From NCBI GenBank assembly GCA_963755125.1, contig CAVWIP010000014.1, forward strand, positions 134,431-198,430: a stretch of DNA of 64,000 nucleotides. Reading direction: 5' to 3'. Source of the DNA: an uncultured delta proteobacterium (GTDB taxonomy: Bacteria; Myxococcota_A; Polyangia; Fen-1088). A model generated the notes under the pieces. The model saw only the letters and a list, made by a program, of their open reading frames with translations. It was not told the origin of the DNA and ran no database searches. The translations under genes were made by a program, and so were the position numbers. Shown here one piece after another: positions 1 to 64,000 of the stretch; within the stretch, counting starts at the first letter, position 1; each line of letters opens with the position of its first letter.

Positions 1-42
1 ACGAATGTCTCCGCACGCAACTGCGTCCGGAGCAGCAGCGAA

Positions 43-1764
43 TCACTGCCTCAAGTACGGGGCCAGTCCAATATTCTGAGTCTTTATGGCGTTGGCGACG
101 AGACCAGCCAACTTCGCTGCGCCCGCGAGGTTGGTGTGTGTCGCGTCGGTTCCATTCGCGTGGTATGCCTGCAGCGCTTGGGTCTGGGTCATGCCAAGAC
201 CGTCGTACCAGGCAGTAGAGAGGGCGGTCAGATCGATGAAGGGTACGTTGTTGGCCGTTGCGACCGCCTGGGCCGCGGCAGCATGAAGGCTGGACTGATC
301 GGGTATTGGAATACCCTGCAGGCGAGCGGGCGGAGAAACCATAATCGGGTGGACGCCTGCGGCCAGTGCGGCGGTCACATGCGGTGTGAGGTTCGCCTCG
401 ACAGTTGCGTCCGTATCTGTCTTGTCGTTGTGTCCAAATTGAATCATGATCCAGTCGCCCGCGACCCAGCGCGACGAGATGTCGCCCCAGAAGCCGAAAT
501 CGCCGGAGGCTGCGCCGCTATTGGCATAGTTGGCAATCCCGACCGGAGGAGCGAAATACTCGGGCAGCATTTGCCCCCAACCCCCGAAGGCGCCGCCGGT
601 CTGGTCGCAGGCCGTGGAGTCGCTGGCGATGTAGACCATGATTGGCTTCGTCGTTGCGTCGGCTAGGGCGTATCCGATGGCAGAAACCTGCGGATTCGCG
701 CCGGAGAAGAATAAATCCAGGCCCGGATATCCCCCCGGCCCGCCGGCATGCTGTGGCTGCCCTTCCATCGCTCGCACATTGACCACGAACGCGTACTCCA
801 GCGACTGGCCTGGGGTGGTGGTCACGGACGCCAAGAGGCCTCGGCTCGATTCCGCACTGACATACGTGTCACCAGCTGCGGCCCCGCCGAGCGTCACGGT
901 CACGACGTAGTTCCCCGCCTCGCTCGTGGCGGTTGCCGTAGGAGTGGTTTCAGATGTGTTGTAATCGGTACCGCCGAAGAGGCATTCGATGCAGACATTC
1001 CCCGCTGGCTGGCCAGCGCAAGCATTATTGGTGCCTATCGCTACCGTCTGGCACTGGGCGTAGTTAGCCGCCGTGGGCGCCGGATAGCCAGTCGGGATTC
1101 CGGTCGTTGGGGGAGGAGCCCCTCCGGCACTGCCTCCGGCCGCACCCCCGGTGCTTCCACCCGGCGCGCTTCCGCCCGTCGCTCCGCTCCCTCCGGCCCC
1201 GCCTCTGCCTCCTGCCGAGCCAGATGCGCCACCTCTCCCGCCCGCGGCGCCTCCGGACGAGGTGCTCCCACCGATTGCGGACGCGCCGCCCGCGACAGTC
1301 GATCCACCCGAGGCTGTTGCGCCGCCGCCCCTGGATGCCCCACCCGAGGCTGTTGCGCCGCCGGGTTGAGAAGCGCCGCCCGAAGCGGTCGATCCGCCCG
1401 AGGCCGTTGCGCCGCCGGGTTGAGAAGCGCCGCCCGAAGCGGTCGATCCGCCCGAGGCTGTTGCGCCGCCAGGTTGAGAAGCGCCGCCCGTGACTGTCGT
1501 CCCTCCGGGTGATGAGACACCACCAGTGGCCGTTTCGCCTCCCGGTGTCGAAACGCCACCACCCGCCGGCGCGCTGCTCGCAGTTGTCGACCCTCCGACA
1601 GCGGTGGTGCTGCCCGCACTCGTCGACCCTCCGGTACTCGCTGCCGACCCTCCGGAACCGCCCTGCTTGACTCCGGAGTCGCCGGCGGAGTTACCTCCTG
1701 AACAGGCCATCAGACCGGCAAGCATGAACAATGGGAGCAGTGAACGAGGTCGCGTGGTGGTCAT
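43..1764 (-). CDS. Lipoprotein with Gly/Ser/Thr/Ala linker and C-terminal SGNH/GDSL esterase (rhamnogalacturonan acetylesterase-like)
   Basis: Lipobox LMAC; long GGxxxx low-complexity linker; SGNH blocks ASDST, GWGQ, FGHND, DATH. Start 1764 or 1776. Confidence 0.8.
   Translation of the reverse strand: MTTTRPRSLLPLFMLAGLMACSGGNSAGDSGVKQGGSGGSAASTGGSTSAGSTTAVGGSTTASSAPAGGGVSTPGGETATGGVSSPGGTTVTGGASQPGGATASGGSTASGGASQPGGATASGGSTASGGASQPGGATASGGASRGGGATASGGSTVAGGASAIGGSTSSGGAAGGRGGASGSAGGRGGAGGSGATGGSAPGGSTGGAAGGSAGGAPPPTTGIPTGYPAPTAANYAQCQTVAIGTNNACAGQPAGNVCIECLFGGTDYNTSETTPTATATSEAGNYVVTVTLGGAAAGDTYVSAESSRGLLASVTTTPGQSLEYAFVVNVRAMEGQPQHAGGPGGYPGLDLFFSGANPQVSAIGYALADATTKPIMVYIASDSTACDQTGGAFGGWGQMLPEYFAPPVGIANYANSGAASGDFGFWGDISSRWVAGDWIMIQFGHNDKTDTDATVEANLTPHVTAALAAGVHPIMVSPPARLQGIPIPDQSSLHAAAAQAVATANNVPFIDLTALSTAWYDGLGMTQTQALQAYHANGTDATHTNLAGAAKLAGLVANAIKTQNIGLAPYLRQ
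1343..1490. repeat. Intragenic 54-bp tandem repeat (about 2.7 copies; GGASQPGGATASGGSTAS)
   Basis: ccgggttgagaagcgccgcccgaagcggtcgatccgcccgagg recurs at 1361 and 1415, with a partial third copy at 1469. Confidence 0.9.
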
Positions 1765-2137
1765 GATTATCCTCAAGCTGTTGCAGACTGCAGTGGGATT
1801 TCCCCATACCTGGGGTCAAGGAATCTTGTCTTCAGACGGGAAGTGGCGGTTTCCACATTCCACGGCTCAGCGTATTTCCCTTTTCCAGGTCATAGTTGTC
1901 TTCGAGCCTGCGAGGGAAGGGGGCTAGGAGTCCGCCTTGCGGGTTTAAGTTTCTCTCCTCCGACGCGTGGAGTTTGTGGCGTTGTGATCGATTGCCGCAA
2001 ATCGTCGGTTGTCCAGCACGGGCCATAGGCGTTTCCGAGACATGGGCTTGCGTCCAAGCCCAACCAGCGTGCAGTCGTGTCCGCGAGACGGATGTGAATG
2101 TATGCCAAATCACAGATAGAACTTCTGGAGATTAGGC

Positions 2138-2168
2138 TTGACTTCATGGGCCTTCGCGACCATATGAT
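2138..2168 (+). promoter_or_regulatory. Putative sigma70 promoter of the rex-hyd operon
   Basis: TTGACT at 2138; TATGAT at 2163 (19-bp spacer, suboptimal). Confidence 0.4.
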
Positions 2169-2178
2169 TGATACGGAG

Positions 2179-2213
2179 CTGTGAAACACATAACAGCGTT
2201 TGGTAATTCACAA
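2179..2213. promoter_or_regulatory. Tandem Rex-type operators upstream of rex
   Basis: CTGTGAA-ACAC-ATAACAG (2179-2196) and GCGTTTG-GTAA-TTCACAA (2196-2213) versus consensus TTGTGAA-N4-TTCACAA. Confidence 0.65.
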
Positions 2214-2215
2214 CT

Positions 2216-2902
2216 ATGGCCATCAAAGGGACACATGCGCGACGGAAGCTCGGCAAGAAGACGGTTTCCGAGCTGGTCGTTGTTAGGCTGATTCTTTACC
2301 GGCGCATCCTGCGCGACTTGGCCTTCTCAGGCACCCGTTACGTGTTCTCGCACCAGCTTGCGGCTTTGGCCGACGTGACGCCCGAACAACTGCGGCGGGA
2401 TCTCATGAACGTGCGCTACGAAGGCAGCCCGACCCGCGGGTACGAGGTCGTGGTTCTGGAAGAACGCGTTGGCGCGTTTCTGGACCCGCCGACCACGCAG
2501 GCGGTAGCGCTGGTGGGTGTGGGCAACCTCGGCCGCGCCCTCTTCGCGTATTTCCTGGGACGCCGGCCCTTGCTCCAGATCGTCGCCGCCTTCGACATCG
2601 ATCCGGCCAAGGTCGATCGCATGATCAACGGTTGCCCGTCGTATCACATCAGCGAGGCCGGGACCATCATGCGCGAGAAGGGAATCAACGTCGCCATGAT
2701 CGCCGTGCCGGCTGCGGCCGCGCAGAGCGTGGCCGATACCCTGGTCGAGGCAGGGGTGCGCAGTTTGCTCAATTTCGCTGACGTCCGCCTGCGCCTGCCG
2801 CCGGACGTTTACGTCGAGCACATCGACATCGGCGTCACGCTGGAAAAGGTGGCGTTCTTCGCGCGGCGGCCGGCCGCAGCCAAGGCCGCGGGGTCTCCAT
2901 GA
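2216..2902 (+). CDS. rex: Redox-sensing transcriptional repressor Rex
   Basis: Winged-helix motif RLILYRR...SHQLA...QLRRDL...GYEV; NADH-binding VGVGNLGRAL; AAFDID; LLNFA. Confidence 0.95.
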   Translation: MAIKGTHARRKLGKKTVSELVVVRLILYRRILRDLAFSGTRYVFSHQLAALADVTPEQLRRDLMNVRYEGSPTRGYEVVVLEERVGAFLDPPTTQAVALVGVGNLGRALFAYFLGRRPLLQIVAAFDIDPAKVDRMINGCPSYHISEAGTIMREKGINVAMIAVPAAAAQSVADTLVEAGVRSLLNFADVRLRLPPDVYVEHIDIGVTLEKVAFFARRPAAAKAAGSP

Positions 2903-4956
2903 AGCCCACCGACCTTTCTCTGGTCAGCACGATTCGCGAGCGCTGTCGCGTTTGCTACACCTGCGTGCGTGAGTGCCCGGCCAAGGCCATCCGCATAGCA
3001 GGAGGCCAGGCCGAGGTCATCCCTTCGCGATGTATCGGTTGCGGCTCCTGCGTGCTGGTGTGCAGCCAGGGCGCCAAGCGCGTGCTCAGCTCGGTCGAGG
3101 CGGTGCAGGGACTTCTGCGCAGTGGCGCGCCCGTGGCGGCGTGCGTGGCGCCAAGTTTTCCGGCGGAGATCGGCGACCGTGCGGTGCGGCACATGGTCGG
3201 GGCGCTGCGAAAACTGGGCTTCTCGCTGGTGTGCGAGGTGGCCTTCGGTGCCGATCTGGTGGCCCGCGCTTATCGCGATCTTCTGGCCCAGCGCCCGCAC
3301 GAAAGCTTCATCGCCACCGCCTGTCCGGCCATTGTCAATTTCGTCGAGCGCTATCACCCGGACCTGATGCCTCACCTGGCCCCCATCGCGTCGCCCATGT
3401 TGGCCACGGCGCGGGCCTTGCGCGCGCGCTACGGCGCCGACACGAAGATCGTGTTCATCGGGCCCTGCATCGCGAAGAAGGGCGAGGCAGCCACACTGTC
3501 GGGTCCGGATCGCGTCGACGCGGTCCTGACCTTCCGCGAGCTGCGGGACATGCTGGGCTCCGCCGGAATCGCCTCGGGCGAGGTGGCCTCGTCCGAATTC
3601 GACCCGCCCCGCGCGGGCCTGGGCGGTGTGTTTCCCTTGCCGCGCGGAAGCTTGCAGACCGCGGGCATCGACGAGGATCTGACCTCCAGCGAGGTGGTGT
3701 CGGCCGATGGGCGCTCGGCGTTCCCCGAGGCTTTGCAGGAGTTTTCTGGCGGCCAGCTCAATGTCCACCTGCTCGAACTGCTCTGTTGCCGCGGAGGCTG
3801 CGTGATGGGCGCAGGGATGAGCGTCGATCTGCCGCCCTTTGCTCGCCGCGCCCACATCAGCCGTCATGTGCAAAGCCAGCGCGCCAGCTTCGATCGCGCG
3901 GCGTGGTCGGTGGAGATGGACCAGCTGCGTGACCTGCCCTTGGGCCGCAGCTTCCAGACCGCCAGCCAGAACATGCCCACCCCGTCGGCCGACGAGCTCC
4001 GCACCATCATGATCGAGATGGGGAAACTCGGCCCCGACGACGAGCTGAATTGTGGGGCTTGTGGCTACGACACCTGTCGCGCGCACGCGGTGGCCATCTT
4101 CCGCGGACTGGCCGAGGACGAGATGTGCCTGCCCTACACCATCGAGCGGCTGAAGAAGACGGTGCAGAAACTGGATTTTTCCAACACCAAGCTGGCTAGC
4201 ACGCAACAGGCGCTGGTCCAGGCCGAGAAGCTGGCCAGCATGGGCCAGTTGGCGGCTGGCATCGCGCACGAGGTGAACAATCCGCTGGGCGTGGTGCTGC
4301 TCTACGCCCACGTGCTGCTCGAATCCTGTGACAAGGATTCGCCTCAAGCGAAGGATCTGGCGATGGTCGTCGAGCAGGCTGACCGCTGCAAGAAGATCGT
4401 CTCGGGATTGCTCAACTTCGCCCGCCAGAACAAGGTCGTGCTGCTGCCGACCAAGGTTGCTGACCTGGTCGACCGTTCCTTGCGCGGCGTGCAGGCGCCG
4501 GCTGGCATCGAGATCGTGGTCGAACACCAGGATCCCACGGCCTCGGCAGACCTGGATGCGGATCAGATTCGCCAAGTCCTCACCAATCTGTTGACCAACG
4601 CCGTGGCGGCCATGCCCGCGGGCGGCCGGCTCACCGTGCGCAGTGCCGTCAGCGATGAACAGGTTCTCTTCGCCGTCGAAGACACGGGGATGGGAATCCC
4701 CAAGGAGAACATGAAGCGCGTGTTCGAGCCGTTCTTCACGACCAAGCAGATGGGACGCGGCACCGGGCTGGGCCTGGCGGTGAGCTACGGCATCGTCAAA
4801 ATGCACCGGGGCAACATCAGGCTCAAGTCGAACGCCGATGCGGCGGCCGGACCCACGGGCACGACCTTCACCGTGACCCTGCCGCGCTTCGAGCAGCGCG
4901 AAGAATCCATGAGTTTCCTAGCACCGGAAGGCGACGGACGCGAGGACGCTCGCTGA
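2899..4956 (+). CDS. Putative sensory (group C) [FeFe]-hydrogenase fused to a histidine kinase
   Basis: N-terminal 2x[4Fe-4S]; H-cluster motifs ATACP, IGPCIAKKGE, ELLCCRGGC; FeS motif NCGACGYDTC; HisKA AHEVNNPL; HATPase DTGMGI, FEPFFTTK, GTGLGL. Confidence 0.9.
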   Translation: MKPTDLSLVSTIRERCRVCYTCVRECPAKAIRIAGGQAEVIPSRCIGCGSCVLVCSQGAKRVLSSVEAVQGLLRSGAPVAACVAPSFPAEIGDRAVRHMVGALRKLGFSLVCEVAFGADLVARAYRDLLAQRPHESFIATACPAIVNFVERYHPDLMPHLAPIASPMLATARALRARYGADTKIVFIGPCIAKKGEAATLSGPDRVDAVLTFRELRDMLGSAGIASGEVASSEFDPPRAGLGGVFPLPRGSLQTAGIDEDLTSSEVVSADGRSAFPEALQEFSGGQLNVHLLELLCCRGGCVMGAGMSVDLPPFARRAHISRHVQSQRASFDRAAWSVEMDQLRDLPLGRSFQTASQNMPTPSADELRTIMIEMGKLGPDDELNCGACGYDTCRAHAVAIFRGLAEDEMCLPYTIERLKKTVQKLDFSNTKLASTQQALVQAEKLASMGQLAAGIAHEVNNPLGVVLLYAHVLLESCDKDSPQAKDLAMVVEQADRCKKIVSGLLNFARQNKVVLLPTKVADLVDRSLRGVQAPAGIEIVVEHQDPTASADLDADQIRQVLTNLLTNAVAAMPAGGRLTVRSAVSDEQVLFAVEDTGMGIPKENMKRVFEPFFTTKQMGRGTGLGLAVSYGIVKMHRGNIRLKSNADAAAGPTGTTFTVTLPRFEQREESMSFLAPEGDGREDAR

Positions 4957-5065
4957 CGACCATGTTGCCAAGACCATCTCTTGGGGAAGAAGTACGGAGG
5001 GTCCCCTGCCCATGCACGCAGCACTGAAACACAACGCCATTACAGAGAATCTGGAGGCTAGCCCC

Positions 5066-6205
5066 ATGGACACCTTGCGCGTGTTGGTCATCGACGACGA
5101 AGCTGGGATGCGGGCCGGGGCGTCGCGCGTGCTCGACGGATTTCGGGTGGCGTTGCCCGATACCGACGGACACGTATGCCTGGAGGTGGCGCACGCGGAG
5201 AGCGGCGAGGAGGGGTTGCAGGCGATGGAGACGAGCAAGTTCGACATCGTGCTGCTCGACCACAAGTTGCCCGGGATGTCGGGCCTTGATGTGCTGGATC
5301 GGCTCAATCAAAGACGAGACGACGCGCTGGTCATCATGATCACGGCGTACGCTTCGCTAGACGTTGCAGTCAGCGCCACCAAGCGGGGGGCTTTCGATTT
5401 TCTTGCCAAGCCGTTCACCCCGGAAGAGTTGCGCGACGCGGTTCGCAAGGCGGCCCGGCACCACATCCTGCGCTGGCAGGCACGCAAGCTGGCGCAAGAG
5501 AAGCGCCAGGTTCGCTTCCAGTTCCTCTCCGTGCTGGTGCACGAACTCAAGGCGCCGCTGGTCGCCGTGGAGGGCTACCTGCGGCTCTTGCAGGAAGGCG
5601 CGGCCACGGATCCGGAGACGGCGGCCCGCGCGGTTGAGCGCAGCTTGGTGCGCCTCGACGGCATGCGGAAGCTGATCGTCGATCTTCTCGATCTCACGCG
5701 TATCGAGTCGGGGCAGAAGGCGCGCGAATTTTCCGCCGTCGACGTGGTCGAGGTGGCGCGTGCTGCCATCGAGACCGCGCTGCCCGCGGCAAAGGAGCGA
5801 GCCATCACGATGGAATTGCACTCGCCCGGCTCTGTGGTTCTGCGGGCGGACAGGGGCGAGATCGAGATCATGCTCAACAACCTGGTGTCCAATGCGGTGA
5901 AGTACAATCGTGACGGTGGCCGGGTCGACGTGACCGTGTCGGACGGGCCTGCGGGCGTGACCGTGGCGGTGAAGGACACGGGCATCGGCATGACCAAGGA
6001 AGAGACCGCCAAGCTTTTCGGCGAATTCGTGCGCATCAAGAACGCCAAGACCCGCAACATCATGGGCAGCGGGTTGGGGTTGTCGATCTTGCGCAAGCTG
6101 GCCACCCTGTATGGGGGCGACGTGACGGTGGCGAGCCAGCCCGATGTCGGCACGACCTTCACGGTGCATCTGCCGCCGGTCGCGCCGGGAAATGACGTCG
6201 CGTAG
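5066..6205 (+). CDS. Hybrid receiver-histidine kinase
   Basis: REC (VIDDE, LLDHKL, AKPF), VHELKAPL, NLVSNAVKYN, GSGLGL. GGAGG RBS precedes ATG 5066. Confidence 0.9.
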   Translation: MDTLRVLVIDDEAGMRAGASRVLDGFRVALPDTDGHVCLEVAHAESGEEGLQAMETSKFDIVLLDHKLPGMSGLDVLDRLNQRRDDALVIMITAYASLDVAVSATKRGAFDFLAKPFTPEELRDAVRKAARHHILRWQARKLAQEKRQVRFQFLSVLVHELKAPLVAVEGYLRLLQEGAATDPETAARAVERSLVRLDGMRKLIVDLLDLTRIESGQKAREFSAVDVVEVARAAIETALPAAKERAITMELHSPGSVVLRADRGEIEIMLNNLVSNAVKYNRDGGRVDVTVSDGPAGVTVAVKDTGIGMTKEETAKLFGEFVRIKNAKTRNIMGSGLGLSILRKLATLYGGDVTVASQPDVGTTFTVHLPPVAPGNDVA

Positions 6206-6217
6206 ATGGGAGTACAA

Positions 6218-7615
6218 ATGCACGACACCCTGGGATTCATAGACGAAGGCGAAATTGTTCGCGTGTTGGCTGCGCCGGCGAGCAAGGATGCGGGACAGGT
6301 TCGCGCCGTGCTGGCCAAGGCCCGCGGCTTGTCCGGGCTCGACATGGCGGATGTCGCCACGTTGGCCGCCGTCAGCGATCCCGAGCTGCTGGGCGAGATT
6401 TTCCAGACCGCGCGCGCCGTGAAGGATCAGATCTACGGACCGCGGCTGGTGCTATTCGCGCCGCTCTATGTGTCCAATCTGTGCGCCAACGACTGCACCT
6501 ACTGCGCGTTTCGCGCGCGCAACAAACAGGTCAAGCGCCGGGCGCTGTCGCAGGACGAGATCCGCCGCGAGGTCGAGATCCTGGTCGACCAGGGCCACAA
6601 GCGCATCCTGCTGGTGGCGGGCGAGTCGTATCCGCACCAGGGCTTCCAGTACGTGCTCGATTCCATTGCGACCATCTACAGTGTCAAGCGGGGAAGGGGC
6701 GAGATTCGGCGCGTGAATGCCAACGTCGCGCCCCTGACCGTCGACGAGTTTCGCGCGCTCAAGGGCGCGGGCATCGGCACCTACCAGCTTTTCCAGGAAA
6801 CCTACCACCACGCGACCTACCAGAGCGTTCATTTGGCCGGCAAGAAGAAGGACTACGACTGGCGCGTCTCGGCCATGGACCGCGCCATGGAGGCCGGGAT
6901 CGACGACGTGGGCATCGGCATCCTGTTTGGCCTGGCCGATTGGCGCTTCGAGATCCTGGCGCTCATGCAGCACATCCGGCACCTGGAGGCACGCTTCGGC
7001 GTAGGCCCCCACACCATCAGCGTGCCGCGCCTGGAGCCAGCCATCGGATCCGACATTGCGGGCAATCCGCCGCACGCGGTGTCCGACATCGACTTTCGCA
7101 AGATCGTCGCGATCCTGCGTTTGGCGGTGCCCTACACCGGCATCATCATGTCCACGCGCGAGACGCCCAACATCCGGCGCGAGACATTTGCGCTGGGGGT
7201 GTCGCAGATTTCCGCGGGCAGCCGCACCAATCCGGGCGGCTATGCCGAGGCCGTGGCCAACCCGGCGGAATCCAGCCAGTTCCAGCTCGGCGATCATCGC
7301 GATCTCGACGAGGTAGTGCGCGACGTGGCGGCCATGGGCTACGTTCCGTCGTTCTGCACCGCTTGCTACCGACTGGGGCGCACGGGCCAGGACTTCATGG
7401 ACCTGGCCAAGCCCGGCGCCATCAAATTGCACTGCGATCCCAACGCGCTGTCGACCTTCACCGAGTACCTGGAGGACTACGCCGGTCCGGAAACGCGCAA
7501 GGTGGGTGAAGGCCTGGTGGGCAGCACTCTGGCCAACATGGACGCGCGCCGGAAGGAAATTTCCGAGGCTCTGGTGCGCAAGGTGAAGGGCGGCAAGCGC
7601 GACGTCTTCGTGTGA
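6218..7615 (+). CDS. hydG: [FeFe]-hydrogenase maturase HydG
   Basis: Radical SAM motif CANDCTYC; GPHTISVPR; C-terminal FCTACYR...CDPNA. Start 6206 or 6218. Confidence 0.95.
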   Translation: MHDTLGFIDEGEIVRVLAAPASKDAGQVRAVLAKARGLSGLDMADVATLAAVSDPELLGEIFQTARAVKDQIYGPRLVLFAPLYVSNLCANDCTYCAFRARNKQVKRRALSQDEIRREVEILVDQGHKRILLVAGESYPHQGFQYVLDSIATIYSVKRGRGEIRRVNANVAPLTVDEFRALKGAGIGTYQLFQETYHHATYQSVHLAGKKKDYDWRVSAMDRAMEAGIDDVGIGILFGLADWRFEILALMQHIRHLEARFGVGPHTISVPRLEPAIGSDIAGNPPHAVSDIDFRKIVAILRLAVPYTGIIMSTRETPNIRRETFALGVSQISAGSRTNPGGYAEAVANPAESSQFQLGDHRDLDEVVRDVAAMGYVPSFCTACYRLGRTGQDFMDLAKPGAIKLHCDPNALSTFTEYLEDYAGPETRKVGEGLVGSTLANMDARRKEISEALVRKVKGGKRDVFV

Positions 7616-7637
7616 GGCGAACCACGCGAGGCCCCGC

Positions 7638-9056
7638 ATGAGCGAAACACGCCGCGAGCAAGACCCGCTGGGAGAGCGGGAGGTTCCCGCGGGAGCGCTG
7701 TGGGGCGTGCACACTCTGCGGGCGTTGGAGAATTTCCCGCTGGCCGGGCGCCCCGTGCATCGCGCCCTGGTGCGCGCCTTCGGCGCGGTGAAGGGGGCGT
7801 GCGCACTCACCAATCAGCGACTGGGCGCCTGGGCCGCGGATCCGGCCAAGGGCGACGCCATCGTGGCTGCGTGTGCCGAAATGGCCGCCGGGCAACTCGA
7901 CGAACATGTCGTCGCGGATGCCTTGCAAGGCGGCGCTGGCACCAGCACCAACATGAACGTCAACGAGGTGCTGGCCAACCGCGCGTTGCAGATTCTGGGC
8001 GAGCCGCTGGGCCACACCCAGCGCGTATCGCCGCTCGACGACATCAACCTGCACCAGTCGACCAACGACACCTTTCCGACGGCCATGCGGGTGGCGGGCC
8101 TGTGGCTGCTGGCGGCGTTGGAAAAAGAGGTCGTGGCGTTGCAGGAGGCCTTTCAGCAAAAAGAAAGGGTATTCGCCCACATCGTTAAGGTCGGCCGCAC
8201 CGAGATGCAGGACGCGGTCCTCGTCACCTTGGGACGCGAGATGGGCGCCTATGCCGAGGCGCTGGCGCGCGACCGATGGCGTATCTACAAATGCACGGAA
8301 CGTCTGCGCGTAGTGAATCTCGGGGGCACGGCCATCGGCACCGGCCTGGGTGCGCCGCGCACGTTCATCTTTCAGGTGGTGGATGCGCTCTCGCAGTTGA
8401 CCGGGCTCAGCGTGGCGCGTGCGGAGAATCTCGTCGAGGCGACGCAGAACGCGGACGTGTTCGCCGAGGTCTCCGGGATGCTCAAGGCCTGTGCGGTGAA
8501 CTTGTTGAAGATTTCGTCCGACCTACGGCTGCTCTCGTCCGGTCCTGAGGCAGGTCTAGGCGAGATCAAGCTGCCCGCGCGCCAGGCCGGCTCGTCGATC
8601 ATGCCCGGTAAGGTGAATCCGGTCATCCCCGAGGCGGTCAGCCAGGCGGCCATGCTGGTCATGGCCCACGACGCCGCGATCGCGCAGGCGTGCGCAGCCG
8701 GCAGTCTGGAACTGAACCCGTTTTTGCCGCTGGTCGCCCATTGTCTGTTCGACAGCCTGGACCTGCTCGCGCGGGCCGCCGGGATCCTGCGCGTCTTCTG
8801 CGTCGAAGGAATGACTGCCGACGAGGAACGCTGCCGCGCGCATGTGAACGCGTCGACCGCCGTGGTCACGGCATTGGTCGCGCGCGTGGGATACGAAGCC
8901 GCGTGCACCATCGCGCGCAAGGCGAGCGAGCGTGGCTGCTCGATTCGCGACGTGGTCTTGGCGGATGGCATTTTGAATGGGCAAGAGTTCGACGAGTTGA
9001 CCACGCCCGAGGCGGTGTGCCGCCTGGGCTCGCCGGATCGGGGAGGGGAGCGATGA
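7638..9056 (+). CDS. aspA: Aspartate ammonia-lyase family protein within the maturase operon
   Basis: GSSIMPGKVNP signature; QGGAGTSTNMNVNEV; QSTND. Confidence 0.88.
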   Translation: MSETRREQDPLGEREVPAGALWGVHTLRALENFPLAGRPVHRALVRAFGAVKGACALTNQRLGAWAADPAKGDAIVAACAEMAAGQLDEHVVADALQGGAGTSTNMNVNEVLANRALQILGEPLGHTQRVSPLDDINLHQSTNDTFPTAMRVAGLWLLAALEKEVVALQEAFQQKERVFAHIVKVGRTEMQDAVLVTLGREMGAYAEALARDRWRIYKCTERLRVVNLGGTAIGTGLGAPRTFIFQVVDALSQLTGLSVARAENLVEATQNADVFAEVSGMLKACAVNLLKISSDLRLLSSGPEAGLGEIKLPARQAGSSIMPGKVNPVIPEAVSQAAMLVMAHDAAIAQACAAGSLELNPFLPLVAHCLFDSLDLLARAAGILRVFCVEGMTADEERCRAHVNASTAVVTALVARVGYEAACTIARKASERGCSIRDVVLADGILNGQEFDELTTPEAVCRLGSPDRGGER

Positions 9057-10324
9057 GTGCGATGCACGAGGCGAAGCTATCCACGCCCAAGGGCATGCGG
9101 TTGCACGTCGGGATCTTTGGCCGGCGCAACGTGGGCAAGTCCAGTCTGCTCAACGCGATGGTGCGCCAGCATGTGTCGCTGGTGTCTGACGTGGCGGGAA
9201 CCACGACAGATCCCGTCGAGAAGCCCATGGAGCTACTCCCGCTCGGCCCCGTGCTGTTTATCGACACGGCCGGCATCGACGACGAAGGCGCGCTCGGCGA
9301 TTTGCGGGTGAAGCGCACGACCGAGGTGTTCGACCGCACCGATTTGGGCCTGGTGGTGGCGGCGGGCGAATGGGGACCTTTCGAAGATGCGCTGGTACGC
9401 GAGATGCAAGCGCGCGGAGTCCCGTTGGTCGTGGCGTTCAACAAGTCGGATATGGCGCCGGTCCCAGCAGCTCAGTTGGCGGCTTTGCGTGAGCGCGGGC
9501 TTTGCACAGTCGAAACCAGCGCGGTCACGGGCGCCGGACTTCTGGATCTGCGACAGGCACTGCTCACTCAAGCGCCGGCTGACTATCTCGATGCTCGCGC
9601 CATCGTCGCCGATCTAGTCGGCCCGGGCGAGATGGCCGTGCTGGTGGTTCCCATCGACAAGGAAGCGCCCAAGGGACGCTTGATCCTGCCGCAGGTGCAG
9701 GTGCTGCGCGATCTGCTGGACCACGACGCGTTCGCCCTGGTGGTGAAGGAGCGCGAGCTGCGCGCCGCCCTCGCCGGTCTGCGCGCGCCGCCCCGGCTGG
9801 TCATCACCGACTCACAGGCCTTCCTCAAGGTGGCCGCTGACACACCGGCCGTGGTGCCGCTGACAAGTTTCTCGATCCTCTTCGCGCGTCTCAAGGGCGA
9901 TCTGCTCGCCCAGGTCGAGGGTGCCCTGGCCATCGAGCACCTCCGGCCCGGCGATCGCGTGCTCATTGCCGAAGCTTGCGCGCATCACCCCATCGGTGAA
10001 GACATCGGCCGGGTGAAGATTCCACGCTGGCTCACGCAGTACGTGGGCGGCCGCCTCGACTTCCACACCGTGCAGGGACACGACTTCCCGGCGGATCTTT
10101 CGCCCTATCGGCTCATCGTCCATTGCGGTTCGTGTACGCTCAACCGGCGCGAAGTCTTGAGTCGCATTCTGCGCGCGCGCGCGGCTGGCGTGCCCTTCAC
10201 CAACTACGGGCTGTGCATCGCCTACAGCCTCGGGATCTTTGCGCGTGCCCTGGCTCCCTTTCCGGCAGCGCAGGACGTGCTCTTTCGCCATGAACAGACT
10301 CGACACCATACTGGACAAGGATAG
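9053..10324 (+). CDS. hydF: [FeFe]-hydrogenase maturation GTPase HydF
   Basis: GRRNVGKS, DTAG, NKSD; CAHH...HCGSC cluster ligands; ATGA overlap with aspA. Confidence 0.95.
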   Translation: MSAMHEAKLSTPKGMRLHVGIFGRRNVGKSSLLNAMVRQHVSLVSDVAGTTTDPVEKPMELLPLGPVLFIDTAGIDDEGALGDLRVKRTTEVFDRTDLGLVVAAGEWGPFEDALVREMQARGVPLVVAFNKSDMAPVPAAQLAALRERGLCTVETSAVTGAGLLDLRQALLTQAPADYLDARAIVADLVGPGEMAVLVVPIDKEAPKGRLILPQVQVLRDLLDHDAFALVVKERELRAALAGLRAPPRLVITDSQAFLKVAADTPAVVPLTSFSILFARLKGDLLAQVEGALAIEHLRPGDRVLIAEACAHHPIGEDIGRVKIPRWLTQYVGGRLDFHTVQGHDFPADLSPYRLIVHCGSCTLNRREVLSRILRARAAGVPFTNYGLCIAYSLGIFARALAPFPAAQDVLFRHEQTRHHTGQG

Positions 10325-11393
10325 GCTCGACCCCGACGACCTGCCCGTCCTGCTCGGCGCCGACACGCCGGCGAGACACGCGTCCGTGCTGTCCGCGGCC
10401 TACGCGGTCAAGTTTCGCGAGATCGGCGCGGTGGTGTATTTTCGCGGGCTCTTCGAACTGTCGAATCTGTGCACGAAAGACTGCCTGTACTGCGGGATCC
10501 GTCGCAGCAACCACAAGGTCGAGCGCTACACCGTTCCGGTCGACGAAATTCTCAACGGCGCACGCTGGGCCTGGGAGCAAGGGTACGGTTCCGTGGTCTT
10601 GCAATCCGGCGAGCGCAGCGATCCGGCTTTCGTGGATCTGATCACGGCGCTGGTGACAAAGATTCGTGCGCTTTCGCACGATCAGCTCGCGATAACCTTG
10701 TCAGTGGGCGAGCAGTCGGAAGCGACCTTTCGCACCTGGTTCGCGGCCGGCGCCGAACGCTACCTGCTGCGCATCGAAACCAGCGACCCGGATTTCTACC
10801 GGCGACTTCACCCTGCGGATCACAGTTGGGAGCGCCGCCGCGACTGTCTGCGCCTGCTCCACGACATCGGCTACCAGCTCGGCTCAGGCGTGATGATCGG
10901 TCTGCCCGGCCAGAGCGTCGAGCAACTCGCCCGCGACATCCTGTTCTTCGAGCAAGAGAAGGTCGTCATGATCGGCATGGGGCCGTTCATCCCACACGCC
11001 GATACGCCCTTGCGCGATGGAATCCGCAACTTCGCCTGGAAACGGCACGCGCAATTGGCGCTGGCCTTGCGCATGATCGCAGTCACGCGTCTGTACCTGC
11101 CGGACGTGAACATCGCGGCTGCGACCGCGCTGCAGGCCCTGGCTCCGAATGGCCGGGAACAGGGGCTGATGGCCGGGGCCAACGTCATCATGCCCAACCT
11201 GACCGATCCGAAATACCGGAGTGCTTACCAGCTCTATGACGGCAAGCCGTGCCTGGACGAATCGGCCACGCAGTGCCGCGGCTGTCTGGAAGCACGCATC
11301 GCCAGCCTGGGAGAGACCATCGGCTTTGGCCAGCGCGGGGATTCGCGGCGCTTCGTTGCCCGCCATGGCGTAACTGGTGGAAAAGCTATTTAA
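10290..11393 (+). CDS. hydE: [FeFe]-hydrogenase maturase HydE
   Basis: CTKDCLYC; RYLLRIET; GANVIMPN; YQLYDGK. Confidence 0.95.
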   Translation: MNRLDTILDKDRLDPDDLPVLLGADTPARHASVLSAAYAVKFREIGAVVYFRGLFELSNLCTKDCLYCGIRRSNHKVERYTVPVDEILNGARWAWEQGYGSVVLQSGERSDPAFVDLITALVTKIRALSHDQLAITLSVGEQSEATFRTWFAAGAERYLLRIETSDPDFYRRLHPADHSWERRRDCLRLLHDIGYQLGSGVMIGLPGQSVEQLARDILFFEQEKVVMIGMGPFIPHADTPLRDGIRNFAWKRHAQLALALRMIAVTRLYLPDVNIAAATALQALAPNGREQGLMAGANVIMPNLTDPKYRSAYQLYDGKPCLDESATQCRGCLEARIASLGETIGFGQRGDSRRFVARHGVTGGKAI

Positions 11394-11456
11394 TTTCAGT
11401 AAGTTGATAGCACGAGTTGGAACTGGAATCTGTACGATAATTAACGAAAACTTCTC

Positions 11457-11486
11457 TTGACGAAAAACGGTTGAAAATGGTACCTT
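11457..11486 (+). promoter_or_regulatory. Putative sigma70 promoter of hydCBA
   Basis: TTGACG, 18-bp spacer ending TGG, then TACCTT, in an AT-rich intergenic region. Confidence 0.55.
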
Positions 11487-11488
11487 CG

Positions 11489-11523
11489 TCGTGAAAGATT
11501 TCACAGCGTGATGAAAGTAACAA
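11489..11523. promoter_or_regulatory. Tandem Rex operators upstream of hydC
   Basis: TCGTGAA-AGAT-TTCACAG (11489-11506, near consensus) and GCGTGAT-GAAA-GTAACAA (11506-11523). Confidence 0.8.
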
Positions 11524-11538
11524 GAAGGATCTGGTCAG

Positions 11539-12018
11539 ATGACAACAGTCACACAGGACATTCAGCCCATCCTTAAGAAATACCAGAACGCCCGACGCGA
11601 CTCCCTGATCACGATCTTGCAGGAAGTTCAGGACGCGCAGGGGTACGTATCGAAGGAGTCGGTCATCGCGATTGGCCAGCACCTGCGGCTGCCTGCCAGC
11701 AAGGTATTCGGCGTCGCGACCTTCTACAACCAGTTCCGCTTCCATCCCGCCGGCAGGTTCCACGTGCAGGTGTGCCGGGGCACGGCCTGTCACGTGAAGG
11801 GATCGCTGTCGCTGCTCGATACCGTGAAAAATGAGCTGAAGATCCTGCCGGGACAGACCAGCCGCGATCAGGTGTTCAGCCTGGAGGTCGTCGCCTGCCT
11901 GGGCGCTTGCGGCCTTTCCCCGGTGATGTGCGTGAACGGCGAGTTCTTCGCGCGCATGACGCCGACCCGGGCGCGCAAGTTGCTCGACGGCTGTCGCAAG
12001 GAGGCGGTGCAGTCATGA
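11539..12018 (+). CDS. hydC: Hydrogenase gamma subunit (NuoE-like, [2Fe-2S])
   Basis: VATFY; CRGTAC...CLGAC. Confidence 0.9.
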   Translation: MTTVTQDIQPILKKYQNARRDSLITILQEVQDAQGYVSKESVIAIGQHLRLPASKVFGVATFYNQFRFHPAGRFHVQVCRGTACHVKGSLSLLDTVKNELKILPGQTSRDQVFSLEVVACLGACGLSPVMCVNGEFFARMTPTRARKLLDGCRKEAVQS

Positions 12019-15000
12019 CCACCATGCCGAAGTCCCTGTTCGCCGCGCTCGAGGTTTCGACCACGCCCGATCCGGCTGTGCTGGAGTACCTCAAGGCCGG
12101 TGGTGTGGCCAAAGACGCCGGGCAGGAAGCCTATCTGGCCAGGCTCCGTCGCGACGTGGTCAGCAAGCCTGTCATCTATCTCGGCACCGGAACCTGTGGC
12201 ATGGGCGCGGGCGCGGCCAAGGTCGGCAATGCGCTTCGCCAGTACCTGGAAGCCAACCACAAGGACGTCGAGATCGTCGAGGTTGGCTGCATCGGCATGT
12301 GCGCGTTCGAGCCCATGCTGGACGTGCAGATGCCAGGCAAGCGCCGCCTGTCGTTCATGCAGGTCTCGCCCGACAACGTCGCCGCCATCCTGGACGGCGT
12401 GTTCGCCGGCAAGATCCCGACCCCGAACCTGGTTGGTCAATTTCGCGCGGGGCCGGCCGAGGCGTGGGCCGACCTACCCTACCTCGACGAGCATCCCTTC
12501 TTCAAGCCGCAGTTGCGCTGGGTGCTGGAATTCTCGGGCATCATCGATCCGGGCAGCATCGAGGAGTACATCGCGCGCGGCGGATACAAGAGCTTCCTGG
12601 AAACCATTCGCAGCAAGACCCGCGAAGCGGTGTGCGACACGGTCGAGAAGAGCGGGCTGCGCGGCCGCGGCGGCGGCGGCTTCCCCGCCGGCCGCAAGTG
12701 GAAGATGGCGCTTAGCCAGTCGAGCGATCAGAAGTACCTGATCTGCAACGCCGACGAGGGCGACCCCGGTGCCTTCATGGACCGCGCCTTGATCGAGAGC
12801 GATCCGCACAAGCTGCTGGAAGGCATGATGATCGCCGCCTACGCCATCGGCGCCAAGGACGCCTACGTGTACATTCGCGCCGAGTACCCGCTGGCGGTGC
12901 AGCGACTGCGCGAGGCCATCGCGCGCGCTACCGCCTACGGTCTCATCGGCGATCACATCATGGGCAGCGGATTCAACCTGCAGTTCCACATCAAGATGGG
13001 CGCCGGCGCGTTCGTGTGTGGGGAAGAGACCGCGCTCATGCACAGCATCGAAGGCCGGCGCGGCATGCCGCGGCCGCGGCCTCCCTACCCGGCGCAGAGC
13101 GGGCTGTTCGCCAAGCCCACGGTCATCAACAACGTCGAGACCCTGGCCAACGTGCCGGTGGTCATGCGCAAGGGCGCCGAGGGCTACGCCGCCGTCGGTA
13201 CCGCCACCAGCAAGGGCACCAAGATCTTCGCGCTCAGCGGAAAGGTCCAGCGCGCGGGTCTGGTCGAAGTCGCGATGGGAACATCCCTGCGCACCGTCAT
13301 CTTCGACGTGGGCAGCGGGCCGCCCGCAGGCAAGAAATTCAAGGCGGTGCAGATCGGCGGTCCCTCGGGCGGCTGCATCCCGCCGCAGTTGCTCGACACG
13401 CCCATCGACTACGAAACCCTGAAGAGCGCCGGCGCCATCATGGGCTCCGGCGGCTTGGTGGTGCTGGACGAGACCACCTGCATGGTGGACTTCGCCAAGT
13501 TCTTCATGGAGTTCATCCAGTCCGAAAGCTGCGGCAAGTGCATCCCCTGTCGCGAGGGCACGCGCCGCATGCTGGAGATCCTCGACGCCATCACCCGGCC
13601 GCGGCGCAAGGAAGAGAACATCGATGCGCTGGTTCGCTTCCAGGGCATCATGCGCCTGGCGGAACTGGCCGAGACCATCAAGATCACCAGCCTGTGCGGC
13701 CTGGGGCAGACCGCGCCCAATCCGGTGCTGTCGACCCTGCGCTGGTTCCGCGACGAATACGAAGCGCATGTCTTCGAGCGAAGCTGTCCGGCGGGCGCGT
13801 GCAAGGATCTGGTGGGCGCGCCCTGCCAGAACACCTGCCCGGTGGGCACGGAAGCCTGGCGCTACGTCGCGCACATCGCGCGCGGCGAGTACGCGGAAGC
13901 CTATCGGGTCATCCGCAGCGCCAACCCGTTCCCCTCGGCCTGCGCGCGCGTGTGCGACCACCCCTGCGAGCTGATGTGTCGTGCCGGCGCCACCGGTGGC
14001 GAGCCGATCGCCGTGCGCACCCTCAAGCGCTTTGTCGTGGATCGCGTGGCGCCTGACACCTACAAGGAACCGGTCAAGCCCGCGGGGGCCAACGCGCCCA
14101 AGATCGCAGTCATCGGCGCCGGCCCGTCTGGGCTGACCGCAGCCCACTACCTGGGCGCGATGGGCAACCGGGTCACTGTGTTCGAGCGCGAATCCAAGCC
14201 CGGCGGCATGCTGGTCTCGGCCATTCCCGAGTACCGGCTGCCACGCGAGACATTGCGGAAGGAGATCGACTCTCTGTTGAACGTCAACGTCGAATTGAAG
14301 CTCAATCAAACCCTGGGCAAGGACTTCACCATCGATTCGTTGATGGACAAGGACGGCTACAAGGCGGTGTACGTGGCCACCGGCGCGCACGAGAGCAAGC
14401 GGCTGGGCTTGTCGGGTGACGACGCCGTGGGCGTGCTCCCCAGCATCAAGTTCCTCAAGGCCTACAACCTGGAGGGCAAGCACCTGGCCAAGGGTCGGGT
14501 GGGAATCATCGGCGGCGGCAATTCCGCCATCGACGCCGCCCGTGTGGCCTTCCGCCAGAAGGGCGTGACCGGCGTGACGGTGTTCTACCGGCGCACGCGG
14601 ACCGAAATGCCGGCCTACGCCGAGGAGATCGAGGCAGCCTTGGCCGAGGGTATCGTGCTCAAGCCGCTGGTGGCTCCCATCGGGGTCGTGGTCAAGGACG
14701 GCAAGCTCGGCGGAGTGAAGTTCATCAACAATGAACTGGGCCCGCTCGACGATTCAGGCCGCCAGCAGCCGGTGCCGATTCCCGGATCGGAACACGTGGT
14801 GGATCTGGACACGCTCATCGTGGCCATCAGCGAGCAACCTGAAGGCGTGGGGCTCAAGGATCTGAAGACCACGCGCTGGGGAACCGTGACCGTCAATCCC
14901 GAATCATTCACCACCAGCCGGCCGGGAGTGTTCGCCGGCGGCGACGTGACATCTGGCCCCAGCACGGTGATCAAGGCGATCGCCGCGGGCAAGAGCGCGG

Positions 15001-15272
15001 CGGTCATGCTGCAGAACTTCGTCAGCGGCAAGCTGCTCAAGCAGTTGCCCAAGGTGAAGCTGCCGTCCTTCTACGTCGAGCCGGTGCAAGTGGCCGGGGA
15101 AGAAGAAGAGGGCGACGTGATGGTCGCGCGGGTCAAGCAGCCCCACCTGCCGGTCGAAAAGCGCCGCGGGAGTTTTGCCGAGGTCGAGTTGTGCATCTCG
15201 GAGGAGGCGGCCCAATGTGAGGCGCGGCGCTGCTTGCGCTGCGACCTGGATTTCACGCGGCCCTTGCACTGA
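12015..15272 (+). CDS. hydB: Hydrogenase beta subunit (NuoF-like) fused to a GltD/NfnB-like FAD/NADP(H) module
   Basis: SGLRGRGGGGF, ADEGDPGAFMDR, GGPSGG, CGKCIPC; then PCQNTCP, CARVCDHPCE, GAGPSG, GGGNSAID, YRR, CLRC. ATGA overlap with hydC. Confidence 0.9.
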   Translation: MTTMPKSLFAALEVSTTPDPAVLEYLKAGGVAKDAGQEAYLARLRRDVVSKPVIYLGTGTCGMGAGAAKVGNALRQYLEANHKDVEIVEVGCIGMCAFEPMLDVQMPGKRRLSFMQVSPDNVAAILDGVFAGKIPTPNLVGQFRAGPAEAWADLPYLDEHPFFKPQLRWVLEFSGIIDPGSIEEYIARGGYKSFLETIRSKTREAVCDTVEKSGLRGRGGGGFPAGRKWKMALSQSSDQKYLICNADEGDPGAFMDRALIESDPHKLLEGMMIAAYAIGAKDAYVYIRAEYPLAVQRLREAIARATAYGLIGDHIMGSGFNLQFHIKMGAGAFVCGEETALMHSIEGRRGMPRPRPPYPAQSGLFAKPTVINNVETLANVPVVMRKGAEGYAAVGTATSKGTKIFALSGKVQRAGLVEVAMGTSLRTVIFDVGSGPPAGKKFKAVQIGGPSGGCIPPQLLDTPIDYETLKSAGAIMGSGGLVVLDETTCMVDFAKFFMEFIQSESCGKCIPCREGTRRMLEILDAITRPRRKEENIDALVRFQGIMRLAELAETIKITSLCGLGQTAPNPVLSTLRWFRDEYEAHVFERSCPAGACKDLVGAPCQNTCPVGTEAWRYVAHIARGEYAEAYRVIRSANPFPSACARVCDHPCELMCRAGATGGEPIAVRTLKRFVVDRVAPDTYKEPVKPAGANAPKIAVIGAGPSGLTAAHYLGAMGNRVTVFERESKPGGMLVSAIPEYRLPRETLRKEIDSLLNVNVELKLNQTLGKDFTIDSLMDKDGYKAVYVATGAHESKRLGLSGDDAVGVLPSIKFLKAYNLEGKHLAKGRVGIIGGGNSAIDAARVAFRQKGVTGVTVFYRRTRTEMPAYAEEIEAALAEGIVLKPLVAPIGVVVKDGKLGGVKFINNELGPLDDSGRQQPVPIPGSEHVVDLDTLIVAISEQPEGVGLKDLKTTRWGTVTVNPESFTTSRPGVFAGGDVTSGPSTVIKAIAAGKSAAVMLQNFVSGKLLKQLPKVKLPSFYVEPVQVAGEEEEGDVMVARVKQPHLPVEKRRGSFAEVELCISEEAAQCEARRCLRCDLDFTRPLH

Positions 15273-15298
15273 ACCTGAGTCATCGCGAGGAATACACG

Positions 15299-17020
15299 AT
15301 GTTTACGATTGAAATCGATAGCAAGCCCATCGAGACAAACGGGGGCGAGACCATTCTTTCGGTGTGCCAGCGTGAAGGCGTCCACATTCCGACCTTGTGC
15401 TACATGGAAGGCCTGCCCCCCAGCGGCGCCTGCCGTCTGTGCATCGTGGAAGTGGAAGGCGCGCCTGGCCTGGTGCCGTCCTGTTCTTTTCCGGTTGCCA
15501 AGGACATGAAGATCAAGACCCGCTCGCCCAAGGTGCTGGCGGCCCGGCGCACTATCGTGGAGTTGTTGCTGTCCAATCACCCCGATGATTGCCTGTACTG
15601 CACGCGCAATCAGCGCTGCGACCTACAGTCCCTGGCCGCCGAGTTCGGCGTGCGCCAGCGCCACTACATCGGCAAGAAGAACAACCGCGACATGGACGTG
15701 TCGTCGCCCTCCATCGTGCGCGACCCGGACAAGTGCGTGCTGTGCGGCCGCTGCGTGCGCGTGTGCGAGGAGATCCAGGGCGTCTCCGCCATCGACTTCA
15801 TCCACCGCGGTCCCAAGGCGGTGGTGGGCACGGCGTTCGAGACCGGCCTCAACGTCTCGTCGTGTATCAACTGCGGCCAGTGTATCCTGGCTTGCCCGAC
15901 AGCAGCGCTGACCGAGCACAGCTACCTCAATGAGGTGATGGCGGCTCTTTCCGACCCGAACAAGTACGTGGTGGTCCAGCACGCGCCGGCGGTGTCGGTG
16001 ACCATCGCGGAGGAATTCGGCCTCAAGCCGGGCAAGGACGCCGACGGCCACATGGTCGCGACCCTGCGCAAGCTGGGGTTCAAGCGGGTGTTCGACACCT
16101 CGTTCACCGCCGATCTGACCATCATGGAAGAGGGGTCGGAGCTGGTGAAGCGCATCCAGAGCGGCGGCACCCTGCCCATGATGACGAGCTGCTCGCCCGG
16201 GTGGATCAAGTACGTCGAGCAATTCTACCCCGACTTCATTCCCAATCTGTCCACCTGCAAGAGTCCGCAGCAGATGATGGGCGCGGTGATCAAGTCGTTC
16301 TTCGCGAAGCGCGAGGGACTCGATCCGTCGAAGATCGTCAGCGTCTCGGTCATGCCCTGCACGGCCAAGAAGTTCGAGTGCGCGCGCGAGGAGATGGGGC
16401 GCGACTACGTGCCGGACGTGGACTACGTCCTGACCACGCGCGAATTGGCTCAGCTCATCCGTATGTTCGGCATCGACATGATGGATGTCGAACCGGATCA
16501 CGCTGACACGCCCTTCGGTCTGCGCTCCACCGCCGGCAAGATCTTCGGCGCCACCGGCGGCGTGATGGAGGCTGCCATCCGCAGCGCGTATTTCTTGCTG
16601 ACCGGCAAGGAATTGAAAGAGCTGAAGGTGCAAGAGGTACGCGGCCTGGACGGCATCAAGGAGGCCAAGGTCAAGATCGGCGATCTCGAGGTCGGCGTGG
16701 CAGTAGCCAGCAGCCTGAAGAACGCTGCGCAGTTGCTGGAGTCGATACGGGCGGGCCGCAAGGACATCCATTTCATCGAGGTCATGACCTGCCCCGGAGG
16801 CTGCATCGCCGGCGGCGGCCAACCGCTGCACGGCGACCAGAATGCCATCAAGGCGCGCATGCAGGCGCTGTATCAGATCGACCGCGACGAGGCCCTCCGG
16901 GTCAGCCACAAGAACGAGGACGTGGCACGGCTGTACAAGGAATTTCTGGGCGCCCCGCTGGGCGAGATGAGCCACAAGCTCCTGCACACGCACTATCACC
17001 GACGAGACGTGCTGGTCTGA
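15299..17020 (+). CDS. hydA: Group A [FeFe]-hydrogenase catalytic subunit
   Basis: [2Fe-2S]; HxxxCxxC cluster; 2x[4Fe-4S]; H-cluster TSCSPGW, MPCTAKKFE, EVMTCPGGCIAGGGQP. Confidence 0.95.
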   Translation: MFTIEIDSKPIETNGGETILSVCQREGVHIPTLCYMEGLPPSGACRLCIVEVEGAPGLVPSCSFPVAKDMKIKTRSPKVLAARRTIVELLLSNHPDDCLYCTRNQRCDLQSLAAEFGVRQRHYIGKKNNRDMDVSSPSIVRDPDKCVLCGRCVRVCEEIQGVSAIDFIHRGPKAVVGTAFETGLNVSSCINCGQCILACPTAALTEHSYLNEVMAALSDPNKYVVVQHAPAVSVTIAEEFGLKPGKDADGHMVATLRKLGFKRVFDTSFTADLTIMEEGSELVKRIQSGGTLPMMTSCSPGWIKYVEQFYPDFIPNLSTCKSPQQMMGAVIKSFFAKREGLDPSKIVSVSVMPCTAKKFECAREEMGRDYVPDVDYVLTTRELAQLIRMFGIDMMDVEPDHADTPFGLRSTAGKIFGATGGVMEAAIRSAYFLLTGKELKELKVQEVRGLDGIKEAKVKIGDLEVGVAVASSLKNAAQLLESIRAGRKDIHFIEVMTCPGGCIAGGGQPLHGDQNAIKARMQALYQIDRDEALRVSHKNEDVARLYKEFLGAPLGEMSHKLLHTHYHRRDVLV

Positions 17021-17054
17021 ATCGGGTCCACTGCAGGACTGGAAGGAAACGACA

Positions 17055-17447
17055 ATGGCGAACGCAAAGAAGATACTGGTGGTGGACGACGATCCCGACA
17101 TCGTGGAGCAGGTGAGCCTGATCCTGAAGCAAGACGGTCACGAGGTACACGCGGCGGGAACCCAGGCCGAGGCCGAGGAGATCCTGCTGTCGATCAAGCC
17201 GGACCTGGCCATCCTGGACCTGATGATGGAGGAGAAGGACACCGGGTTCGTGCTCTGTCATCGCATCAAGAAGTTGTACCCGGACACGCCGGTGATGATG
17301 GTCACCGCGGTCAAGGCCGCGACCGGGCTGTCGTTCGCGGCGGATTCGGCCTTGCAGCAGTCGTGGCTCAAGGCCGACCTGCTGCTGGACAAGCCCATCC
17401 GCTCCGAGCGCCTGCGCAATGACGTCGACCGGCTGCTGAACCGCTAG
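17055..17447 (+). CDS. Single-domain response regulator
   Basis: VVDDD, ILDLMM, VTA, DKP; no output domain. Confidence 0.9.
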   Translation: MANAKKILVVDDDPDIVEQVSLILKQDGHEVHAAGTQAEAEEILLSIKPDLAILDLMMEEKDTGFVLCHRIKKLYPDTPVMMVTAVKAATGLSFAADSALQQSWLKADLLLDKPIRSERLRNDVDRLLNR

Positions 17448-17690
17448 GAATCGGAGATCGAGTCGCAGGGCGTGGAGTCACCCCTTGCTCTGTTCGAGCA
17501 ACCAGCGCCACGCGGGTTGTGCCCCGGGCCGCGCCGACTTCAATGCGGAGGAAACCTCGTGGTAGAGGAGGACGCCTTTCGCCTGTTGGGAGCGTGACTT
17601 TCCCAGTGCCATGGACATCTGCTCTCGCTTCGCCGTATTCGGATCGCTCAGGCTCCAGCAGACGTTCCCCAAGGCCCTGCCTTCTTCGTC

Positions 17691-17756
17691 CAGACCGCGT
17701 CCGGCCAGGATGTGATGGCCTATGTCGAAAACTGCTTCGGCCGCTATTTGCAGAGC
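17691..17756 (-). pseudogene. Short remnant resembling a HepT/DUF86 (HEPN) toxin
   Basis: Minus-strand translation ALQIAAEAVFDIGHHILAGRGL; no start codon and no RNxxxH motif. Confidence 0.45.
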
Positions 17757-17835
17757 TGATGTACTTGAGGACCGGAAGCGCAGGCCCGACCGACACGGCC
17801 GTCGCCACCTCGGTGGGTTGTGGGGAACGGCTTTG

Positions 17836-19344
17836 CTAGATCTTTCCGCCGGTGAGCGAGATGCTGCTCCGAGGAGAGCGGCTCTCGTTGGCGGCGCTCA
17901 CGCGGACGCCGGCGCGATCGACCACCGGGCAGCGGGTCTCGCAGATGCCACAGCCGGTGCAGTAGTCCAGATCGACGAACGGCATCTTCAGCGTCTTCTG
18001 CGAACCGTCGCGAGCAGTGATGGTCTCCATCTTGAAATAGATCGCCTTGGGCGAGGTCGGGCAGACCTCCTCGCACACGATGCACTCGGTCTGGTAGCCC
18101 CAGGGCAGGCAACGGCCCTTGTCGAAGAAGGCCGAGCCGATGCGCACGGGCGGGCGGACCGGCATCTCGCCGACCTTCTTTTCGATGGTCAGTTTCTCGA
18201 TGGCGCCGGTGGGACAGACCTGGCCGCAGAGAACGCAGTTCGACTCGCAATAGCCGATGCGCGGGATCAGGATGGGCGACCAGAAGCCCTCGATGCCGGC
18301 CTCGTGCAGTGCGGGTTGCAGGCCGCCGGTGGGGCAGACCTTCATGCAGGCGGCGCACTTGAGGCACTTTTCCAGAAACGCCCTTTCTTCCAGTGAGCCG
18401 GGCGGCCGAATGCGCGCGGGATTGGGCCGCGGCTCCACCCCGTCCGAGGCGCGCATGAAAGGCACCGCCACCGCGCCCGCCACGCCGGCGCCCAACCACT
18501 TGCGCCGCACCAAATCGATCTTGGTGGTGGAGAGCTTCACCGGCGGCAGGAACCGGTAGGAAAGTCCGCCGCGCGGGCAGCTCTCGATGCAGTTCAGGCA
18601 CACCATGCACTCGGTGGCGCGCACCGTGCCCTGAGGATCGGCCGCGCCCTGGCACTCGGACCCGCAGAACTTGCAGCCCTTGCAGATTTCCGGGTTCTTG
18701 CTGATACGGAACAGGGAGAACTTCGACAGCAGCCCGAGCAGCGCGCCCAGCGGACAGAGTACGCGGCAGTAGAAGCGCGGGTAAATCAGGTTGAGGGCCA
18801 GCGCGCCGAAGAAAACCAGGGTAATCAGGGTTCCCCACTGGAAGTGCCGTTCGCCCTGGTACATGCCGAAAGCGAGGTTGCCCAGCGCAGGCATGACAGA
18901 CGTGGCCAGGCCACGCCAGGTCGAGGCGATGGGGTCGAGCAGGCCGATCTGTACGCTGCCGGCTGCCGCCAGACCGAGCATCACTGCCAGAACCAGATAC
19001 TTGATCTTGTGCGAGGGCCGCGGGGCGTTCTGCTTCACCCGGTCAGGTGGCCGTCGCCTGCGCGCCAGGAAACCCAGAGCGTGGTGCAGGACGCCCATGG
19101 GACAGATCCACGAGCAGAAGAAGCGGCCCAGGATCAGGGTGGGCACGATGATGACCAGCGACCACAGCAGCGCGTGGTGCAGCGAGTGTGAGGCCAGCGC
19201 GGTGGTGACGGCCACCAGAGGGTCGAACTCGAGCAGCCATTGCACGTCGTAGCCGCGGATCAGCCCCGCGGTGGTGAGCAGGACGAAGAACAGGAAGAAC
19301 CCGAGAAAGACAACCTGGTAGCTGCGACGCAACCAACGAAACAT
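17836..19344 (-). CDS. Membrane polyferredoxin (NapH/MauN-NapG/MauM-like fusion)
   Basis: Multiple TM helices; CSWICP and CRVLCP; six CxxCxxC-type motifs; internal VRRKWL; IRPPG. Confidence 0.85.
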   Translation of the reverse strand: MFRWLRRSYQVVFLGFFLFFVLLTTAGLIRGYDVQWLLEFDPLVAVTTALASHSLHHALLWSLVIIVPTLILGRFFCSWICPMGVLHHALGFLARRRRPPDRVKQNAPRPSHKIKYLVLAVMLGLAAAGSVQIGLLDPIASTWRGLATSVMPALGNLAFGMYQGERHFQWGTLITLVFFGALALNLIYPRFYCRVLCPLGALLGLLSKFSLFRISKNPEICKGCKFCGSECQGAADPQGTVRATECMVCLNCIESCPRGGLSYRFLPPVKLSTTKIDLVRRKWLGAGVAGAVAVPFMRASDGVEPRPNPARIRPPGSLEERAFLEKCLKCAACMKVCPTGGLQPALHEAGIEGFWSPILIPRIGYCESNCVLCGQVCPTGAIEKLTIEKKVGEMPVRPPVRIGSAFFDKGRCLPWGYQTECIVCEEVCPTSPKAIYFKMETITARDGSQKTLKMPFVDLDYCTGCGICETRCPVVDRAGVRVSAANESRSPRSSISLTGGKI

Positions 19345-19346
19345 GG

Positions 19347-20402
19347 TCAGCCCCCCAGTTCGACGGTCTTCAGGCTCTGCCACTGCAGCGTGCCCAGGCC
19401 GGCCTTCATGCCCTCGACGATGAAGCCGACGTCGTTGGGGTTGAGTCCGAGCAAAGTGGCGCCAAAGGCATCGAGAGCGACCTCGTCGTTGCCGGCCGCG
19501 ATGGTGTCCATCTGTTTCACGTCGGCCAGGCTGCCGCCGGTGGGGCCGTTGGCCAGAAGAATGCGCGTGGCATCCAGGATGGTCAGGGTGGGTTTCACCA
19601 TGGCCGCCAGGTCAATGATGGAGAGGTGGATGTTCTGGTGCAGCTTCACGCGCTGGCCGCCCAGCACGCCGTACCAGTTCTTGAGCGACATGGACGCCAG
19701 CGAAAGCCCGTGCTGCTTGACAATCGGGACGTTGATCACGCGATCCGCTTCGACGAAGGGGAAGAGCACATCGCCGGTGCGCAACAGTTTGCCCGACACG
19801 TTCACCTCGCGGAAGGCCGAGGCATCGGGCCGCACCACGGTGGCACCCGCCGCCTTGGCCGCCTTCTCGATGCCCGAGCGGCCGAAGCATTGCTCGGGCG
19901 TGTTGACCGAAGCGTCGGTCAGCCACACCTTGCCCGCGCCCGCCGCGACCACCAGACGCACGACCTCGGCCACCACGTCGGGATTGGTGTTGGCGGCCTG
20001 CTCGGGTGTGCGATTCCAGCCGATGTTGGGCTTGATGACCACGCGCTCACCGCGCCGGACGAAGCGGCCCATGCCGCCCAGAGCTTCTATGGCCTTGCGC
20101 ACGTTGGCCGCAGGGTCCGGCCCGCGCGCGATGGCCATGTCCGTGGCGCCGGCCGGCTTGTCCGCCCGATGATCCTTTATGGTGGGCAGGTCGGCGGCCT
20201 GCTTGCGACTGCCGCGCTCGCGCAGTCCCAGGCCGAGCGCCACCGAGCCCAGGGCCATTGCCGCGGTCGCGCCCACGCGCAGAACCCCGCGTCGGTCCAT
20301 GCCGGCGGCGTCGGCCGACGGCGTGGAGGTCGTCTGGGTGCCTTTGGGAACCTGCGCCGCAGGTACTTTGTCGTACGGGCCGGGCGGTCCGTTGCTGCTC
20401 AT
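19347..20402 (-). CDS. DUF362 protein with twin-arginine signal
   Basis: MDRRGVL; IKPNI; NTNP; INVPIVKQH; SLKNWYG; NGP. Confidence 0.85.
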   Translation of the reverse strand: MSSNGPPGPYDKVPAAQVPKGTQTTSTPSADAAGMDRRGVLRVGATAAMALGSVALGLGLRERGSRKQAADLPTIKDHRADKPAGATDMAIARGPDPAANVRKAIEALGGMGRFVRRGERVVIKPNIGWNRTPEQAANTNPDVVAEVVRLVVAAGAGKVWLTDASVNTPEQCFGRSGIEKAAKAAGATVVRPDASAFREVNVSGKLLRTGDVLFPFVEADRVINVPIVKQHGLSLASMSLKNWYGVLGGQRVKLHQNIHLSIIDLAAMVKPTLTILDATRILLANGPTGGSLADVKQMDTIAAGNDEVALDAFGATLLGLNPNDVGFIVEGMKAGLGTLQWQSLKTVELGG

Positions 20403-20950
20403 TTCATCTTCCCCTTCAGCGCCTTGGCCAGCCCGGGCAGGGCGGCTTCGGCCTTCTTGTCGAAGGCGGTCAGCTTCACGTAGTAACGGCTCGCACGGAA
20501 CACGAACGACATGGGACCGGCGATCGCATCCGGGAAGTCAGTCACAGGCTTGGCCGTTGCTGATTTCTCCGCATCGAAGATCGACTGTGCATTGGCCGGC
20601 TCGGCCATGTCATACACCGCGCAGTCCACGTCGCTGCCGTCCGCTGTGGCCAGTTCGGTTGCAGCCTGCCTGCGGAAGTGGCGCTCTATGAAGATGGGTG
20701 CGGCTCCATCGATGGAGTCAAAGAGACCTTTTTCGTCGTAGAGAGTGACCTTTTCCTTGACCGTGGCGCCGCCCAAGTCGCCCTGGAAAAGCGCCAGCAA
20801 GATTTTGTCCGCCTCGGCGCCCGATGGCCGAGGCTTGCCCGCAGGAACGGCGGTCGCGACCATGGCGCGGTGGCCATCGCGGACCATCCATCCAATGAAC
20901 GCCGGCGGGATGAGCGCCAGCAAGACGAAGAGGGGAGTGCGCACTGCCAT
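20399..20950 (-). CDS. Membrane-anchored DUF6599-like protein
   Basis: N-terminal hydrophobic helix; LFDSIDGAA...VYDM...NAQSIF...RYYVKL; ATGA overlap with the DUF362 gene. Confidence 0.7.
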   Translation of the reverse strand: MAVRTPLFVLLALIPPAFIGWMVRDGHRAMVATAVPAGKPRPSGAEADKILLALFQGDLGGATVKEKVTLYDEKGLFDSIDGAAPIFIERHFRRQAATELATADGSDVDCAVYDMAEPANAQSIFDAEKSATAKPVTDFPDAIAGPMSFVFRASRYYVKLTAFDKKAEAALPGLAKALKGKMK

Positions 20951-21094
20951 GAAGATTATGGCGAACGCACAGCGGCAATCAAGCACGGCCGCGTCGATCA
21001 GTCTGTCGTTGCATGATGGCGCAGAGCCTACAATAATTCCAAGCGGCGGTCTGGGACCGCAGTTCGCTAGCCCCCGCTTACAGGAGAAAACCAC

Positions 21095-21700
21095 ATGACT
21101 CGTCTACGCCTTCTCGGTCTTTGCGCGTGCCTCGTTCTTTCGCTGACCACTATCGCGTGCGGCAGCAGCAACAGCGGTCCACTGACCTGGGACCAGTCGC
21201 GCATCGCCAACACGAGCTCTGATTGGTGGCTGAACGCTCTCAAGGGCGAATATTACTTCTCCTTCGACATAAGCAGTGCGTCGAACCAAAGCGACTGCAC
21301 GATGTTCTCGGATGTCATGACCTTCAGCAATGCCGTCCTGGCCAAGTACAAGTCCGGCGCCGCGCCGGCCACCATGGTCCCGGGAAGCGGCGAGGTTTCT
21401 GGCTGGACGTACGACCCAGGCCAGGTCAAGACCGCTACTGGGCCCGGGATTGCGACTGACCTGACCGGGGCCACGGATCTGATCGACGGCGGAGCAGCGG
21501 CCTTCTTCACGCCCAACTACTCGGCCACGGGCTTTGCCTGGGAGAACTACATCAACGACACCTACAAGTTGGAACTCCAGGTCTGGCAAATGGCGAGTGT
21601 GGCGAACGCCACGCAACTTTACACCGATCTCCTCACGGCCAGTTCACTCTACAGCAACGCGACCTTCACTGCTGTGCCGGCAACCTGTCCCTCTCCCTAA
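21095..21700 (+). CDS. Lipoprotein, apparently circularly permuted DUF6599-like domain
   Basis: GGAG RBS; lipobox TIAC; LIDGGA...VWQM...NATQLY lies downstream of LKGEYYFSF. Confidence 0.75.
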   Translation: MTRLRLLGLCACLVLSLTTIACGSSNSGPLTWDQSRIANTSSDWWLNALKGEYYFSFDISSASNQSDCTMFSDVMTFSNAVLAKYKSGAAPATMVPGSGEVSGWTYDPGQVKTATGPGIATDLTGATDLIDGGAAAFFTPNYSATGFAWENYINDTYKLELQVWQMASVANATQLYTDLLTASSLYSNATFTAVPATCPSP

Positions 21701-21718
21701 AGCCGCTGGCCAGAGATT

Positions 21719-21748
21719 CTGCCAGGGATGCAGCGCCATCCCCGGCAG
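21719..21748. terminator. Hairpin between convergent genes
   Basis: CTGCCAGGGATG-cagcgc-CATCCCCGGCAG, 12-bp stem with one mismatch; no clear U-tract. Confidence 0.4.
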
Positions 21749-21764
21749 CGGCGTTGCTTCTCGC

Positions 21765-23000
21765 TCAGACTTGAATCAGCGAGTAGTTCTTGCTGCCCAG
21801 GCCGGCGGCCGCGGCGTTGTCGATCCAGGGCAAGCTGCTGACTAGGGGTTTCATGCCGGCGGCAGTGCGAAGCTGGCTCATCAGAACCAGGGCGTAGCTG
21901 TCGAGTGCGACTGGGTCTTGCGCCAAGAGGATTCGCCCGGGGGTGGCATTGGGGGGAGATGAGGTGTCGCCGGAGATGACCGCGATGAGTGCGTCGACGA
22001 TGGTCAGGGAAATCGAGTTGCGGATGGCCGGCAGGGCGTAGAGCTTGGGCAGCGCGGCGTTGAGGCTGTCGTGGTACAAGTCCGGGATGTCGATGATGCC
22101 GTAGATGTTCTTCATGGCTGCCGTGACGGTGGACACCCCATGGGTCTTGAACACCGGGCAGTTGATGGTGATGTTGGTCAGGTCGGGATCAGTCAATATG
22201 CGCGACAGGCGTGGTGATTGGCACTCGATGGGCGGGCTGATGGCATCGCCGTAGCCAAGCCCGGCGGGCGTGACCGTGGCCTCGGTTTGGCCCTTCGATG
22301 TATCGAAGGGCCCGGTCAATGTTCCCAGGAGCTGGGCGCCAGCCAAATCATCGACGCTGTACTTGCCGGCGTCGTTGAGCTCACTCAGGTAGCGGTCCCA
22401 CACGACAATCGTCGTCGGATCCACTCCCAACTTGTCGCGCAGGCTGGCGATGATGGCATGCACGACGGCCGGCGAAGTTGGTAACAGGCCGTTGAGGCAG
22501 TTGACCTTGAGCCCGATGCGCTGGCCGGGCCGGTAGTTCGGCAGCAGAATCTGCCACGGGTTGTCCACACCACCGTCCGATCCGGGCTGCCCGCCGTCAC
22601 CCGCTGCGCTGCCGCCATCGGCGTCAGACAGGGCTGCATTGTCCGCCTGGGCGCCGCCATCTTGCGCTGACGATCCATTGAACAGTGCGACCTGGCTGGC
22701 CAAGGCCGTCAGGCCCGCGTCGACCATGCCCGCCACCACGTCGGCATTGATGACGTTCGTCGCTCCTGACGTCACACTGTCCTGGCGGAAGACCTCGACC
22801 ACCGTGGGCGTGACCGACGGAAACGTGCCTGCGGCTGGGCCCCCGTCAGGTTCCGGGCATGAAGCCTGCGCGGCGGCGTCTGGCCAGCGTCCGCCTACGC
22901 TGGGAAAGCAACCGGCCAGCCCGGCCACCGACGCCGCAGCCGCCGCTTTCGCGGCATCGGCCAGAATCTCGCGGCGGGTTCTGCCTTCAACTCTTGCCAT
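21765..23000 (-). CDS. DUF362 Tat lipoprotein
   Basis: RTRREIL...LAGC; LKVNCL; INCPVFKTH; AMKNIYG; DPVALD. Confidence 0.85.
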   Translation of the reverse strand: MARVEGRTRREILADAAKAAAAASVAGLAGCFPSVGGRWPDAAAQASCPEPDGGPAAGTFPSVTPTVVEVFRQDSVTSGATNVINADVVAGMVDAGLTALASQVALFNGSSAQDGGAQADNAALSDADGGSAAGDGGQPGSDGGVDNPWQILLPNYRPGQRIGLKVNCLNGLLPTSPAVVHAIIASLRDKLGVDPTTIVVWDRYLSELNDAGKYSVDDLAGAQLLGTLTGPFDTSKGQTEATVTPAGLGYGDAISPPIECQSPRLSRILTDPDLTNITINCPVFKTHGVSTVTAAMKNIYGIIDIPDLYHDSLNAALPKLYALPAIRNSISLTIVDALIAVISGDTSSPPNATPGRILLAQDPVALDSYALVLMSQLRTAAGMKPLVSSLPWIDNAAAAGLGSKNYSLIQV

Positions 23001-23132
23001 GCAACTTCTCTTTCAAGCCGTAACCGAGAAAGATTAGCATGGCCGACGTGAGTCTTCTGGTAGAATCACCTTCGGTCGGCCAAGGGCGGCGGTAACACCG
23101 CGGGGGCGCGGTCCCAGTCCGAGGATTAACAC

Positions 23133-24041
23133 ATGACAGCCATTTCCCGACGCAGTTTCGTTGGCGGCTCCCTCGCGGCAGTCGCGGCCCTTCGCTACGG
23201 GCGTGTTTTCGCCGCCGGTGAGCCCGACATCGTGGACGTTCAGGGAAGCGACCCGCAAAAGATGGTCGCGGCGGTTTTCGCGTCTCTGGGCGGCATCGGC
23301 AAGTTCGTCAAGAAAGGCGACTTTGTCGTCCTCAAGCCCAACGCGGCCTTCGCCAATCCGCCCGATTGGGGCAGCACAACCCACCCGCAGACCGTGCTTG
23401 CAGTGGCCAAAGCGTGCCTGGATGCCAAGGCCAAGGGGGTCATGATCCTGGAGTTCCCGCAAGCCAAGGGCGAGATGTGCCTCAAGCGTTGTGGTCTGCT
23501 CGAAGCCATGGCCACCTTGCCGGCCGTCAAGGTCAAGCTGCTGGCGAATTCGAGCGACTTCCAGAAGGTCGACGTCAAGGGCGGCGTGTCCCTCAAGACT
23601 GCGGACGTGGCCAAAAATCTATTGTCGGCCGACGTGTTCATCAACCTGCCTGCGGCCAAAGCGCACTATCAGGCCGCTGTTTCGCTCGGGCTGAAGAACC
23701 ACATGGGATTGGTTTTCGACCGGCAGATCTTTCACACCGCCTTGGATTTGCACCAAGCCATCGCCGATCTCGGTCTGGTCATCAAGCCGAACCTCACCAT
23801 CATCGACGGCACGCGCGCCTTGCTCACCAACGGCCCGGCGGGACCGGGTGACACGGCGACGCCCGGTCGCATGGTGGCCGGCCGCCAGATCGCATCGGTC
23901 GATGCCTACGGGTTGACCCTGGCCAAGTTCAACAACAAGAGCATGACACCGGCCGACGTGAGGCACATCCAGCTTGCGGGCAAGGCGGGGTTGGGGGAAG
24001 TCGACATCGCGAAGCTGAAGGTGAAGAAGGTTTCCGCCTAG
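23133..24041 (+). CDS. DUF362 protein with twin-arginine signal
   Basis: ISRRSFV; LKPNA; TTHP; INLPAAKAH; LKNHMG; NGP. Confidence 0.88.
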   Translation: MTAISRRSFVGGSLAAVAALRYGRVFAAGEPDIVDVQGSDPQKMVAAVFASLGGIGKFVKKGDFVVLKPNAAFANPPDWGSTTHPQTVLAVAKACLDAKAKGVMILEFPQAKGEMCLKRCGLLEAMATLPAVKVKLLANSSDFQKVDVKGGVSLKTADVAKNLLSADVFINLPAAKAHYQAAVSLGLKNHMGLVFDRQIFHTALDLHQAIADLGLVIKPNLTIIDGTRALLTNGPAGPGDTATPGRMVAGRQIASVDAYGLTLAKFNNKSMTPADVRHIQLAGKAGLGEVDIAKLKVKKVSA

Positions 24042-24057
24042 GCCGGCCGTTCGCGCC

Positions 24058-27000
24058 ATGATGAGACGAGCGGCCATCGCCACAGCTCTGGTGGCGGTTG
24101 CATACGCAAATTTTGCGTGGGCCCGCATTCCGCCCCTGGCCGTGGATCCGGTCGAGGGAATGTGGATCGGCGGTGGCGAGGTCTTCATTTACCAGACGCA
24201 GGGCCGCTGGAGCGTATTCCCAGCCGGCGCCAACGTGAACAAGATGACAGTGGACGCCCAGATTGTGTGGGTGGCCACCGACGACGGCGTCATTCGCTTC
24301 GATTCACAAAGCCGGCGCTCCACCCGCATCACCATGGACGACGGCCTGCCCAGCCAGGTGGTGACCGCGGTGGCGTTCGACGACCAGTTCGTGTGGTTTG
24401 CCACCAACAAGGGTGTGGCACGCTATCGCAAGCTGGACCGGACCATCCGTGTGTACACGGAAAAGGACGGGCTGCCCTCCAAGGTGGTGAACGACGCCCT
24501 GACCGTGGGCCGCCAGGTGTGGTTTGCCACGCGCGAAGGCATTGCCTACTACAGCCCCGATGTCGACGGCCTGCGCGGCTTCGGCGAGGCCGACGGGCTG
24601 GCGGGCGCGGACGTGGCTGAACTCTATCAAGTGGCCGATGAACTGTGGTGCCGCACCGACGCCGGATTGTCGCGCTTTCGCATCGTGCAGCGTGTGTTCA
24701 CCAACTTTTCGCTGGCGATGATGAAGGCGCAACAGATCCGCGTCTTCACCGTCGACGGCACCACCGTGTGGATCGGGACCGACAACGGGCTTTACACCCT
24801 CAACGACTCCGATGACTCGTTGTTGCTGTTCCCTCAGCAGGCTGGGCTCAAAGGCCGCTTCATAACCGGCGTCGAGGTGGACCCCAGCTACGTCTGGATC
24901 ACGACCGACAAAGAGGTCGCCCAGTACAATCGCCTGACCCAATTCATCCGGTTCTTTACCGTGGTCGACAACTTGACCCGAGAGGAAGGCAGCCTTGGCA
25001 CAGTGCTCAACGGCTCCCTGTGGACCGTGATGTTCCCTGACGGTCCCGCGCAGGTCTACGACGAGAACCTCGACCATTTTGTGGAACGCAAGCTCGGGCT
25101 CACCGAGAGCAACGAGAGCAAGACCACCGGCCACGTTTTCGCCAGGCTCAACGCACAGACCCCCTACGACTTCAAAGCCCACCAGTTCGACCCCAACCGC
25201 TACGACACGTCGGACGGCAATCTTTCCTTTGGCCACAGCTTCTCGGAGGATCGCAACCTGAGCGCTTCGGCACGGCTGGACTACGGCACACTGGAAACGA
25301 AAGGAATTCGCACCCTGCAGTACAACGGGGAGTACATGGGTTCGCAGAATGACGTGCTTCGCGACGTGCGCGTGCAAGACCAGCTCAAGTACCAGACCGT
25401 CGAAGAGGGCCTCGATCGGCCGCTATTGTTACAGGGCGCGTACGCGCGTGCGGCCACGCCGGGCGCGGAGCCCAAGGCCAGCGTGTCGGCGACGGGCGGG
25501 TTCCGGCGCGGGGAGCTGGTGCGCGATTTCATCACCGGGCCGCGCCAGACTACCTACCAGCTTTCGAGAAAGTACATCATTCCGGCGTCAGAACGGGTCT
25601 ACGTCGATGGGGTGCAGCTCACCAGTGGAACCGACTACACCATTGTCTACACCGCCGGGCAGTTGTCATTCCTCACCCCGGAGACCATAGACGATCTCAG
25701 CGTCATCTGGGTCGAATACGAGGCCGATCTGATGCCAGTGAAGAACTTGGGCAGTCTGTCCCTGATCGACCTGCTGCCGGCTGACAACGAAGTCGGCACC
25801 TGGGTGCAGACTGGTGGTGTCTCACTGATCACCGATCAGACGGGGCTCTACAACAAGATCGATGGCGGCGCGCCCAAGTACATTGATCGCGGCTGGGTCG
25901 CCAGTGTGTACGTCAATTACAGCCAGGGTTCCCGCGTGATTCAGGTGACCATCTCCGACATGGGCACCGATGCGAACGCCGAGGGCATCTACAACTTCGC
26001 TCTGCCGGCCGCGCGCCTGGCGATTCCCGGCCTGACCAACGCAGTCGTGGACATGGGCCTGGCCAGCGCCTATGCCGCTTACGCCTATCTTGACCACTTC
26101 TACATCGAGATCAACATCAGTGCGAAAGACGACCCCTCGCTGACGTCGATTGAACTGTTCATGAACGAGATCATGAACCGCAAAACCCAGGCGGGGGCAA
26201 ATGCGGGTGACCCGTTCAAGCAATGGATGATGGCCGCGCGGGCGGCCGCCTCGCCGATGCACGGGATGGAGGTCGGCGCGCGGGTGGTGGACCTGCAAGA
26301 CACCGGCAGCCAGCGACAGCAAGTGCTGGACCCGCTCACCGGACAACCCATGATCGATCCCTACACCGGGTTGCCGGTGCAGAAAGTCACGCCACCGCGC
26401 CGGCTGTTGACCGGCGCGGGTGATTTTCGCTATCAGCACGCCGTGGGCCAGGGCGGATTGCTGACCGGCTACGGGGAATTCGCAGGTTCGGATCGGCAGG
26501 ATGCCGGCGCTTCCGATGGCTGGGCGGGTACAGGCTTTGTGCGCCTGTCTTCCCCGACCCTGGAAGGAACGTTTTCCGGCCGCAAGGATTCGCAAGGCTA
26601 CACGGCCCTGGGTAACGACAGCACGCGCTTCGGGAAGCTGGACGACGAGCTACGCCTGAGCGCAACCGGTTACCCGGTGTCATGGTTGCCCACTACGGTG
26701 TTTTTCGATCGCCAGCGATCCTGGGTGGACGATGCCAGTGGTAACCTCACCGACGACGTGGGGGTGATCCAGCACGCCATGGCGCGCGTCCAGATGAACA
26801 AGAAGGGGTTGCCCATGACCAGCCTGCAATTGAGCAGCGCGATTCTGGAAAACTCTAACTTCAGCACCAACCGCATACAAGCCGTGGGCCAGACCGACTA
26901 TGACCTGGCGCAGATTCTTGGTTTCACCCATATAAAGCGCTTCACTGTGCGTGGGCTGTACAGTTTTTCGCAGGCGGAGACCGATCAGAACGGCACTTTC

Positions 27001-28239
27001 GCCTACGTTGATCGGGTCCAGCAATCGCGTCTGGAAGGACGGTTTTCTCCCACCAATACGGAATCGATCTACGCCCTGTTTCGTTCGCGGCTGCTTGAGC
27101 GAGAGAAAACCCAAGGCGGGAGCTTCGATCGTAGCCTTCTTCACTGGGAGCTGTACTCGGGCGCCAAGAGCACAATCATTCCTGGCATCGTGCCCACGGT
27201 GAACTACACGGCTATCTACGACGACAACCGACTCCCCGCGCAAAGCGCGAGCACGTCAACCAGCACCGGCACGTCGACCGGGACGGGAACCGCGAGCGGA
27301 ACTCCCGTGTTGGCACCGGCGTCACTGGCGACCAGCATGAGCCCGAGTGTCACCGCGGTGACGCCGGTCGGGCCGGGATCAGTCACACTGGTGCCGCCCA
27401 CGCGCACGGTGCAGGCCACCATTGGCGGCGGGCTGGGGATCTACCCGGGCCAGTGGTCGAAGCTGCTGAGCCCGGCGGCCATTCAGCCGACAGTGTCAAT
27501 CGCGGACAACGAAACCGCGGTCGACCAGACCACGACGCAATACAATCGAATCTACCGTTTCGACAATCGCGCGGTGTGGGCCAGTGGGGGCAGGTTTGAT
27601 GTTGAGCTGTACCAACTGCATCAGATTTCCGTGACCGCGCAAGACCACCACGAGAACGCAGTGCAGACCCAGATTCAGAATCGCTTCGTTTACCGGCCGG
27701 TATTCTCCAGTCCCATCACCTTGCGCTTGAACTATCAGGATACACGTTCACTCAACGATCCCACTCTGGGAGGGCCACCTGGTTCTTGGGCCGATCAAGT
27801 CCTCTACCAGGGCATCTTGCAGTGGCTCATGCGCTGGAATCGGGTGCTGACCACACTCTCGACCTTCACTTTAGACATCACGGACACCTCGGATTTCGTG
27901 TACCGGGATCCGACCACACTGCTGGTGACGTTGTACGACAATAGGCAATATCAGGTCGGCCCTGAGGAGGAGTTTCGCTTCTACCCGCTGAAAGAGGCCG
28001 CCACGCTCTATATTTATCAACGCGATGGCGTTTTTCGCTGGTTCGGGCATGGCGAAGGCATGACCGACGGGATCAGTTACTATGTCGCGGCTGGCAGCAT
28101 CTGGCGCATGGGCGATAAGATCTACCTCGACGGCGGCGTCGAATACGACAACCTCACGTGCCTTTCCCAGCCGGTCGGGTCGGCCTGCCTCGCGGTCTCG
28201 CGTATCGTGCCGCGCCTGTATCTGACGGTGAACCTCTAG
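24058..28239 (+). CDS. 1393-aa secreted/outer-membrane protein: beta-propeller, embedded DUF6599-like domain, beta-barrel-like C-terminus
   Basis: Signal peptide; repeated DGLPS/VWxAT blades; SERVYVDG...GTDYTIVY..GQLSF; KIDGGA domain; alternating amphipathic strands ending LYLTVNL. Confidence 0.75.
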   Translation: MMRRAAIATALVAVAYANFAWARIPPLAVDPVEGMWIGGGEVFIYQTQGRWSVFPAGANVNKMTVDAQIVWVATDDGVIRFDSQSRRSTRITMDDGLPSQVVTAVAFDDQFVWFATNKGVARYRKLDRTIRVYTEKDGLPSKVVNDALTVGRQVWFATREGIAYYSPDVDGLRGFGEADGLAGADVAELYQVADELWCRTDAGLSRFRIVQRVFTNFSLAMMKAQQIRVFTVDGTTVWIGTDNGLYTLNDSDDSLLLFPQQAGLKGRFITGVEVDPSYVWITTDKEVAQYNRLTQFIRFFTVVDNLTREEGSLGTVLNGSLWTVMFPDGPAQVYDENLDHFVERKLGLTESNESKTTGHVFARLNAQTPYDFKAHQFDPNRYDTSDGNLSFGHSFSEDRNLSASARLDYGTLETKGIRTLQYNGEYMGSQNDVLRDVRVQDQLKYQTVEEGLDRPLLLQGAYARAATPGAEPKASVSATGGFRRGELVRDFITGPRQTTYQLSRKYIIPASERVYVDGVQLTSGTDYTIVYTAGQLSFLTPETIDDLSVIWVEYEADLMPVKNLGSLSLIDLLPADNEVGTWVQTGGVSLITDQTGLYNKIDGGAPKYIDRGWVASVYVNYSQGSRVIQVTISDMGTDANAEGIYNFALPAARLAIPGLTNAVVDMGLASAYAAYAYLDHFYIEINISAKDDPSLTSIELFMNEIMNRKTQAGANAGDPFKQWMMAARAAASPMHGMEVGARVVDLQDTGSQRQQVLDPLTGQPMIDPYTGLPVQKVTPPRRLLTGAGDFRYQHAVGQGGLLTGYGEFAGSDRQDAGASDGWAGTGFVRLSSPTLEGTFSGRKDSQGYTALGNDSTRFGKLDDELRLSATGYPVSWLPTTVFFDRQRSWVDDASGNLTDDVGVIQHAMARVQMNKKGLPMTSLQLSSAILENSNFSTNRIQAVGQTDYDLAQILGFTHIKRFTVRGLYSFSQAETDQNGTFAYVDRVQQSRLEGRFSPTNTESIYALFRSRLLEREKTQGGSFDRSLLHWELYSGAKSTIIPGIVPTVNYTAIYDDNRLPAQSASTSTSTGTSTGTGTASGTPVLAPASLATSMSPSVTAVTPVGPGSVTLVPPTRTVQATIGGGLGIYPGQWSKLLSPAAIQPTVSIADNETAVDQTTTQYNRIYRFDNRAVWASGGRFDVELYQLHQISVTAQDHHENAVQTQIQNRFVYRPVFSSPITLRLNYQDTRSLNDPTLGGPPGSWADQVLYQGILQWLMRWNRVLTTLSTFTLDITDTSDFVYRDPTTLLVTLYDNRQYQVGPEEEFRFYPLKEAATLYIYQRDGVFRWFGHGEGMTDGISYYVAAGSIWRMGDKIYLDGGVEYDNLTCLSQPVGSACLAVSRIVPRLYLTVNL

Positions 28240-28398
28240 AGCACCGAACGGTTTGCCTCACGTCGTGAAATCGCCCATTTGCGTCGCGTCCCTTCGTTGC
28301 TCCTCGGTCAAATACGTCGAGTATTCTCCCTCCTCGCGCCTCGGGCCGCTCGCAACTTCGCAATTTTACTCGGTCCGGCAAACCGTTCGGTGCTCTAG
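28236..28398. mobile_element. MITE-like element with 22-bp perfect terminal inverted repeats
   Basis: CTAGAGCACCGAACGGTTTGCC (28236-28257) and GGCAAACCGTTCGGTGCTCTAG (28377-28398); 163 bp, non-coding. Confidence 0.75.
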
Positions 28399-28895
28399 TT
28401 CATCTTCTGATACTTGGCGGCCGGCAAGCCGCAGATGGGACACTTCTCGGGCGGCTTGCCGAATTCCAGGTGGCCGCAGACCGGACAGAGGTAGACGTCC
28501 ATCGCGTCCAGATCCTTGCCCGCCTGCAGGGCGGCCAGGGCCTGCTGGTAGAGATCCGCGTGTACGCGCTCGACCTTGTTGGCGTATTCCAGCATGGTCT
28601 TGCCCTTGTGGTTCTCGCTCTTGGCCTGTTCCACCATGGGCGGGTACATCTCAGTGTATTCGTAGGTTTCGCCGGCGATGGCTGCCTTTAGATTCTCGAC
28701 GGTCGCACCTACTGCGCCCATGTTCTGCAGATGGGCGATGGCATGGATGGTCTCGGCCTCGGCAGCGGCGCGGAAGAGCCTTGCGATCTGGGGATAGCCG
28801 TCTTTCTCCGCCCGGCGGGCGAAGGCGGTGTACTTTCGGTTGGCCTGGCTCTCGCCGGCAAATGCGGTCTTCAGGTTGTCGATGGTCGCGGGCAC
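28395..28895 (-). CDS. rbr: Rubrerythrin
   Basis: AFAGESQA; ETIH; ERVH; C-terminal CPVC...CPIC. Confidence 0.93.
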   Translation of the reverse strand: MPATIDNLKTAFAGESQANRKYTAFARRAEKDGYPQIARLFRAAAEAETIHAIAHLQNMGAVGATVENLKAAIAGETYEYTEMYPPMVEQAKSENHKGKTMLEYANKVERVHADLYQQALAALQAGKDLDAMDVYLCPVCGHLEFGKPPEKCPICGLPAAKYQKMN

Positions 28896-28982
28896 GGGGA
28901 ACTCCTTTTGCTGTGAGACTGCGTGAATGCCAAAGCATGGCGGCTGCGCCCGGGGCGTGCAAGCCCCGCAGCAGTAGTTTGG

Positions 28983-30485
28983 CTAACGCCCTTCGCGCAC
29001 ACGACGCTGCAACTCGACCGGATCGCGGGCCGCGGCCACTGCGACCTCGCGACTGATGCGTCCCGCGCGCACCAGGTCGAGCAGCGAGGCGTCGAGCGCG
29101 ACCATCCCGTCGTCGCGGCCGGTCTGGATCTGGGTGGCCAGCTGGTGGGTCTTGCCCTCGCGGATGAGCGCCCCGACTGCGTAGTTGACCATCAGGATCT
29201 CCAGCGCGGGATAGCGCATGCCGGGGGCGACACCTTCGAGCAGCCGCTGGGTGACCACGGCGCGCAGCGAGCCGGCGACTTGCAGCCGGATCTGCGCCTG
29301 CTGGTGTTCGGGAAAGATGTCCACGATGCGGTCGATGGCCATGGGCGCGCTGCCACTGTGCAAAGTGGACAGCACCAAGTGCCCGGTCTCGGCCGCGGTC
29401 AACGCCAGAGCCACGGTCTCGCGATCGCGCATCTCGCCCACCAGGATGATGTCGGGACATTCGCGCAAGGCCGCGCGCAGACCGGCGGCGAAGCTTTCCA
29501 CGTGGGTGCCGACCTCGCGCTGGTGGATCAGGCAGCGCCGGGGCTGGTACACGAACTCGATGGGATCTTCCAGGGTGATGACGTGGAGGGCGCGGGTCCG
29601 GTTCACCAGTTCCACGATGGCGCCGAGAGTGGTCGACTTGCCCGACCCGGTGGTGCCCACGACCAGCACCATGCCGCCGTCCAGATCGCCCAGCGCGCCG
29701 ACACTGGCAGGCAGGTTCAGCTCGGCCAGCGTGGGGGCGCTGCGATTCACCGGCCGCAGCGCCAGGGCCAGGCCGTGCGCCTGCCTGAACACGTTGACCC
29801 GCATCCGCTGCGGCCCCTGCGCGTCGATCGCCGGTGCCTCCCATGCGAGATCGACGCTACCGCTTCCGTCGAGAGAGCGGCGTCGCGGCGGATCGAGGAG
29901 GGAATCGACGAATCCCAGTATTTCCTGCTGGTCAATCGTTTCACCGGTCGCCGCCAGACCAGTGGCCGTGCGGATCCACAGGGGTTGCCCAGCGGACACG
30001 ATGATGTCAGAGACGGTATCGTCGACGGCGCGCGCGATCAGGCCCGCCAGCCGGGAAGACGTGGACGCACCGCTGGAGACGGCCGTGCTTGGGGTGGGCA
30101 GGATCGCGGCATCAGGAGCGGGGGCAGGCACGCCGGCAAGGCGCGGGCTGAGAGGGACGGTCGGCGCAGGCTTTGCCAGAACCGCACCGGAGCGGAGCAG
30201 CTTGAGTGACAGCTTGTCAGCGTTCAGTCGCGCTTCCACGGCAAAGGCCCCGTGGCGCTCGGAGCGGTACACGGCGTCGCACGCGCCCGAGGCGCGCAGG
30301 CGTTCGAGATCGTCGGGCGCGAGCGCCTCGGCCGCGAAAGTGTCGAGGATTCCCGCATCGAGCGGGGGCATGGTCAGGCCACGACCCTGCGAACCGATGA
30401 GGACCGGCGGCTCGCGCGCCCGAAGCACGATCCCGGTCGCCTTCTGCGCTTCGATCAACGCGAGCAGAGAGTCGATGGCTGCCAT
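28983..30485 (-). CDS. PilT/PilU-family ATPase with duplicated N-terminal domain
   Basis: GTTGSGKST; TLEDPIE; LVGEMRD; AETGHLVLSTLH; ALIRE. Confidence 0.9.
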   Translation of the reverse strand: MAAIDSLLALIEAQKATGIVLRAREPPVLIGSQGRGLTMPPLDAGILDTFAAEALAPDDLERLRASGACDAVYRSERHGAFAVEARLNADKLSLKLLRSGAVLAKPAPTVPLSPRLAGVPAPAPDAAILPTPSTAVSSGASTSSRLAGLIARAVDDTVSDIIVSAGQPLWIRTATGLAATGETIDQQEILGFVDSLLDPPRRRSLDGSGSVDLAWEAPAIDAQGPQRMRVNVFRQAHGLALALRPVNRSAPTLAELNLPASVGALGDLDGGMVLVVGTTGSGKSTTLGAIVELVNRTRALHVITLEDPIEFVYQPRRCLIHQREVGTHVESFAAGLRAALRECPDIILVGEMRDRETVALALTAAETGHLVLSTLHSGSAPMAIDRIVDIFPEHQQAQIRLQVAGSLRAVVTQRLLEGVAPGMRYPALEILMVNYAVGALIREGKTHQLATQIQTGRDDGMVALDASLLDLVRAGRISREVAVAAARDPVELQRRVREGR

Positions 30486-30558
30486 GCCCAACGGGCCTAG
30501 CAAGACTTGCGCCGATACGCAACGTGCCGCCGCAATTCCGGTCTGGCAGCACTAGGCG

Positions 30559-31260
30559 CTACGCACCGCCGGCCTCGTCTGGCCGACCGATGAGCCGATA
30601 CACCGCCGCACCCAGCAAAGCGCCGGCGATGGGCGCCAGCCAGAAGAGCCACAGTTGCGCGAGCGCCCAGCCTCCGACGAACACCGCCACACCCGTGCTG
30701 CGCGCGGGGTTCACCGAGGTGTTGGTCACGGGAATGCTGATGAGATGGATCAGGGTGAGACCCAGGCCGATGGCGATGGGCGCCAGACCCTGCGGCGCGC
30801 GCTTGTCGGTCGCGCCCAGGATGATGAGCAAGAACATCATGGTCATCACGACCTCACACACCAGAGCGGCCGCGAGCGTGTAGCCCCCGGGCGAATGGAT
30901 GCCGTAGCCGTTGCAGGCGAACCCCGCAGACAGGTTGAAGTTGGCCTTGCCGCTGGCTATCAGATAGAGGACGCCGCCCGCGACCAGCCCGCCCAGCACC
31001 TGCGCGACGATGTAGGGCAGAAGCTGGCCGGCGGGAAAGCGACCACCAGCCCACAGTCCGACCGAGACCGCCGGATTGAGATGGCATCCGGAGATGTGCC
31101 CGATGGCATAGGCCATGGTCAGCACGGTCAGACCAAAGGCCAGCGCGACCCCGAGGAACCCGATGCCCATCCGGGGAAACCCGGCGGCCAACACGGCGCT
31201 GCCGCACCCGCCAAGGACCAGCCAGAAGGTTCCAAAGAACTCCGCTCCGTACTTTTTCAT
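30559..31260 (-). CDS. aqpZ: Aquaporin Z
   Basis: [10 protein letters not shown] and TSVNPARS. Confidence 0.97.
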
Positions 31261-31586
31261 GCTTTTCCCCTCTCCTGATGGTGAAGCCGCGATTGGGGGC
31301 TGAGAATATTCCCAGGCCGTGCGTTGCGCAACTCCGGTCGGTCCCGCCCGCGCCGTACCGGGGGAACATCGAGGATGTCGTCGTGTCTCCGTGCGAGCGG
31401 GCGGCTGATCAGGGGCTGGAACTGGGAGCGGAGACGAATCTGCTGGAGTGGGACGGCAACGTGGTCAACTACGACTGGGCCGTGGGGGCGATGATCGGGA
31501 TGGGGTGAGGGCGGGATACGGTCGGTAACGGCAACGATCATGTCCGCGACCACAAACCCAACCTGGGCGGCATCAACACGCGCGTT

Positions 31587-31973
31587 TCAGGTGTTGTCTG
31601 CAGCTCCATTAGATGCTGCGCCCTCGACCGGCAGCTCGGGGGAGGCATTCGCCCTGGATCCATGCGACTTGCGCTTCCGGGACTGCGCTTTCTCCTCAGC
31701 GAGGGCGATAACCGCGTCGGCTCGCTCTCCGCGTTTCTGCCTAGCGACGTACCATTCGTCCAAGAGCGTCTCGATGAGAGTCAGAAATTTCTGGGCCTCG
31801 GCCGGTTCGACATCGACTACAAGGTTCACGTCTTTTTCCATATGGGCACCTATGTTCCCTACCTTCCTCACAGCGTCGATGGCTTTCCATGTAGTCGAGT
31901 CAACCCTGGTCTCCAGGGCCTTGATAGCCGAATCCCGACCACAGTATGGGCAAGTGTAGGGCAGGCGTGCCAT
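31587..31973 (-). pseudogene. DUF4145-like gene, probably internally deleted
   Basis: N-terminal CPYC joined almost directly to AIDAVRKVGNIGAH...EWY. Confidence 0.5.
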
Positions 31974-32028
31974 GCTTGGCATCGTATCACCGCCACGGAA
32001 TCCCGTCTTGTCAACCTGTGCGGGGCCT

Positions 32029-32057
32029 TTGACTGATACACATTACCATGCCAATCT
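32029..32057 (+). promoter_or_regulatory. Putative vapBC promoter, probably leaderless
   Basis: TTGACT-N17-CAATCT with TG extension; ATG begins 7 nt downstream with no SD sequence. Confidence 0.55.
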
Positions 32058-32063
32058 TTACAC

Positions 32064-32270
32064 ATGCGCACCAACATCGTCATCGACGACACTTTGATGC
32101 GGGAGGCACTGGCCGCCAGCGGACTTCCCAGCAAGCGGGCGGTGGTTGAAGCTGGGCTGCGCAGCCTGGTGTCGCTGCATCGCCAGGCCGGCGTGCGCCG
32201 TCTGCGCGGCCGGGTCAAGTGGACGGGCGATCTGGCCAAGCTGCGCACCGGGCGAACCTCGCACAGGTAA
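32064..32270 (+). CDS. vapB: VapB-family antitoxin
   Basis: MRTNIVIDDTLM...SKRAVVEAGL...WTGDL. Confidence 0.9.
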   Translation: MRTNIVIDDTLMREALAASGLPSKRAVVEAGLRSLVSLHRQAGVRRLRGRVKWTGDLAKLRTGRTSHR

Positions 32271-32273
32271 CCC

Positions 32274-32669
32274 GTGGTTATCGTCGACACCACGGTCTGG
32301 ATCGACTACTTCCGTGGTCGGCGGACGGCACAGACCCGGTGGTTGGACCAGATTCTCGGCGTGACCCGTGTGGGGTTGTGCGACCTCATCTTGTGCGAGA
32401 TCCTGCAGGGGATGCCCAGCGATGCGGATGCGGCTGCCGTGCTGGCGCAGATGTCATCGTTCGACCTGCTCGACACAGGCGGCATGGACCTGGCCGTCGA
32501 GTCAGCGCGCAACTATCGCCGACTGCGGGCGCGGGGCCACACGGTCAGAAGGACTATTGATTGTCTCATCGCCACCCTGTGTCTGCGCGAGGGCCACGAG
32601 TTGCTGCACAACGATCGCGACTTCGACCCGTTCGAGGCCATGCTGGGCCTACGGGTGATTCACCCCTGA
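32274..32669 (+). CDS. vapC: VapC PIN-domain toxin
   Basis: VDTTVWID; EILQG; TIDCLIA; HNDRDF. Confidence 0.93.
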   Translation: MVIVDTTVWIDYFRGRRTAQTRWLDQILGVTRVGLCDLILCEILQGMPSDADAAAVLAQMSSFDLLDTGGMDLAVESARNYRRLRARGHTVRRTIDCLIATLCLREGHELLHNDRDFDPFEAMLGLRVIHP

Positions 32670-34495
32670 ACCTGGCAAGCAAGCCCGTCGCATGCGGCTC
32701 CGCTGTCGGCCACCAGGACTCGGCCTATCGGGCTGTCGGCTGGAAACACGGTGAGACCTTTCAGCCCCGCTGCGTGGGCGCGTTCAAACAAGCGGAGCAC
32801 GCTTTTGAAATCGTAGCCCGGCGGAAGATTCACGGTCTTCGAGATGGCTGCGTCGACATACGGCTGTAGAGCAGCCTGCATTTCCAGGTGCGCTTCGGGC
32901 GCCATGCTCGAGGCGTCGACCATCGCCCCGGGTGGCCCGGCGTCGAAGCCGGCGGTTGATTCAAACAGCGCGACGGCATAGTCGGTGAGTTCCAGGGTCT
33001 CGGGCGGCCGGTCGAGCCGGTGCACCAGGCGCTGGTAGCGCGGCCGGAAGATGGGCTCGATGCCGCTCGACACGTTGCCGGCCAGCAGGCTGATGGTGCC
33101 GGCGGGCGCCACCGCGAGCAGATGGCCGTTGCGAATTCCGTCGCTGCGGATGAGCAGTTGCAGATGCTCTGGCAGGGCCGCCACAAAGGGCGACAGCAAG
33201 AAGCGATCCGCGTCGAGTGCCGGAAACGCGCCCCGCTCGCGCGCCAGATCGATGGACGCGCGATAGGCGGCGTGGGCGACCGCGCACATGATCGCGGCCG
33301 CGGCCTGGCGGGCCTCCTCGCTGTCGTAGCGTTTCCCCAGCATCAACAGCGCATCCGCCAGACCGGTCACGCCCAGGCCCAGCCGCCGCGTGGCGCGCGC
33401 TTCGGCGGCCTGCTCGGGCAGGGGAAAGTGCGAAATATCTATCACGTCGTCGAGAAAACGCACCGCCAGGCTGGTGGTGGACGCCAGCGCGTCGAAGTCG
33501 AAGACCGCGCGGGGCGTGAACGGCTGCCTGACGAAGCGGGGCAGGACCAGCGAGCCCAGGTTGCAGGCGCCGTAAGGAGGCAGGGGAAGCTCGCCGCAGG
33601 GATTGGTCGCGGTGATGCGCTCGCGGTACCAGAGATTGTTCCACTGATTCACGCGGTCGACGAAGACCACGCCCGGCTCGCCACTTTCGTGGGCGGCGCG
33701 CACGATGCGCTGCCACAGGTCGCGCGCGCGTACGCGGCGCCACACCCGGCAGGCCACCGGCCCGCTGCTGCCCGTCCATGCGCGCATCTCGACGGGGCCG
33801 TCGCCGTCCTCCAGACCATCGGCGGGAAAAACCAGCGCGAAGTCGCGGTCGGCTGCCACCGCGTTCATGAATTCGTCGCTCACCTGCACGGACAGATTGA
33901 AGCTGGCCAGGGCACCGCCGCCGCGTTTGGCATCGATGTACTCCTCGATGTCCGGATGATCGCAGCGGAGAGTGGCCATCATGGCGCCCCGTCGCTCGCT
34001 GGTGTTCTGCAGGGTGGCGCACATGGTGTCCCACACACGCATGAAGGACACCGGACCGGTGGCCACCTGCCCGGTGGAGAGAGCGCGCGCCCCGCGCGGC
34101 CGCAAGGTGGAAAAGTCCGTGCCCACGCCGCCGCCCTGTTGCATGGTGACCGCGCCTTCCTGCAGGGCACTGAAGATCCCTTCCATTGAATCCTGCACCA
34201 CGCCCATGACGAAGCAGTTGAACAGGGTCACGCGCCGGGAAGTGCCGGCACCGGCCAGGATGCGGCCGCCAGGCAGAAATCCGTGGCTGAACAGCAGCGC
34301 CTCGAATCGGCCGGCCCACTCTGCATCGAGTTCGGCCTGGGCCACGGCCCGCGCCACCCGACGAAAGGTGTCGGCCAGGGTGGCATCGCTGCCTTCCAGT
34401 CGATAGCGCAGTTCCCAGATGCGCTGCGAGATTGGAGGCAACGTCTCGCCGGCTGGCTCGCCCGTCGGATCCTGACTCTGGCCGTGGCTTGTCAT
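32660..34495 (-). CDS. nrdJ: Class II (adenosylcobalamin-dependent) ribonucleotide reductase
   Basis: FLPGGRIL; FNCFV; RRGAMM; TNPCGE; ACNLGS; APAGTIS; AISKTVN. Confidence 0.9.
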   Translation of the reverse strand: MTSHGQSQDPTGEPAGETLPPISQRIWELRYRLEGSDATLADTFRRVARAVAQAELDAEWAGRFEALLFSHGFLPGGRILAGAGTSRRVTLFNCFVMGVVQDSMEGIFSALQEGAVTMQQGGGVGTDFSTLRPRGARALSTGQVATGPVSFMRVWDTMCATLQNTSERRGAMMATLRCDHPDIEEYIDAKRGGGALASFNLSVQVSDEFMNAVAADRDFALVFPADGLEDGDGPVEMRAWTGSSGPVACRVWRRVRARDLWQRIVRAAHESGEPGVVFVDRVNQWNNLWYRERITATNPCGELPLPPYGACNLGSLVLPRFVRQPFTPRAVFDFDALASTTSLAVRFLDDVIDISHFPLPEQAAEARATRRLGLGVTGLADALLMLGKRYDSEEARQAAAAIMCAVAHAAYRASIDLARERGAFPALDADRFLLSPFVAALPEHLQLLIRSDGIRNGHLLAVAPAGTISLLAGNVSSGIEPIFRPRYQRLVHRLDRPPETLELTDYAVALFESTAGFDAGPPGAMVDASSMAPEAHLEMQAALQPYVDAAISKTVNLPPGYDFKSVLRLFERAHAAGLKGLTVFPADSPIGRVLVADSGAACDGLACQVQG

Positions 34496-34642
34496 GTCTT
34501 GCCGTCCGCTCCCACCGCAGCAAGCATACCGCGTCCGAAGCCATCTCGTAGGTCGCCATGAGCCACTTGACGGCGACGCGGCAACAAGTGAAGTTGAGGC
34601 GCCGGTGCCATCCAGTCGCGGCGCCCAGGGAGCAGCCCGAGC

Positions 34643-36004
34643 TTGCCATCCGACAACCATCACGATTTCGTCATCCTCGGCGGGGGAATGGCAGGCTTGA
34701 CCTTTGCGCTGGAAGCCAGCCGGCGTGGCCGGCGGGTCGTGCTGCTGGAAAGTGAAGATCAGGTTGGCGGCCTGGCGCGCACCCTGCGTTTCGGCGAGTT
34801 CCGCTTCGACATTGGCGGTCACCGCTTCCACAGCGGATGGCCCGAGATCACGCAGTGGGTGCTGGACGTGCTGGACGGCGACGCGCGTGAGGTGCCTCGG
34901 CGCAGCCGCATCCGGCTCGACGGCCGCTTCGTGGACTACCCGCTGCGCTTTCCCAACGCCTTGGCCGCGTTCAATCCATGGCAGGTCACGCGCATCCTGG
35001 CCAGCTATTTCTGGGCGACGCTGATGCGGCTGCGCGAGCGGCCCGATGTTTCCTTCGAGGACTGGATCGTGCGGCGTTTCGGGCGCTCGCTCTACAACAT
35101 CTACTTCAAGCCCTACACCGAGAAGGTCTGGGGTTTTCCCTGCGCCGACCTGTCTGCTGACTGGGCCGCGCAGCGCATTCGTCTGCCCAGCCTGCGCGCC
35201 GCCGTGGTGGGGAGCATGCTGCGACGGGGGCCGGCGCCGTCCACGCTGGTATCGCAGTTCCTGTATCCGCCGCAGGGTATCGGCGTTCTGCCCGAGCGCA
35301 TTGCGGAGAAGGCGCGGCAGACTGGCCTGGCGACCATCCGCCTCGGCAACCGAGTCACCCGCGCGGAGCCCGACGGCGCCGGCTGGCGAGTGATGTTCCG
35401 CGGGCCCGCGGGCGAGGCGGCAGTCAGCGGTGCGAAGCTGGTGTCCACGATTCCCCTGGAGGCGCTGCTGGGCATGTTGCCCATGTCCGAGGCGGAAGCC
35501 GACGTGCTGTCCACCGGGCTGCCCTACCGCAGCCTGGCTTGCGTGTTCCTGGCGGCCGACGGTCCGCGCATCAGCGACGACACCTGGACCTATTTCCCGG
35601 ATCGCCACCTGGTATTTGGGCGCACGCACGAGCCGGGCAACTGGAGCCCCGGCATGGTGCCCGAGGGCAAGACCTCGTTGTGCGTCGAGATTTTTTGTTC
35701 ACAGGGCGACGAGGTGTGGCGCCGGCGCGACCAAGATGTGATTGAGCCGGTGCTGGCGGACCTGGATCGTTTGCGTTTCTTGCCGCGCGGTCGGGTGCGC
35801 GACGCGTGGCTGCTGCGCGTGTCGCACGCCTATCCCGTGTACCGCGTGGGCTACGCGGAGCACCGATCGCGCGTCAGTTCAGCACTCTCCCGCTGGCCAA
35901 GCCTGCACCTTCTCGGCCGGACCGGGACGTTCCGCTACCTCAACCTCGATGCGGTGATCCGCGAAGGCTTGGACTTGGCGGGATCGCTGTGCCAAGGCCC
36001 ATGA
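34643..36004 (+). CDS. FAD-dependent oxidoreductase (UDP-galactopyranose mutase/protoporphyrinogen oxidase-like)
   Basis: GGGMAG; FDIGGHRF; PYTEKVWG; WAAQRI; AYPVY; GRTGTFRY. Confidence 0.8.
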   Translation: MPSDNHHDFVILGGGMAGLTFALEASRRGRRVVLLESEDQVGGLARTLRFGEFRFDIGGHRFHSGWPEITQWVLDVLDGDAREVPRRSRIRLDGRFVDYPLRFPNALAAFNPWQVTRILASYFWATLMRLRERPDVSFEDWIVRRFGRSLYNIYFKPYTEKVWGFPCADLSADWAAQRIRLPSLRAAVVGSMLRRGPAPSTLVSQFLYPPQGIGVLPERIAEKARQTGLATIRLGNRVTRAEPDGAGWRVMFRGPAGEAAVSGAKLVSTIPLEALLGMLPMSEAEADVLSTGLPYRSLACVFLAADGPRISDDTWTYFPDRHLVFGRTHEPGNWSPGMVPEGKTSLCVEIFCSQGDEVWRRRDQDVIEPVLADLDRLRFLPRGRVRDAWLLRVSHAYPVYRVGYAEHRSRVSSALSRWPSLHLLGRTGTFRYLNLDAVIREGLDLAGSLCQGP

Positions 36005-37482
36005 TCGCGCGCGAGCAGACCGCGGTTCGCAACGTCGGCCTGCTGCTGGTGCTGCGCGGTCTGTTGATCGCCGGTGGCGTGGTGGTCGCCGCAGTGGTGC
36101 CGCGCCTGATGGGGCCCACCGGCTACGGCCAGGTTGCGCTGCTGGTGGCGTTGAGCTTCTGGTTCACGCTGACCGCCAGCTTGGGGTTCACCCAGGTGAT
36201 CGGCCGCCACGTGCCCCAGTTTGGCCAGACGGGTGATGACGCTGGTCTGCGCGACTTCTTCGGGCGCCTGCTGGCCATCCGCCTGGTGGCAGGGTTGCTG
36301 GCAGCCGGGCTGTACCTGGCCGTCACCGCCACATGGCTGCGCGATCTGGATGCGCTGGCCATGGCCATTCTCGCGCTGGCCGTGTTCGTGCGCGCGCCGG
36401 CTGGCCTGTTCTTTTCTCTCTACCTGGGGCTCAACCAAGCGGCGCGCTGGGGTGTCGCGGATATCGTGCGGCAGTGGGGGACCTTGGCGTTCATGTTGCC
36501 TGGCTATCTTGTGGCCGGGTTGCGCGGCGCTGCTGCGGGCGTGCTGCTGGCCGAACTGGTGGTGCTGCTGGTGGGGATCATCGGGGCGCGCTGCTATCTG
36601 ACCTGGGCGGCCTTTCGCATCGACCTGAACGGCATGGCGCCCTACCTGCGCTTTGGACTCATCTTCTACGTCAGCGATCTGGTTCTGGCAGCGTTCGAGC
36701 GCAGCGGCGAGGCCTTGGTGCGCGCCCGGTGCGGCGACTACGCCCAGGTGGGATTCTTCGGCGTGGGCTACTCGGCCTATGTGACAGCGGCAGTGGGGAT
36801 TCCGCAGATCGCGCTAGCGTTTGCCCCGCTTCTCACCGTGCTGCGGATGGAAGGCGACCGGGCCGCGGTTCGCCTGTGGATCGAGCGCTTGCTCAAGTGG
36901 CTGGCGCTGGGGAGCGTGACCGTGGTGCTGGCGGCTGTGCTGGTCGGTGGCGATCTCGTGCCCCGGATACTGGGCGCCGTGTATCGGCCGGTGTCCGCGA
37001 ACCTGATCTTGCTGGCCATCGGCCTGGTGGCACTGTCGCTGACCAGTGTGGCCAATCTGTCGGCGCTGACCCACGATCGGCCAGCGGTGGCCCTGGTTGC
37101 GGCTGTGTTGCGACTGGGAAGCTTCTGGTTGCTCGGCCTGTCGTTTGTCGGCCGCTGGGGAAGCTGGGGCGCGAGCCTGGCCGTGCTGGGCGCCGTGGCC
37201 GCGCAGGCCGGGTTCTTCACCTGGCGCATGCGACGGGTGGTGGGCTATTCGCTGCGCACTTGGCTTTGGGTGGTGGGACTGGGCGCGATCTTCCTGCCGC
37301 TCGCGCTGCTGCGATCATCGCCCGCGGTCAATGCCTCCTTGTTCGGCGCGTTCGTGGTGGGCTACGGCGGTCTGCTCTTCTTGCTTCGCCTGGTCACCCC
37401 GGGCGAGTTGGGTGTCATGTGGCGAGCGGTGGTGGGCGTGCCCGGGTCGAGCCTGGCGGCATCCGACGGAGAGACGCGGTGA
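36001..37482 (+). CDS. Wzx/MOP-type oligosaccharide flippase
   Basis: About 12-14 hydrophobic segments; PRLMGPTGYG; QVGFF; ATGA overlap with the upstream gene. Confidence 0.75.
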   Translation: MIAREQTAVRNVGLLLVLRGLLIAGGVVVAAVVPRLMGPTGYGQVALLVALSFWFTLTASLGFTQVIGRHVPQFGQTGDDAGLRDFFGRLLAIRLVAGLLAAGLYLAVTATWLRDLDALAMAILALAVFVRAPAGLFFSLYLGLNQAARWGVADIVRQWGTLAFMLPGYLVAGLRGAAAGVLLAELVVLLVGIIGARCYLTWAAFRIDLNGMAPYLRFGLIFYVSDLVLAAFERSGEALVRARCGDYAQVGFFGVGYSAYVTAAVGIPQIALAFAPLLTVLRMEGDRAAVRLWIERLLKWLALGSVTVVLAAVLVGGDLVPRILGAVYRPVSANLILLAIGLVALSLTSVANLSALTHDRPAVALVAAVLRLGSFWLLGLSFVGRWGSWGASLAVLGAVAAQAGFFTWRMRRVVGYSLRTWLWVVGLGAIFLPLALLRSSPAVNASLFGAFVVGYGGLLFLLRLVTPGELGVMWRAVVGVPGSSLAASDGETR

Positions 37483-38546
37483 TGCCGACGGCGGCGTCTG
37501 GACAGCAGGGGATGCGGCTGTCGGTCATCGTTCCGGTCCACAACGGCGGCGAAGGTCTGCGGCGCTGTCTGCAGGGCCTGGCGGCCTCGACCCGCCCGCC
37601 CGACGAGGTCATCGCGGTTGACGACGGTTCGACCGATGCTTCGGCTGCGGACGCGGCTGCACTGGGCGCGCGGGTGCTGACCACAGGGACCGGCCCGCGC
37701 GGTCCGGCGTTCGCGCGCAACCGCGGGGCCGAGGCGGCCAGCGGCGACGGGCTGGTATTCATCGACGCCGACGTGGTTGTGCATGCGGATACCCTGGCCC
37801 GCATGGAGGCGGTTTTTCTCGGCGAGCCCGACGTGGCGGCGCTCTTCGGCAGCTACGACGACGATCCCCCGGAGCGCAGCGCTGCCAGTCTCTACAAGAA
37901 TCTGCTGCACCACTATGTGCACCAGCATGGCGAGCGCGAGGCCGGCACGTTCTGGGCCGGCTGCGGCGCTATCCGGCGCCCGGTGTTCTTGGCTGCCGGC
38001 GGATTCGACGAGGGCTACACCCGGCCCAGCATCGAGGACATCGAGCTGGGCGTGCGCCTGCGGCAGGCCGGCCACCGCATCCGTCTCTGCCCCGAGATCC
38101 AGGCGACCCACCTCAAACGGTGGACTCCGAGCAGCCTCTGGCGCACCGACATCTTCGCCCGCGCGATTCCCTGGACGCGGCTCATTCTGCGCCAGGGGCG
38201 CTTGTTCTCCGATCTTAACCTCGACTGGCGCAGCCGCCTGAGTGCTCTGACGGTGTGGGCGTTGCTCGCCTGCGCGCTGCTCGTTCCTGTGCTCGCGCTT
38301 GTCGGGCCCGCCCGGATGGCGGCGTGGCCGGCGCTGGGTGGTTTGCTCTCAGCCGCGGGAACGGCGGCGCTCAACGCCGACCTCTACGCATTCTTTCTCC
38401 GGCGCGGCGGCGTGCGCTTCGCCTTGGTCGCGGCGGCGCTGCACGCGGGCTACCTGCTCTACAGCAGCCTGGTGTTCGCCAGCCTGTTGGTCAGCCAGCG
38501 ATTGCGCGGTAGTGTGCGGCGTCCTCGTGAGCCGACCATCACATAA
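37482..38546 (+). CDS. GT2 glycosyltransferase with C-terminal TM helices
   Basis: VIVPVHN; VDDGSTD; ARNRG; FIDAD; IEDIE. Confidence 0.9.
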   Translation: MPTAASGQQGMRLSVIVPVHNGGEGLRRCLQGLAASTRPPDEVIAVDDGSTDASAADAAALGARVLTTGTGPRGPAFARNRGAEAASGDGLVFIDADVVVHADTLARMEAVFLGEPDVAALFGSYDDDPPERSAASLYKNLLHHYVHQHGEREAGTFWAGCGAIRRPVFLAAGGFDEGYTRPSIEDIELGVRLRQAGHRIRLCPEIQATHLKRWTPSSLWRTDIFARAIPWTRLILRQGRLFSDLNLDWRSRLSALTVWALLACALLVPVLALVGPARMAAWPALGGLLSAAGTAALNADLYAFFLRRGGVRFALVAAALHAGYLLYSSLVFASLLVSQRLRGSVRRPREPTIT

Positions 38547-40248
38547 GCGTGCGCAAGGTCGTCGCGGGTCGTCCTTGGAACCCCTGGCGCGCTCAGCGGC
38601 TGGCGGAAGTCGCGTGCGGGCGGCGCTGGCCCGCACCCGCGTGCAGGCGGCTCTGATCTTCCTGCTGCTGCTCGCCGCGTATCTGGCTAACGGTGATGTT
38701 CTGGTCGGTAACGACGCCGTAGCCAATGTGCGCATGGCCGGCAAGCTGGTCAGCAAACACAGGCTTGTCTTCACGCCCGAAGAAGATCCCTTCATGTTCG
38801 AGTGGCATCTGAAGACGCCCCAGGGTGAGCGGCATGCGCTGTTTCGCTCGTGGCGCTCCAGCCTGAACGGAGAGCCGATCCGGCGCGTGTACGAGCGCGG
38901 CGATTTGAGCGCGCCGGACCCGTACTACTACTTGATGAAGACACGCACTCCGGGTGTTTACGCCAACCGGTACGGGTTCGGCGCCAGCTTGGTTGCCGTG
39001 CCATTCGTCGCGGCGGTGTATCCGTTTGCTCGCGATCTCTACGACCGGCCCTCGGCGGACATTCTCTGGTTCACCAGCAAGGTCGCGGTGTCCTGTGCCG
39101 TGGCGGCCAGCGCGGTGCTGCTTTTTCTGGCTGCCTTGGCTTTCCTGCGGCCCGGGACGGCAGCCTGGCTGGCGCTGGCGTACGGCCTGGGCACTTGCGT
39201 GTGGAGTTCCAGCAGCCAGACACTGTGGCAGCACGGCCCGATGGAGTTCTTCCTGGCCCTGGGAACCTATTTCCTGCTGCAGCGGCAGCGTCCGCGCGCT
39301 GCGTACTGGGTGGGATTGAGCTACGCCATGGCTTTTGCCTGCCGGCCGACCGCGGCGATTGTCGTGGCGGCTGCTTGCATCTACTACCTGATGGTCGACC
39401 GGCGGGCGTTGCTTCTCTGTGTGGCTGGCGGCCTGCCGGTGGCGCTGCTGCTGGCGGCGTACAACCTGCACCTCTTCGGCACGCTGCTGGTTTTTGGCCA
39501 GGTGGACGTGGGTGGGGGCGCGACGGGCAGCGCGCAGATACCGGCAGCGGTTCCGCTGATTCCGGTGGCCATGGCAGCCCCTGTGGGCACGGCCGGCCGC
39601 TACTTCCACACATCGCTGCTGCGAGGGATCGGCGGGATCCTGGTCAGTCCCTCGCGCGGGCTACTCGTGTTCTCGCCCGTGGTGATCGCCGCCTTCTGGG
39701 GGTTGCTGCGCGTCTTCCGCGACAGGCGCTTCTCGGCCCTGCGACCAGTGGGCCTGGCGGCTGTGGCCCTGTGTCTGCTGGTGGCGCGCTGGACCGGGTG
39801 GTGGGGAGGCTGGTGTTACGGGCCTCGTCTGCTGACGGATGCCGTGACGTTGCTGGCCTTCCTGGCCATCCCGGTTGCGCAGGAGATTCGCAACCGCCGC
39901 GTGCTGGCCGCGACGTTCGGCATCTGCCTGGCCTGGGCGGTGGCGGTACAGATCGTGGGTGCGTTCGCCTACGACGTGGTGGGGTGGAACGACCGTACGC
40001 TTTTTGCGGTCAAGCTGCCGGAGAGCGAAAGGTTACTCTTGTTCACCGACCTGGACGAGGCCCGGCGCGAGACATGGGCCAGGGGCGGATCGATCGAGGA
40101 GCGAAGGGTCGATGTCAACCTGTGGCAGGGACAACCTCGTCTGTGGTCAATCCGCGACAGCCAGATTCTCTACTACGTCGAGCACTTTTTCGAAGCGCGC
40201 AAGCGCAAGCAGATCGCCACCCGGAAATTCCTGCTCGAGCGTGGTTAG
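38527..40248 (+). CDS. Polytopic GT-C-like membrane protein
   Basis: GND in first loop; SQTLWQH; CRP; SPSRGLLVFSP; WWGGWCYGPR. Start uncertain (38527-38641). Confidence 0.65.
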   Translation: MSRPSHKRAQGRRGSSLEPLARSAAGGSRVRAALARTRVQAALIFLLLLAAYLANGDVLVGNDAVANVRMAGKLVSKHRLVFTPEEDPFMFEWHLKTPQGERHALFRSWRSSLNGEPIRRVYERGDLSAPDPYYYLMKTRTPGVYANRYGFGASLVAVPFVAAVYPFARDLYDRPSADILWFTSKVAVSCAVAASAVLLFLAALAFLRPGTAAWLALAYGLGTCVWSSSSQTLWQHGPMEFFLALGTYFLLQRQRPRAAYWVGLSYAMAFACRPTAAIVVAAACIYYLMVDRRALLLCVAGGLPVALLLAAYNLHLFGTLLVFGQVDVGGGATGSAQIPAAVPLIPVAMAAPVGTAGRYFHTSLLRGIGGILVSPSRGLLVFSPVVIAAFWGLLRVFRDRRFSALRPVGLAAVALCLLVARWTGWWGGWCYGPRLLTDAVTLLAFLAIPVAQEIRNRRVLAATFGICLAWAVAVQIVGAFAYDVVGWNDRTLFAVKLPESERLLLFTDLDEARRETWARGGSIEERRVDVNLWQGQPRLWSIRDSQILYYVEHFFEARKRKQIATRKFLLERG

Positions 40249-41267
40249 TCCTTCTTGCGCAAGGATCTACCAGGGAACGCCGGGGTGATGGTGCTGATAT
40301 CCACACCCAGGGCCTGCAGGATGGTGGGCGTGATGTCCCGCTGCTCGCCCGCCGAAATCACCTGGGGATCGTTGCCGGCCAGGAAGATGTGGGTGGCCTT
40401 GCTGTGGTGGGTGGTTGCCACGTCAAAGCCGTGGTCGGCGGTCACGTACAGGGCGGTGCGGTCGTAGATTCCGTCGGTCTTGAGCTGGGCCACCAAGCGG
40501 CCCAGCCAGCCGTCGAGGGAGGACAGGGCGTCGTTGTATTCCTGGGAATCCTCGCCGAACTTGTGGCCGTTGACGTCGGCATCGCCAAAGTGGATGAAGA
40601 GGAAGAAGCGGCCCTTGGGGCCGAACTTGTCGATGACGGCAAGTGCCTTCTGTCCCACGGCGCGCGCGTCGCGGGGCAAGTCGCCGTCCCACGCCGTGAG
40701 GTTGCCCTTGACCAGGAAGAACGGCTGACCCAGCAGGTTCTGCTCACCGGCCAAGCGTATCTTCTCCACCCGGCGCGCCTGTTTTTCGTTCTCGTCGCTC
40801 GGCTGGTCGGAAACCGGGTTTGGCGCGTCTGCCTCGGTGGGAGGCTTGGGCGCGCCCGGGCCCAGACCCATGGCCTTGCCGGTTACCATGATGGTGGCGA
40901 TGTCCTTCTTGCCGAAAGCCTGCTGCAGCCGTTCGAAGATCGAGGTGCCGCGCGGGATGGGGCGGAAGCGGGTGTTGGAAAAGACGCCGGTGAAACTGGG
41001 ATCGTAGCCGGTCAGCATCTGCGCGTGCCCGGACTTGGTGTCGGTGACGTGGCCGGTGACCTCGATGTCCACCATGTTCCCTTCCTTAATCAGTTGCGCC
41101 AGGTTGGGCATCTGGTTGCGCTTCAGGCTGTCATTGATGTGTTCGCGCAAGGCCCCGTCCCACGAGATGAGAATGGCACTGCGCTGCCGGGGTGGCGTCG
41201 AAGCCTTGAACGCGGTGGCGCTGGCGAAAATGAGTAAGCCGAAGAGGAAACGGTTGCAACCGGACAT
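40245..41267 (-). CDS. Alkaline phosphatase superfamily protein (secreted)
   Basis: ISWDG; TDTKSGHAQMLTG; DADVNGH; TADHG. Confidence 0.85.
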   Translation of the reverse strand: MSGCNRFLFGLLIFASATAFKASTPPRQRSAILISWDGALREHINDSLKRNQMPNLAQLIKEGNMVDIEVTGHVTDTKSGHAQMLTGYDPSFTGVFSNTRFRPIPRGTSIFERLQQAFGKKDIATIMVTGKAMGLGPGAPKPPTEADAPNPVSDQPSDENEKQARRVEKIRLAGEQNLLGQPFFLVKGNLTAWDGDLPRDARAVGQKALAVIDKFGPKGRFFLFIHFGDADVNGHKFGEDSQEYNDALSSLDGWLGRLVAQLKTDGIYDRTALYVTADHGFDVATTHHSKATHIFLAGNDPQVISAGEQRDITPTILQALGVDISTITPAFPGRSLRKKD

Positions 41268-41337
41268 CGTGGCGACCTTCTAGCACCGAAATGCTTCCGA
41301 CTTGCACTTGCGCCTCGCTGGGCGTAGTCGTTTGTAC

Positions 41338-41868
41338 ATGACCAAGACACGAATGGCATTGACTCTTGCGGTAGCAATTTCAATCCTCGCGCCGTCGGCC
41401 TATGCGCTGGACCTGGGCGGCCTGGGCAAGAAGGCCGCGGGTGGCGCGGCCAGCGGAGCGCGCGACAAGGCGGTCAAGGACGTGAACGCCAAACTGCTCG
41501 CCGAGGGACGCAAGAACCAGTGCAGCTTCAAGACCGACAGCGACGAGCTTGCGCCTGGCTGCGACAAGAAGCTGAGGAAACTGGTCAACGCGCTGGTCGA
41601 GGCGAAGAAGCGGCTCAACCTGGCGGGCGTGACCAGCTTCAAGTTTGAAGTTTCCGGCCACACCGACTCGAGCGGCAAGCCGGAGCACAACAAGGAACTG
41701 TCGGGCAAGCGCGCTGCCGTGATCGAGCGCGAACTGCTGGCGCGCGGGATCGCCAAGAGCGAGATCGTGGCCATCGGCATGGGCTCGGAGCGCCCGCTGG
41801 TCACGCCCGACAACACGCCGGCCAAGAAGGCGAAGAACCGGCGCTACGAGATCCAGGTGCGCTTCTGA
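41338..41868 (+). CDS. OmpA-like peptidoglycan-binding protein
   Basis: Signal peptide; GHTD...LSGKRA...GSERP...NRR. Confidence 0.88.
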   Translation: MTKTRMALTLAVAISILAPSAYALDLGGLGKKAAGGAASGARDKAVKDVNAKLLAEGRKNQCSFKTDSDELAPGCDKKLRKLVNALVEAKKRLNLAGVTSFKFEVSGHTDSSGKPEHNKELSGKRAAVIERELLARGIAKSEIVAIGMGSERPLVTPDNTPAKKAKNRRYEIQVRF

Positions 41869-41906
41869 TCGGTTGCAGTGACGATATTGGTTTCTCCTTG
41901 CGTCCC

Positions 41907-42704
41907 ATGAACCGTTGTATTGTGTTTGTCGTATTTGCGTGCGTTGCGGGGCGCGTGCCCCTTGCGCGCGCGGAGGAAAAGCCCGACAAGATTGCTGACA
42001 AGAAGTCCAATGCCGAGGCTCGTCGCGCCTACGAGGATGGCACGAAGTTCTACAACCTTGGTGATTTCGATCGCGCGATCTCGAACTACAAGAAGGCCTT
42101 CGAGATCAAACCCGAGCCGGTCTTTCTCTACAACATCGCCCAAGCCTATCGTCTGAAGGGCGATCTGCAGCAGGCCATGTTCTTCTACAAATCGTACCTG
42201 AGAACCTCGCCCGACGCTGACAACCGCGCCGAGGTCGAAGGACGTATCAAGGAGATGGATGCCCTGTTGGCCAAACAAAAGGCCACGATAGCCCAACCGC
42301 CCAACGACATCGTCGAGCCGTCTGGAAAGAAACCCAACGCGGCCAGCAAGTCGGATGCTGGACGCTTCGATGGCGCATGGGATGTCGTCGTGGCGTGCCC
42401 TCCGCAGCAAGGCGCCCTTGGCTACAGCTTCGAATTTGTCTGCTACGTGAAGGAAGGCGTTCTTCACGGGCAGTATGGCACGGAGGGCGTAGCACCCTGT
42501 CTCACGCTCGACGGAAGAATCAACCCCGACGGAGAAGCCATCATCAGGGCGAACGGCCTGACCGGTGACCCGAGATACACCATAAATAACAACAAGAAAG
42601 GCGGGCCCTATTCATACAATATAGACGCAAGCTTCTCGGGTTCCCGAGGCACTGGCAAACGGATCGGCTATCGTGTTTGCAATGTCACATTTGTGAAGCG
42701 GTGA
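41907..42704 (+). CDS. Secreted TPR protein with C-terminal beta domain
   Basis: Signal peptide; FDRAISNYKKAF...LYNIAQAY TPR pattern. Confidence 0.75.
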   Translation: MNRCIVFVVFACVAGRVPLARAEEKPDKIADKKSNAEARRAYEDGTKFYNLGDFDRAISNYKKAFEIKPEPVFLYNIAQAYRLKGDLQQAMFFYKSYLRTSPDADNRAEVEGRIKEMDALLAKQKATIAQPPNDIVEPSGKKPNAASKSDAGRFDGAWDVVVACPPQQGALGYSFEFVCYVKEGVLHGQYGTEGVAPCLTLDGRINPDGEAIIRANGLTGDPRYTINNNKKGGPYSYNIDASFSGSRGTGKRIGYRVCNVTFVKR

Positions 42705-42731
42705 CCCCACGGCGAACCCGACGCCAACCGG

Positions 42732-43772
42732 TCAGACGGCCTCTCTGTAGTGAATCTCGCTCAATTCCCGCAGGCGATCCGCCGCCTGTTCGGGGGTCAG
42801 ATCGCGCTGGGGCATGGCGAGCATTTCAAAGCCGACCAGGAACTTGCGCACGGCGGAACTGCGGAGCAGGGGAGGGAAGACGTGCATGTGAAGCTGGAAA
42901 TCACCAGCGGCTTCCGTCTTGGGGGCTTGGTGAAAGCCCATGGAATAGGGGAAGCTGCACTGGAAGAGGTTGTCGTAGCGAATGGTCAAGCGCTTCAGCA
43001 GATCGGCAAGGGCGTCGATCTCTCCGTCGGTGAGATCCGTCAGACGTCCTGCGAGCCGGTGGGGCAGCACCAGCGTCTCGAAGGGCCAGACAGCCCAATA
43101 GGGCACGAGCGCGGTGAAATGCTGGTTGGCGCAGACGATGCGCTCCTGCCGCTGCCGCTCCTGCACCAGATAGTCCAGCAGGAGTGAGGAACCCTGGCGC
43201 TCGCGGTACGAGCGTTGATGCGCGAGTTCCTTGTCGACCTCGTTGGGCAGGTGTGAAGTGGCCCAGATCTGACTGTGGGGGTGAGGATTGGAGCAGCCCA
43301 TCAGCTCGCCCTTGTTCTCGAAGACCTGGACATGGTTGACGGTGGGATCGGCCAGCAACAGGCGAGTCTGATCCGTCCACGTGCGGATCACCGAGGCGAT
43401 CTCTGGGACAGTCAGTTCTGGCAGGCTGAGATCATGGCGCGGGTGAAAGCACACCACCCGGCAGCGGCCTGGCTCTCCCTCGCTGCGGAACAGGGGACTC
43501 GACTCGCCGGGAAAAGCGGCAGCCTCGGGCAACAGCGCAGCGAAATCGTTGTCAAAGACAAACGTGCCCTGGTAGGCGGGATTTCGCTCGGACCCCGCGC
43601 GCATGTTGCCAGGACAGAGGTAGCAGTTGGGATCGTACCGGGGGCGCTGATTTTCGGGTAGGCGCTCCACCTTCCCTTGCCACGGCCGCAGCAGGCGGTG
43701 CGGCGATACCAGCACCCATTCACCGGTGAGAGGATTGAAACGGCGGTGGGGATACTGACTGGGTTCCGTCAC
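42732..43772 (-). CDS. galT: Galactose-1-phosphate uridylyltransferase
   Basis: HRRFNPL; RPWQG; CYLCP; [10 protein letters not shown]; GTGA overlap with galK. Confidence 0.95.
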
Positions 43773-44947
43773 AGTCGTTCCGTTCCGCCATGGGGGGCGC
43801 ACGCGTGGATCTTTGGGGTCTTGCCGATCTTGGCAAAGGCCGGAGCCATGCCTTCGACGAATGCCCTTCCCTGGCCAGCTTGCACGAGGTTGATGGTGCA
43901 TCCTCCGAAGCCGGCGCCCATCATGCGCGCACCCAGCACGCCGGGAAGTGCGGCAGCGGCTTCCGCCAGCACGTCGAGCTCGGGGCAACTCACTTCGTAA
44001 TGCTTGGAAAGCCCCTGGTGGCTCGCATTCATCAGGCGACCGAAGGCCGGCAGATCCTCGCGCTCCAGGGCCTCGCAGCCGGCGATGACCCGCAAATTCT
44101 CCTCGATCACGTAACGGCAGCGACGGTAGACGACGGGATCGAAGTCCGCGCGATGGGCGTCCAGCAGGTCCAGACTCACGTCGCGAAGACTTTGGACATT
44201 CGGGGCATGTTCTTGCAACAACGCCACACCGGCTTCGCACTGGCTCCGGCGTTGGTTGTAGCCACTGTCGGCCAGGGCACGCTCCACCTGGGTGTCGCAG
44301 AGGAAGATCTTCACTGAGCGATGAAAGGGCACGAACCGGCAGGTGAAATTCTGGCAATCCAGCATCATCACGTGATCCTTCTGGCTCATCAGGCTTGCCA
44401 TCTGGTCCATTATGCCGCACTTGACGCCGACGAAGTTGTGCTCTGCCGCCTGAGACAGTTTGGCCATGGTCAGCCGGTCGAGACCCAGGCCAAACAACTC
44501 GTTCAGGGAAAAGGCGAAACCGCACTCCAGGGCGGCGCTGCTGCTCATGCCGGCGCCTATGGGAAGATCGCCGCCGTACACCAGTTCGAAGCCGCCCAGT
44601 GGATGTCCCGCCCTTTGCAGTTGATCCAGGACGCCCAGCAGATAGTTGGGCCAGCGCTCGGGATGGGGAGCCAATTGCCCAAGATCCCCTTCGAGCCGTC
44701 GACCGAGATCCAAAGCGTGCAGGACGTAGCGACGATCGGAACGGGCTTTGACTGCCAAGGCGATCCCGCGATCCACCGCGGCGGGCAGCACGAAACCATG
44801 GTTGTAGTCGGTGTGCTCTCCGATGAGGTTCACCCGGCCGGGGGAGCGTACGACCACCGCTGGCTCGCCGAATTGCTGACGGAAGCTTGCGAGGACTGGA
44901 ACGTGGAATTCCACGTGGTCAGTGAGGCCGAGGCCAAGATGTTGCAT
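43769..44947 (-). CDS. galK: Galactokinase
   Basis: [14 protein letters not shown]; [10 protein letters not shown]; CGIMDQ; GAGFGG. Confidence 0.96.
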
Positions 44948-45120
44948 GGTTGGCTCAGGGAAAGGCCCTGAATAGCACGGGCTAGCGAGAGCGCCAAGGC
45001 GAGCGGGGCCTGTCCGACGGTCAGGGCGGCGCGTGCGTGGTCATCCGGCGCCAGGCTCGGCGTGGTTGGGCGGCAAGCCCTAATGGGCAAAGGGAGAAGG
45101 CGGGCGCGCGGCCCCGTCGT

Positions 45121-46299
45121 TCAGCGCAGCCCCGCCTTGATCGCGGCGGCAGCCTCGGGGATCGCGTACTTCTGGTTCCCCCAGCCGAAGATGTCGTAAT
45201 GGGGGCCGGTGACCCACAGGACCGCGCTGCGGGCAGTGCGACCGTCGGATAGCGCCAGGTAGCGCAGCAGGCCCTCGTGGCCACGCGCGATCTGCAGCGC
45301 CAGGTCTTTTTCCTGCGAAGGCGTGGCATCCCCCGCCCACAGGTTGGGGTGGCGGAGGCCGCCGCGGCCGATGCCGTACTCGCCGATGTGCAGGGGCGGG
45401 ATCTCGGCGGGACGCAGGCCCAGGGCGCCGACCAGGATTTGCCGTCGGAAGTTCTTCTCGTGCAGCAACAGCGCCTGCGCGACCTCGTCGGCGCTGGGCA
45501 GGCGGATGCCGCGCTCGGCTGCCGGCATGGCCGCCGTGAGATCCATGTACTGGGACAGGGCAAGCGCGTCGAGGCCGCGGATGTAGCGCCTGAGCGCTGC
45601 TTTGCCGGCCGGGCTCATGCGTGCCACGAAGTCGTCGGGGATCTCGAAATGGTGGGTGAAGTTGTGTGACAGCACGACGGACCTGTCGAGCCCGAGACGG
45701 TGCCGCTCCTGCTTAGCGGCGGCGAGCAGTTTCACCCAGCGCTCGGGCGTGTACACCATGGAGTTCATCAGCTCAGTGCCCAGTTCCAGGCGAACGGGCG
45801 CGGCAGGGGCGGCGCCCAGGTTGTCGATCGCCGCTTTCACCGCGCGTAGCGATGCGAACACGACGCCGGTCCGGTAGTCGTCGCTCATCGGGTCCACGTC
45901 GAAGAAGCCGCGCCAGGGACAGTTCACGCGCCAGCTATCGTTCTCCGACTGGAAGGGATCGAAGCCGGGACGGTAGAGCAGTGGGTCCAGGTGTGGCTTC
46001 AACACCACCGCGAGCCCCATGCGCGTCGCGCTCTCGACCGCCTTGGCCAACTCGACGGCGTCCGGGCCCGTGTCCAGATCGATCTTGTTCAGTCCCGCAT
46101 AGGCGTAGGCGGGCACGAACGAGACGATGCGGAAGCCGATCTCCTTGAACGTGGCCAGCTTGCGCTCGGCGTTGCCGAACTCTCCCCTCCAGCCGGCATA
46201 CGTGACGCCGAGTGGGGCAGGCGTCGCCTGCGCCCTCGACGCGGCGATGGTTGCCAGGGATATCGTGACCAATGCGAAAAGCCGGCTGATCGAGTTCAT
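45121..46299 (-). CDS. Secreted clan GH-A glycoside hydrolase (GH113-like)
   Basis: Signal peptide; VVLKPHL; WRG; GTEL (putative acid/base); IGEYG (putative nucleophile). Confidence 0.6.
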   Translation of the reverse strand: MNSISRLFALVTISLATIAASRAQATPAPLGVTYAGWRGEFGNAERKLATFKEIGFRIVSFVPAYAYAGLNKIDLDTGPDAVELAKAVESATRMGLAVVLKPHLDPLLYRPGFDPFQSENDSWRVNCPWRGFFDVDPMSDDYRTGVVFASLRAVKAAIDNLGAAPAAPVRLELGTELMNSMVYTPERWVKLLAAAKQERHRLGLDRSVVLSHNFTHHFEIPDDFVARMSPAGKAALRRYIRGLDALALSQYMDLTAAMPAAERGIRLPSADEVAQALLLHEKNFRRQILVGALGLRPAEIPPLHIGEYGIGRGGLRHPNLWAGDATPSQEKDLALQIARGHEGLLRYLALSDGRTARSAVLWVTGPHYDIFGWGNQKYAIPEAAAAIKAGLR

Positions 46300-46407
46300 G
46301 CGCGCAGCCTAGCACCACCGCATCCTAAGCGAGGAATCGAGGATCACCTAACCCCACGCCGGCGACGTGAGTCGGAAGGTCGACTCGCCACGTGGGCGCG
46401 GGGACTG

Positions 46408-47409
46408 CTACGGCAGTCCTGGCGTCAGCATGGGCACTTCGTACACAGCGTGCAGTGTGGTCACGTAGAGCGTGCGGCGATCGGCGCCGCCAAATGTGCA
46501 ATTCGAAGGCGGCGCCGGAAAGGTGATGCGCCCGGCGAAGTGGCCGGCATCGTCGAGAACCACGATGGCGCTCACCTCGGTGCTGTTGTTGGCCACGTAA
46601 AGACGGCCGCGATCGTCGACGCAAAGGCCGTCGGGCACGTGTAATCGGGCTTGCGGATCGTCTTTGACGACGCCAAACGGCTCAGGGCTGCCCACGGTTC
46701 CGTCCGTCGCCACCGGCAGTCGCCAGAGACGATCTTGGGCATCGCTGCCAACGTAGAGAGTATTTCCATCAGGAGAAAGCACGACCCCGTTGGGCATGTC
46801 GACCCGGAACGCCACCGACAGAGCACCGTCGGGCGCCAGGCGATAGACAGCTGTGGGCGCGTGGCTGCCCGGGCGGGCGCCCCAGGTCGTGTCGCTGAAG
46901 TAGATGTTGCCGTCTTCGCGAATCGTGAGGTCATTCGGCGCATTGAGCGGCCGGCCGTCGGGTACGCGTTCGGCGAGAACCTGGCGCTCGGGGCCGGAGA
47001 TGCGCGCCAGAGCGCCGTTCCAGCGTTCGCACGCGACCAGGCGACCCTGGGCGTCCACCGCCAGTCCATTGGTGCTGGTCGGCGATGCTGGATAGGGGAG
47101 CGTCGAGAACGCACGGGTGCGCGGATCGAAACTATAAATTTTGGCGGCCGGGCCATTTTGCTCGACCACGTCGGAAAAGATCAGGGTGCCCTCGCTGGCA
47201 ACCCAGAACGGCCCTTCGAGCGAGACGAAGGGGAGGTCGCTGGGTATGGCGCGCGCTGGGCCCGCGGTGAGCGAGGCTTGCTTTGCCTTCGTCTGTGCAG
47301 GCGGCGTGGAAGGAACAGTGGTTCCGCAGCCGAGAACGGAAAGAACGGCCGCAGCGAGGGCCGCCGCGCGGACGCTGGCGGAAAATGAGATGGTGTACAC
47401 GCCTGCCAT
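46408..47409 (-). CDS. SMP-30/gluconolactonase-family lipoprotein
   Basis: VLGC lipobox; EGPFW; PND; PNG; PDG; SNCTFGG. Start approximate. Confidence 0.88.
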   Translation of the reverse strand: MAGVYTISFSASVRAAALAAAVLSVLGCGTTVPSTPPAQTKAKQASLTAGPARAIPSDLPFVSLEGPFWVASEGTLIFSDVVEQNGPAAKIYSFDPRTRAFSTLPYPASPTSTNGLAVDAQGRLVACERWNGALARISGPERQVLAERVPDGRPLNAPNDLTIREDGNIYFSDTTWGARPGSHAPTAVYRLAPDGALSVAFRVDMPNGVVLSPDGNTLYVGSDAQDRLWRLPVATDGTVGSPEPFGVVKDDPQARLHVPDGLCVDDRGRLYVANNSTEVSAIVVLDDAGHFAGRITFPAPPSNCTFGGADRRTLYVTTLHAVYEVPMLTPGLP

Positions 47410-47571
47410 GTACCACGGGCATGACATTGTGGGGAGTCTGGGCGTCGACGAAATCACTACGTGCCCGAATTCGCGACGGGTTGACGTAATCTTCATGGTG
47501 AAATCAATGAAAGCGAGATGCGATATGAAGGAAAGTGGGCTTGTTCCTCCCTCCGCCCCAGGAGCGCTTCT

Positions 47572-49329
47572 ATGACCAAGGTGCTGGGCATCAACCCGGG
47601 GCATCACGCGAGCGTCGCCCTGTCGATAGACGGCCGAGTGGTCTTTGCCATCAACGAGGAGCGACTCCGCCAACAGAAGGCTTTTTGCGGCATACCGCGC
47701 ATGGCCCTCGATCACTGTTACGAGAACTATCTGGCCAGGGCGGAGGTCGATTGCTTCGCGCTCAACTACAGAAGTTCCAGCGGCCTTCTCGACCTGTGGC
47801 AGACGATGGACTCGTGCGAGAGCGAAGGCGGGCCGCCTCGACGCCTGGGGGCCAAGGATCTGGCGATCAGACTGGTGAGAGAGGTCGGCTGTTTGACGCC
47901 CCCAGAATCGCTGCGGAAGAGGCTTGAGTATCCGCTGTCGCGCACCATGGACCTCCTGCGAATGTACTGTGCCCGAAAATTGGATGTTCCTTGGCAAAAG
48001 CTGGCTCTCTTCGACCACCATCTGTGCCACGCTCGCTCGGCGTCGTTTTCTCTCTCAAGCGAGCGCGACTGGCTTGTCTTCACGGCCGATGGGGAAGGTG
48101 ACCTGGAGTGTGCGACGGTCTACAGGAAAGCTCGCGGCGAACCAGGCCTTAGCAAACTCACGGCAATACACAGGGACCATTCGCTTGGCTTCTTCTTCAT
48201 GCTCATCACGAAGGTCCTGGGGATGTCGCCCAACTTGCACGAGTACAAAGTCATGGGGCTCGAACCCTACGCGCGCAAGAACACGAACGAGTACCAGCGC
48301 GCCTTCGCGAAGCTCTCGTCGCTGTTCTACTTCGAGGGGCGCGACTTTCGCGCCAGGATCAAGATGCACTCGAAGCAACACCTCGCGTGGTTGTACCGTG
48401 AGTTGCGGGACGAGCGCTTCGACTACGTCGCTGCAGCCGCGCAGAAGACGCTAGAGAGGGTCGTGCTCCGCTGGGTGGGCAACTGGATCCGCGAAACCGG
48501 GATCTGCAACGTAGCCGTGGCGGGTGGCGTCTTCATGAATGTGAAGTTGAACCAGCGACTCTATGACCTCCAGGACATCACCGACATCTATGTGGTTCCC
48601 TCGGCAGGCGACGAGACCACCGTGCTGGGCGCGTGCAATCAGGCCAACCTCGACGCCACGGGAAACGAGCTGGTGCCTCTCGAACACCTGTACCTTGGAA
48701 ACGAATGCGCCGAAGTCCGAGTCAGAGAGTTCGTCGAAAAGGAAGTGGACCAGCGCCGATACGACGTTCGCCACCTGGGAGACAGGATCGAAGAGAGGGT
48801 GGCGGAGCTGTTGTCAGAGGGGACGATCGTCGGCAGGTTCGCGGGCAGGATGGAGTTCGGTGCGCGCGCTCTCGGGAATCGATCAATATTGGCGCATCCC
48901 AAACACCCCGGGAACGTCCGAAAACTGAACGAGATGATAAAGGACCGAGATTTCTGGATGCCATTCACGCCGTCAGTCCTGGAGGAGGACGCGGATCGCT
49001 ACATCAAGAACCCCAGAAGAATGCTGGCGCCGTACATGGCGATCACCTTTGACACCACCGACGAAGGCAAGGCGCAGTTCATCGCCGCGATCCACCCCTA
49101 TGACGAGACCATGCGCATTCAGATGGTGTCCAGAGAGAAGAACCCCAGATATCACGAACTGATTCGGCACTTCAAGGAACGCACCGGGGTTGGCGGACTT
49201 CTCAATACATCATTCAACCTGCACGGCAGGCCGATCGTCTGTGCCCCGGCCGATTGTCTGTTCACGCTCGAAAACTCGGGGCTGACGCACCTTGCGCTCG
49301 ACGGCTACCTTGTGACGAAGAGGCTTTGA
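47572..49329 (+). CDS. NodU/CmcH-type O-carbamoyltransferase
   Basis: NEERL; DHHLCHA; ADGEGD; EYKVMGL; GGVFMNVK; EFGARALGNRS; RDFWMPF; LNTSFN. Confidence 0.93.
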   Translation: MTKVLGINPGHHASVALSIDGRVVFAINEERLRQQKAFCGIPRMALDHCYENYLARAEVDCFALNYRSSSGLLDLWQTMDSCESEGGPPRRLGAKDLAIRLVREVGCLTPPESLRKRLEYPLSRTMDLLRMYCARKLDVPWQKLALFDHHLCHARSASFSLSSERDWLVFTADGEGDLECATVYRKARGEPGLSKLTAIHRDHSLGFFFMLITKVLGMSPNLHEYKVMGLEPYARKNTNEYQRAFAKLSSLFYFEGRDFRARIKMHSKQHLAWLYRELRDERFDYVAAAAQKTLERVVLRWVGNWIRETGICNVAVAGGVFMNVKLNQRLYDLQDITDIYVVPSAGDETTVLGACNQANLDATGNELVPLEHLYLGNECAEVRVREFVEKEVDQRRYDVRHLGDRIEERVAELLSEGTIVGRFAGRMEFGARALGNRSILAHPKHPGNVRKLNEMIKDRDFWMPFTPSVLEEDADRYIKNPRRMLAPYMAITFDTTDEGKAQFIAAIHPYDETMRIQMVSREKNPRYHELIRHFKERTGVGGLLNTSFNLHGRPIVCAPADCLFTLENSGLTHLALDGYLVTKRL

Positions 49330-49398
49330 GTCGCAGGAGATCGCTGCGGCCGGGCATTGAGGAACGCGGGCTTGTCTCTCTCGCTGCCTGGCCGCCGG

Positions 49399-52530
<3,132 letters not shown>

Positions 52531-52532
52531 GG

Positions 52533-53501
52533 CTAGTCCCCTGGCAGCCGCACGTGCTTCTTGACCTTGATCTTGCCAGTGTCAGTTGTCGTGAAAGCGG
52601 GGGCGCCGCCTGGCCGCAATGTGACCTCGGCGTACAGGCCGGAGCGCAGGTTGTGGTCGGGGTTGGGGATCTCCACGATGGCGGAGAAGGTGCGGGTGTG
52701 CGGATCGGACGCGGAAACCACGCGGGTCAGGCGCAGGTGCAGTTCCTGGCCGGTGGCCGGCAGGCGCACGTGCACGGGGGTGCCCACCACCACCTGGGCC
52801 ATGTCGGTCGATGGCACCTGGATGCGCAGGTCCACCGGATCGATCTCCTCGATGCTGACCAGGGGAGTGGCCGGCATGACCGAGGCATATTCGCCCTCGT
52901 TGACGAAGCGCTTGACGATGAGCCCGTCAAAGGGTGCGCGCACCACCGAGTCGTGCAGGGCCTTTTGGCCCATGGCCACCGCGATTTCGGCCGCAGCCAG
53001 GCCGGCCTTGGCGCCCTTGTAGCGCGCGTCCACCAGGTCGAACTGGCTCTGGGGAACGGCCTTTTCCGCCAGCAAAGCCCTGACCCGATCCCAGTCCAGC
53101 TTGGCGGAGTCGAGCTGGACCTTGGCACCGTCGCGCGCGGCCTCGGCCTGCTGCAGGCGCAGGAGAAAGTCGCGCGTGTCGAGCGTCACCAGGGGTTGGT
53201 TCTGCTTGACGATGTCGCCCTCGCGCACGTGTACGCGCGTGACCGCGCTCGACACCTTGGGCGTCAGCGTGCTCTTGCGGTGGGCCTCGGTCGTGCCCGA
53301 CAGGAACGGGCTGGCGCTTCCGGCCGATGCCGCCGATGGATCAGCGGCTGGCGCCGGCGCAGGAGCGGGCGGCGTCGGGACGGGCGCCGGGGTTGCAGCC
53401 GGTGCCGCCTTGGTCTGCGGCAGACGAGCAACCTCCGAGCCACGTTCGCAGGATACGATGGCGAGGAGGAAGAGCGGGACGAAAACTGGGCGAGCCGTCA
53501 T
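52533..53501 (-). CDS. RND periplasmic adaptor (MFP)
   Basis: IVSC lipobox; VREGDIV; RAPFDG; DPHTRTF; LRSG. Confidence 0.9.
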   Translation of the reverse strand: MTARPVFVPLFLLAIVSCERGSEVARLPQTKAAPAATPAPVPTPPAPAPAPAADPSAASAGSASPFLSGTTEAHRKSTLTPKVSSAVTRVHVREGDIVKQNQPLVTLDTRDFLLRLQQAEAARDGAKVQLDSAKLDWDRVRALLAEKAVPQSQFDLVDARYKGAKAGLAAAEIAVAMGQKALHDSVVRAPFDGLIVKRFVNEGEYASVMPATPLVSIEEIDPVDLRIQVPSTDMAQVVVGTPVHVRLPATGQELHLRLTRVVSASDPHTRTFSAIVEIPNPDHNLRSGLYAEVTLRPGGAPAFTTTDTGKIKVKKHVRLPGD

Positions 53502-53551
53502 GATGGACCTCGGTGGCGTGGTTGACTGTGCGTGGCCGGAAGCTTTGCAAC

Positions 53552-54976
53552 TCATAGTGGGCGGCCTGGGATTTCCTGGCCCATGGCGCGGGCCAGGTTG
53601 GACTGGGCGATGAGGTAGTCATAGGTAGCGGCCTGAAGCTGGCCGCGGGCGGTGGTGAGCTGGTTTTCCGCGTCGAGCACGTCGAACGACGTGTTGTCCG
53701 TGCTTTCGTAGCGTTTCTGTTCGATGCGGAAGTTTTCCTCGGCCTGCTCGACGGCGTGTCTGGCCACGTCCAGGGCCTGGGCCGCGGTGGTCGTGTTGAC
53801 GTGCGCGCTGCGGGTTTCCAAGCGAATCATGTCCTCGGCCTTGCGCCGGGCGGACAGGGCCTGGGCCAGGCGCGCCTTGGCTTCGTCGATGCCGTAGTAG
53901 GTGCCGCCGCCTTCCCAGATGTCCCAGGACGCGGTGGCGCCGATGAACCAGATGTCCTGCTTCGGGGCAAACATCGTCGCCGGTGACGAGTGGGTGTAGT
54001 TGGCCACGGCGTTCACCTGGGGCAGCATCTTCGACTTGGCCAGGCTCTCGGCCGCGCGGGCCTGAGCGGTCTGTGCTGCGATCTCCTTGATCTCCAGTCG
54101 CTCGGCCACCGCGCGATCCTCGGCCTGCGCAGCTGGAATGACAGGCGCGACGGTCACGTCGGCGATGGAATCCGCTGGTTCGATGGCAGCGTCGGGTGGC
54201 AGGCCCATCAAGGTCGCCAGGCGGCCGCGCGCCAGCACCACGGCACCGTTAGCCTGGATCAGGCGCTGCTGGGCCGCGGCCAGACCTAGTTCGGCGCGCA
54301 ACACATCGTTGCGGCCCACGGTTCCCGCCCGGTAGAAGGATTGTGCGCGCTTGACCTGGGCGTCGATGTTCTCGACGGATTTCTGCGCCACATCGGCCAG
54401 GCGCATGGCCTGCAGCACCCGGTAGTAGGCCTCGGTCACCTGGAAGGCGACGTCGCGGCGGGCGGCCTTGCGCTGCAGCCCGGCCAGGTCCACGCCCATC
54501 TTGCGCAGGGCATAGCCTTCATTGATCGTCCACAGCGAGGCAATCGGCTGGGCGAGTGTGATCGACGTGGACCAGGTGGTCTGCGCGCGGAGTTGAATGG
54601 GCTGGACGTAGGGGGCGAGGTCGGGGTGGTCTTTCACGAGTTGATTCGGGTCGCTGGCCAGCGGCTGCAGCTTGTTCTGAGTCAGAGCATCGTTGACGAA
54701 CGGAATCATCAACCCCGCGAAGCTTGCGGTCAGCGGGCTGTCCCAGCGCTGGATGCCCGCGTCCAGGTGCAGTCGCGGCCCGAATGCGCCGCGCGCGCTC
54801 TTGCTCTGGGCGGTGGTGGCTTCCACTTCCAGGTTGGCGCTGGTGATGTCGGGATTGCCCTGCAGAGCCACGTCGATGCACTTGGCCAGGGTCATTGGTT
54901 CAGCCGCTACGATCCGGGCAGCCAGCAGCGAAATCGCCAGCGTCGCAAGCTCGATCTTGGTGAAGGTGGCACTCAT
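53552..54976 (-). CDS. TolC-family outer membrane factor
   Basis: Signal peptide; OEP-type repeats; DVLDAE; position in the RND operon. Confidence 0.9.
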   Translation of the reverse strand: MSATFTKIELATLAISLLAARIVAAEPMTLAKCIDVALQGNPDITSANLEVEATTAQSKSARGAFGPRLHLDAGIQRWDSPLTASFAGLMIPFVNDALTQNKLQPLASDPNQLVKDHPDLAPYVQPIQLRAQTTWSTSITLAQPIASLWTINEGYALRKMGVDLAGLQRKAARRDVAFQVTEAYYRVLQAMRLADVAQKSVENIDAQVKRAQSFYRAGTVGRNDVLRAELGLAAAQQRLIQANGAVVLARGRLATLMGLPPDAAIEPADSIADVTVAPVIPAAQAEDRAVAERLEIKEIAAQTAQARAAESLAKSKMLPQVNAVANYTHSSPATMFAPKQDIWFIGATASWDIWEGGGTYYGIDEAKARLAQALSARRKAEDMIRLETRSAHVNTTTAAQALDVARHAVEQAEENFRIEQKRYESTDNTSFDVLDAENQLTTARGQLQAATYDYLIAQSNLARAMGQEIPGRPL

Positions 54977-55608
54977 CTCTTTTTCGCTCCAGCTTTGGGA
55001 TTTCCAGACACGCCATGGAAAAAGAAGTCGCGCAGCAGCGGCGCGCGGTCGGCCAGGCTGCCCTGCGCCTTGGCCACCCAGCCGTGCAAGAGGCCGAACA
55101 CCATCCCGACCAGTAGGCGCGCCACCACCTCCGGATCGTAGCCGCCAATCTCTTCAGGCTTGGCGTTCTTCTTCAGCCAGTCAGCCAGGCCGAAAATGCG
55201 ACGTTCAAAGTTATCATGAAAGGTTTGACCGTGGCTGCCGTCCGGGCAATGGCCGCTGGCAGCCTCCGCAGTGTGGAAGCTGAGAAACAGCGCGCGCCGT
55301 TTTTCGATCAACTCCAGGTGTCGCACCGTCATGATCTCGAAGCGCTGGTAGAAGGCCAGGTTGCTGGGCAGAGGTTGTTCGAACACCTGGAGAAACTCGG
55401 CGGTCAGCAGGTCCATCACGGCCTCGACGATTTCCTGCTTGCTGCGAAAGTAGGTGTAAAGCGACGCCGCCGTGTAGCCAGCCTCGTGCGCGATGTCCTG
55501 CATGGTGGCGTCGTGCACGCCGATTTCTACGAAGGCCCGACTGGCGGCCTCCACGATGTCCTCGCGGGTTCGCGCGATCTCTCGTTCACGTCTTTGGGGC
55601 GCTTTCAT
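54973..55608 (-). CDS. TetR/AcrR-family regulator
   Basis: ATMQDIAHEAGYTAASLYTYFRSK helix-turn-helix. Confidence 0.93.
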   Translation of the reverse strand: MKAPQRREREIARTREDIVEAASRAFVEIGVHDATMQDIAHEAGYTAASLYTYFRSKQEIVEAVMDLLTAEFLQVFEQPLPSNLAFYQRFEIMTVRHLELIEKRRALFLSFHTAEAASGHCPDGSHGQTFHDNFERRIFGLADWLKKNAKPEEIGGYDPEVVARLLVGMVFGLLHGWVAKAQGSLADRAPLLRDFFFHGVSGNPKAGAKKR

Positions 55609-55643
55609 GTTGAACCCTTGCTTCCTGAAGAAAACATAGATTC

Positions 55644-55672
55644 AGTGTGCCGAATGGTCATTCGACTGTCAA
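55644..55672 (-). promoter_or_regulatory. tetR-RND promoter with a palindromic operator in the spacer
   Basis: Minus strand TTGACA-N17-CACACT; CGAATG-GT-CATTCG at 55651-55664. Confidence 0.65.
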
Positions 55673-55769
55673 TGTCAATTATTCGGTGTCCTGAAGAGTT
55701 GTTCAAAGAAGGCCGCGCCCGCAAGACCGCGGCCGAAGTTGTAGAGTACCTGCCGTCACAAACGTTGCC

Positions 55770-56285
55770 GTGTCATACGCCCGCCGAAGCATAGGGACCG
55801 TTCTGCTCCTCGCCGTCGTTGCTCTCTTCGCCGGCGCGGTCGCCGCGCGCCGTGCGCCCGCCGCAATCGCGCAACAGCCGCTGCCCATGAGTCACAAGCG
55901 CCATATCGCCAAGGACATGAAGTGCCGGGCCTGCCACCAGGGCGTGGAGGGCGAGGCCATGGCTTCGTTTCCCACCCTGGCCGACTGCATGGACTGCCAC
56001 AAGAAGCCGCAGGGTCAGCAGCCGGGCGAGCCCGAGGTGCGGGCGTTTGCGGCGCGCGGGCAAGAACTCACCTGGGTGCGGCTGAACCGCCTTGCCGGGC
56101 ATGTGTACTTTTCGCACGCGGCGCATGTGAGCCTGACCAGCATGAAGTGCGAGGAGTGCCACCGTGACATGAGCGCGGTCGATCAAGCGCCGAGCGAGGC
56201 CGACGTGCACCTGGACATGCGTGCGTGCGTCGCCTGCCACCGCGACAAGCACGCCAGCCTGGACTGCCTCGCTTGCCACAAGTGA
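55770..56285 (+). CDS. Pentaheme cytochrome c (QrcA/ActA-like)
   Basis: N-terminal anchor; CRACH, CMDCH, CEECH, CVACH, CLACH; YFSHAAH. Confidence 0.88.
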   Translation: MSYARRSIGTVLLLAVVALFAGAVAARRAPAAIAQQPLPMSHKRHIAKDMKCRACHQGVEGEAMASFPTLADCMDCHKKPQGQQPGEPEVRAFAARGQELTWVRLNRLAGHVYFSHAAHVSLTSMKCEECHRDMSAVDQAPSEADVHLDMRACVACHRDKHASLDCLACHK

Positions 56286-56288
56286 TGC

Positions 56289-58571
56289 ATGAGTCGATTC
56301 AGCCGACGTGAGATACTCAGTGGCGCCGCGCTGGCGGGCGCCGCGGCCTTGGGCTGTCGCCAGGCCAGAGATCCCTATCGCATCGACAAGCCGCCGGTGC
56401 CACGCACCGCCGGCTGGCGCGTCGGCGAAGAGCGCTGGGTGCTTTCCACCTGCGCCCTGTGCGACGCGGGCTGCGGGATCAAGGTGCGCGTGGTGGACGG
56501 CAGGGCGGTCAAGATCGAAGGCAACCCAGAGCACCCGGTCAACCTCGGCGGGTTGTGCAGCCGCGGCCAGGCGGCGCTGCAACTGCTCTATCACCCTGAG
56601 CGGGTGCGCTCACCGTTGCGGCGGGCCGGGGCGCGCGGCCAGGGCAAGTGGAAGCCGATCTCCTGGGACGAGGCCATTGCCGAAGTCACGGCGAGGCTGG
56701 CCAGGTTGCGCGCGGCCGGTCACCCCGAGCGCCTGGTGCTGATCGACGGCGAGACGGGCACTTTCACCCATGACCTGTGGGCGCGTTTTTTGTCGGCGTA
56801 TGGCAGCCCCAACCACATCGGACTGGAATCGGCTCGCGCCGCCAGCGCCGAGTTGGCCACCCTTCACGTGTTGGGCCGCTACGGTCAGCCCGTGTATGAT
56901 CTGGACCGGGCCGCTCTGGTGCTGGCCATGGGCGCAGAGTTGCTCGAATCGTCCAGCCAGGCCATGCGTTTCATGCGCACGACCCGTGCACGGGCGGAAG
57001 ATCGTCACGCTGGGCGCTTGCCGGTAATCTGCGTTTCGCCGCGCCGGCCTGACTGCCGGGTCGACGATTGGATCCCGATTGCGCCCGGGGGCTACGGGGC
57101 GCTGGCGCTGTCGCTGGCCCATGTCCTGCTCCACGATGGCCCGATCGACAGACAATGGCTTCGCGCCCACGTCTTCGGGTTTGCGGCCTGGCGGGATCAG
57201 GCAGGGGTCGAGCAGCCGGGATTCGAGGCCTTGCTTCAGGCAGCCTATGCGCCGGACGAGACCAAGGACGTGACCGGCATTTCCGCGGCGACCGTCGAAC
57301 GACTGGCCCATGCGCTTGCCGAGCAGCGGCCGGCCCTGGTTGCCGGCGACGGCGGCGCGGTTGCGGCTGGCAACGGTTTGTCCACGTCGATTGCCATCTG
57401 CGCGCTCAACATACTGTTGGGGGATGTCGGGGTTCGGCTGCGCTGGCCCGGGATGCTGGCGGATTGGGAAGAGCCCGCGGTCGATAGGCTTGCGGCCGCA
57501 GTCAGCGCAGCCCCGCGTATCGACGGCGTGGGCACGGCCGCTTGTCCATTCGGGTGCAGCCGCGTGCAAGCCATCCCCGCAGCCATCACCCAGGCCAAGC
57601 CCTATCCAGTCGAAGCGCTGTTTCTGCGCGGCGCGGACCCCTTGGCCGCGCTGCCGGCACGGCGTGCCTGGACCGCGGCGCTTCAGCGCGTGCCCTTGCT
57701 TGTCAGTTTCTCTGCTTGGCTCGACGAGACCGCGTGGCTGGCCGACCTGGTGCTGCCCGAGTCCTTGTTTCTCGAAGCCTGGGACATGGTGCGGCCAGAA
57801 CCGGCAACCGATCGGCCCGTGCTCAGCTTCCGCCAGCCGGTCGTCGCTGCTTTGCACGACACGCGGCAGTCGGGCGATTTCGTACTCGCGCTTGCCGCCG
57901 GACTGGGTGGATCAGTCGGCAGCTCGCTGCGCTGGAAGAGTTATCAAGACGTTGTGACGAAATCGCTGCCGCCGGCGTCGATGGATGCCATCAAGGAGAA
58001 AGGCGCCGGGAGACGGGTGTGTGCAGATGGTGAGTCTTGCAAACCGGGTCTAGGCGAGATCAGCGGCGAGGCATTTCTGTCACCTTCGGCACTGTTCCAG
58101 ATTTTCTCCCACGCAGCGTTGCGTTTGGCTGGGAATGAAAACGCCGCTCGGCTGTGGCCGGGAAACGGACTTCCACTCTGGGAGCCGCCCAGGTTCTCAG
58201 GCGATCCGCTGCAGTTCCCTTTTCACCTGGTTCCCTACCGACCCGTGCCGTTCGTCGAGAATGGCGGACGGTCTTTGCCCTGGCTGAGTGAACTGCCGCT
58301 GGTCACTGGCGATCCCTGGCCAGTTCGCGCGGAACTCAATCCCGTCGATGCTGCGCGGTCTGGCTTGGTCGAGGGCGACCGGGTTCTGGTGAAATCGTCG
58401 GTTGGCTCGTGCGAGGCCATCGCTCGTTTGAGCGACGGTGTCCAATCGGGCGTGGTGGCCATGGCTCTCGGCAAGGGTGGGGTGGTCGATCTTGTCGTGC
58501 CCAACGAAGATCCGTGGTCGGGCGTGCTTGCCTGGCAGGGCACGCGCGTGCGTGTGAGGAAGCTGTCATGA
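56289..58571 (+). CDS. Molybdopterin-oxidoreductase-fold subunit (QrcB/ActB-like), Tat lipoprotein
   Basis: FSRREIL...ALGC; CALCDAGC...LCSRG; ISWDEA; ADLVLP. Confidence 0.85.
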   Translation: MSRFSRREILSGAALAGAAALGCRQARDPYRIDKPPVPRTAGWRVGEERWVLSTCALCDAGCGIKVRVVDGRAVKIEGNPEHPVNLGGLCSRGQAALQLLYHPERVRSPLRRAGARGQGKWKPISWDEAIAEVTARLARLRAAGHPERLVLIDGETGTFTHDLWARFLSAYGSPNHIGLESARAASAELATLHVLGRYGQPVYDLDRAALVLAMGAELLESSSQAMRFMRTTRARAEDRHAGRLPVICVSPRRPDCRVDDWIPIAPGGYGALALSLAHVLLHDGPIDRQWLRAHVFGFAAWRDQAGVEQPGFEALLQAAYAPDETKDVTGISAATVERLAHALAEQRPALVAGDGGAVAAGNGLSTSIAICALNILLGDVGVRLRWPGMLADWEEPAVDRLAAAVSAAPRIDGVGTAACPFGCSRVQAIPAAITQAKPYPVEALFLRGADPLAALPARRAWTAALQRVPLLVSFSAWLDETAWLADLVLPESLFLEAWDMVRPEPATDRPVLSFRQPVVAALHDTRQSGDFVLALAAGLGGSVGSSLRWKSYQDVVTKSLPPASMDAIKEKGAGRRVCADGESCKPGLGEISGEAFLSPSALFQIFSHAALRLAGNENAARLWPGNGLPLWEPPRFSGDPLQFPFHLVPYRPVPFVENGGRSLPWLSELPLVTGDPWPVRAELNPVDAARSGLVEGDRVLVKSSVGSCEAIARLSDGVQSGVVAMALGKGGVVDLVVPNEDPWSGVLAWQGTRVRVRKLS

Positions 58572-59374
58572 AGCGCGACGACGAAGCGAGCGACTCGCGA
58601 CGCACGCTTCTCGCCGGACTGGCGGCCTCGGCTGCGGGCGCCATCGTGGGCTGTTCGCGAGCGGCGGCGAGGAGCCCGGAGCCGGCGCCGCGCGGACCTC
58701 GTCGCAAATGGGGCCTGGTGATTGATCTCGACCGTTGCTCCCGCTGCGCCGGGTGCGTGGTAGCTTGTCAGCAAGAGAACAACGTGCCTCCCCTCGGTCC
58801 GGAAGCCGCGGCGCGGATGCGCCCGATCCATTGGATGGACTTTCTGCCGCCTGCGCCGGGAAATTCTGCAGCCACGCCCATTCCCTGCATGCACTGCGAG
58901 GACCCGCCCTGCGTGAAGGTCTGCCCAGTGGGCGCGACCTATCAGAGTCCCGAGGGCATCACCGCGCAGATCTGGGAACGTTGTATCGGCTGCCGCTACT
59001 GCATGGTGGCTTGCCCGTACGCGCGCCGCTATTTCAACTGGAGCGAGCCGCGTTGGCCGGGCGATGATCCGAGCAGCCTGAATCCCGACGTGGTTCCGCG
59101 GCCACGCGGCGTGGTGGAGAAGTGCACCCTGTGCCACCACCGCATTCGCGCTGCGGTCGAGCGGGCTCGCGTCGACGAGGAGGCGCTGAACGATGAGGCC
59201 CTGCGCTGGCTGCCGGCCTGTGCCCAGTCCTGTCCGACACGGGCCATCACCTTCGGCGATCTTGCCGATCCGGAGTCGGAAGTTGCGCGTTTGGCGGCGA
59301 GCCCGCGCGCCACGCGCTTGCTCCCCGAGGCGGGCACGCGGCCCAAGGTCATCTACTTGCGGGAGACGAAGTGA
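58568..59374 (+). CDS. Four-cluster ferredoxin (QrcC/NrfC/DmsB-like)
   Basis: CSRCAGC; CMHCEDPPCVKVCP; CIGCRYC; KCTLC; own SRRTLL...IVGC leader. Confidence 0.9.
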   Translation: MKRDDEASDSRRTLLAGLAASAAGAIVGCSRAAARSPEPAPRGPRRKWGLVIDLDRCSRCAGCVVACQQENNVPPLGPEAAARMRPIHWMDFLPPAPGNSAATPIPCMHCEDPPCVKVCPVGATYQSPEGITAQIWERCIGCRYCMVACPYARRYFNWSEPRWPGDDPSSLNPDVVPRPRGVVEKCTLCHHRIRAAVERARVDEEALNDEALRWLPACAQSCPTRAITFGDLADPESEVARLAASPRATRLLPEAGTRPKVIYLRETK

Positions 59375-60786
59375 AACGCGCGCGCGCAGTCATCGTGTTT
59401 CTCCTGGCGCTGGTCGCCGTCGGTAGCTACGCCCTCGCCCAGCAGTGCATCCAGGGCGACGCCGTCACCGACCTGAACACCATCGGCGCAGGCGGCGCGG
59501 TGTGGGGCCTGTATGTGGCCGGCGACGGGTTCTTCGCCAGCGCGGCCCTGGCCAGTCTCGTCGTGGCGTGCGTGATTCGCGTGCTGCGATTGCGCGAGAT
59601 GGAACCTGTGGCTTGGATCGCGCTGCCCCTCGGGATCGCGGGTCTTCTGGCCTCGCTGGGCTGCGTGCTGGCGGATCTCGGCCGCCCGATGCCTGCGATG
59701 GTGAATCTGCCGCTGGTCGGGCGTCCGCGCTCGCCGTTCTTCGGCACGTTCACCCTGGTGGCAGGCGCATCGCTTTTTGCAGGTGCAATTCATCTGGCGC
59801 TGGCCAGCCGGCCGGGATGGGCAGCGCGCGCGCAGGCGGCTGGCAGATGGCCATGGCTCTGGCGCACTCTGGCCTGTGGCTGGCCAGGCACAGCGTCGGC
59901 CGAGCGCCGCCGCGAGCGCGTCGACTTCTGGCTGTCGCTTGCCGTTCTTCCTGTACTGCTAGGTGGCCTTGTGATTCTGGGCGCAGTGTTTGGCGTGAGG
60001 GCCGGACGTCCGGCGTGGCAAGGTCATTTCGAAGTCGTCACCTTCGTCGTGTCAGGGGGCGCGGCCGGCTGCAGCCTGCTGGCACTGGCTGCGCACGCGC
60101 GGGCCAGCGTTTTCATGGCGCGCATGGTGGCCGTGCTGACTGGACTCACTGTCCTTCTGGTGGTGTCAGCCGAGATCCTGGCGCTGCGCACGCCGTACCC
60201 GTCCGTGCAGCGCTACGCGCACGCCTTGCTGCAAGGGCCGTGGAGCGGGCTGTTCTGGACGGAACTGGTCCTTCTCTTCTTGGCCGGAGCGATTGCTCTG
60301 GCCATGTCGTGGCGGAAGACGATCTCGCCGGTCTGGACTGCGACCATTGCGGCGCTGCTCTGTGCGGCTGTGTCTTTCCAGCGCTTCCTGCTCCTGGTCG
60401 CGTGGCAAACGCATGGTCTGGGTCTGCCCTGGCCAGCCGGCGCCTACCACCCGACGTGGATCGAATGGGCCGTGCTGACGGGGGTGACAGCCGCGGCTGT
60501 GCTCGCCTTCCTGCTTCTGTCCAAGACCTGCGCGGCACAGACGATGAGATTCGAGCCAGCCGCCCCGGCGGCCACTGGCCGTCGACTTCGTTCGCTCGTC
60601 ACTGCGGCATGTCTGGTTCTCGGTCTCGCGCTCGCCGGTGTCGGCCTGGCCCTGTCCGCCGGTTTCGCGAGCGCACCCTTTCTCGATCCGATCTTTCCGG
60701 GCGGCCCGCTGGTTTTTCTGGCGGGCCTGTTCATGACGGCGTCGTCCGCAATCGCCTACGAACTCATCCCGGAGCGGCTGCGGTAG
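59371..60786 (+). CDS. NrfD/PsrC-family membrane subunit (QrcD/ActC-like)
   Basis: WGLY; ADLGRP; RSP; YHPTWIEW; many TM helices. Confidence 0.85.
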   Translation: MKRARAVIVFLLALVAVGSYALAQQCIQGDAVTDLNTIGAGGAVWGLYVAGDGFFASAALASLVVACVIRVLRLREMEPVAWIALPLGIAGLLASLGCVLADLGRPMPAMVNLPLVGRPRSPFFGTFTLVAGASLFAGAIHLALASRPGWAARAQAAGRWPWLWRTLACGWPGTASAERRRERVDFWLSLAVLPVLLGGLVILGAVFGVRAGRPAWQGHFEVVTFVVSGGAAGCSLLALAAHARASVFMARMVAVLTGLTVLLVVSAEILALRTPYPSVQRYAHALLQGPWSGLFWTELVLLFLAGAIALAMSWRKTISPVWTATIAALLCAAVSFQRFLLLVAWQTHGLGLPWPAGAYHPTWIEWAVLTGVTAAAVLAFLLLSKTCAAQTMRFEPAAPAATGRRLRSLVTAACLVLGLALAGVGLALSAGFASAPFLDPIFPGGPLVFLAGLFMTASSAIAYELIPERLR

Positions 60787-60823
60787 CAACCGTCGCAGAC
60801 CGGCGTGGCGCCACTCGATTTTT

Positions 60824-60866
60824 GAGCGCGAGACGGGGCTCGGACCCGCGACCCTCGGCTTGGGAA
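60824..60866 (-). mobile_element. att site: degenerate 3' half of tRNA-Gly(CCC)
   Basis: Minus strand TTCCCAAGCCGAGGGTCGCGGGTCCGAGCCCCGTCTCGCGCTC = anticodon loop, T-arm and acceptor 3' strand; the 5' half is absent. Confidence 0.8.
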
Positions 60867-60963
60867 CTCGCGAAAAGACATCGCCGGGCGTAGCCGACGA
60901 TAGCAAACGTTCGCAAATTCAACCGGTTACGGAGGGCGACTTTAGCCGCGGTTCGCCAGGAAT

Positions 60964-61002
60964 TGCACCAAATAGCCAACCGTTTGGTGCATTAGTGGTG
61001 CA
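60964..61002. repeat. TGCACCA/TGGTGCA repeats, possible integrase arm-type sites
   Basis: TGCACCAAA (60964) and TTTGGTGCA (60983) inverted, plus a direct TGGTGCA at 60996. Confidence 0.5.
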
Positions 61003-61213
61003 AGCCGAGGGGGTAGGGTCCGGCGCGTCCACGACCATCGGCCCGTATCTCAGCGCTCGCGAAGTGGCGAACCTACTGAGGGTGAGCACGATCACGGTCT
61101 ACCGCCTGTGCGAGACCGGCCAACTGCCGCACGTCCGCGTGTGCAACGCGATCAGGGTGGGCGAGGGAGACCTGCGGCGGTATCTCGAAGACAGGACGAC
61201 ACGCACACGCTGA
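60998..61213 (+). CDS. Excisionase-like HTH protein
   Basis: YLSAREVANLLRVSTITVYRLCETGQLPHVRVCNAIRV; start uncertain. Confidence 0.75.
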   Translation: MQAEGVGSGASTTIGPYLSAREVANLLRVSTITVYRLCETGQLPHVRVCNAIRVGEGDLRRYLEDRTTRTR

Positions 61214-61225
61214 CGTCAAAACTAT

Positions 61226-61507
61226 ACAGAACAGGCGTTCGCGCGTCTCATCGAGATCCAGGACTTCATCACCCATTCCAATCCCGCTGCGGCGGAGCGC
61301 CTGGTCCGGCGAATCGTCGAGCGCCGCGAGGGGCTGTCGAAGTTTCCCGAGATGGGCAGAACGGTGCCCGAGCTTCCCGGAACCGGCCTGTGCGAGATCA
61401 TCGAGGGACGCTACCGCATCGTCTACCGGATCTGCGCGCAGGGCATCCAGATCCTCACCGCCTTCGAAGGTCATCGCCAGTTCCCTGTCGAGGACATAGC
61501 CAAGTAG
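61226..61507 (+). pseudogene. 5'-truncated RelE/ParE toxin (absent from the ORF track)
   Basis: TEQAFARLIEIQDFITHSNPAAAERLVRRI...FPEMGRTVPE...YRIVYR...AFEGHRQ; no start codon after the in-frame TGA at 61211; no antitoxin. Confidence 0.75.
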
Positions 61508-61520
61508 TGAGCATTCATCT

Positions 61521-62363
61521 TCAAGAAGCCTCCAACCGCACAACTGCATCACCAAATCGCCTCACTGCCCTGATCGTTCCGTTCAGCAGATTCTTGCATT
61601 CCACGATGATCGGTCCTCTTCCCGTAACGGCAATGTCAACAAATAACCCTCCGTCAGCCCCGCCACTCGTCAATGCTGCAAACGCCCTTTCCGCAAAGGA
61701 CCTCAGACCGAGACAATCGGGGTCTGGAAGTCCGCGCCGTATCGACTCATCAAAGTCGAATAGGAGGAAGTGGCCTCGAACACTGATCGCCCGATACTCA
61801 AGTCGCGCCCCACAGCCGGGATCAGTCGTAATATCAACCATCTCCTTAAAGATTACCGAATGAAACCCCTGAACATGCGTCCGAAGGTTGCGAACGACGA
61901 CCCCAATAGCCTTATCCGTTGCCTCCCTCGCAATGCATCCATCCGCACCCACATACTTCGCCGCGCTCTCGATTTCACTGCGGACGAAGACGGGTGGCGC
62001 AAGTCCCTCCTTGACGAGAGCACCCACCAACTCAGCATCCGACAAACTCGCGCTCGCGACCATTGCCCTGGGCGAGAAAGCTCCAAGAATTGGATACTGC
62101 TTCACGAAGCTGGCCCCGATCTCGTAGGCACGGGGTGACGTCGCAAGCGCAACGCCAGATGCCCTGCATCTCTCGAACAGCCGCCCATATTCCTCAACCG
62201 ACAGCCGCCGGCCCCGAACCTCATACTGTGCCTCCCCAGCCAGCTCATCAGACGCCGTCGACCGAAACACTTCGGCCAAGGGTTTCCTAGCGCATTTGAC
62301 GCCGGACTCCCTCAGCAGGGCCTCCTCATCGAACATGTAATCGTCTAGGTATAGGATATTCAT
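61521..62363 (-). CDS. ATP-grasp-like protein
   Basis: PVFVRSEIESAAK; LEYRA; FVDIAVTGRGPIIVE. Confidence 0.55.
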   Translation of the reverse strand: MNILYLDDYMFDEEALLRESGVKCARKPLAEVFRSTASDELAGEAQYEVRGRRLSVEEYGRLFERCRASGVALATSPRAYEIGASFVKQYPILGAFSPRAMVASASLSDAELVGALVKEGLAPPVFVRSEIESAAKYVGADGCIAREATDKAIGVVVRNLRTHVQGFHSVIFKEMVDITTDPGCGARLEYRAISVRGHFLLFDFDESIRRGLPDPDCLGLRSFAERAFAALTSGGADGGLFVDIAVTGRGPIIVECKNLLNGTIRAVRRFGDAVVRLEAS

Positions 62364-62370
62364 ATTACGC

Positions 62371-63042
62371 TCAATCGTTCGCAAATTCTCCATCGCGACC
62401 CATAAGCCCACGTCCAATTAGCTCGCGCACCAATGCCTCAACCCCCACGTACAAGAGGCCCTCCCACCCGATCATGGCGCAGGCGCCAACATGCTTGCCT
62501 CGGTCATCGATGTACAGCACTCTGGCGCTCTTACCAAATCTGCGTCTAATATCTGCATTCGCCGCCTCCCACAACTCTGCCTTCGGCTTGACTGCACCGT
62601 AGCGATATGACGGCATATAGATGTCAACCTCACTCAAAAGGCCAACCTTTTCGACCAAGTACGCACTGCGCCCTCTGTCGATGTTGGTTAGTACTCCCAC
62701 CGGGCATCTCCCTCGCACGGCGCGCAGAATTTCCAGGACGCCCTCATTTACAGCGTATGTTTCAGACCACATCCGCGTCAAGACTTCATTTGGTGGCCGT
62801 TTTTGCACGTCCCCTCCTGCAAGGTCGAAGACCCAGTCCCAAAACTGGCCTTCAGAGACCCGATCCTCTCGAAAAGCAGCCCCTTGCGCTGAATTCTCGC
62901 TTGTTAGCGCACAACAGGTCTCGCGACTGACACCAATTGCTGAAGCCAACTCACGCTCGGCTGGCTCTTGGTGGTCATCTCCCAATACTCCCCCGTAGTC
63001 CATCACCACTATCATGGCGTCGCCCGAACCTGCCTCTGTCAT
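62371..63042 (-). CDS. HAD-family hydrolase
   Basis: MDYGGV; LTN; VKP; YIDDR. Confidence 0.85.
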   Translation of the reverse strand: MTEAGSGDAMIVVMDYGGVLGDDHQEPAERELASAIGVSRETCCALTSENSAQGAAFREDRVSEGQFWDWVFDLAGGDVQKRPPNEVLTRMWSETYAVNEGVLEILRAVRGRCPVGVLTNIDRGRSAYLVEKVGLLSEVDIYMPSYRYGAVKPKAELWEAANADIRRRFGKSARVLYIDDRGKHVGACAMIGWEGLLYVGVEALVRELIGRGLMGRDGEFAND

Positions 63043-64000
63043 GTACCCTCCTCCACGGTCCAGAGGGGCCGCAATTCCCCAACTACAAACCAGTAGCATA
63101 CGGCGCCGCTGACGCTGATCGCCCCCGAGAGAGCCAGAGCCGGACCAAATGATCCGGTTTTGGCCACAAGCCAACCCGTGATTACAGGAGCCACGATTCC
63201 TGCCATATTTGCGACCGTGTTTTGAATGCCACCTATGGTTCCTACATAGTCAGACGATGGTGCGATATCTCCTGGGATGGCCCATATACCCGACGATGCC
63301 CCAATTGTCGACGCGAATGCAAAGGAAAGCACGCCTAACACAGCCCATTGCGAGGTGACGTGGTCAGCAAGGACGACGGATGCCGCGAGAAGCATGCCAA
63401 GGCAGAGAGGAAGTTTTCGCGCCACAGTGACGGAGATGCCATTTCGAATCAGTCGGTCGGTCCACCATCCGGCTGAAAGTCCCCCAAGAACAGCACACAT
63501 CGCTGGTATCATTCCCACTATCCCGACTCGTAGAAACGAGAATCCTTTCTCCGATACAAGATATGCTGGAAACCAAGTCAGGAAGAAGCTCTTGGCGTAG
63601 TTATATGCGAAGAAGCCGCAGCTGGCTCCGAGCACCTTCCGGTTACGAAGCAGACATCCAATTCCGTTAAGGACCGGCCGTCTTGGCGCGGGTGCCGACG
63701 TCGGATTGCTGCCGGACAGGCCCGGCGCCAAGCGGAGCCAGAGCGCGACCCAAATGAGACCAAGAAGGGCACAAGCGAAAAAGGATGTGCGCCATCCAAA
63801 TGAAACTATGAGAAAGACGACGATCGGCGCGCTCAAAGCCGTCCCTATGTAGGAGCCAACATCGAAGAGGGCGGTTGCGCGACCTCGTTCGTCCAACGGA
63901 AACTCCTCACGAACAAGCCGGGCGTTCGCCGGGAAGATAGGGGCTTCGCCGATTCCGACGGCGAAACGCGACACAAGGATGGATGAGAAGTTCCATGCTA
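63039..64000 (-). CDS. MFS transporter (anion:cation symporter/galactonate-like), partial
   Basis: GIGEAPIFPA; FPLDERG; WFPAYL; ARKLP; GGIQN; runs off the window. Confidence 0.88.
   Translation of the reverse strand, partial: AWNFSSILVSRFAVGIGEAPIFPANARLVREEFPLDERGRATALFDVGSYIGTALSAPIVVFLIVSFGWRTSFFACALLGLIWVALWLRLAPGLSGSNPTSAPAPRRPVLNGIGCLLRNRKVLGASCGFFAYNYAKSFFLTWFPAYLVSEKGFSFLRVGIVGMIPAMCAVLGGLSAGWWTDRLIRNGISVTVARKLPLCLGMLLAASVVLADHVTSQWAVLGVLSFAFASTIGASSGIWAIPGDIAPSSDYVGTIGGIQNTVANMAGIVAPVITGWLVAKTGSFGPALALSGAISVSGAVCYWFVVGELRPLWTVEEGT

What the first reader, a model, noticed from the sequence alone, without database searches (positions are those of the whole stretch)
17836..28239. Uncharacterised envelope redox/cofactor system: 3 DUF362 + 3 IDG(G/A)A domains + polyferredoxin + giant outer-membrane protein
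Seen: seven contiguous genes arranged around two divergent intergenic regions. Three DUF362 paralogues each carry a twin-arginine leader (DRRGVL, TRREIL with lipobox, SRRSFV) and keep the K-x-N, P-x-x-K-x-H and K-N-x-x-G motifs. One small domain recurs three times. A NapH/NapG-like FeS membrane protein and a 1393-aa propeller/barrel protein complete the set. Established: Tat export usually implies folded, often cofactor-loaded substrates, and NapGH-like proteins move electrons across the inner membrane. Inference: an inner-membrane electron conduit feeds periplasmic DUF362 enzymes that are docked by the IDGGA domains at the inner membrane, at a lipoprotein and at an outer-membrane channel (3:3 stoichiometry). 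It may process or import a metal cofactor or redox substrate, possibly using electrons from the adjacent hydrogenase. I know no described function for this assembly.
Basis: partly seen in the sequence, partly recalled or inferred. Interest (0 to 1): 0.85.

Follow-up and report, generated by a model that had tools for sequence, protein, structure and literature searches.

The report
Envelope redox gene cluster, LarA-like enzymes
A conserved and apparently transcribed seven-gene set in uncultured anaerobic Myxococcota pairs a membrane iron-sulfur electron conduit with three exported enzymes that look like the cofactor-binding half of nickel-dependent lactate racemase, each matched by a small cap domain, and no function has been described for it.

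Summary
Window 17836-28239 encodes seven genes:
- a NapH+NapG fusion polyferredoxin;
- three DUF362 proteins with twin-arginine leaders;
- three copies of the IDG(G/A)A domain, which is Pfam DUF6599;
- a 1393-aa protein with an N-terminal propeller.

All seven genes keep their order in 20 of 38 related Myxococcota loci. Most of the other loci are cut by contig ends. RNA-library contigs from four runs cover the cluster.

New here:
- DUF362 models as the cofactor-binding N-domain of LarA (Z 17-18). It keeps residues that line up with LarA's catalytic His, tether Lys and nickel-binding His.
- DUF6599 models as a PknH-sensor-like domain. Its invariant loop is predicted to sit on that DUF362 site (ipSAE 0.82, best control 0.00).
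- A Tat-DUF362 gene followed by the polyferredoxin gene recurs in 5 of 5 genomes searched from other phyla.
- Elsewhere DUF6599 sits beside Tat-exported aldo-keto reductases that carry a His/Lys pair like the nickel-pincer enzyme NphT.

Best reading (about 0.45): these are periplasmic hydride-transfer enzymes with a tightly bound, possibly nickel-pincer, cofactor, wired to the membrane by iron-sulfur clusters. The substrate is unknown. The proposed hydrogenase link is not supported. The outer-membrane barrel is only a lead.

The parts
17836..19383 (-). P1: polyferredoxin of 515 aa. NapH-like part with four hydrophobic segments, then an RR motif at residues 293-294, a weakly hydrophobic fifth segment, and a NapG-like C-terminal domain.
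   Evidence: Pfam Fer4 families. NCBIfam NapH over residues 15-276 and NapG over 300-496, both below cut-off. Hydropathy, the RR motif and the conserved 'IRPPG' were seen in 13 homologues, four of them from other phyla. Same architecture as the dual Sec/Tat polyferredoxin of Tooke et al. 2017.
19347..20402 (-). P2: DUF362a, 351 aa. The RR leader is followed by a hydrophobic stretch and a run of R/K with no AxA site, so it is probably an uncleaved Tat signal-anchor (inference).
   Evidence: Pfam DUF362 E 1e-47. AF2 model pLDDT 89.9. LarA-family structures are the top 12 rows, Z 14.8-18.1. N-termini. Its start overlaps P3's stop by 4 nt (coordinates).
20399..20950 (-). P3: DUF6599a, 183 aa. N-terminal hydrophobic anchor plus a truncated DUF6599 domain.
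   Evidence: Pfam DUF6599 E 4.8e-14. Length taken from homologues. AF2 model pLDDT 92.6. PknH sensor domain Z 12.1. Predicted to bind P2.
20951..21094 (.). Divergent intergenic region between P3 and P4.
   Evidence: Coordinates. RNA-library contigs of 3 of 4 runs begin at 21055-21057, 40 nt before P4's ATG. This is a weak hint of a transcript start.
21095..21700 (+). P4: lipoprotein of 201 aa with a DUF6599-like C-terminal half.
   Evidence: No Pfam match. BLASTP E 4e-6 to P7's DUF6599 region. Lipobox conserved in the 8 rows shown.
21765..23000 (-). P5: DUF362b, 411 aa. Tat leader plus lipobox, so a Tat lipoprotein by inference, with a low-complexity insert.
   Evidence: Pfam DUF362 E 3.6e-15. 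An RR leader followed by a lipobox Cys and 'CFP(S/D)VGGxWP' is seen in 8 of the 10 rows shown; the L050 and L057 rows do not show it.
23001..23132 (.). Divergent intergenic region between P5 and P6.
   Evidence: RNA-library contigs end at 22991-23011 and begin at 23074-23089, in 3 runs each. Weak hint only.
23133..24041 (+). P6: DUF362c, 302 aa, with a cleavable-looking Tat signal.
   Evidence: Pfam DUF362 E 8.5e-39. N-termini.
24058..28239 (+). P7: protein of 1393 aa. Sec signal, N-terminal propeller, inserted DUF6599 domain, and a long C-terminal part without hydrophobic helices.
   Evidence: Full-length relatives were found in 9 of 10 same-genus genomes and in 2 further genera among 40 relatives.
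24127..25317 (+). P7 propeller region, residues 24-420.
   Evidence: Reg_prop E 5.6e-7, 29.5 bits against a cut-off of 20.4.
25750..26202 (+). P7 DUF6599 domain, residues about 565-715.
   Evidence: Pfam 26.8 bits against a cut-off of 27. Whole-genome scan E 3.8e-7. Free-standing relatives of this part occur in same-genus genomes.
26215..28236 (+). P7 C-terminal part, residues 720-1393. Possibly an outer-membrane beta-barrel; this is a lead only.
   Evidence: No Pfam match. The nearest named Atlas clusters all carry outer-membrane barrel families, top score 0.95. The C-terminal alternating hydrophobic motif is kept in 8 of 8 orthologues shown.

Best explanation
The seven genes form one envelope redox module.

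Step 1, architecture shown and targeting inferred. P1 is a NapH-NapG fusion polyferredoxin of the kind shown to be inserted jointly by Sec and Tat. It would hold iron-sulfur clusters on both faces of the inner membrane and link the quinone pool or a cytoplasmic donor to the periplasm.

Step 2, fold and residues shown, cofactor inferred. The three DUF362 proteins are homologues of the cofactor-binding N-domain of lactate racemase LarA, and they lack LarA's C-domain. Their invariant His, Lys and His line up with LarA's catalytic His174, tether Lys184 and nickel ligand His200. I read them as hydride-transfer enzymes with a tightly bound cofactor, possibly the nickel-pincer nucleotide. That cofactor would be loaded in the cytoplasm, which would explain Tat export.

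Step 3, predicted for one pair. Each DUF362 is matched by a DUF6599 domain at the same envelope depth: an inner-membrane anchor pair (P2/P3), a lipoprotein pair (P5/P4), and a soluble enzyme with the P7 domain (P6/P7). The invariant IDG(G/A)A loop of DUF6599 caps the DUF362 active-site face. It may stand in for the missing LarA C-domain as a lid or a substrate-presenting part.

Step 4, inferred. Electrons pass between the bound cofactor and the P1 clusters. A racemase-type cofactor would then serve a net oxidation or reduction of small hydroxy or carbonyl compounds such as sugars or hydroxy acids. These may enter through P7. Neither the direction nor the substrate is known.
For: Conserved unit:
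- 20 of 38 Myxococcota-like loci hold all seven genes in order.
- The six loci are the same contigs as six of these, so they are not extra support.
- DUF362a lies next to DUF6599a in 37 of 38 loci.

Expression:
- Contigs of 4 of 4 RNA-library runs (4 studies) cover 30, 29, 29 and 30 of 30 bins of window 11500-30500. The listed contigs differ from the window by 0 to 21 letters each, and by 0 to 5 within the cluster.

P1:
- NapH and NapG parts.
- RR directly before a weakly hydrophobic segment followed by R-rich sequence, in 13 homologues. These are the features described in PMC5449189.

DUF362 and polyferredoxin as a module:
- In 5 of 5 genomes of other phyla, the best P1 homologue lies directly downstream of a DUF362 hit. 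This makes 7 places in all. Pfam and Tat signals were confirmed for three of them.

DUF362 and LarA:
- Foldseek ranks 1-14 are all LarA-family entries (13 listed rows), E about 5e-7 to 1.6e-5.
- VIA Z is 16.8-18.1, with 203-208 residues aligned at rmsd 2.8-3.0, for nine LarA-family lactate and malate racemase entries. The next unrelated row has Z 5.5. The model range 93-322 matches LarA 35-270.
- The local profile alignment puts H231 on the LarA His and K241 on the LarA Lys, with the same 10-residue spacing. The LarA roles come from PMC11770544.

The cofactor can be made:
- The genome encodes LarB, LarC and LarE.

Phyletic pattern:
- Of 151 genomes of the phylum, 92 have both DUF362 and LarC, 5 have DUF362 only, 11 have LarC only and 43 have neither. 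This is my cross-tabulation.
- One complete Aminicenantes chromosome has 9 DUF362 hits and LarC but no Lar_N hit.

The cap:
- P2 with P3 scores ipSAE 0.82 in 3 of 3 runs, best control 0.00. That mark was reached by 58 of 80 solved complexes and 2 of 110 mismatched pairs. Partner pLDDT is 90 and the runs agree in at least 86% of contacts. My own alignments were used.
- The interface includes P2 231-234 and 255, and P3 74-86, which is the invariant loop.
- No solved relative of either protein was found by sequence, so recall of a known complex is unlikely.

The cross-family link:
- Outside the one Aminicenantes-type synteny class, 11 of 16 DUF6599 loci have a same-strand neighbour. It is a Tat-AKR-Fer4 protein in 7 loci and a Tat-DUF362 in 4. 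The window's own genome has such a pair too.
- All 8 of these AKRs have an invariant His and Lys where canonical AKRs have Y and S.
- A nickel-pincer enzyme with an AKR fold and a His144/Lys200 pair was described in 2026 (PMC13524815; abstract and sections 6, 7, 10 and 14 read).
Against: Against the LarA and nickel-pincer reading:
- The sequence-level link to LarA is weak: hhalign gives E 0.099 over 40 columns.
- The equivalent of LarA Arg75 is not conserved.
- The third His lies 14 residues after the Lys, not 16.
- No DUF362 hit lay near LarC in the places listed.
- Bacteroides thetaiotaomicron has DUF362 but no LarC hit.
- 5 of 97 DUF362-positive genomes lack a LarC hit.
- The DUF362/LarC association is confounded by descent. 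Whole families lack both. LarA itself was found in 27 of 31 relatives.
- I know of no precedent for electron transfer between iron-sulfur clusters and a nickel-pincer cofactor.

Against the pairing model:
- Only one of the three DUF362/DUF6599 pairs was modelled.
- P3's topology is ambiguous, because positive charges flank both sides of its anchor.
- In 25 of 41 distant loci the neighbouring DUF362 is divergent and most rows show no Tat motif, while the DUF6599 has a Sec signal. These pairs would sit in different compartments. All 25 share one long syntenic block with housekeeping genes. They are at best one observation and do not support binding.
- No fused DUF6599-DUF362 or DUF6599-AKR protein was found.

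Other limits:
- The residue-level alignment of the AKRs to NphT (9YEB) was never printed. The mapping rests on position arithmetic.
- P7's barrel is unverified.
Confidence: 0.45

Rival explanations
1. Same architecture, different chemistry. The DUF362 proteins are periplasmic redox or isomerase enzymes that use another cofactor or a plain metal site formed by the conserved Lys, His and Asp residues. P1 either supplies catalytic electrons or only keeps the enzymes reductively active, as NosR-type proteins are thought to do for NosZ (recalled). DUF6599 is a lid, an escort or an inhibitor.
For: - Everything about synteny, targeting, the DUF362-polyferredoxin module and the predicted cap fits this equally well.
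- B. thetaiotaomicron has DUF362 without LarC.
- 5 of 97 DUF362-positive genomes have no LarC hit.
- The Arg75 equivalent is not conserved, and the hhalign support is weak.
Against: - The three residues that line up with LarA's His, Lys and His are invariant in 77 sequences. They sit where LarA holds its cofactor, judged from the range arithmetic.
- DUF6599 also pairs with AKRs that carry the NphT-type His/Lys pair. A shared cofactor explains this more simply.
Confidence: 0.33
2. A trans-envelope conduit for extracellular electron transfer, or for uptake or processing of a metal or cofactor, as the first reader also suggested. P7 would be the outer-membrane channel.
For: - The three tiers of localisation signals.
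- The iron-sulfur conduit P1.
- A large protein with a Sec signal and outer-membrane-barrel-like features.
Against: - None of the seven proteins has a CxxCH haem motif, and the DUF362 alignment has no invariant Cys. Beyond P1 there is therefore no visible chain of redox centres.
- No transporter, TonB-box or metallochaperone family was found.
- The DUF362-polyferredoxin pair occurs widely without any P7.
Confidence: 0.08
3. P7 and its neighbours belong to a type IX secretion or gliding-like surface machine. This lead comes from the SprA and PorZ look-alike hits.
For: NCBIfam SprA E 5.7e-6 over 60 residues and PorZ E 1.3e-3. PorZ_N propeller E 8e-4.
Against: - The scores are 23.8 bits against a cut-off of 200, and 17.3 against 260.
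- The matches cover only a short stretch and a generic propeller.
- No other T9SS family was found among the seven proteins or the flanking genes.
Confidence: 0.03
4. The genes are unrelated neighbours, and the repeats of DUF362 and DUF6599 are local duplications with no joint function.
For: The paralogues could have arisen by tandem duplication. The function of every part is unknown.
Against: - The order is kept down to 45-51% identity of P7, in another genus and in another family of the class.
- 20 of 38 loci are complete.
- P3 and P2 overlap by 4 nt.
- An interface is predicted.
Confidence: 0.03

Closest known systems
NapGH quinol dehydrogenase, and the dual Sec/Tat-inserted NapH-NapG fusion polyferredoxin (PFD, Q1NSB0 of delta proteobacterium MLMS-1; Tooke et al. 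2017, PMC5449189)
   Same: P1 has a NapH-like part with four hydrophobic segments and CxxxCP motifs, Cys-rich cluster motifs before the fifth segment, an RR motif directly before a weakly hydrophobic fifth segment followed by positive charges, and a NapG-like domain with four cluster motifs.
   Different: Its partner is not nitrate reductase. In every genome examined the gene upstream is a Tat-DUF362. Tat dependence was not tested for this protein. The passages I read of the 2017 paper name no partner or function for the PFD family.
LarA lactate racemase superfamily (nickel-pincer nucleotide enzymes; PDB 5HUQ, 6D6Z, 9EID)
   Same: Fold of the N-terminal, cofactor-binding domain (Z 16.8-18.1). 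Same Pfam clan, CL0471 (PMC11770544). His, Lys and His stand at matching positions.
   Different: No LarA C-domain. No Lar_N Pfam match. The Arg75 equivalent is not kept. The proteins are exported by Tat and encoded with an iron-sulfur membrane protein and a cap domain. Cofactor binding is untested.
NphT, a nickel-pincer-dependent hydride transferase with an aldo-keto reductase fold (PDB 9YEB; Semersky et al. 2026, PMC13524815)
   Same: The Tat-AKR-Fer4 proteins encoded beside DUF6599 in other loci, and in this genome's contig C12, match 9YEB (E 6e-7). They have an invariant His and Lys at positions that fit His144 and Lys200 by arithmetic.
   Different: These AKRs are not in the window. They carry a Tat leader and a C-terminal 4Fe-4S domain, which the sections I read do not describe for NphT. 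The residue-level alignment to 9YEB was not seen.
Extracellular sensor domain of PknH (PDB 4ESQ) and other domains that I recall as Mog1/PsbP-like (TiME, TM1622, TP0453)
   Same: Fold of the DUF6599 domain: Z 12.1, 131 residues aligned, rmsd 3.5.
   Different: No sequence similarity. Foldseek E is only 0.016. DUF6599 has its own invariant IDG(G/A)A loop, which is predicted to bind an enzyme rather than to sense a ligand.

Membership tests
Dual Sec/Tat NapH-NapG fusion polyferredoxin (PFD) | NapH-like N-terminal membrane part plus a NapG-like C-terminal polyferredoxin in one chain | tested here: met
   NCBIfam NapH over residues 15-276 and NapG over 300-496, below the equivalog cut-offs as expected for a fusion relative. 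Four hydrophobic segments.
Dual Sec/Tat NapH-NapG fusion polyferredoxin (PFD) | Twin-arginine motif directly before a weakly hydrophobic last transmembrane segment, followed by positive charges | tested here: met
   RR at 293-294. The following segment stays below the hydropathy threshold of 1.5, and R-rich sequence follows. Kept in 13 homologues. The feature list comes from PMC5449189.
Dual Sec/Tat NapH-NapG fusion polyferredoxin (PFD) | Tat-dependent translocation of the C-terminal domain | not testable with these tools
   Needs reporter fusions as in PMC5449189.
DUF362 (PF04015) | Pfam match above the gathering score | tested here: met
   P2 163 bits, P6 134 bits, P5 57 bits, against a cut-off of 24.
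DUF6599 (PF20244) | Pfam match above the gathering score | tested here: inconclusive
   P3 52.8 bits (met). P7 26.8 bits against 27 (borderline). P4 has no match, but BLASTP gives E 4e-6 to P7's domain. All three cover only the first two thirds of the profile or so.
LarA superfamily (nickel-pincer nucleotide enzymes) | LarA N-domain fold | tested here: met
   Z 16.8-18.1, 203-208 residues aligned, rmsd 2.8-3.0. The next unrelated row has Z 5.5.
LarA superfamily (nickel-pincer nucleotide enzymes) | Lar_N (PF09861) sequence membership and the LarA C-terminal domain | tested here: not met
   Only PF04015 matches. The model aligns to LarA 35-270 only, and P2 ends 29 residues later.
LarA superfamily (nickel-pincer nucleotide enzymes) | Tether Lys184, nickel ligand His200 and catalytic His174 | tested here: inconclusive
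   Invariant H231, K241 and H255. The local profile alignment puts H231 and K241 on the LarA His and Lys, but with E 0.099. The range arithmetic fits. No residue-level structural alignment was available.
LarA superfamily (nickel-pincer nucleotide enzymes) | Arg75, which binds the cofactor phosphate | tested here: not met
   No invariant Arg in that region across the 77 sequences. R131 is invariant only among P2 orthologues.
LarA superfamily (nickel-pincer nucleotide enzymes) | Binds the nickel-pincer cofactor | not testable with these tools
   Necessary condition only: LarB, LarC and LarE are encoded in the genome.
T9SS SprA/PorZ | NCBIfam equivalog score | tested here: not met
   23.8 bits against 200, and 17.3 against 260.
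Outer-membrane beta-barrel protein (P7 C-terminal part) | Barrel fold or a barrel family match | tested here: inconclusive
   No Pfam match. Atlas look-alikes carry barrel families, top score 0.95 with OMP_b-brl on 14% of members.

The most novel reading that the evidence does not exclude
These would be the first nickel-pincer enzymes of the cell envelope. The cofactor is loaded in the cytoplasm and the enzymes are exported folded by Tat. DUF6599 is a dedicated lid family shared by two unrelated nickel-pincer scaffolds, the LarA-like DUF362 and the NphT-like AKR. A NapH-NapG polyferredoxin re-oxidises or re-reduces the bound cofactor, which turns a racemase-type hydride carrier into a respiratory dehydrogenase or reductase. 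In these Myxococcota the system is laid out in three tiers, from the inner membrane to an outer-membrane protein.
Probability: 0.3. Interest if true: 0.9.

Novelty: new variant of a known kind. Interest (0 to 1): 0.78.

Why it matters
DUF362 is a large family of unknown function. It was found in 97 of 151 genomes of this phylum and in 5 of 14 control genomes.

This work gives it a concrete, testable reading:
- the cofactor-binding half of LarA, kept with its key residues;
- exported by Tat;
- encoded with a membrane polyferredoxin whose partner was not named in the passages I read of the paper that described it.

It also gives DUF6599 a first proposed role. No paper in the searched library mentions that family.

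If the nickel-pincer reading holds, several things follow. The known range of this cofactor would extend from cytoplasmic racemases and hydride shuttles to envelope redox enzymes tied to the respiratory chain. It would help explain why larBCE genes are more widespread than larA; that is recalled, but it fits. It would also point to a way for anaerobes of peat and sediment to oxidise or reduce small organic compounds outside the cytoplasm without NAD(P)H.

Tried and rejected
- Sequence searches of the PDB found nothing useful. P6 gave no hit, the P3 profile gave no hit, and the DUF362 profile gave only two chance rows.
- The Atlas search with whole P7 returned only its own cluster and unnamed ones.
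- Rosetta-stone fusions were not found. The DUF6599 profile against proteins of 644-2000 aa gave 36 proteins, all of P7 type. P6 against proteins of 530-2000 aa gave 10 DUF362 proteins of about 640 aa, whose extra part matched neither DUF6599 nor AKR. Lengths of about 320-640 aa were not searched for DUF6599.
- Hydrogenase link: the only HydA-like hits were weak ones in L054 and L105.
- lar genes next to DUF362: none in the places listed. Only the best 150 DUF362 matches were listed.
- I first counted '29 of 41 distant loci with DUF362 within 2.5 kb' as support. I withdrew this after searches showed that 25 of them are one syntenic class, with a signal-less DUF362.
- I tried to get the residue-level alignment of the Tat-AKR to 9YEB. 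The full query ranked it 41st, a 106-aa piece found nothing and a 156-aa piece ranked it 13th. The alignment was never printed.
- Literature searches that found nothing: DUF6599, 0 papers; Npun_F2552, 0 papers; 'nickel-pincer' with 'twin-arginine', 0; 'nickel-pincer' with 'periplasmic', 0.
- 'nickel pincer' with 'periplasm' found 3 papers, none relevant. The cable-bacteria paper only cites a model-compound study.
- DUF362 appears in 14 papers. None assigns a function. One uses it as an outgroup to LarA and one notes CBM9 and dockerin fusions.
The supplementary lists of PMC13524815 (co-occurring families, the 798 homologues) could bear on whether DUF362 or Tat-AKRs were already flagged there.
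- Read laying: depth cannot rank genes. Bin 25448-26081 had no cover in X17 and X18, which proves nothing.
- The joint 19682>26236, seen in three runs with a side of 22 letters, was left unexplained. It is probably a paralogue or repeat artefact.
- The P5-P4 and P6-P7 pairs were not modelled, because the cap is one complex job.

Full report
**What is there.**
The window has about 64% G+C, with no compositional break at the cluster. ORF listing and codon-position GC give seven genes between 17836 and 28239.

- P1, 17836-19383(-): a 515-aa iron-sulfur membrane protein.
- P2, 19347-20402(-): DUF362.
- P3, 20399-20950(-): DUF6599.
- P4, 21095-21700(+): a lipoprotein.
- P5, 21765-23000(-): DUF362.
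- P6, 23133-24041(+): DUF362.
- P7, 24058-28239(+): 1393 aa.

They also name the recurring 'IDG(G/A)A' domain: it is PF20244, DUF6599. P3 matches clearly. P7 residues 594-713 match at 26.8 bits against a cut-off of 27. P4 has no Pfam match but is similar to P7's domain by BLASTP, E 4e-6.

P3 is probably 183 aa rather than the 231-aa ORF. Most of the 120 listed homologues are about 180 aa. Its stop overlaps P2's start by 4 nt.

**Surroundings.**
Upstream lies an [FeFe]-hydrogenase cluster. It holds a hydrogenase-like sensor kinase, two radical-SAM maturase-like genes, NuoE-like and NuoF-GltD-like subunits, HydA and a response regulator. Downstream come rubrerythrin, a T2SSE-type ATPase and an aquaporin.

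The hydrogenase is not part of the conserved unit. Among the 38 Myxococcota-like loci fetched with up to 10 kb of flank, HydA appears only as one weak hit, in L054. The hit lies about 7 kb from a lone DUF6599 gene, and that locus lacks the cluster.

**Conservation.**
Full-length relatives of P7 were found in 9 of 10 same-genus genomes, in one other genus of the family, and in one other family of the class, out of 40 relatives searched. In six loci fetched around them, all seven genes lie in the same order, down to 45-51% identity of P7.

A scan of one genome per species with a P3 profile returned 79 loci. By their record titles, 38 are uncultured Myxococcota or 'delta proteobacteria' from fen, soil and groundwater. 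The six loci are among them.

- 20 of the 38 hold all seven genes.
- Most of the rest end at a contig edge.
- Three loci with full flanks (L051, L056, L062) hold only P3-P2-P1, which therefore looks like the core.
- P2 is next to P3 in 37 of the 38.

**Expression.**
20 of the 24 public runs listed hold the stretch. 5 of them are RNA libraries, and the labels are wetland, peat and soil metagenomes from 16 studies.

Contigs of four RNA libraries from four studies cover 30, 29, 29 and 30 of 30 bins of window 11500-30500. The listed contigs differ from the window by 0 to 21 letters each, and by 0 to 5 within the cluster. DNA carry-over cannot be excluded.

Contig ends recur in three runs each at three places:
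- about 21055, 40 nt before P4;
- about 23074-23089, before P6;
- about 22991-23011, at P5's start.

This is a weak hint of separate transcripts from the two divergent regions.

**P1.**
The N-terminal half resembles NapH and the C-terminal half resembles NapG. There are four strongly hydrophobic segments. An RR motif follows at 293-294, then a segment too weakly hydrophobic to pass the threshold, then several arginines and a conserved 'IRPPG'. This pattern is kept in 13 homologues, four of them from other phyla.

Tooke et al. 2017 described exactly this pattern for a NapH-NapG fusion polyferredoxin. They showed that it needs both Sec and Tat (PMC5449189, passages read). By architecture, P1 carries clusters on both sides of the membrane.

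**The partner of P1 is DUF362.**
I searched five genomes from other phyla. They had been reached through their DUF6599 loci, not through DUF362 or P1. In each, the best P1 homologue lies directly downstream of a DUF362 hit, 7 places in all.

Three of these were checked by ORF calling and Pfam. Each is a Tat-DUF362 followed by the polyferredoxin.

- One place adds a free-standing Reg_prop propeller protein upstream (E 4e-15). This echoes P7's N-terminus.
- Another is a five-gene run on one strand: a Tat-flavoprotein, DUF6599, Tat-AKR-Fer4, Tat-DUF362 and the polyferredoxin.

**What DUF362 looks like.**
The AF2 model of P2 (77-sequence alignment, pLDDT 89.9) finds only LarA-family nickel-pincer enzymes at the top.

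- Foldseek ranks 1-14 (13 listed rows) have E from about 5e-7 to 1.6e-5.
- VIA-align gives Z 16.8-18.1, with 203-208 residues aligned at rmsd 2.8-3.0, for nine LarA-family lactate and malate racemase entries. The next unrelated fold has Z 5.5.

The match covers model residues 93-322 against LarA 35-270, which is LarA's N-terminal, cofactor-holding domain. DUF362 has no counterpart of LarA's C-domain. Pfam places both families in clan CL0471 (PMC11770544).

Across 77 DUF362 sequences the invariant residues are K124, N126, K229, H231, K241, G245, H255, D277, D311 and G337. No cysteine is invariant.

In LarA, Lys184 tethers the cofactor, His200 binds nickel, His108 and His174 are catalytic, and Arg75 holds the phosphate (PMC11770544). 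I built a five-sequence alignment of LarA-family homologues; its first member matches solved LarAs at E 5.5e-80. In it the corresponding residues are invariant.

The best local profile alignment between DUF362 and these LarAs is the stretch that puts H231 on the LarA His and K241 on the LarA Lys, with the same spacing of 10. Its statistics are weak: E 0.099 over 40 columns. A global run gives the same register. H255 follows the Lys by 14 residues, where LarA's His200 follows by 16. The range arithmetic of the structural alignment fits all three. The Arg75 equivalent is not kept.

**Can the cofactor be made?**
The genome encodes LarC, LarB next to it, and LarE. It also encodes two LarA-family proteins, so this is a necessary condition only.

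In 151 genomes of the phylum that are at least 90% complete, DUF362 was found in 97 and LarC in 103. My cross-tabulation of the two lists gives 92 with both, 5 with DUF362 only, 11 with LarC only and 43 with neither. Whole families lack both, so descent confounds this.

One complete Aminicenantes chromosome has 9 DUF362 hits and LarC but no Lar_N hit. Among the 14 control genomes, Synechococcus elongatus and Haloferax volcanii show the same pattern. Bacteroides thetaiotaomicron has DUF362 without LarC. No DUF362 hit lay close to LarC in the places listed.

**What DUF6599 looks like and where it sits.**
The AF2 model of P3 (69 sequences, pLDDT 92.6) has an N-terminal helix and an alpha/beta domain. 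The best structural match is the extracellular sensor domain of PknH: Z 12.1, 131 residues aligned, rmsd 3.5. TiME, TM1622 and TP0453 follow. Foldseek alone gives only E 0.016.

The complex prediction for P2 (80-351) with P3 (40-183) gave the following.
- ipSAE was 0.82 in each of three runs, and the best of three controls was 0.00.
- The tool's mark was reached by 58 of 80 solved complexes and 2 of 110 mismatched pairs.
- Partner pLDDT was 90 and the runs agreed in at least 86% of contacts.
- My own alignments were used, so these counts hold only roughly.

The interface joins P3 residues 74-86, which is the invariant loop, to P2 residues 130-135, 166-167, 231-234, 251-252, 255 and 284-294. 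That is the face carrying the conserved His residues. So DUF6599 would cap the putative active site, where LarA has its C-domain. This supports binding as a model, not as a measurement.

**Three tiers.**
- P2 orthologues keep RR, a hydrophobic stretch and then R/K-rich sequence without an AxA site. I infer an uncleaved Tat anchor.
- Most P5 orthologues (8 of the 10 rows printed) keep RR plus a lipobox Cys.
- P6 orthologues keep a cleavable-looking Tat signal.
- P3 has a hydrophobic anchor, P4 a lipobox and P7 a Sec signal.

The gene pairs P2/P3, P5/P4 and P6/P7 thus share a predicted depth in the envelope.

P3's orientation is not settled, because positive charges flank both sides of its anchor. 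I place its domain outside the cytoplasm because every other DUF6599 examined has a Sec or lipoprotein signal.

**DUF6599 elsewhere: a caution and a lead.**
Of the 41 distant loci:
- 25 have a divergent DUF362 neighbour. These all share one long syntenic block with housekeeping genes. Their DUF362 starts without any signal, while their DUF6599 has a Sec signal. I count them as one lineage and not as support for binding.
- 7 of the other 16 have a same-strand aldo-keto reductase with a C-terminal 4Fe-4S domain. Six of these have an RR leader; one is cut at its N-terminus.
- 4 of the 16 have a same-strand DUF362. Three have an RR leader; one is a fragment.
- 5 of the 16 have nothing. In four of these the DUF6599 gene lies at the locus edge.

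These calls rest. The window's own genome has a Tat-AKR-Fer4 gene followed by a DUF6599 gene on contig C12.

A 2026 paper (PMC13524815; abstract and sections 6, 7, 10 and 14 read) shows that some AKR-fold proteins bind the nickel-pincer cofactor through His144 and Lys200. It reports that 798 homologues carry this pair, and that the nickel is solvent-exposed.

All eight Tat-AKR-Fer4 proteins aligned here have an invariant His and Lys where canonical AKRs have Tyr and Ser. They match 9YEB (E 6e-7). The position arithmetic fits His144 and Lys200. The residue-level alignment to 9YEB was never printed. A shared cofactor would explain why one cap family accompanies two unrelated exported enzyme folds.

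**P7.**
It has a Sec signal, a Reg_prop propeller, the DUF6599 insert, and then 670 residues with no Pfam match and no hydrophobic helix. The C-terminal alternating motif is conserved in 8 of 8 orthologues shown. The nearest named Atlas clusters carry outer-membrane barrel families. I treat 'outer-membrane barrel' as likely but unproven. The SprA and PorZ hits are far below their cut-offs.

**Verdict.**

Well supported:
- a conserved unit that is probably transcribed;
- a Tat-DUF362 plus polyferredoxin module that is widespread.

Moderately supported:
- the cap model, and the pairing by envelope depth.

Plausible but unproven:
- the nickel-pincer cofactor.

Not supported:
- the hydrogenase link.

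No paper in the searched library assigns a function to DUF362, mentions DUF6599, or places nickel-pincer enzymes in the periplasm.

Noticed in passing
window 2899-4956 (+), with 2216-2902 (+): A 685-aa protein joins an [FeFe]-hydrogenase large-subunit domain and iron-sulfur motifs to HisKA and HATPase domains, which looks like a hydrogenase-type sensor kinase. A Rex-like regulator precedes it and a response-regulator/kinase hybrid follows at 5012-6205.
   Followed up: no
window 11907-15272 (+): The 1121-aa ORF joins a NuoF-like FMN and iron-sulfur subunit to a GltD-like pyridine-nucleotide oxidoreductase, next to NuoE-like (11539-12018) and HydA (15299-17020). This is an unusual fusion in a bifurcating-type hydrogenase cluster. 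The listed TTG start overlaps the NuoE-like gene and may be too far upstream.
   Followed up: no
own genome, contig C12:282398-284757 (L003): A Tat-signal aldo-keto reductase with a C-terminal 4Fe-4S domain (449 aa) is followed by a full-length DUF6599 protein (367 aa). The same pair occurs in at least six other lineages.
   Followed up: partly
L104/L141 (G043 C7), locus L141 2778-9533: A five-gene run on one strand: a Tat-signal FAD amine-oxidase-like protein (572 aa), DUF6599, Tat-AKR-Fer4, Tat-DUF362 and the NapH-NapG polyferredoxin. L107 has the last four.
   Followed up: partly
L142 (G043 C28) 7411-11047 (-): A free-standing Reg_prop propeller protein (370 aa, E 4e-15) directly precedes a Tat-DUF362 and the polyferredoxin. 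The propeller of P7 may therefore be a recurrent partner in its own right.
   Followed up: no
L068 5659-9955 (-) and 24 similar loci: In Aminicenantes-type genomes a signal-less DUF362 heads an apparent operon with a radical-SAM protein and a 724-aa spermine-synthase-like protein. It is divergent from a Sec-signal DUF6599 gene.
   Followed up: partly
window 20327-20773 (-), own-genome scan: The DUF6599 profile match runs through P3's TGA stop by about 24 codons, into the region that overlaps P2's start ('1 TGA'). P3, P4 and P7 all match only the first two thirds of the Pfam profile. The C-terminal third of the family domain seems to have been lost in this cluster.
   Followed up: no
window 19682 and 26236: RNA-library contigs of three runs show a joint that skips 6553 bases between P2 and P7, with only 22 letters on the shorter side. 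It is probably an assembly artefact or another organism, but it is unexplained.
   Followed up: no
P0157-P0166 (metagenome proteins): DUF362 proteins of about 640 aa carry an N-terminal extension of roughly 340 residues with no Pfam domain on record. The extension matched neither DUF6599 nor AKR profiles.
   Followed up: partly
window 32660-35629 (-) and 34643-36004 (+): The 989-aa ribonucleotide-reductase ORF matches Pfam only from residue 400 onward. Its upstream part overlaps an opposite-strand amine-oxidase-like gene, so the listed start is probably too far upstream.
   Followed up: no
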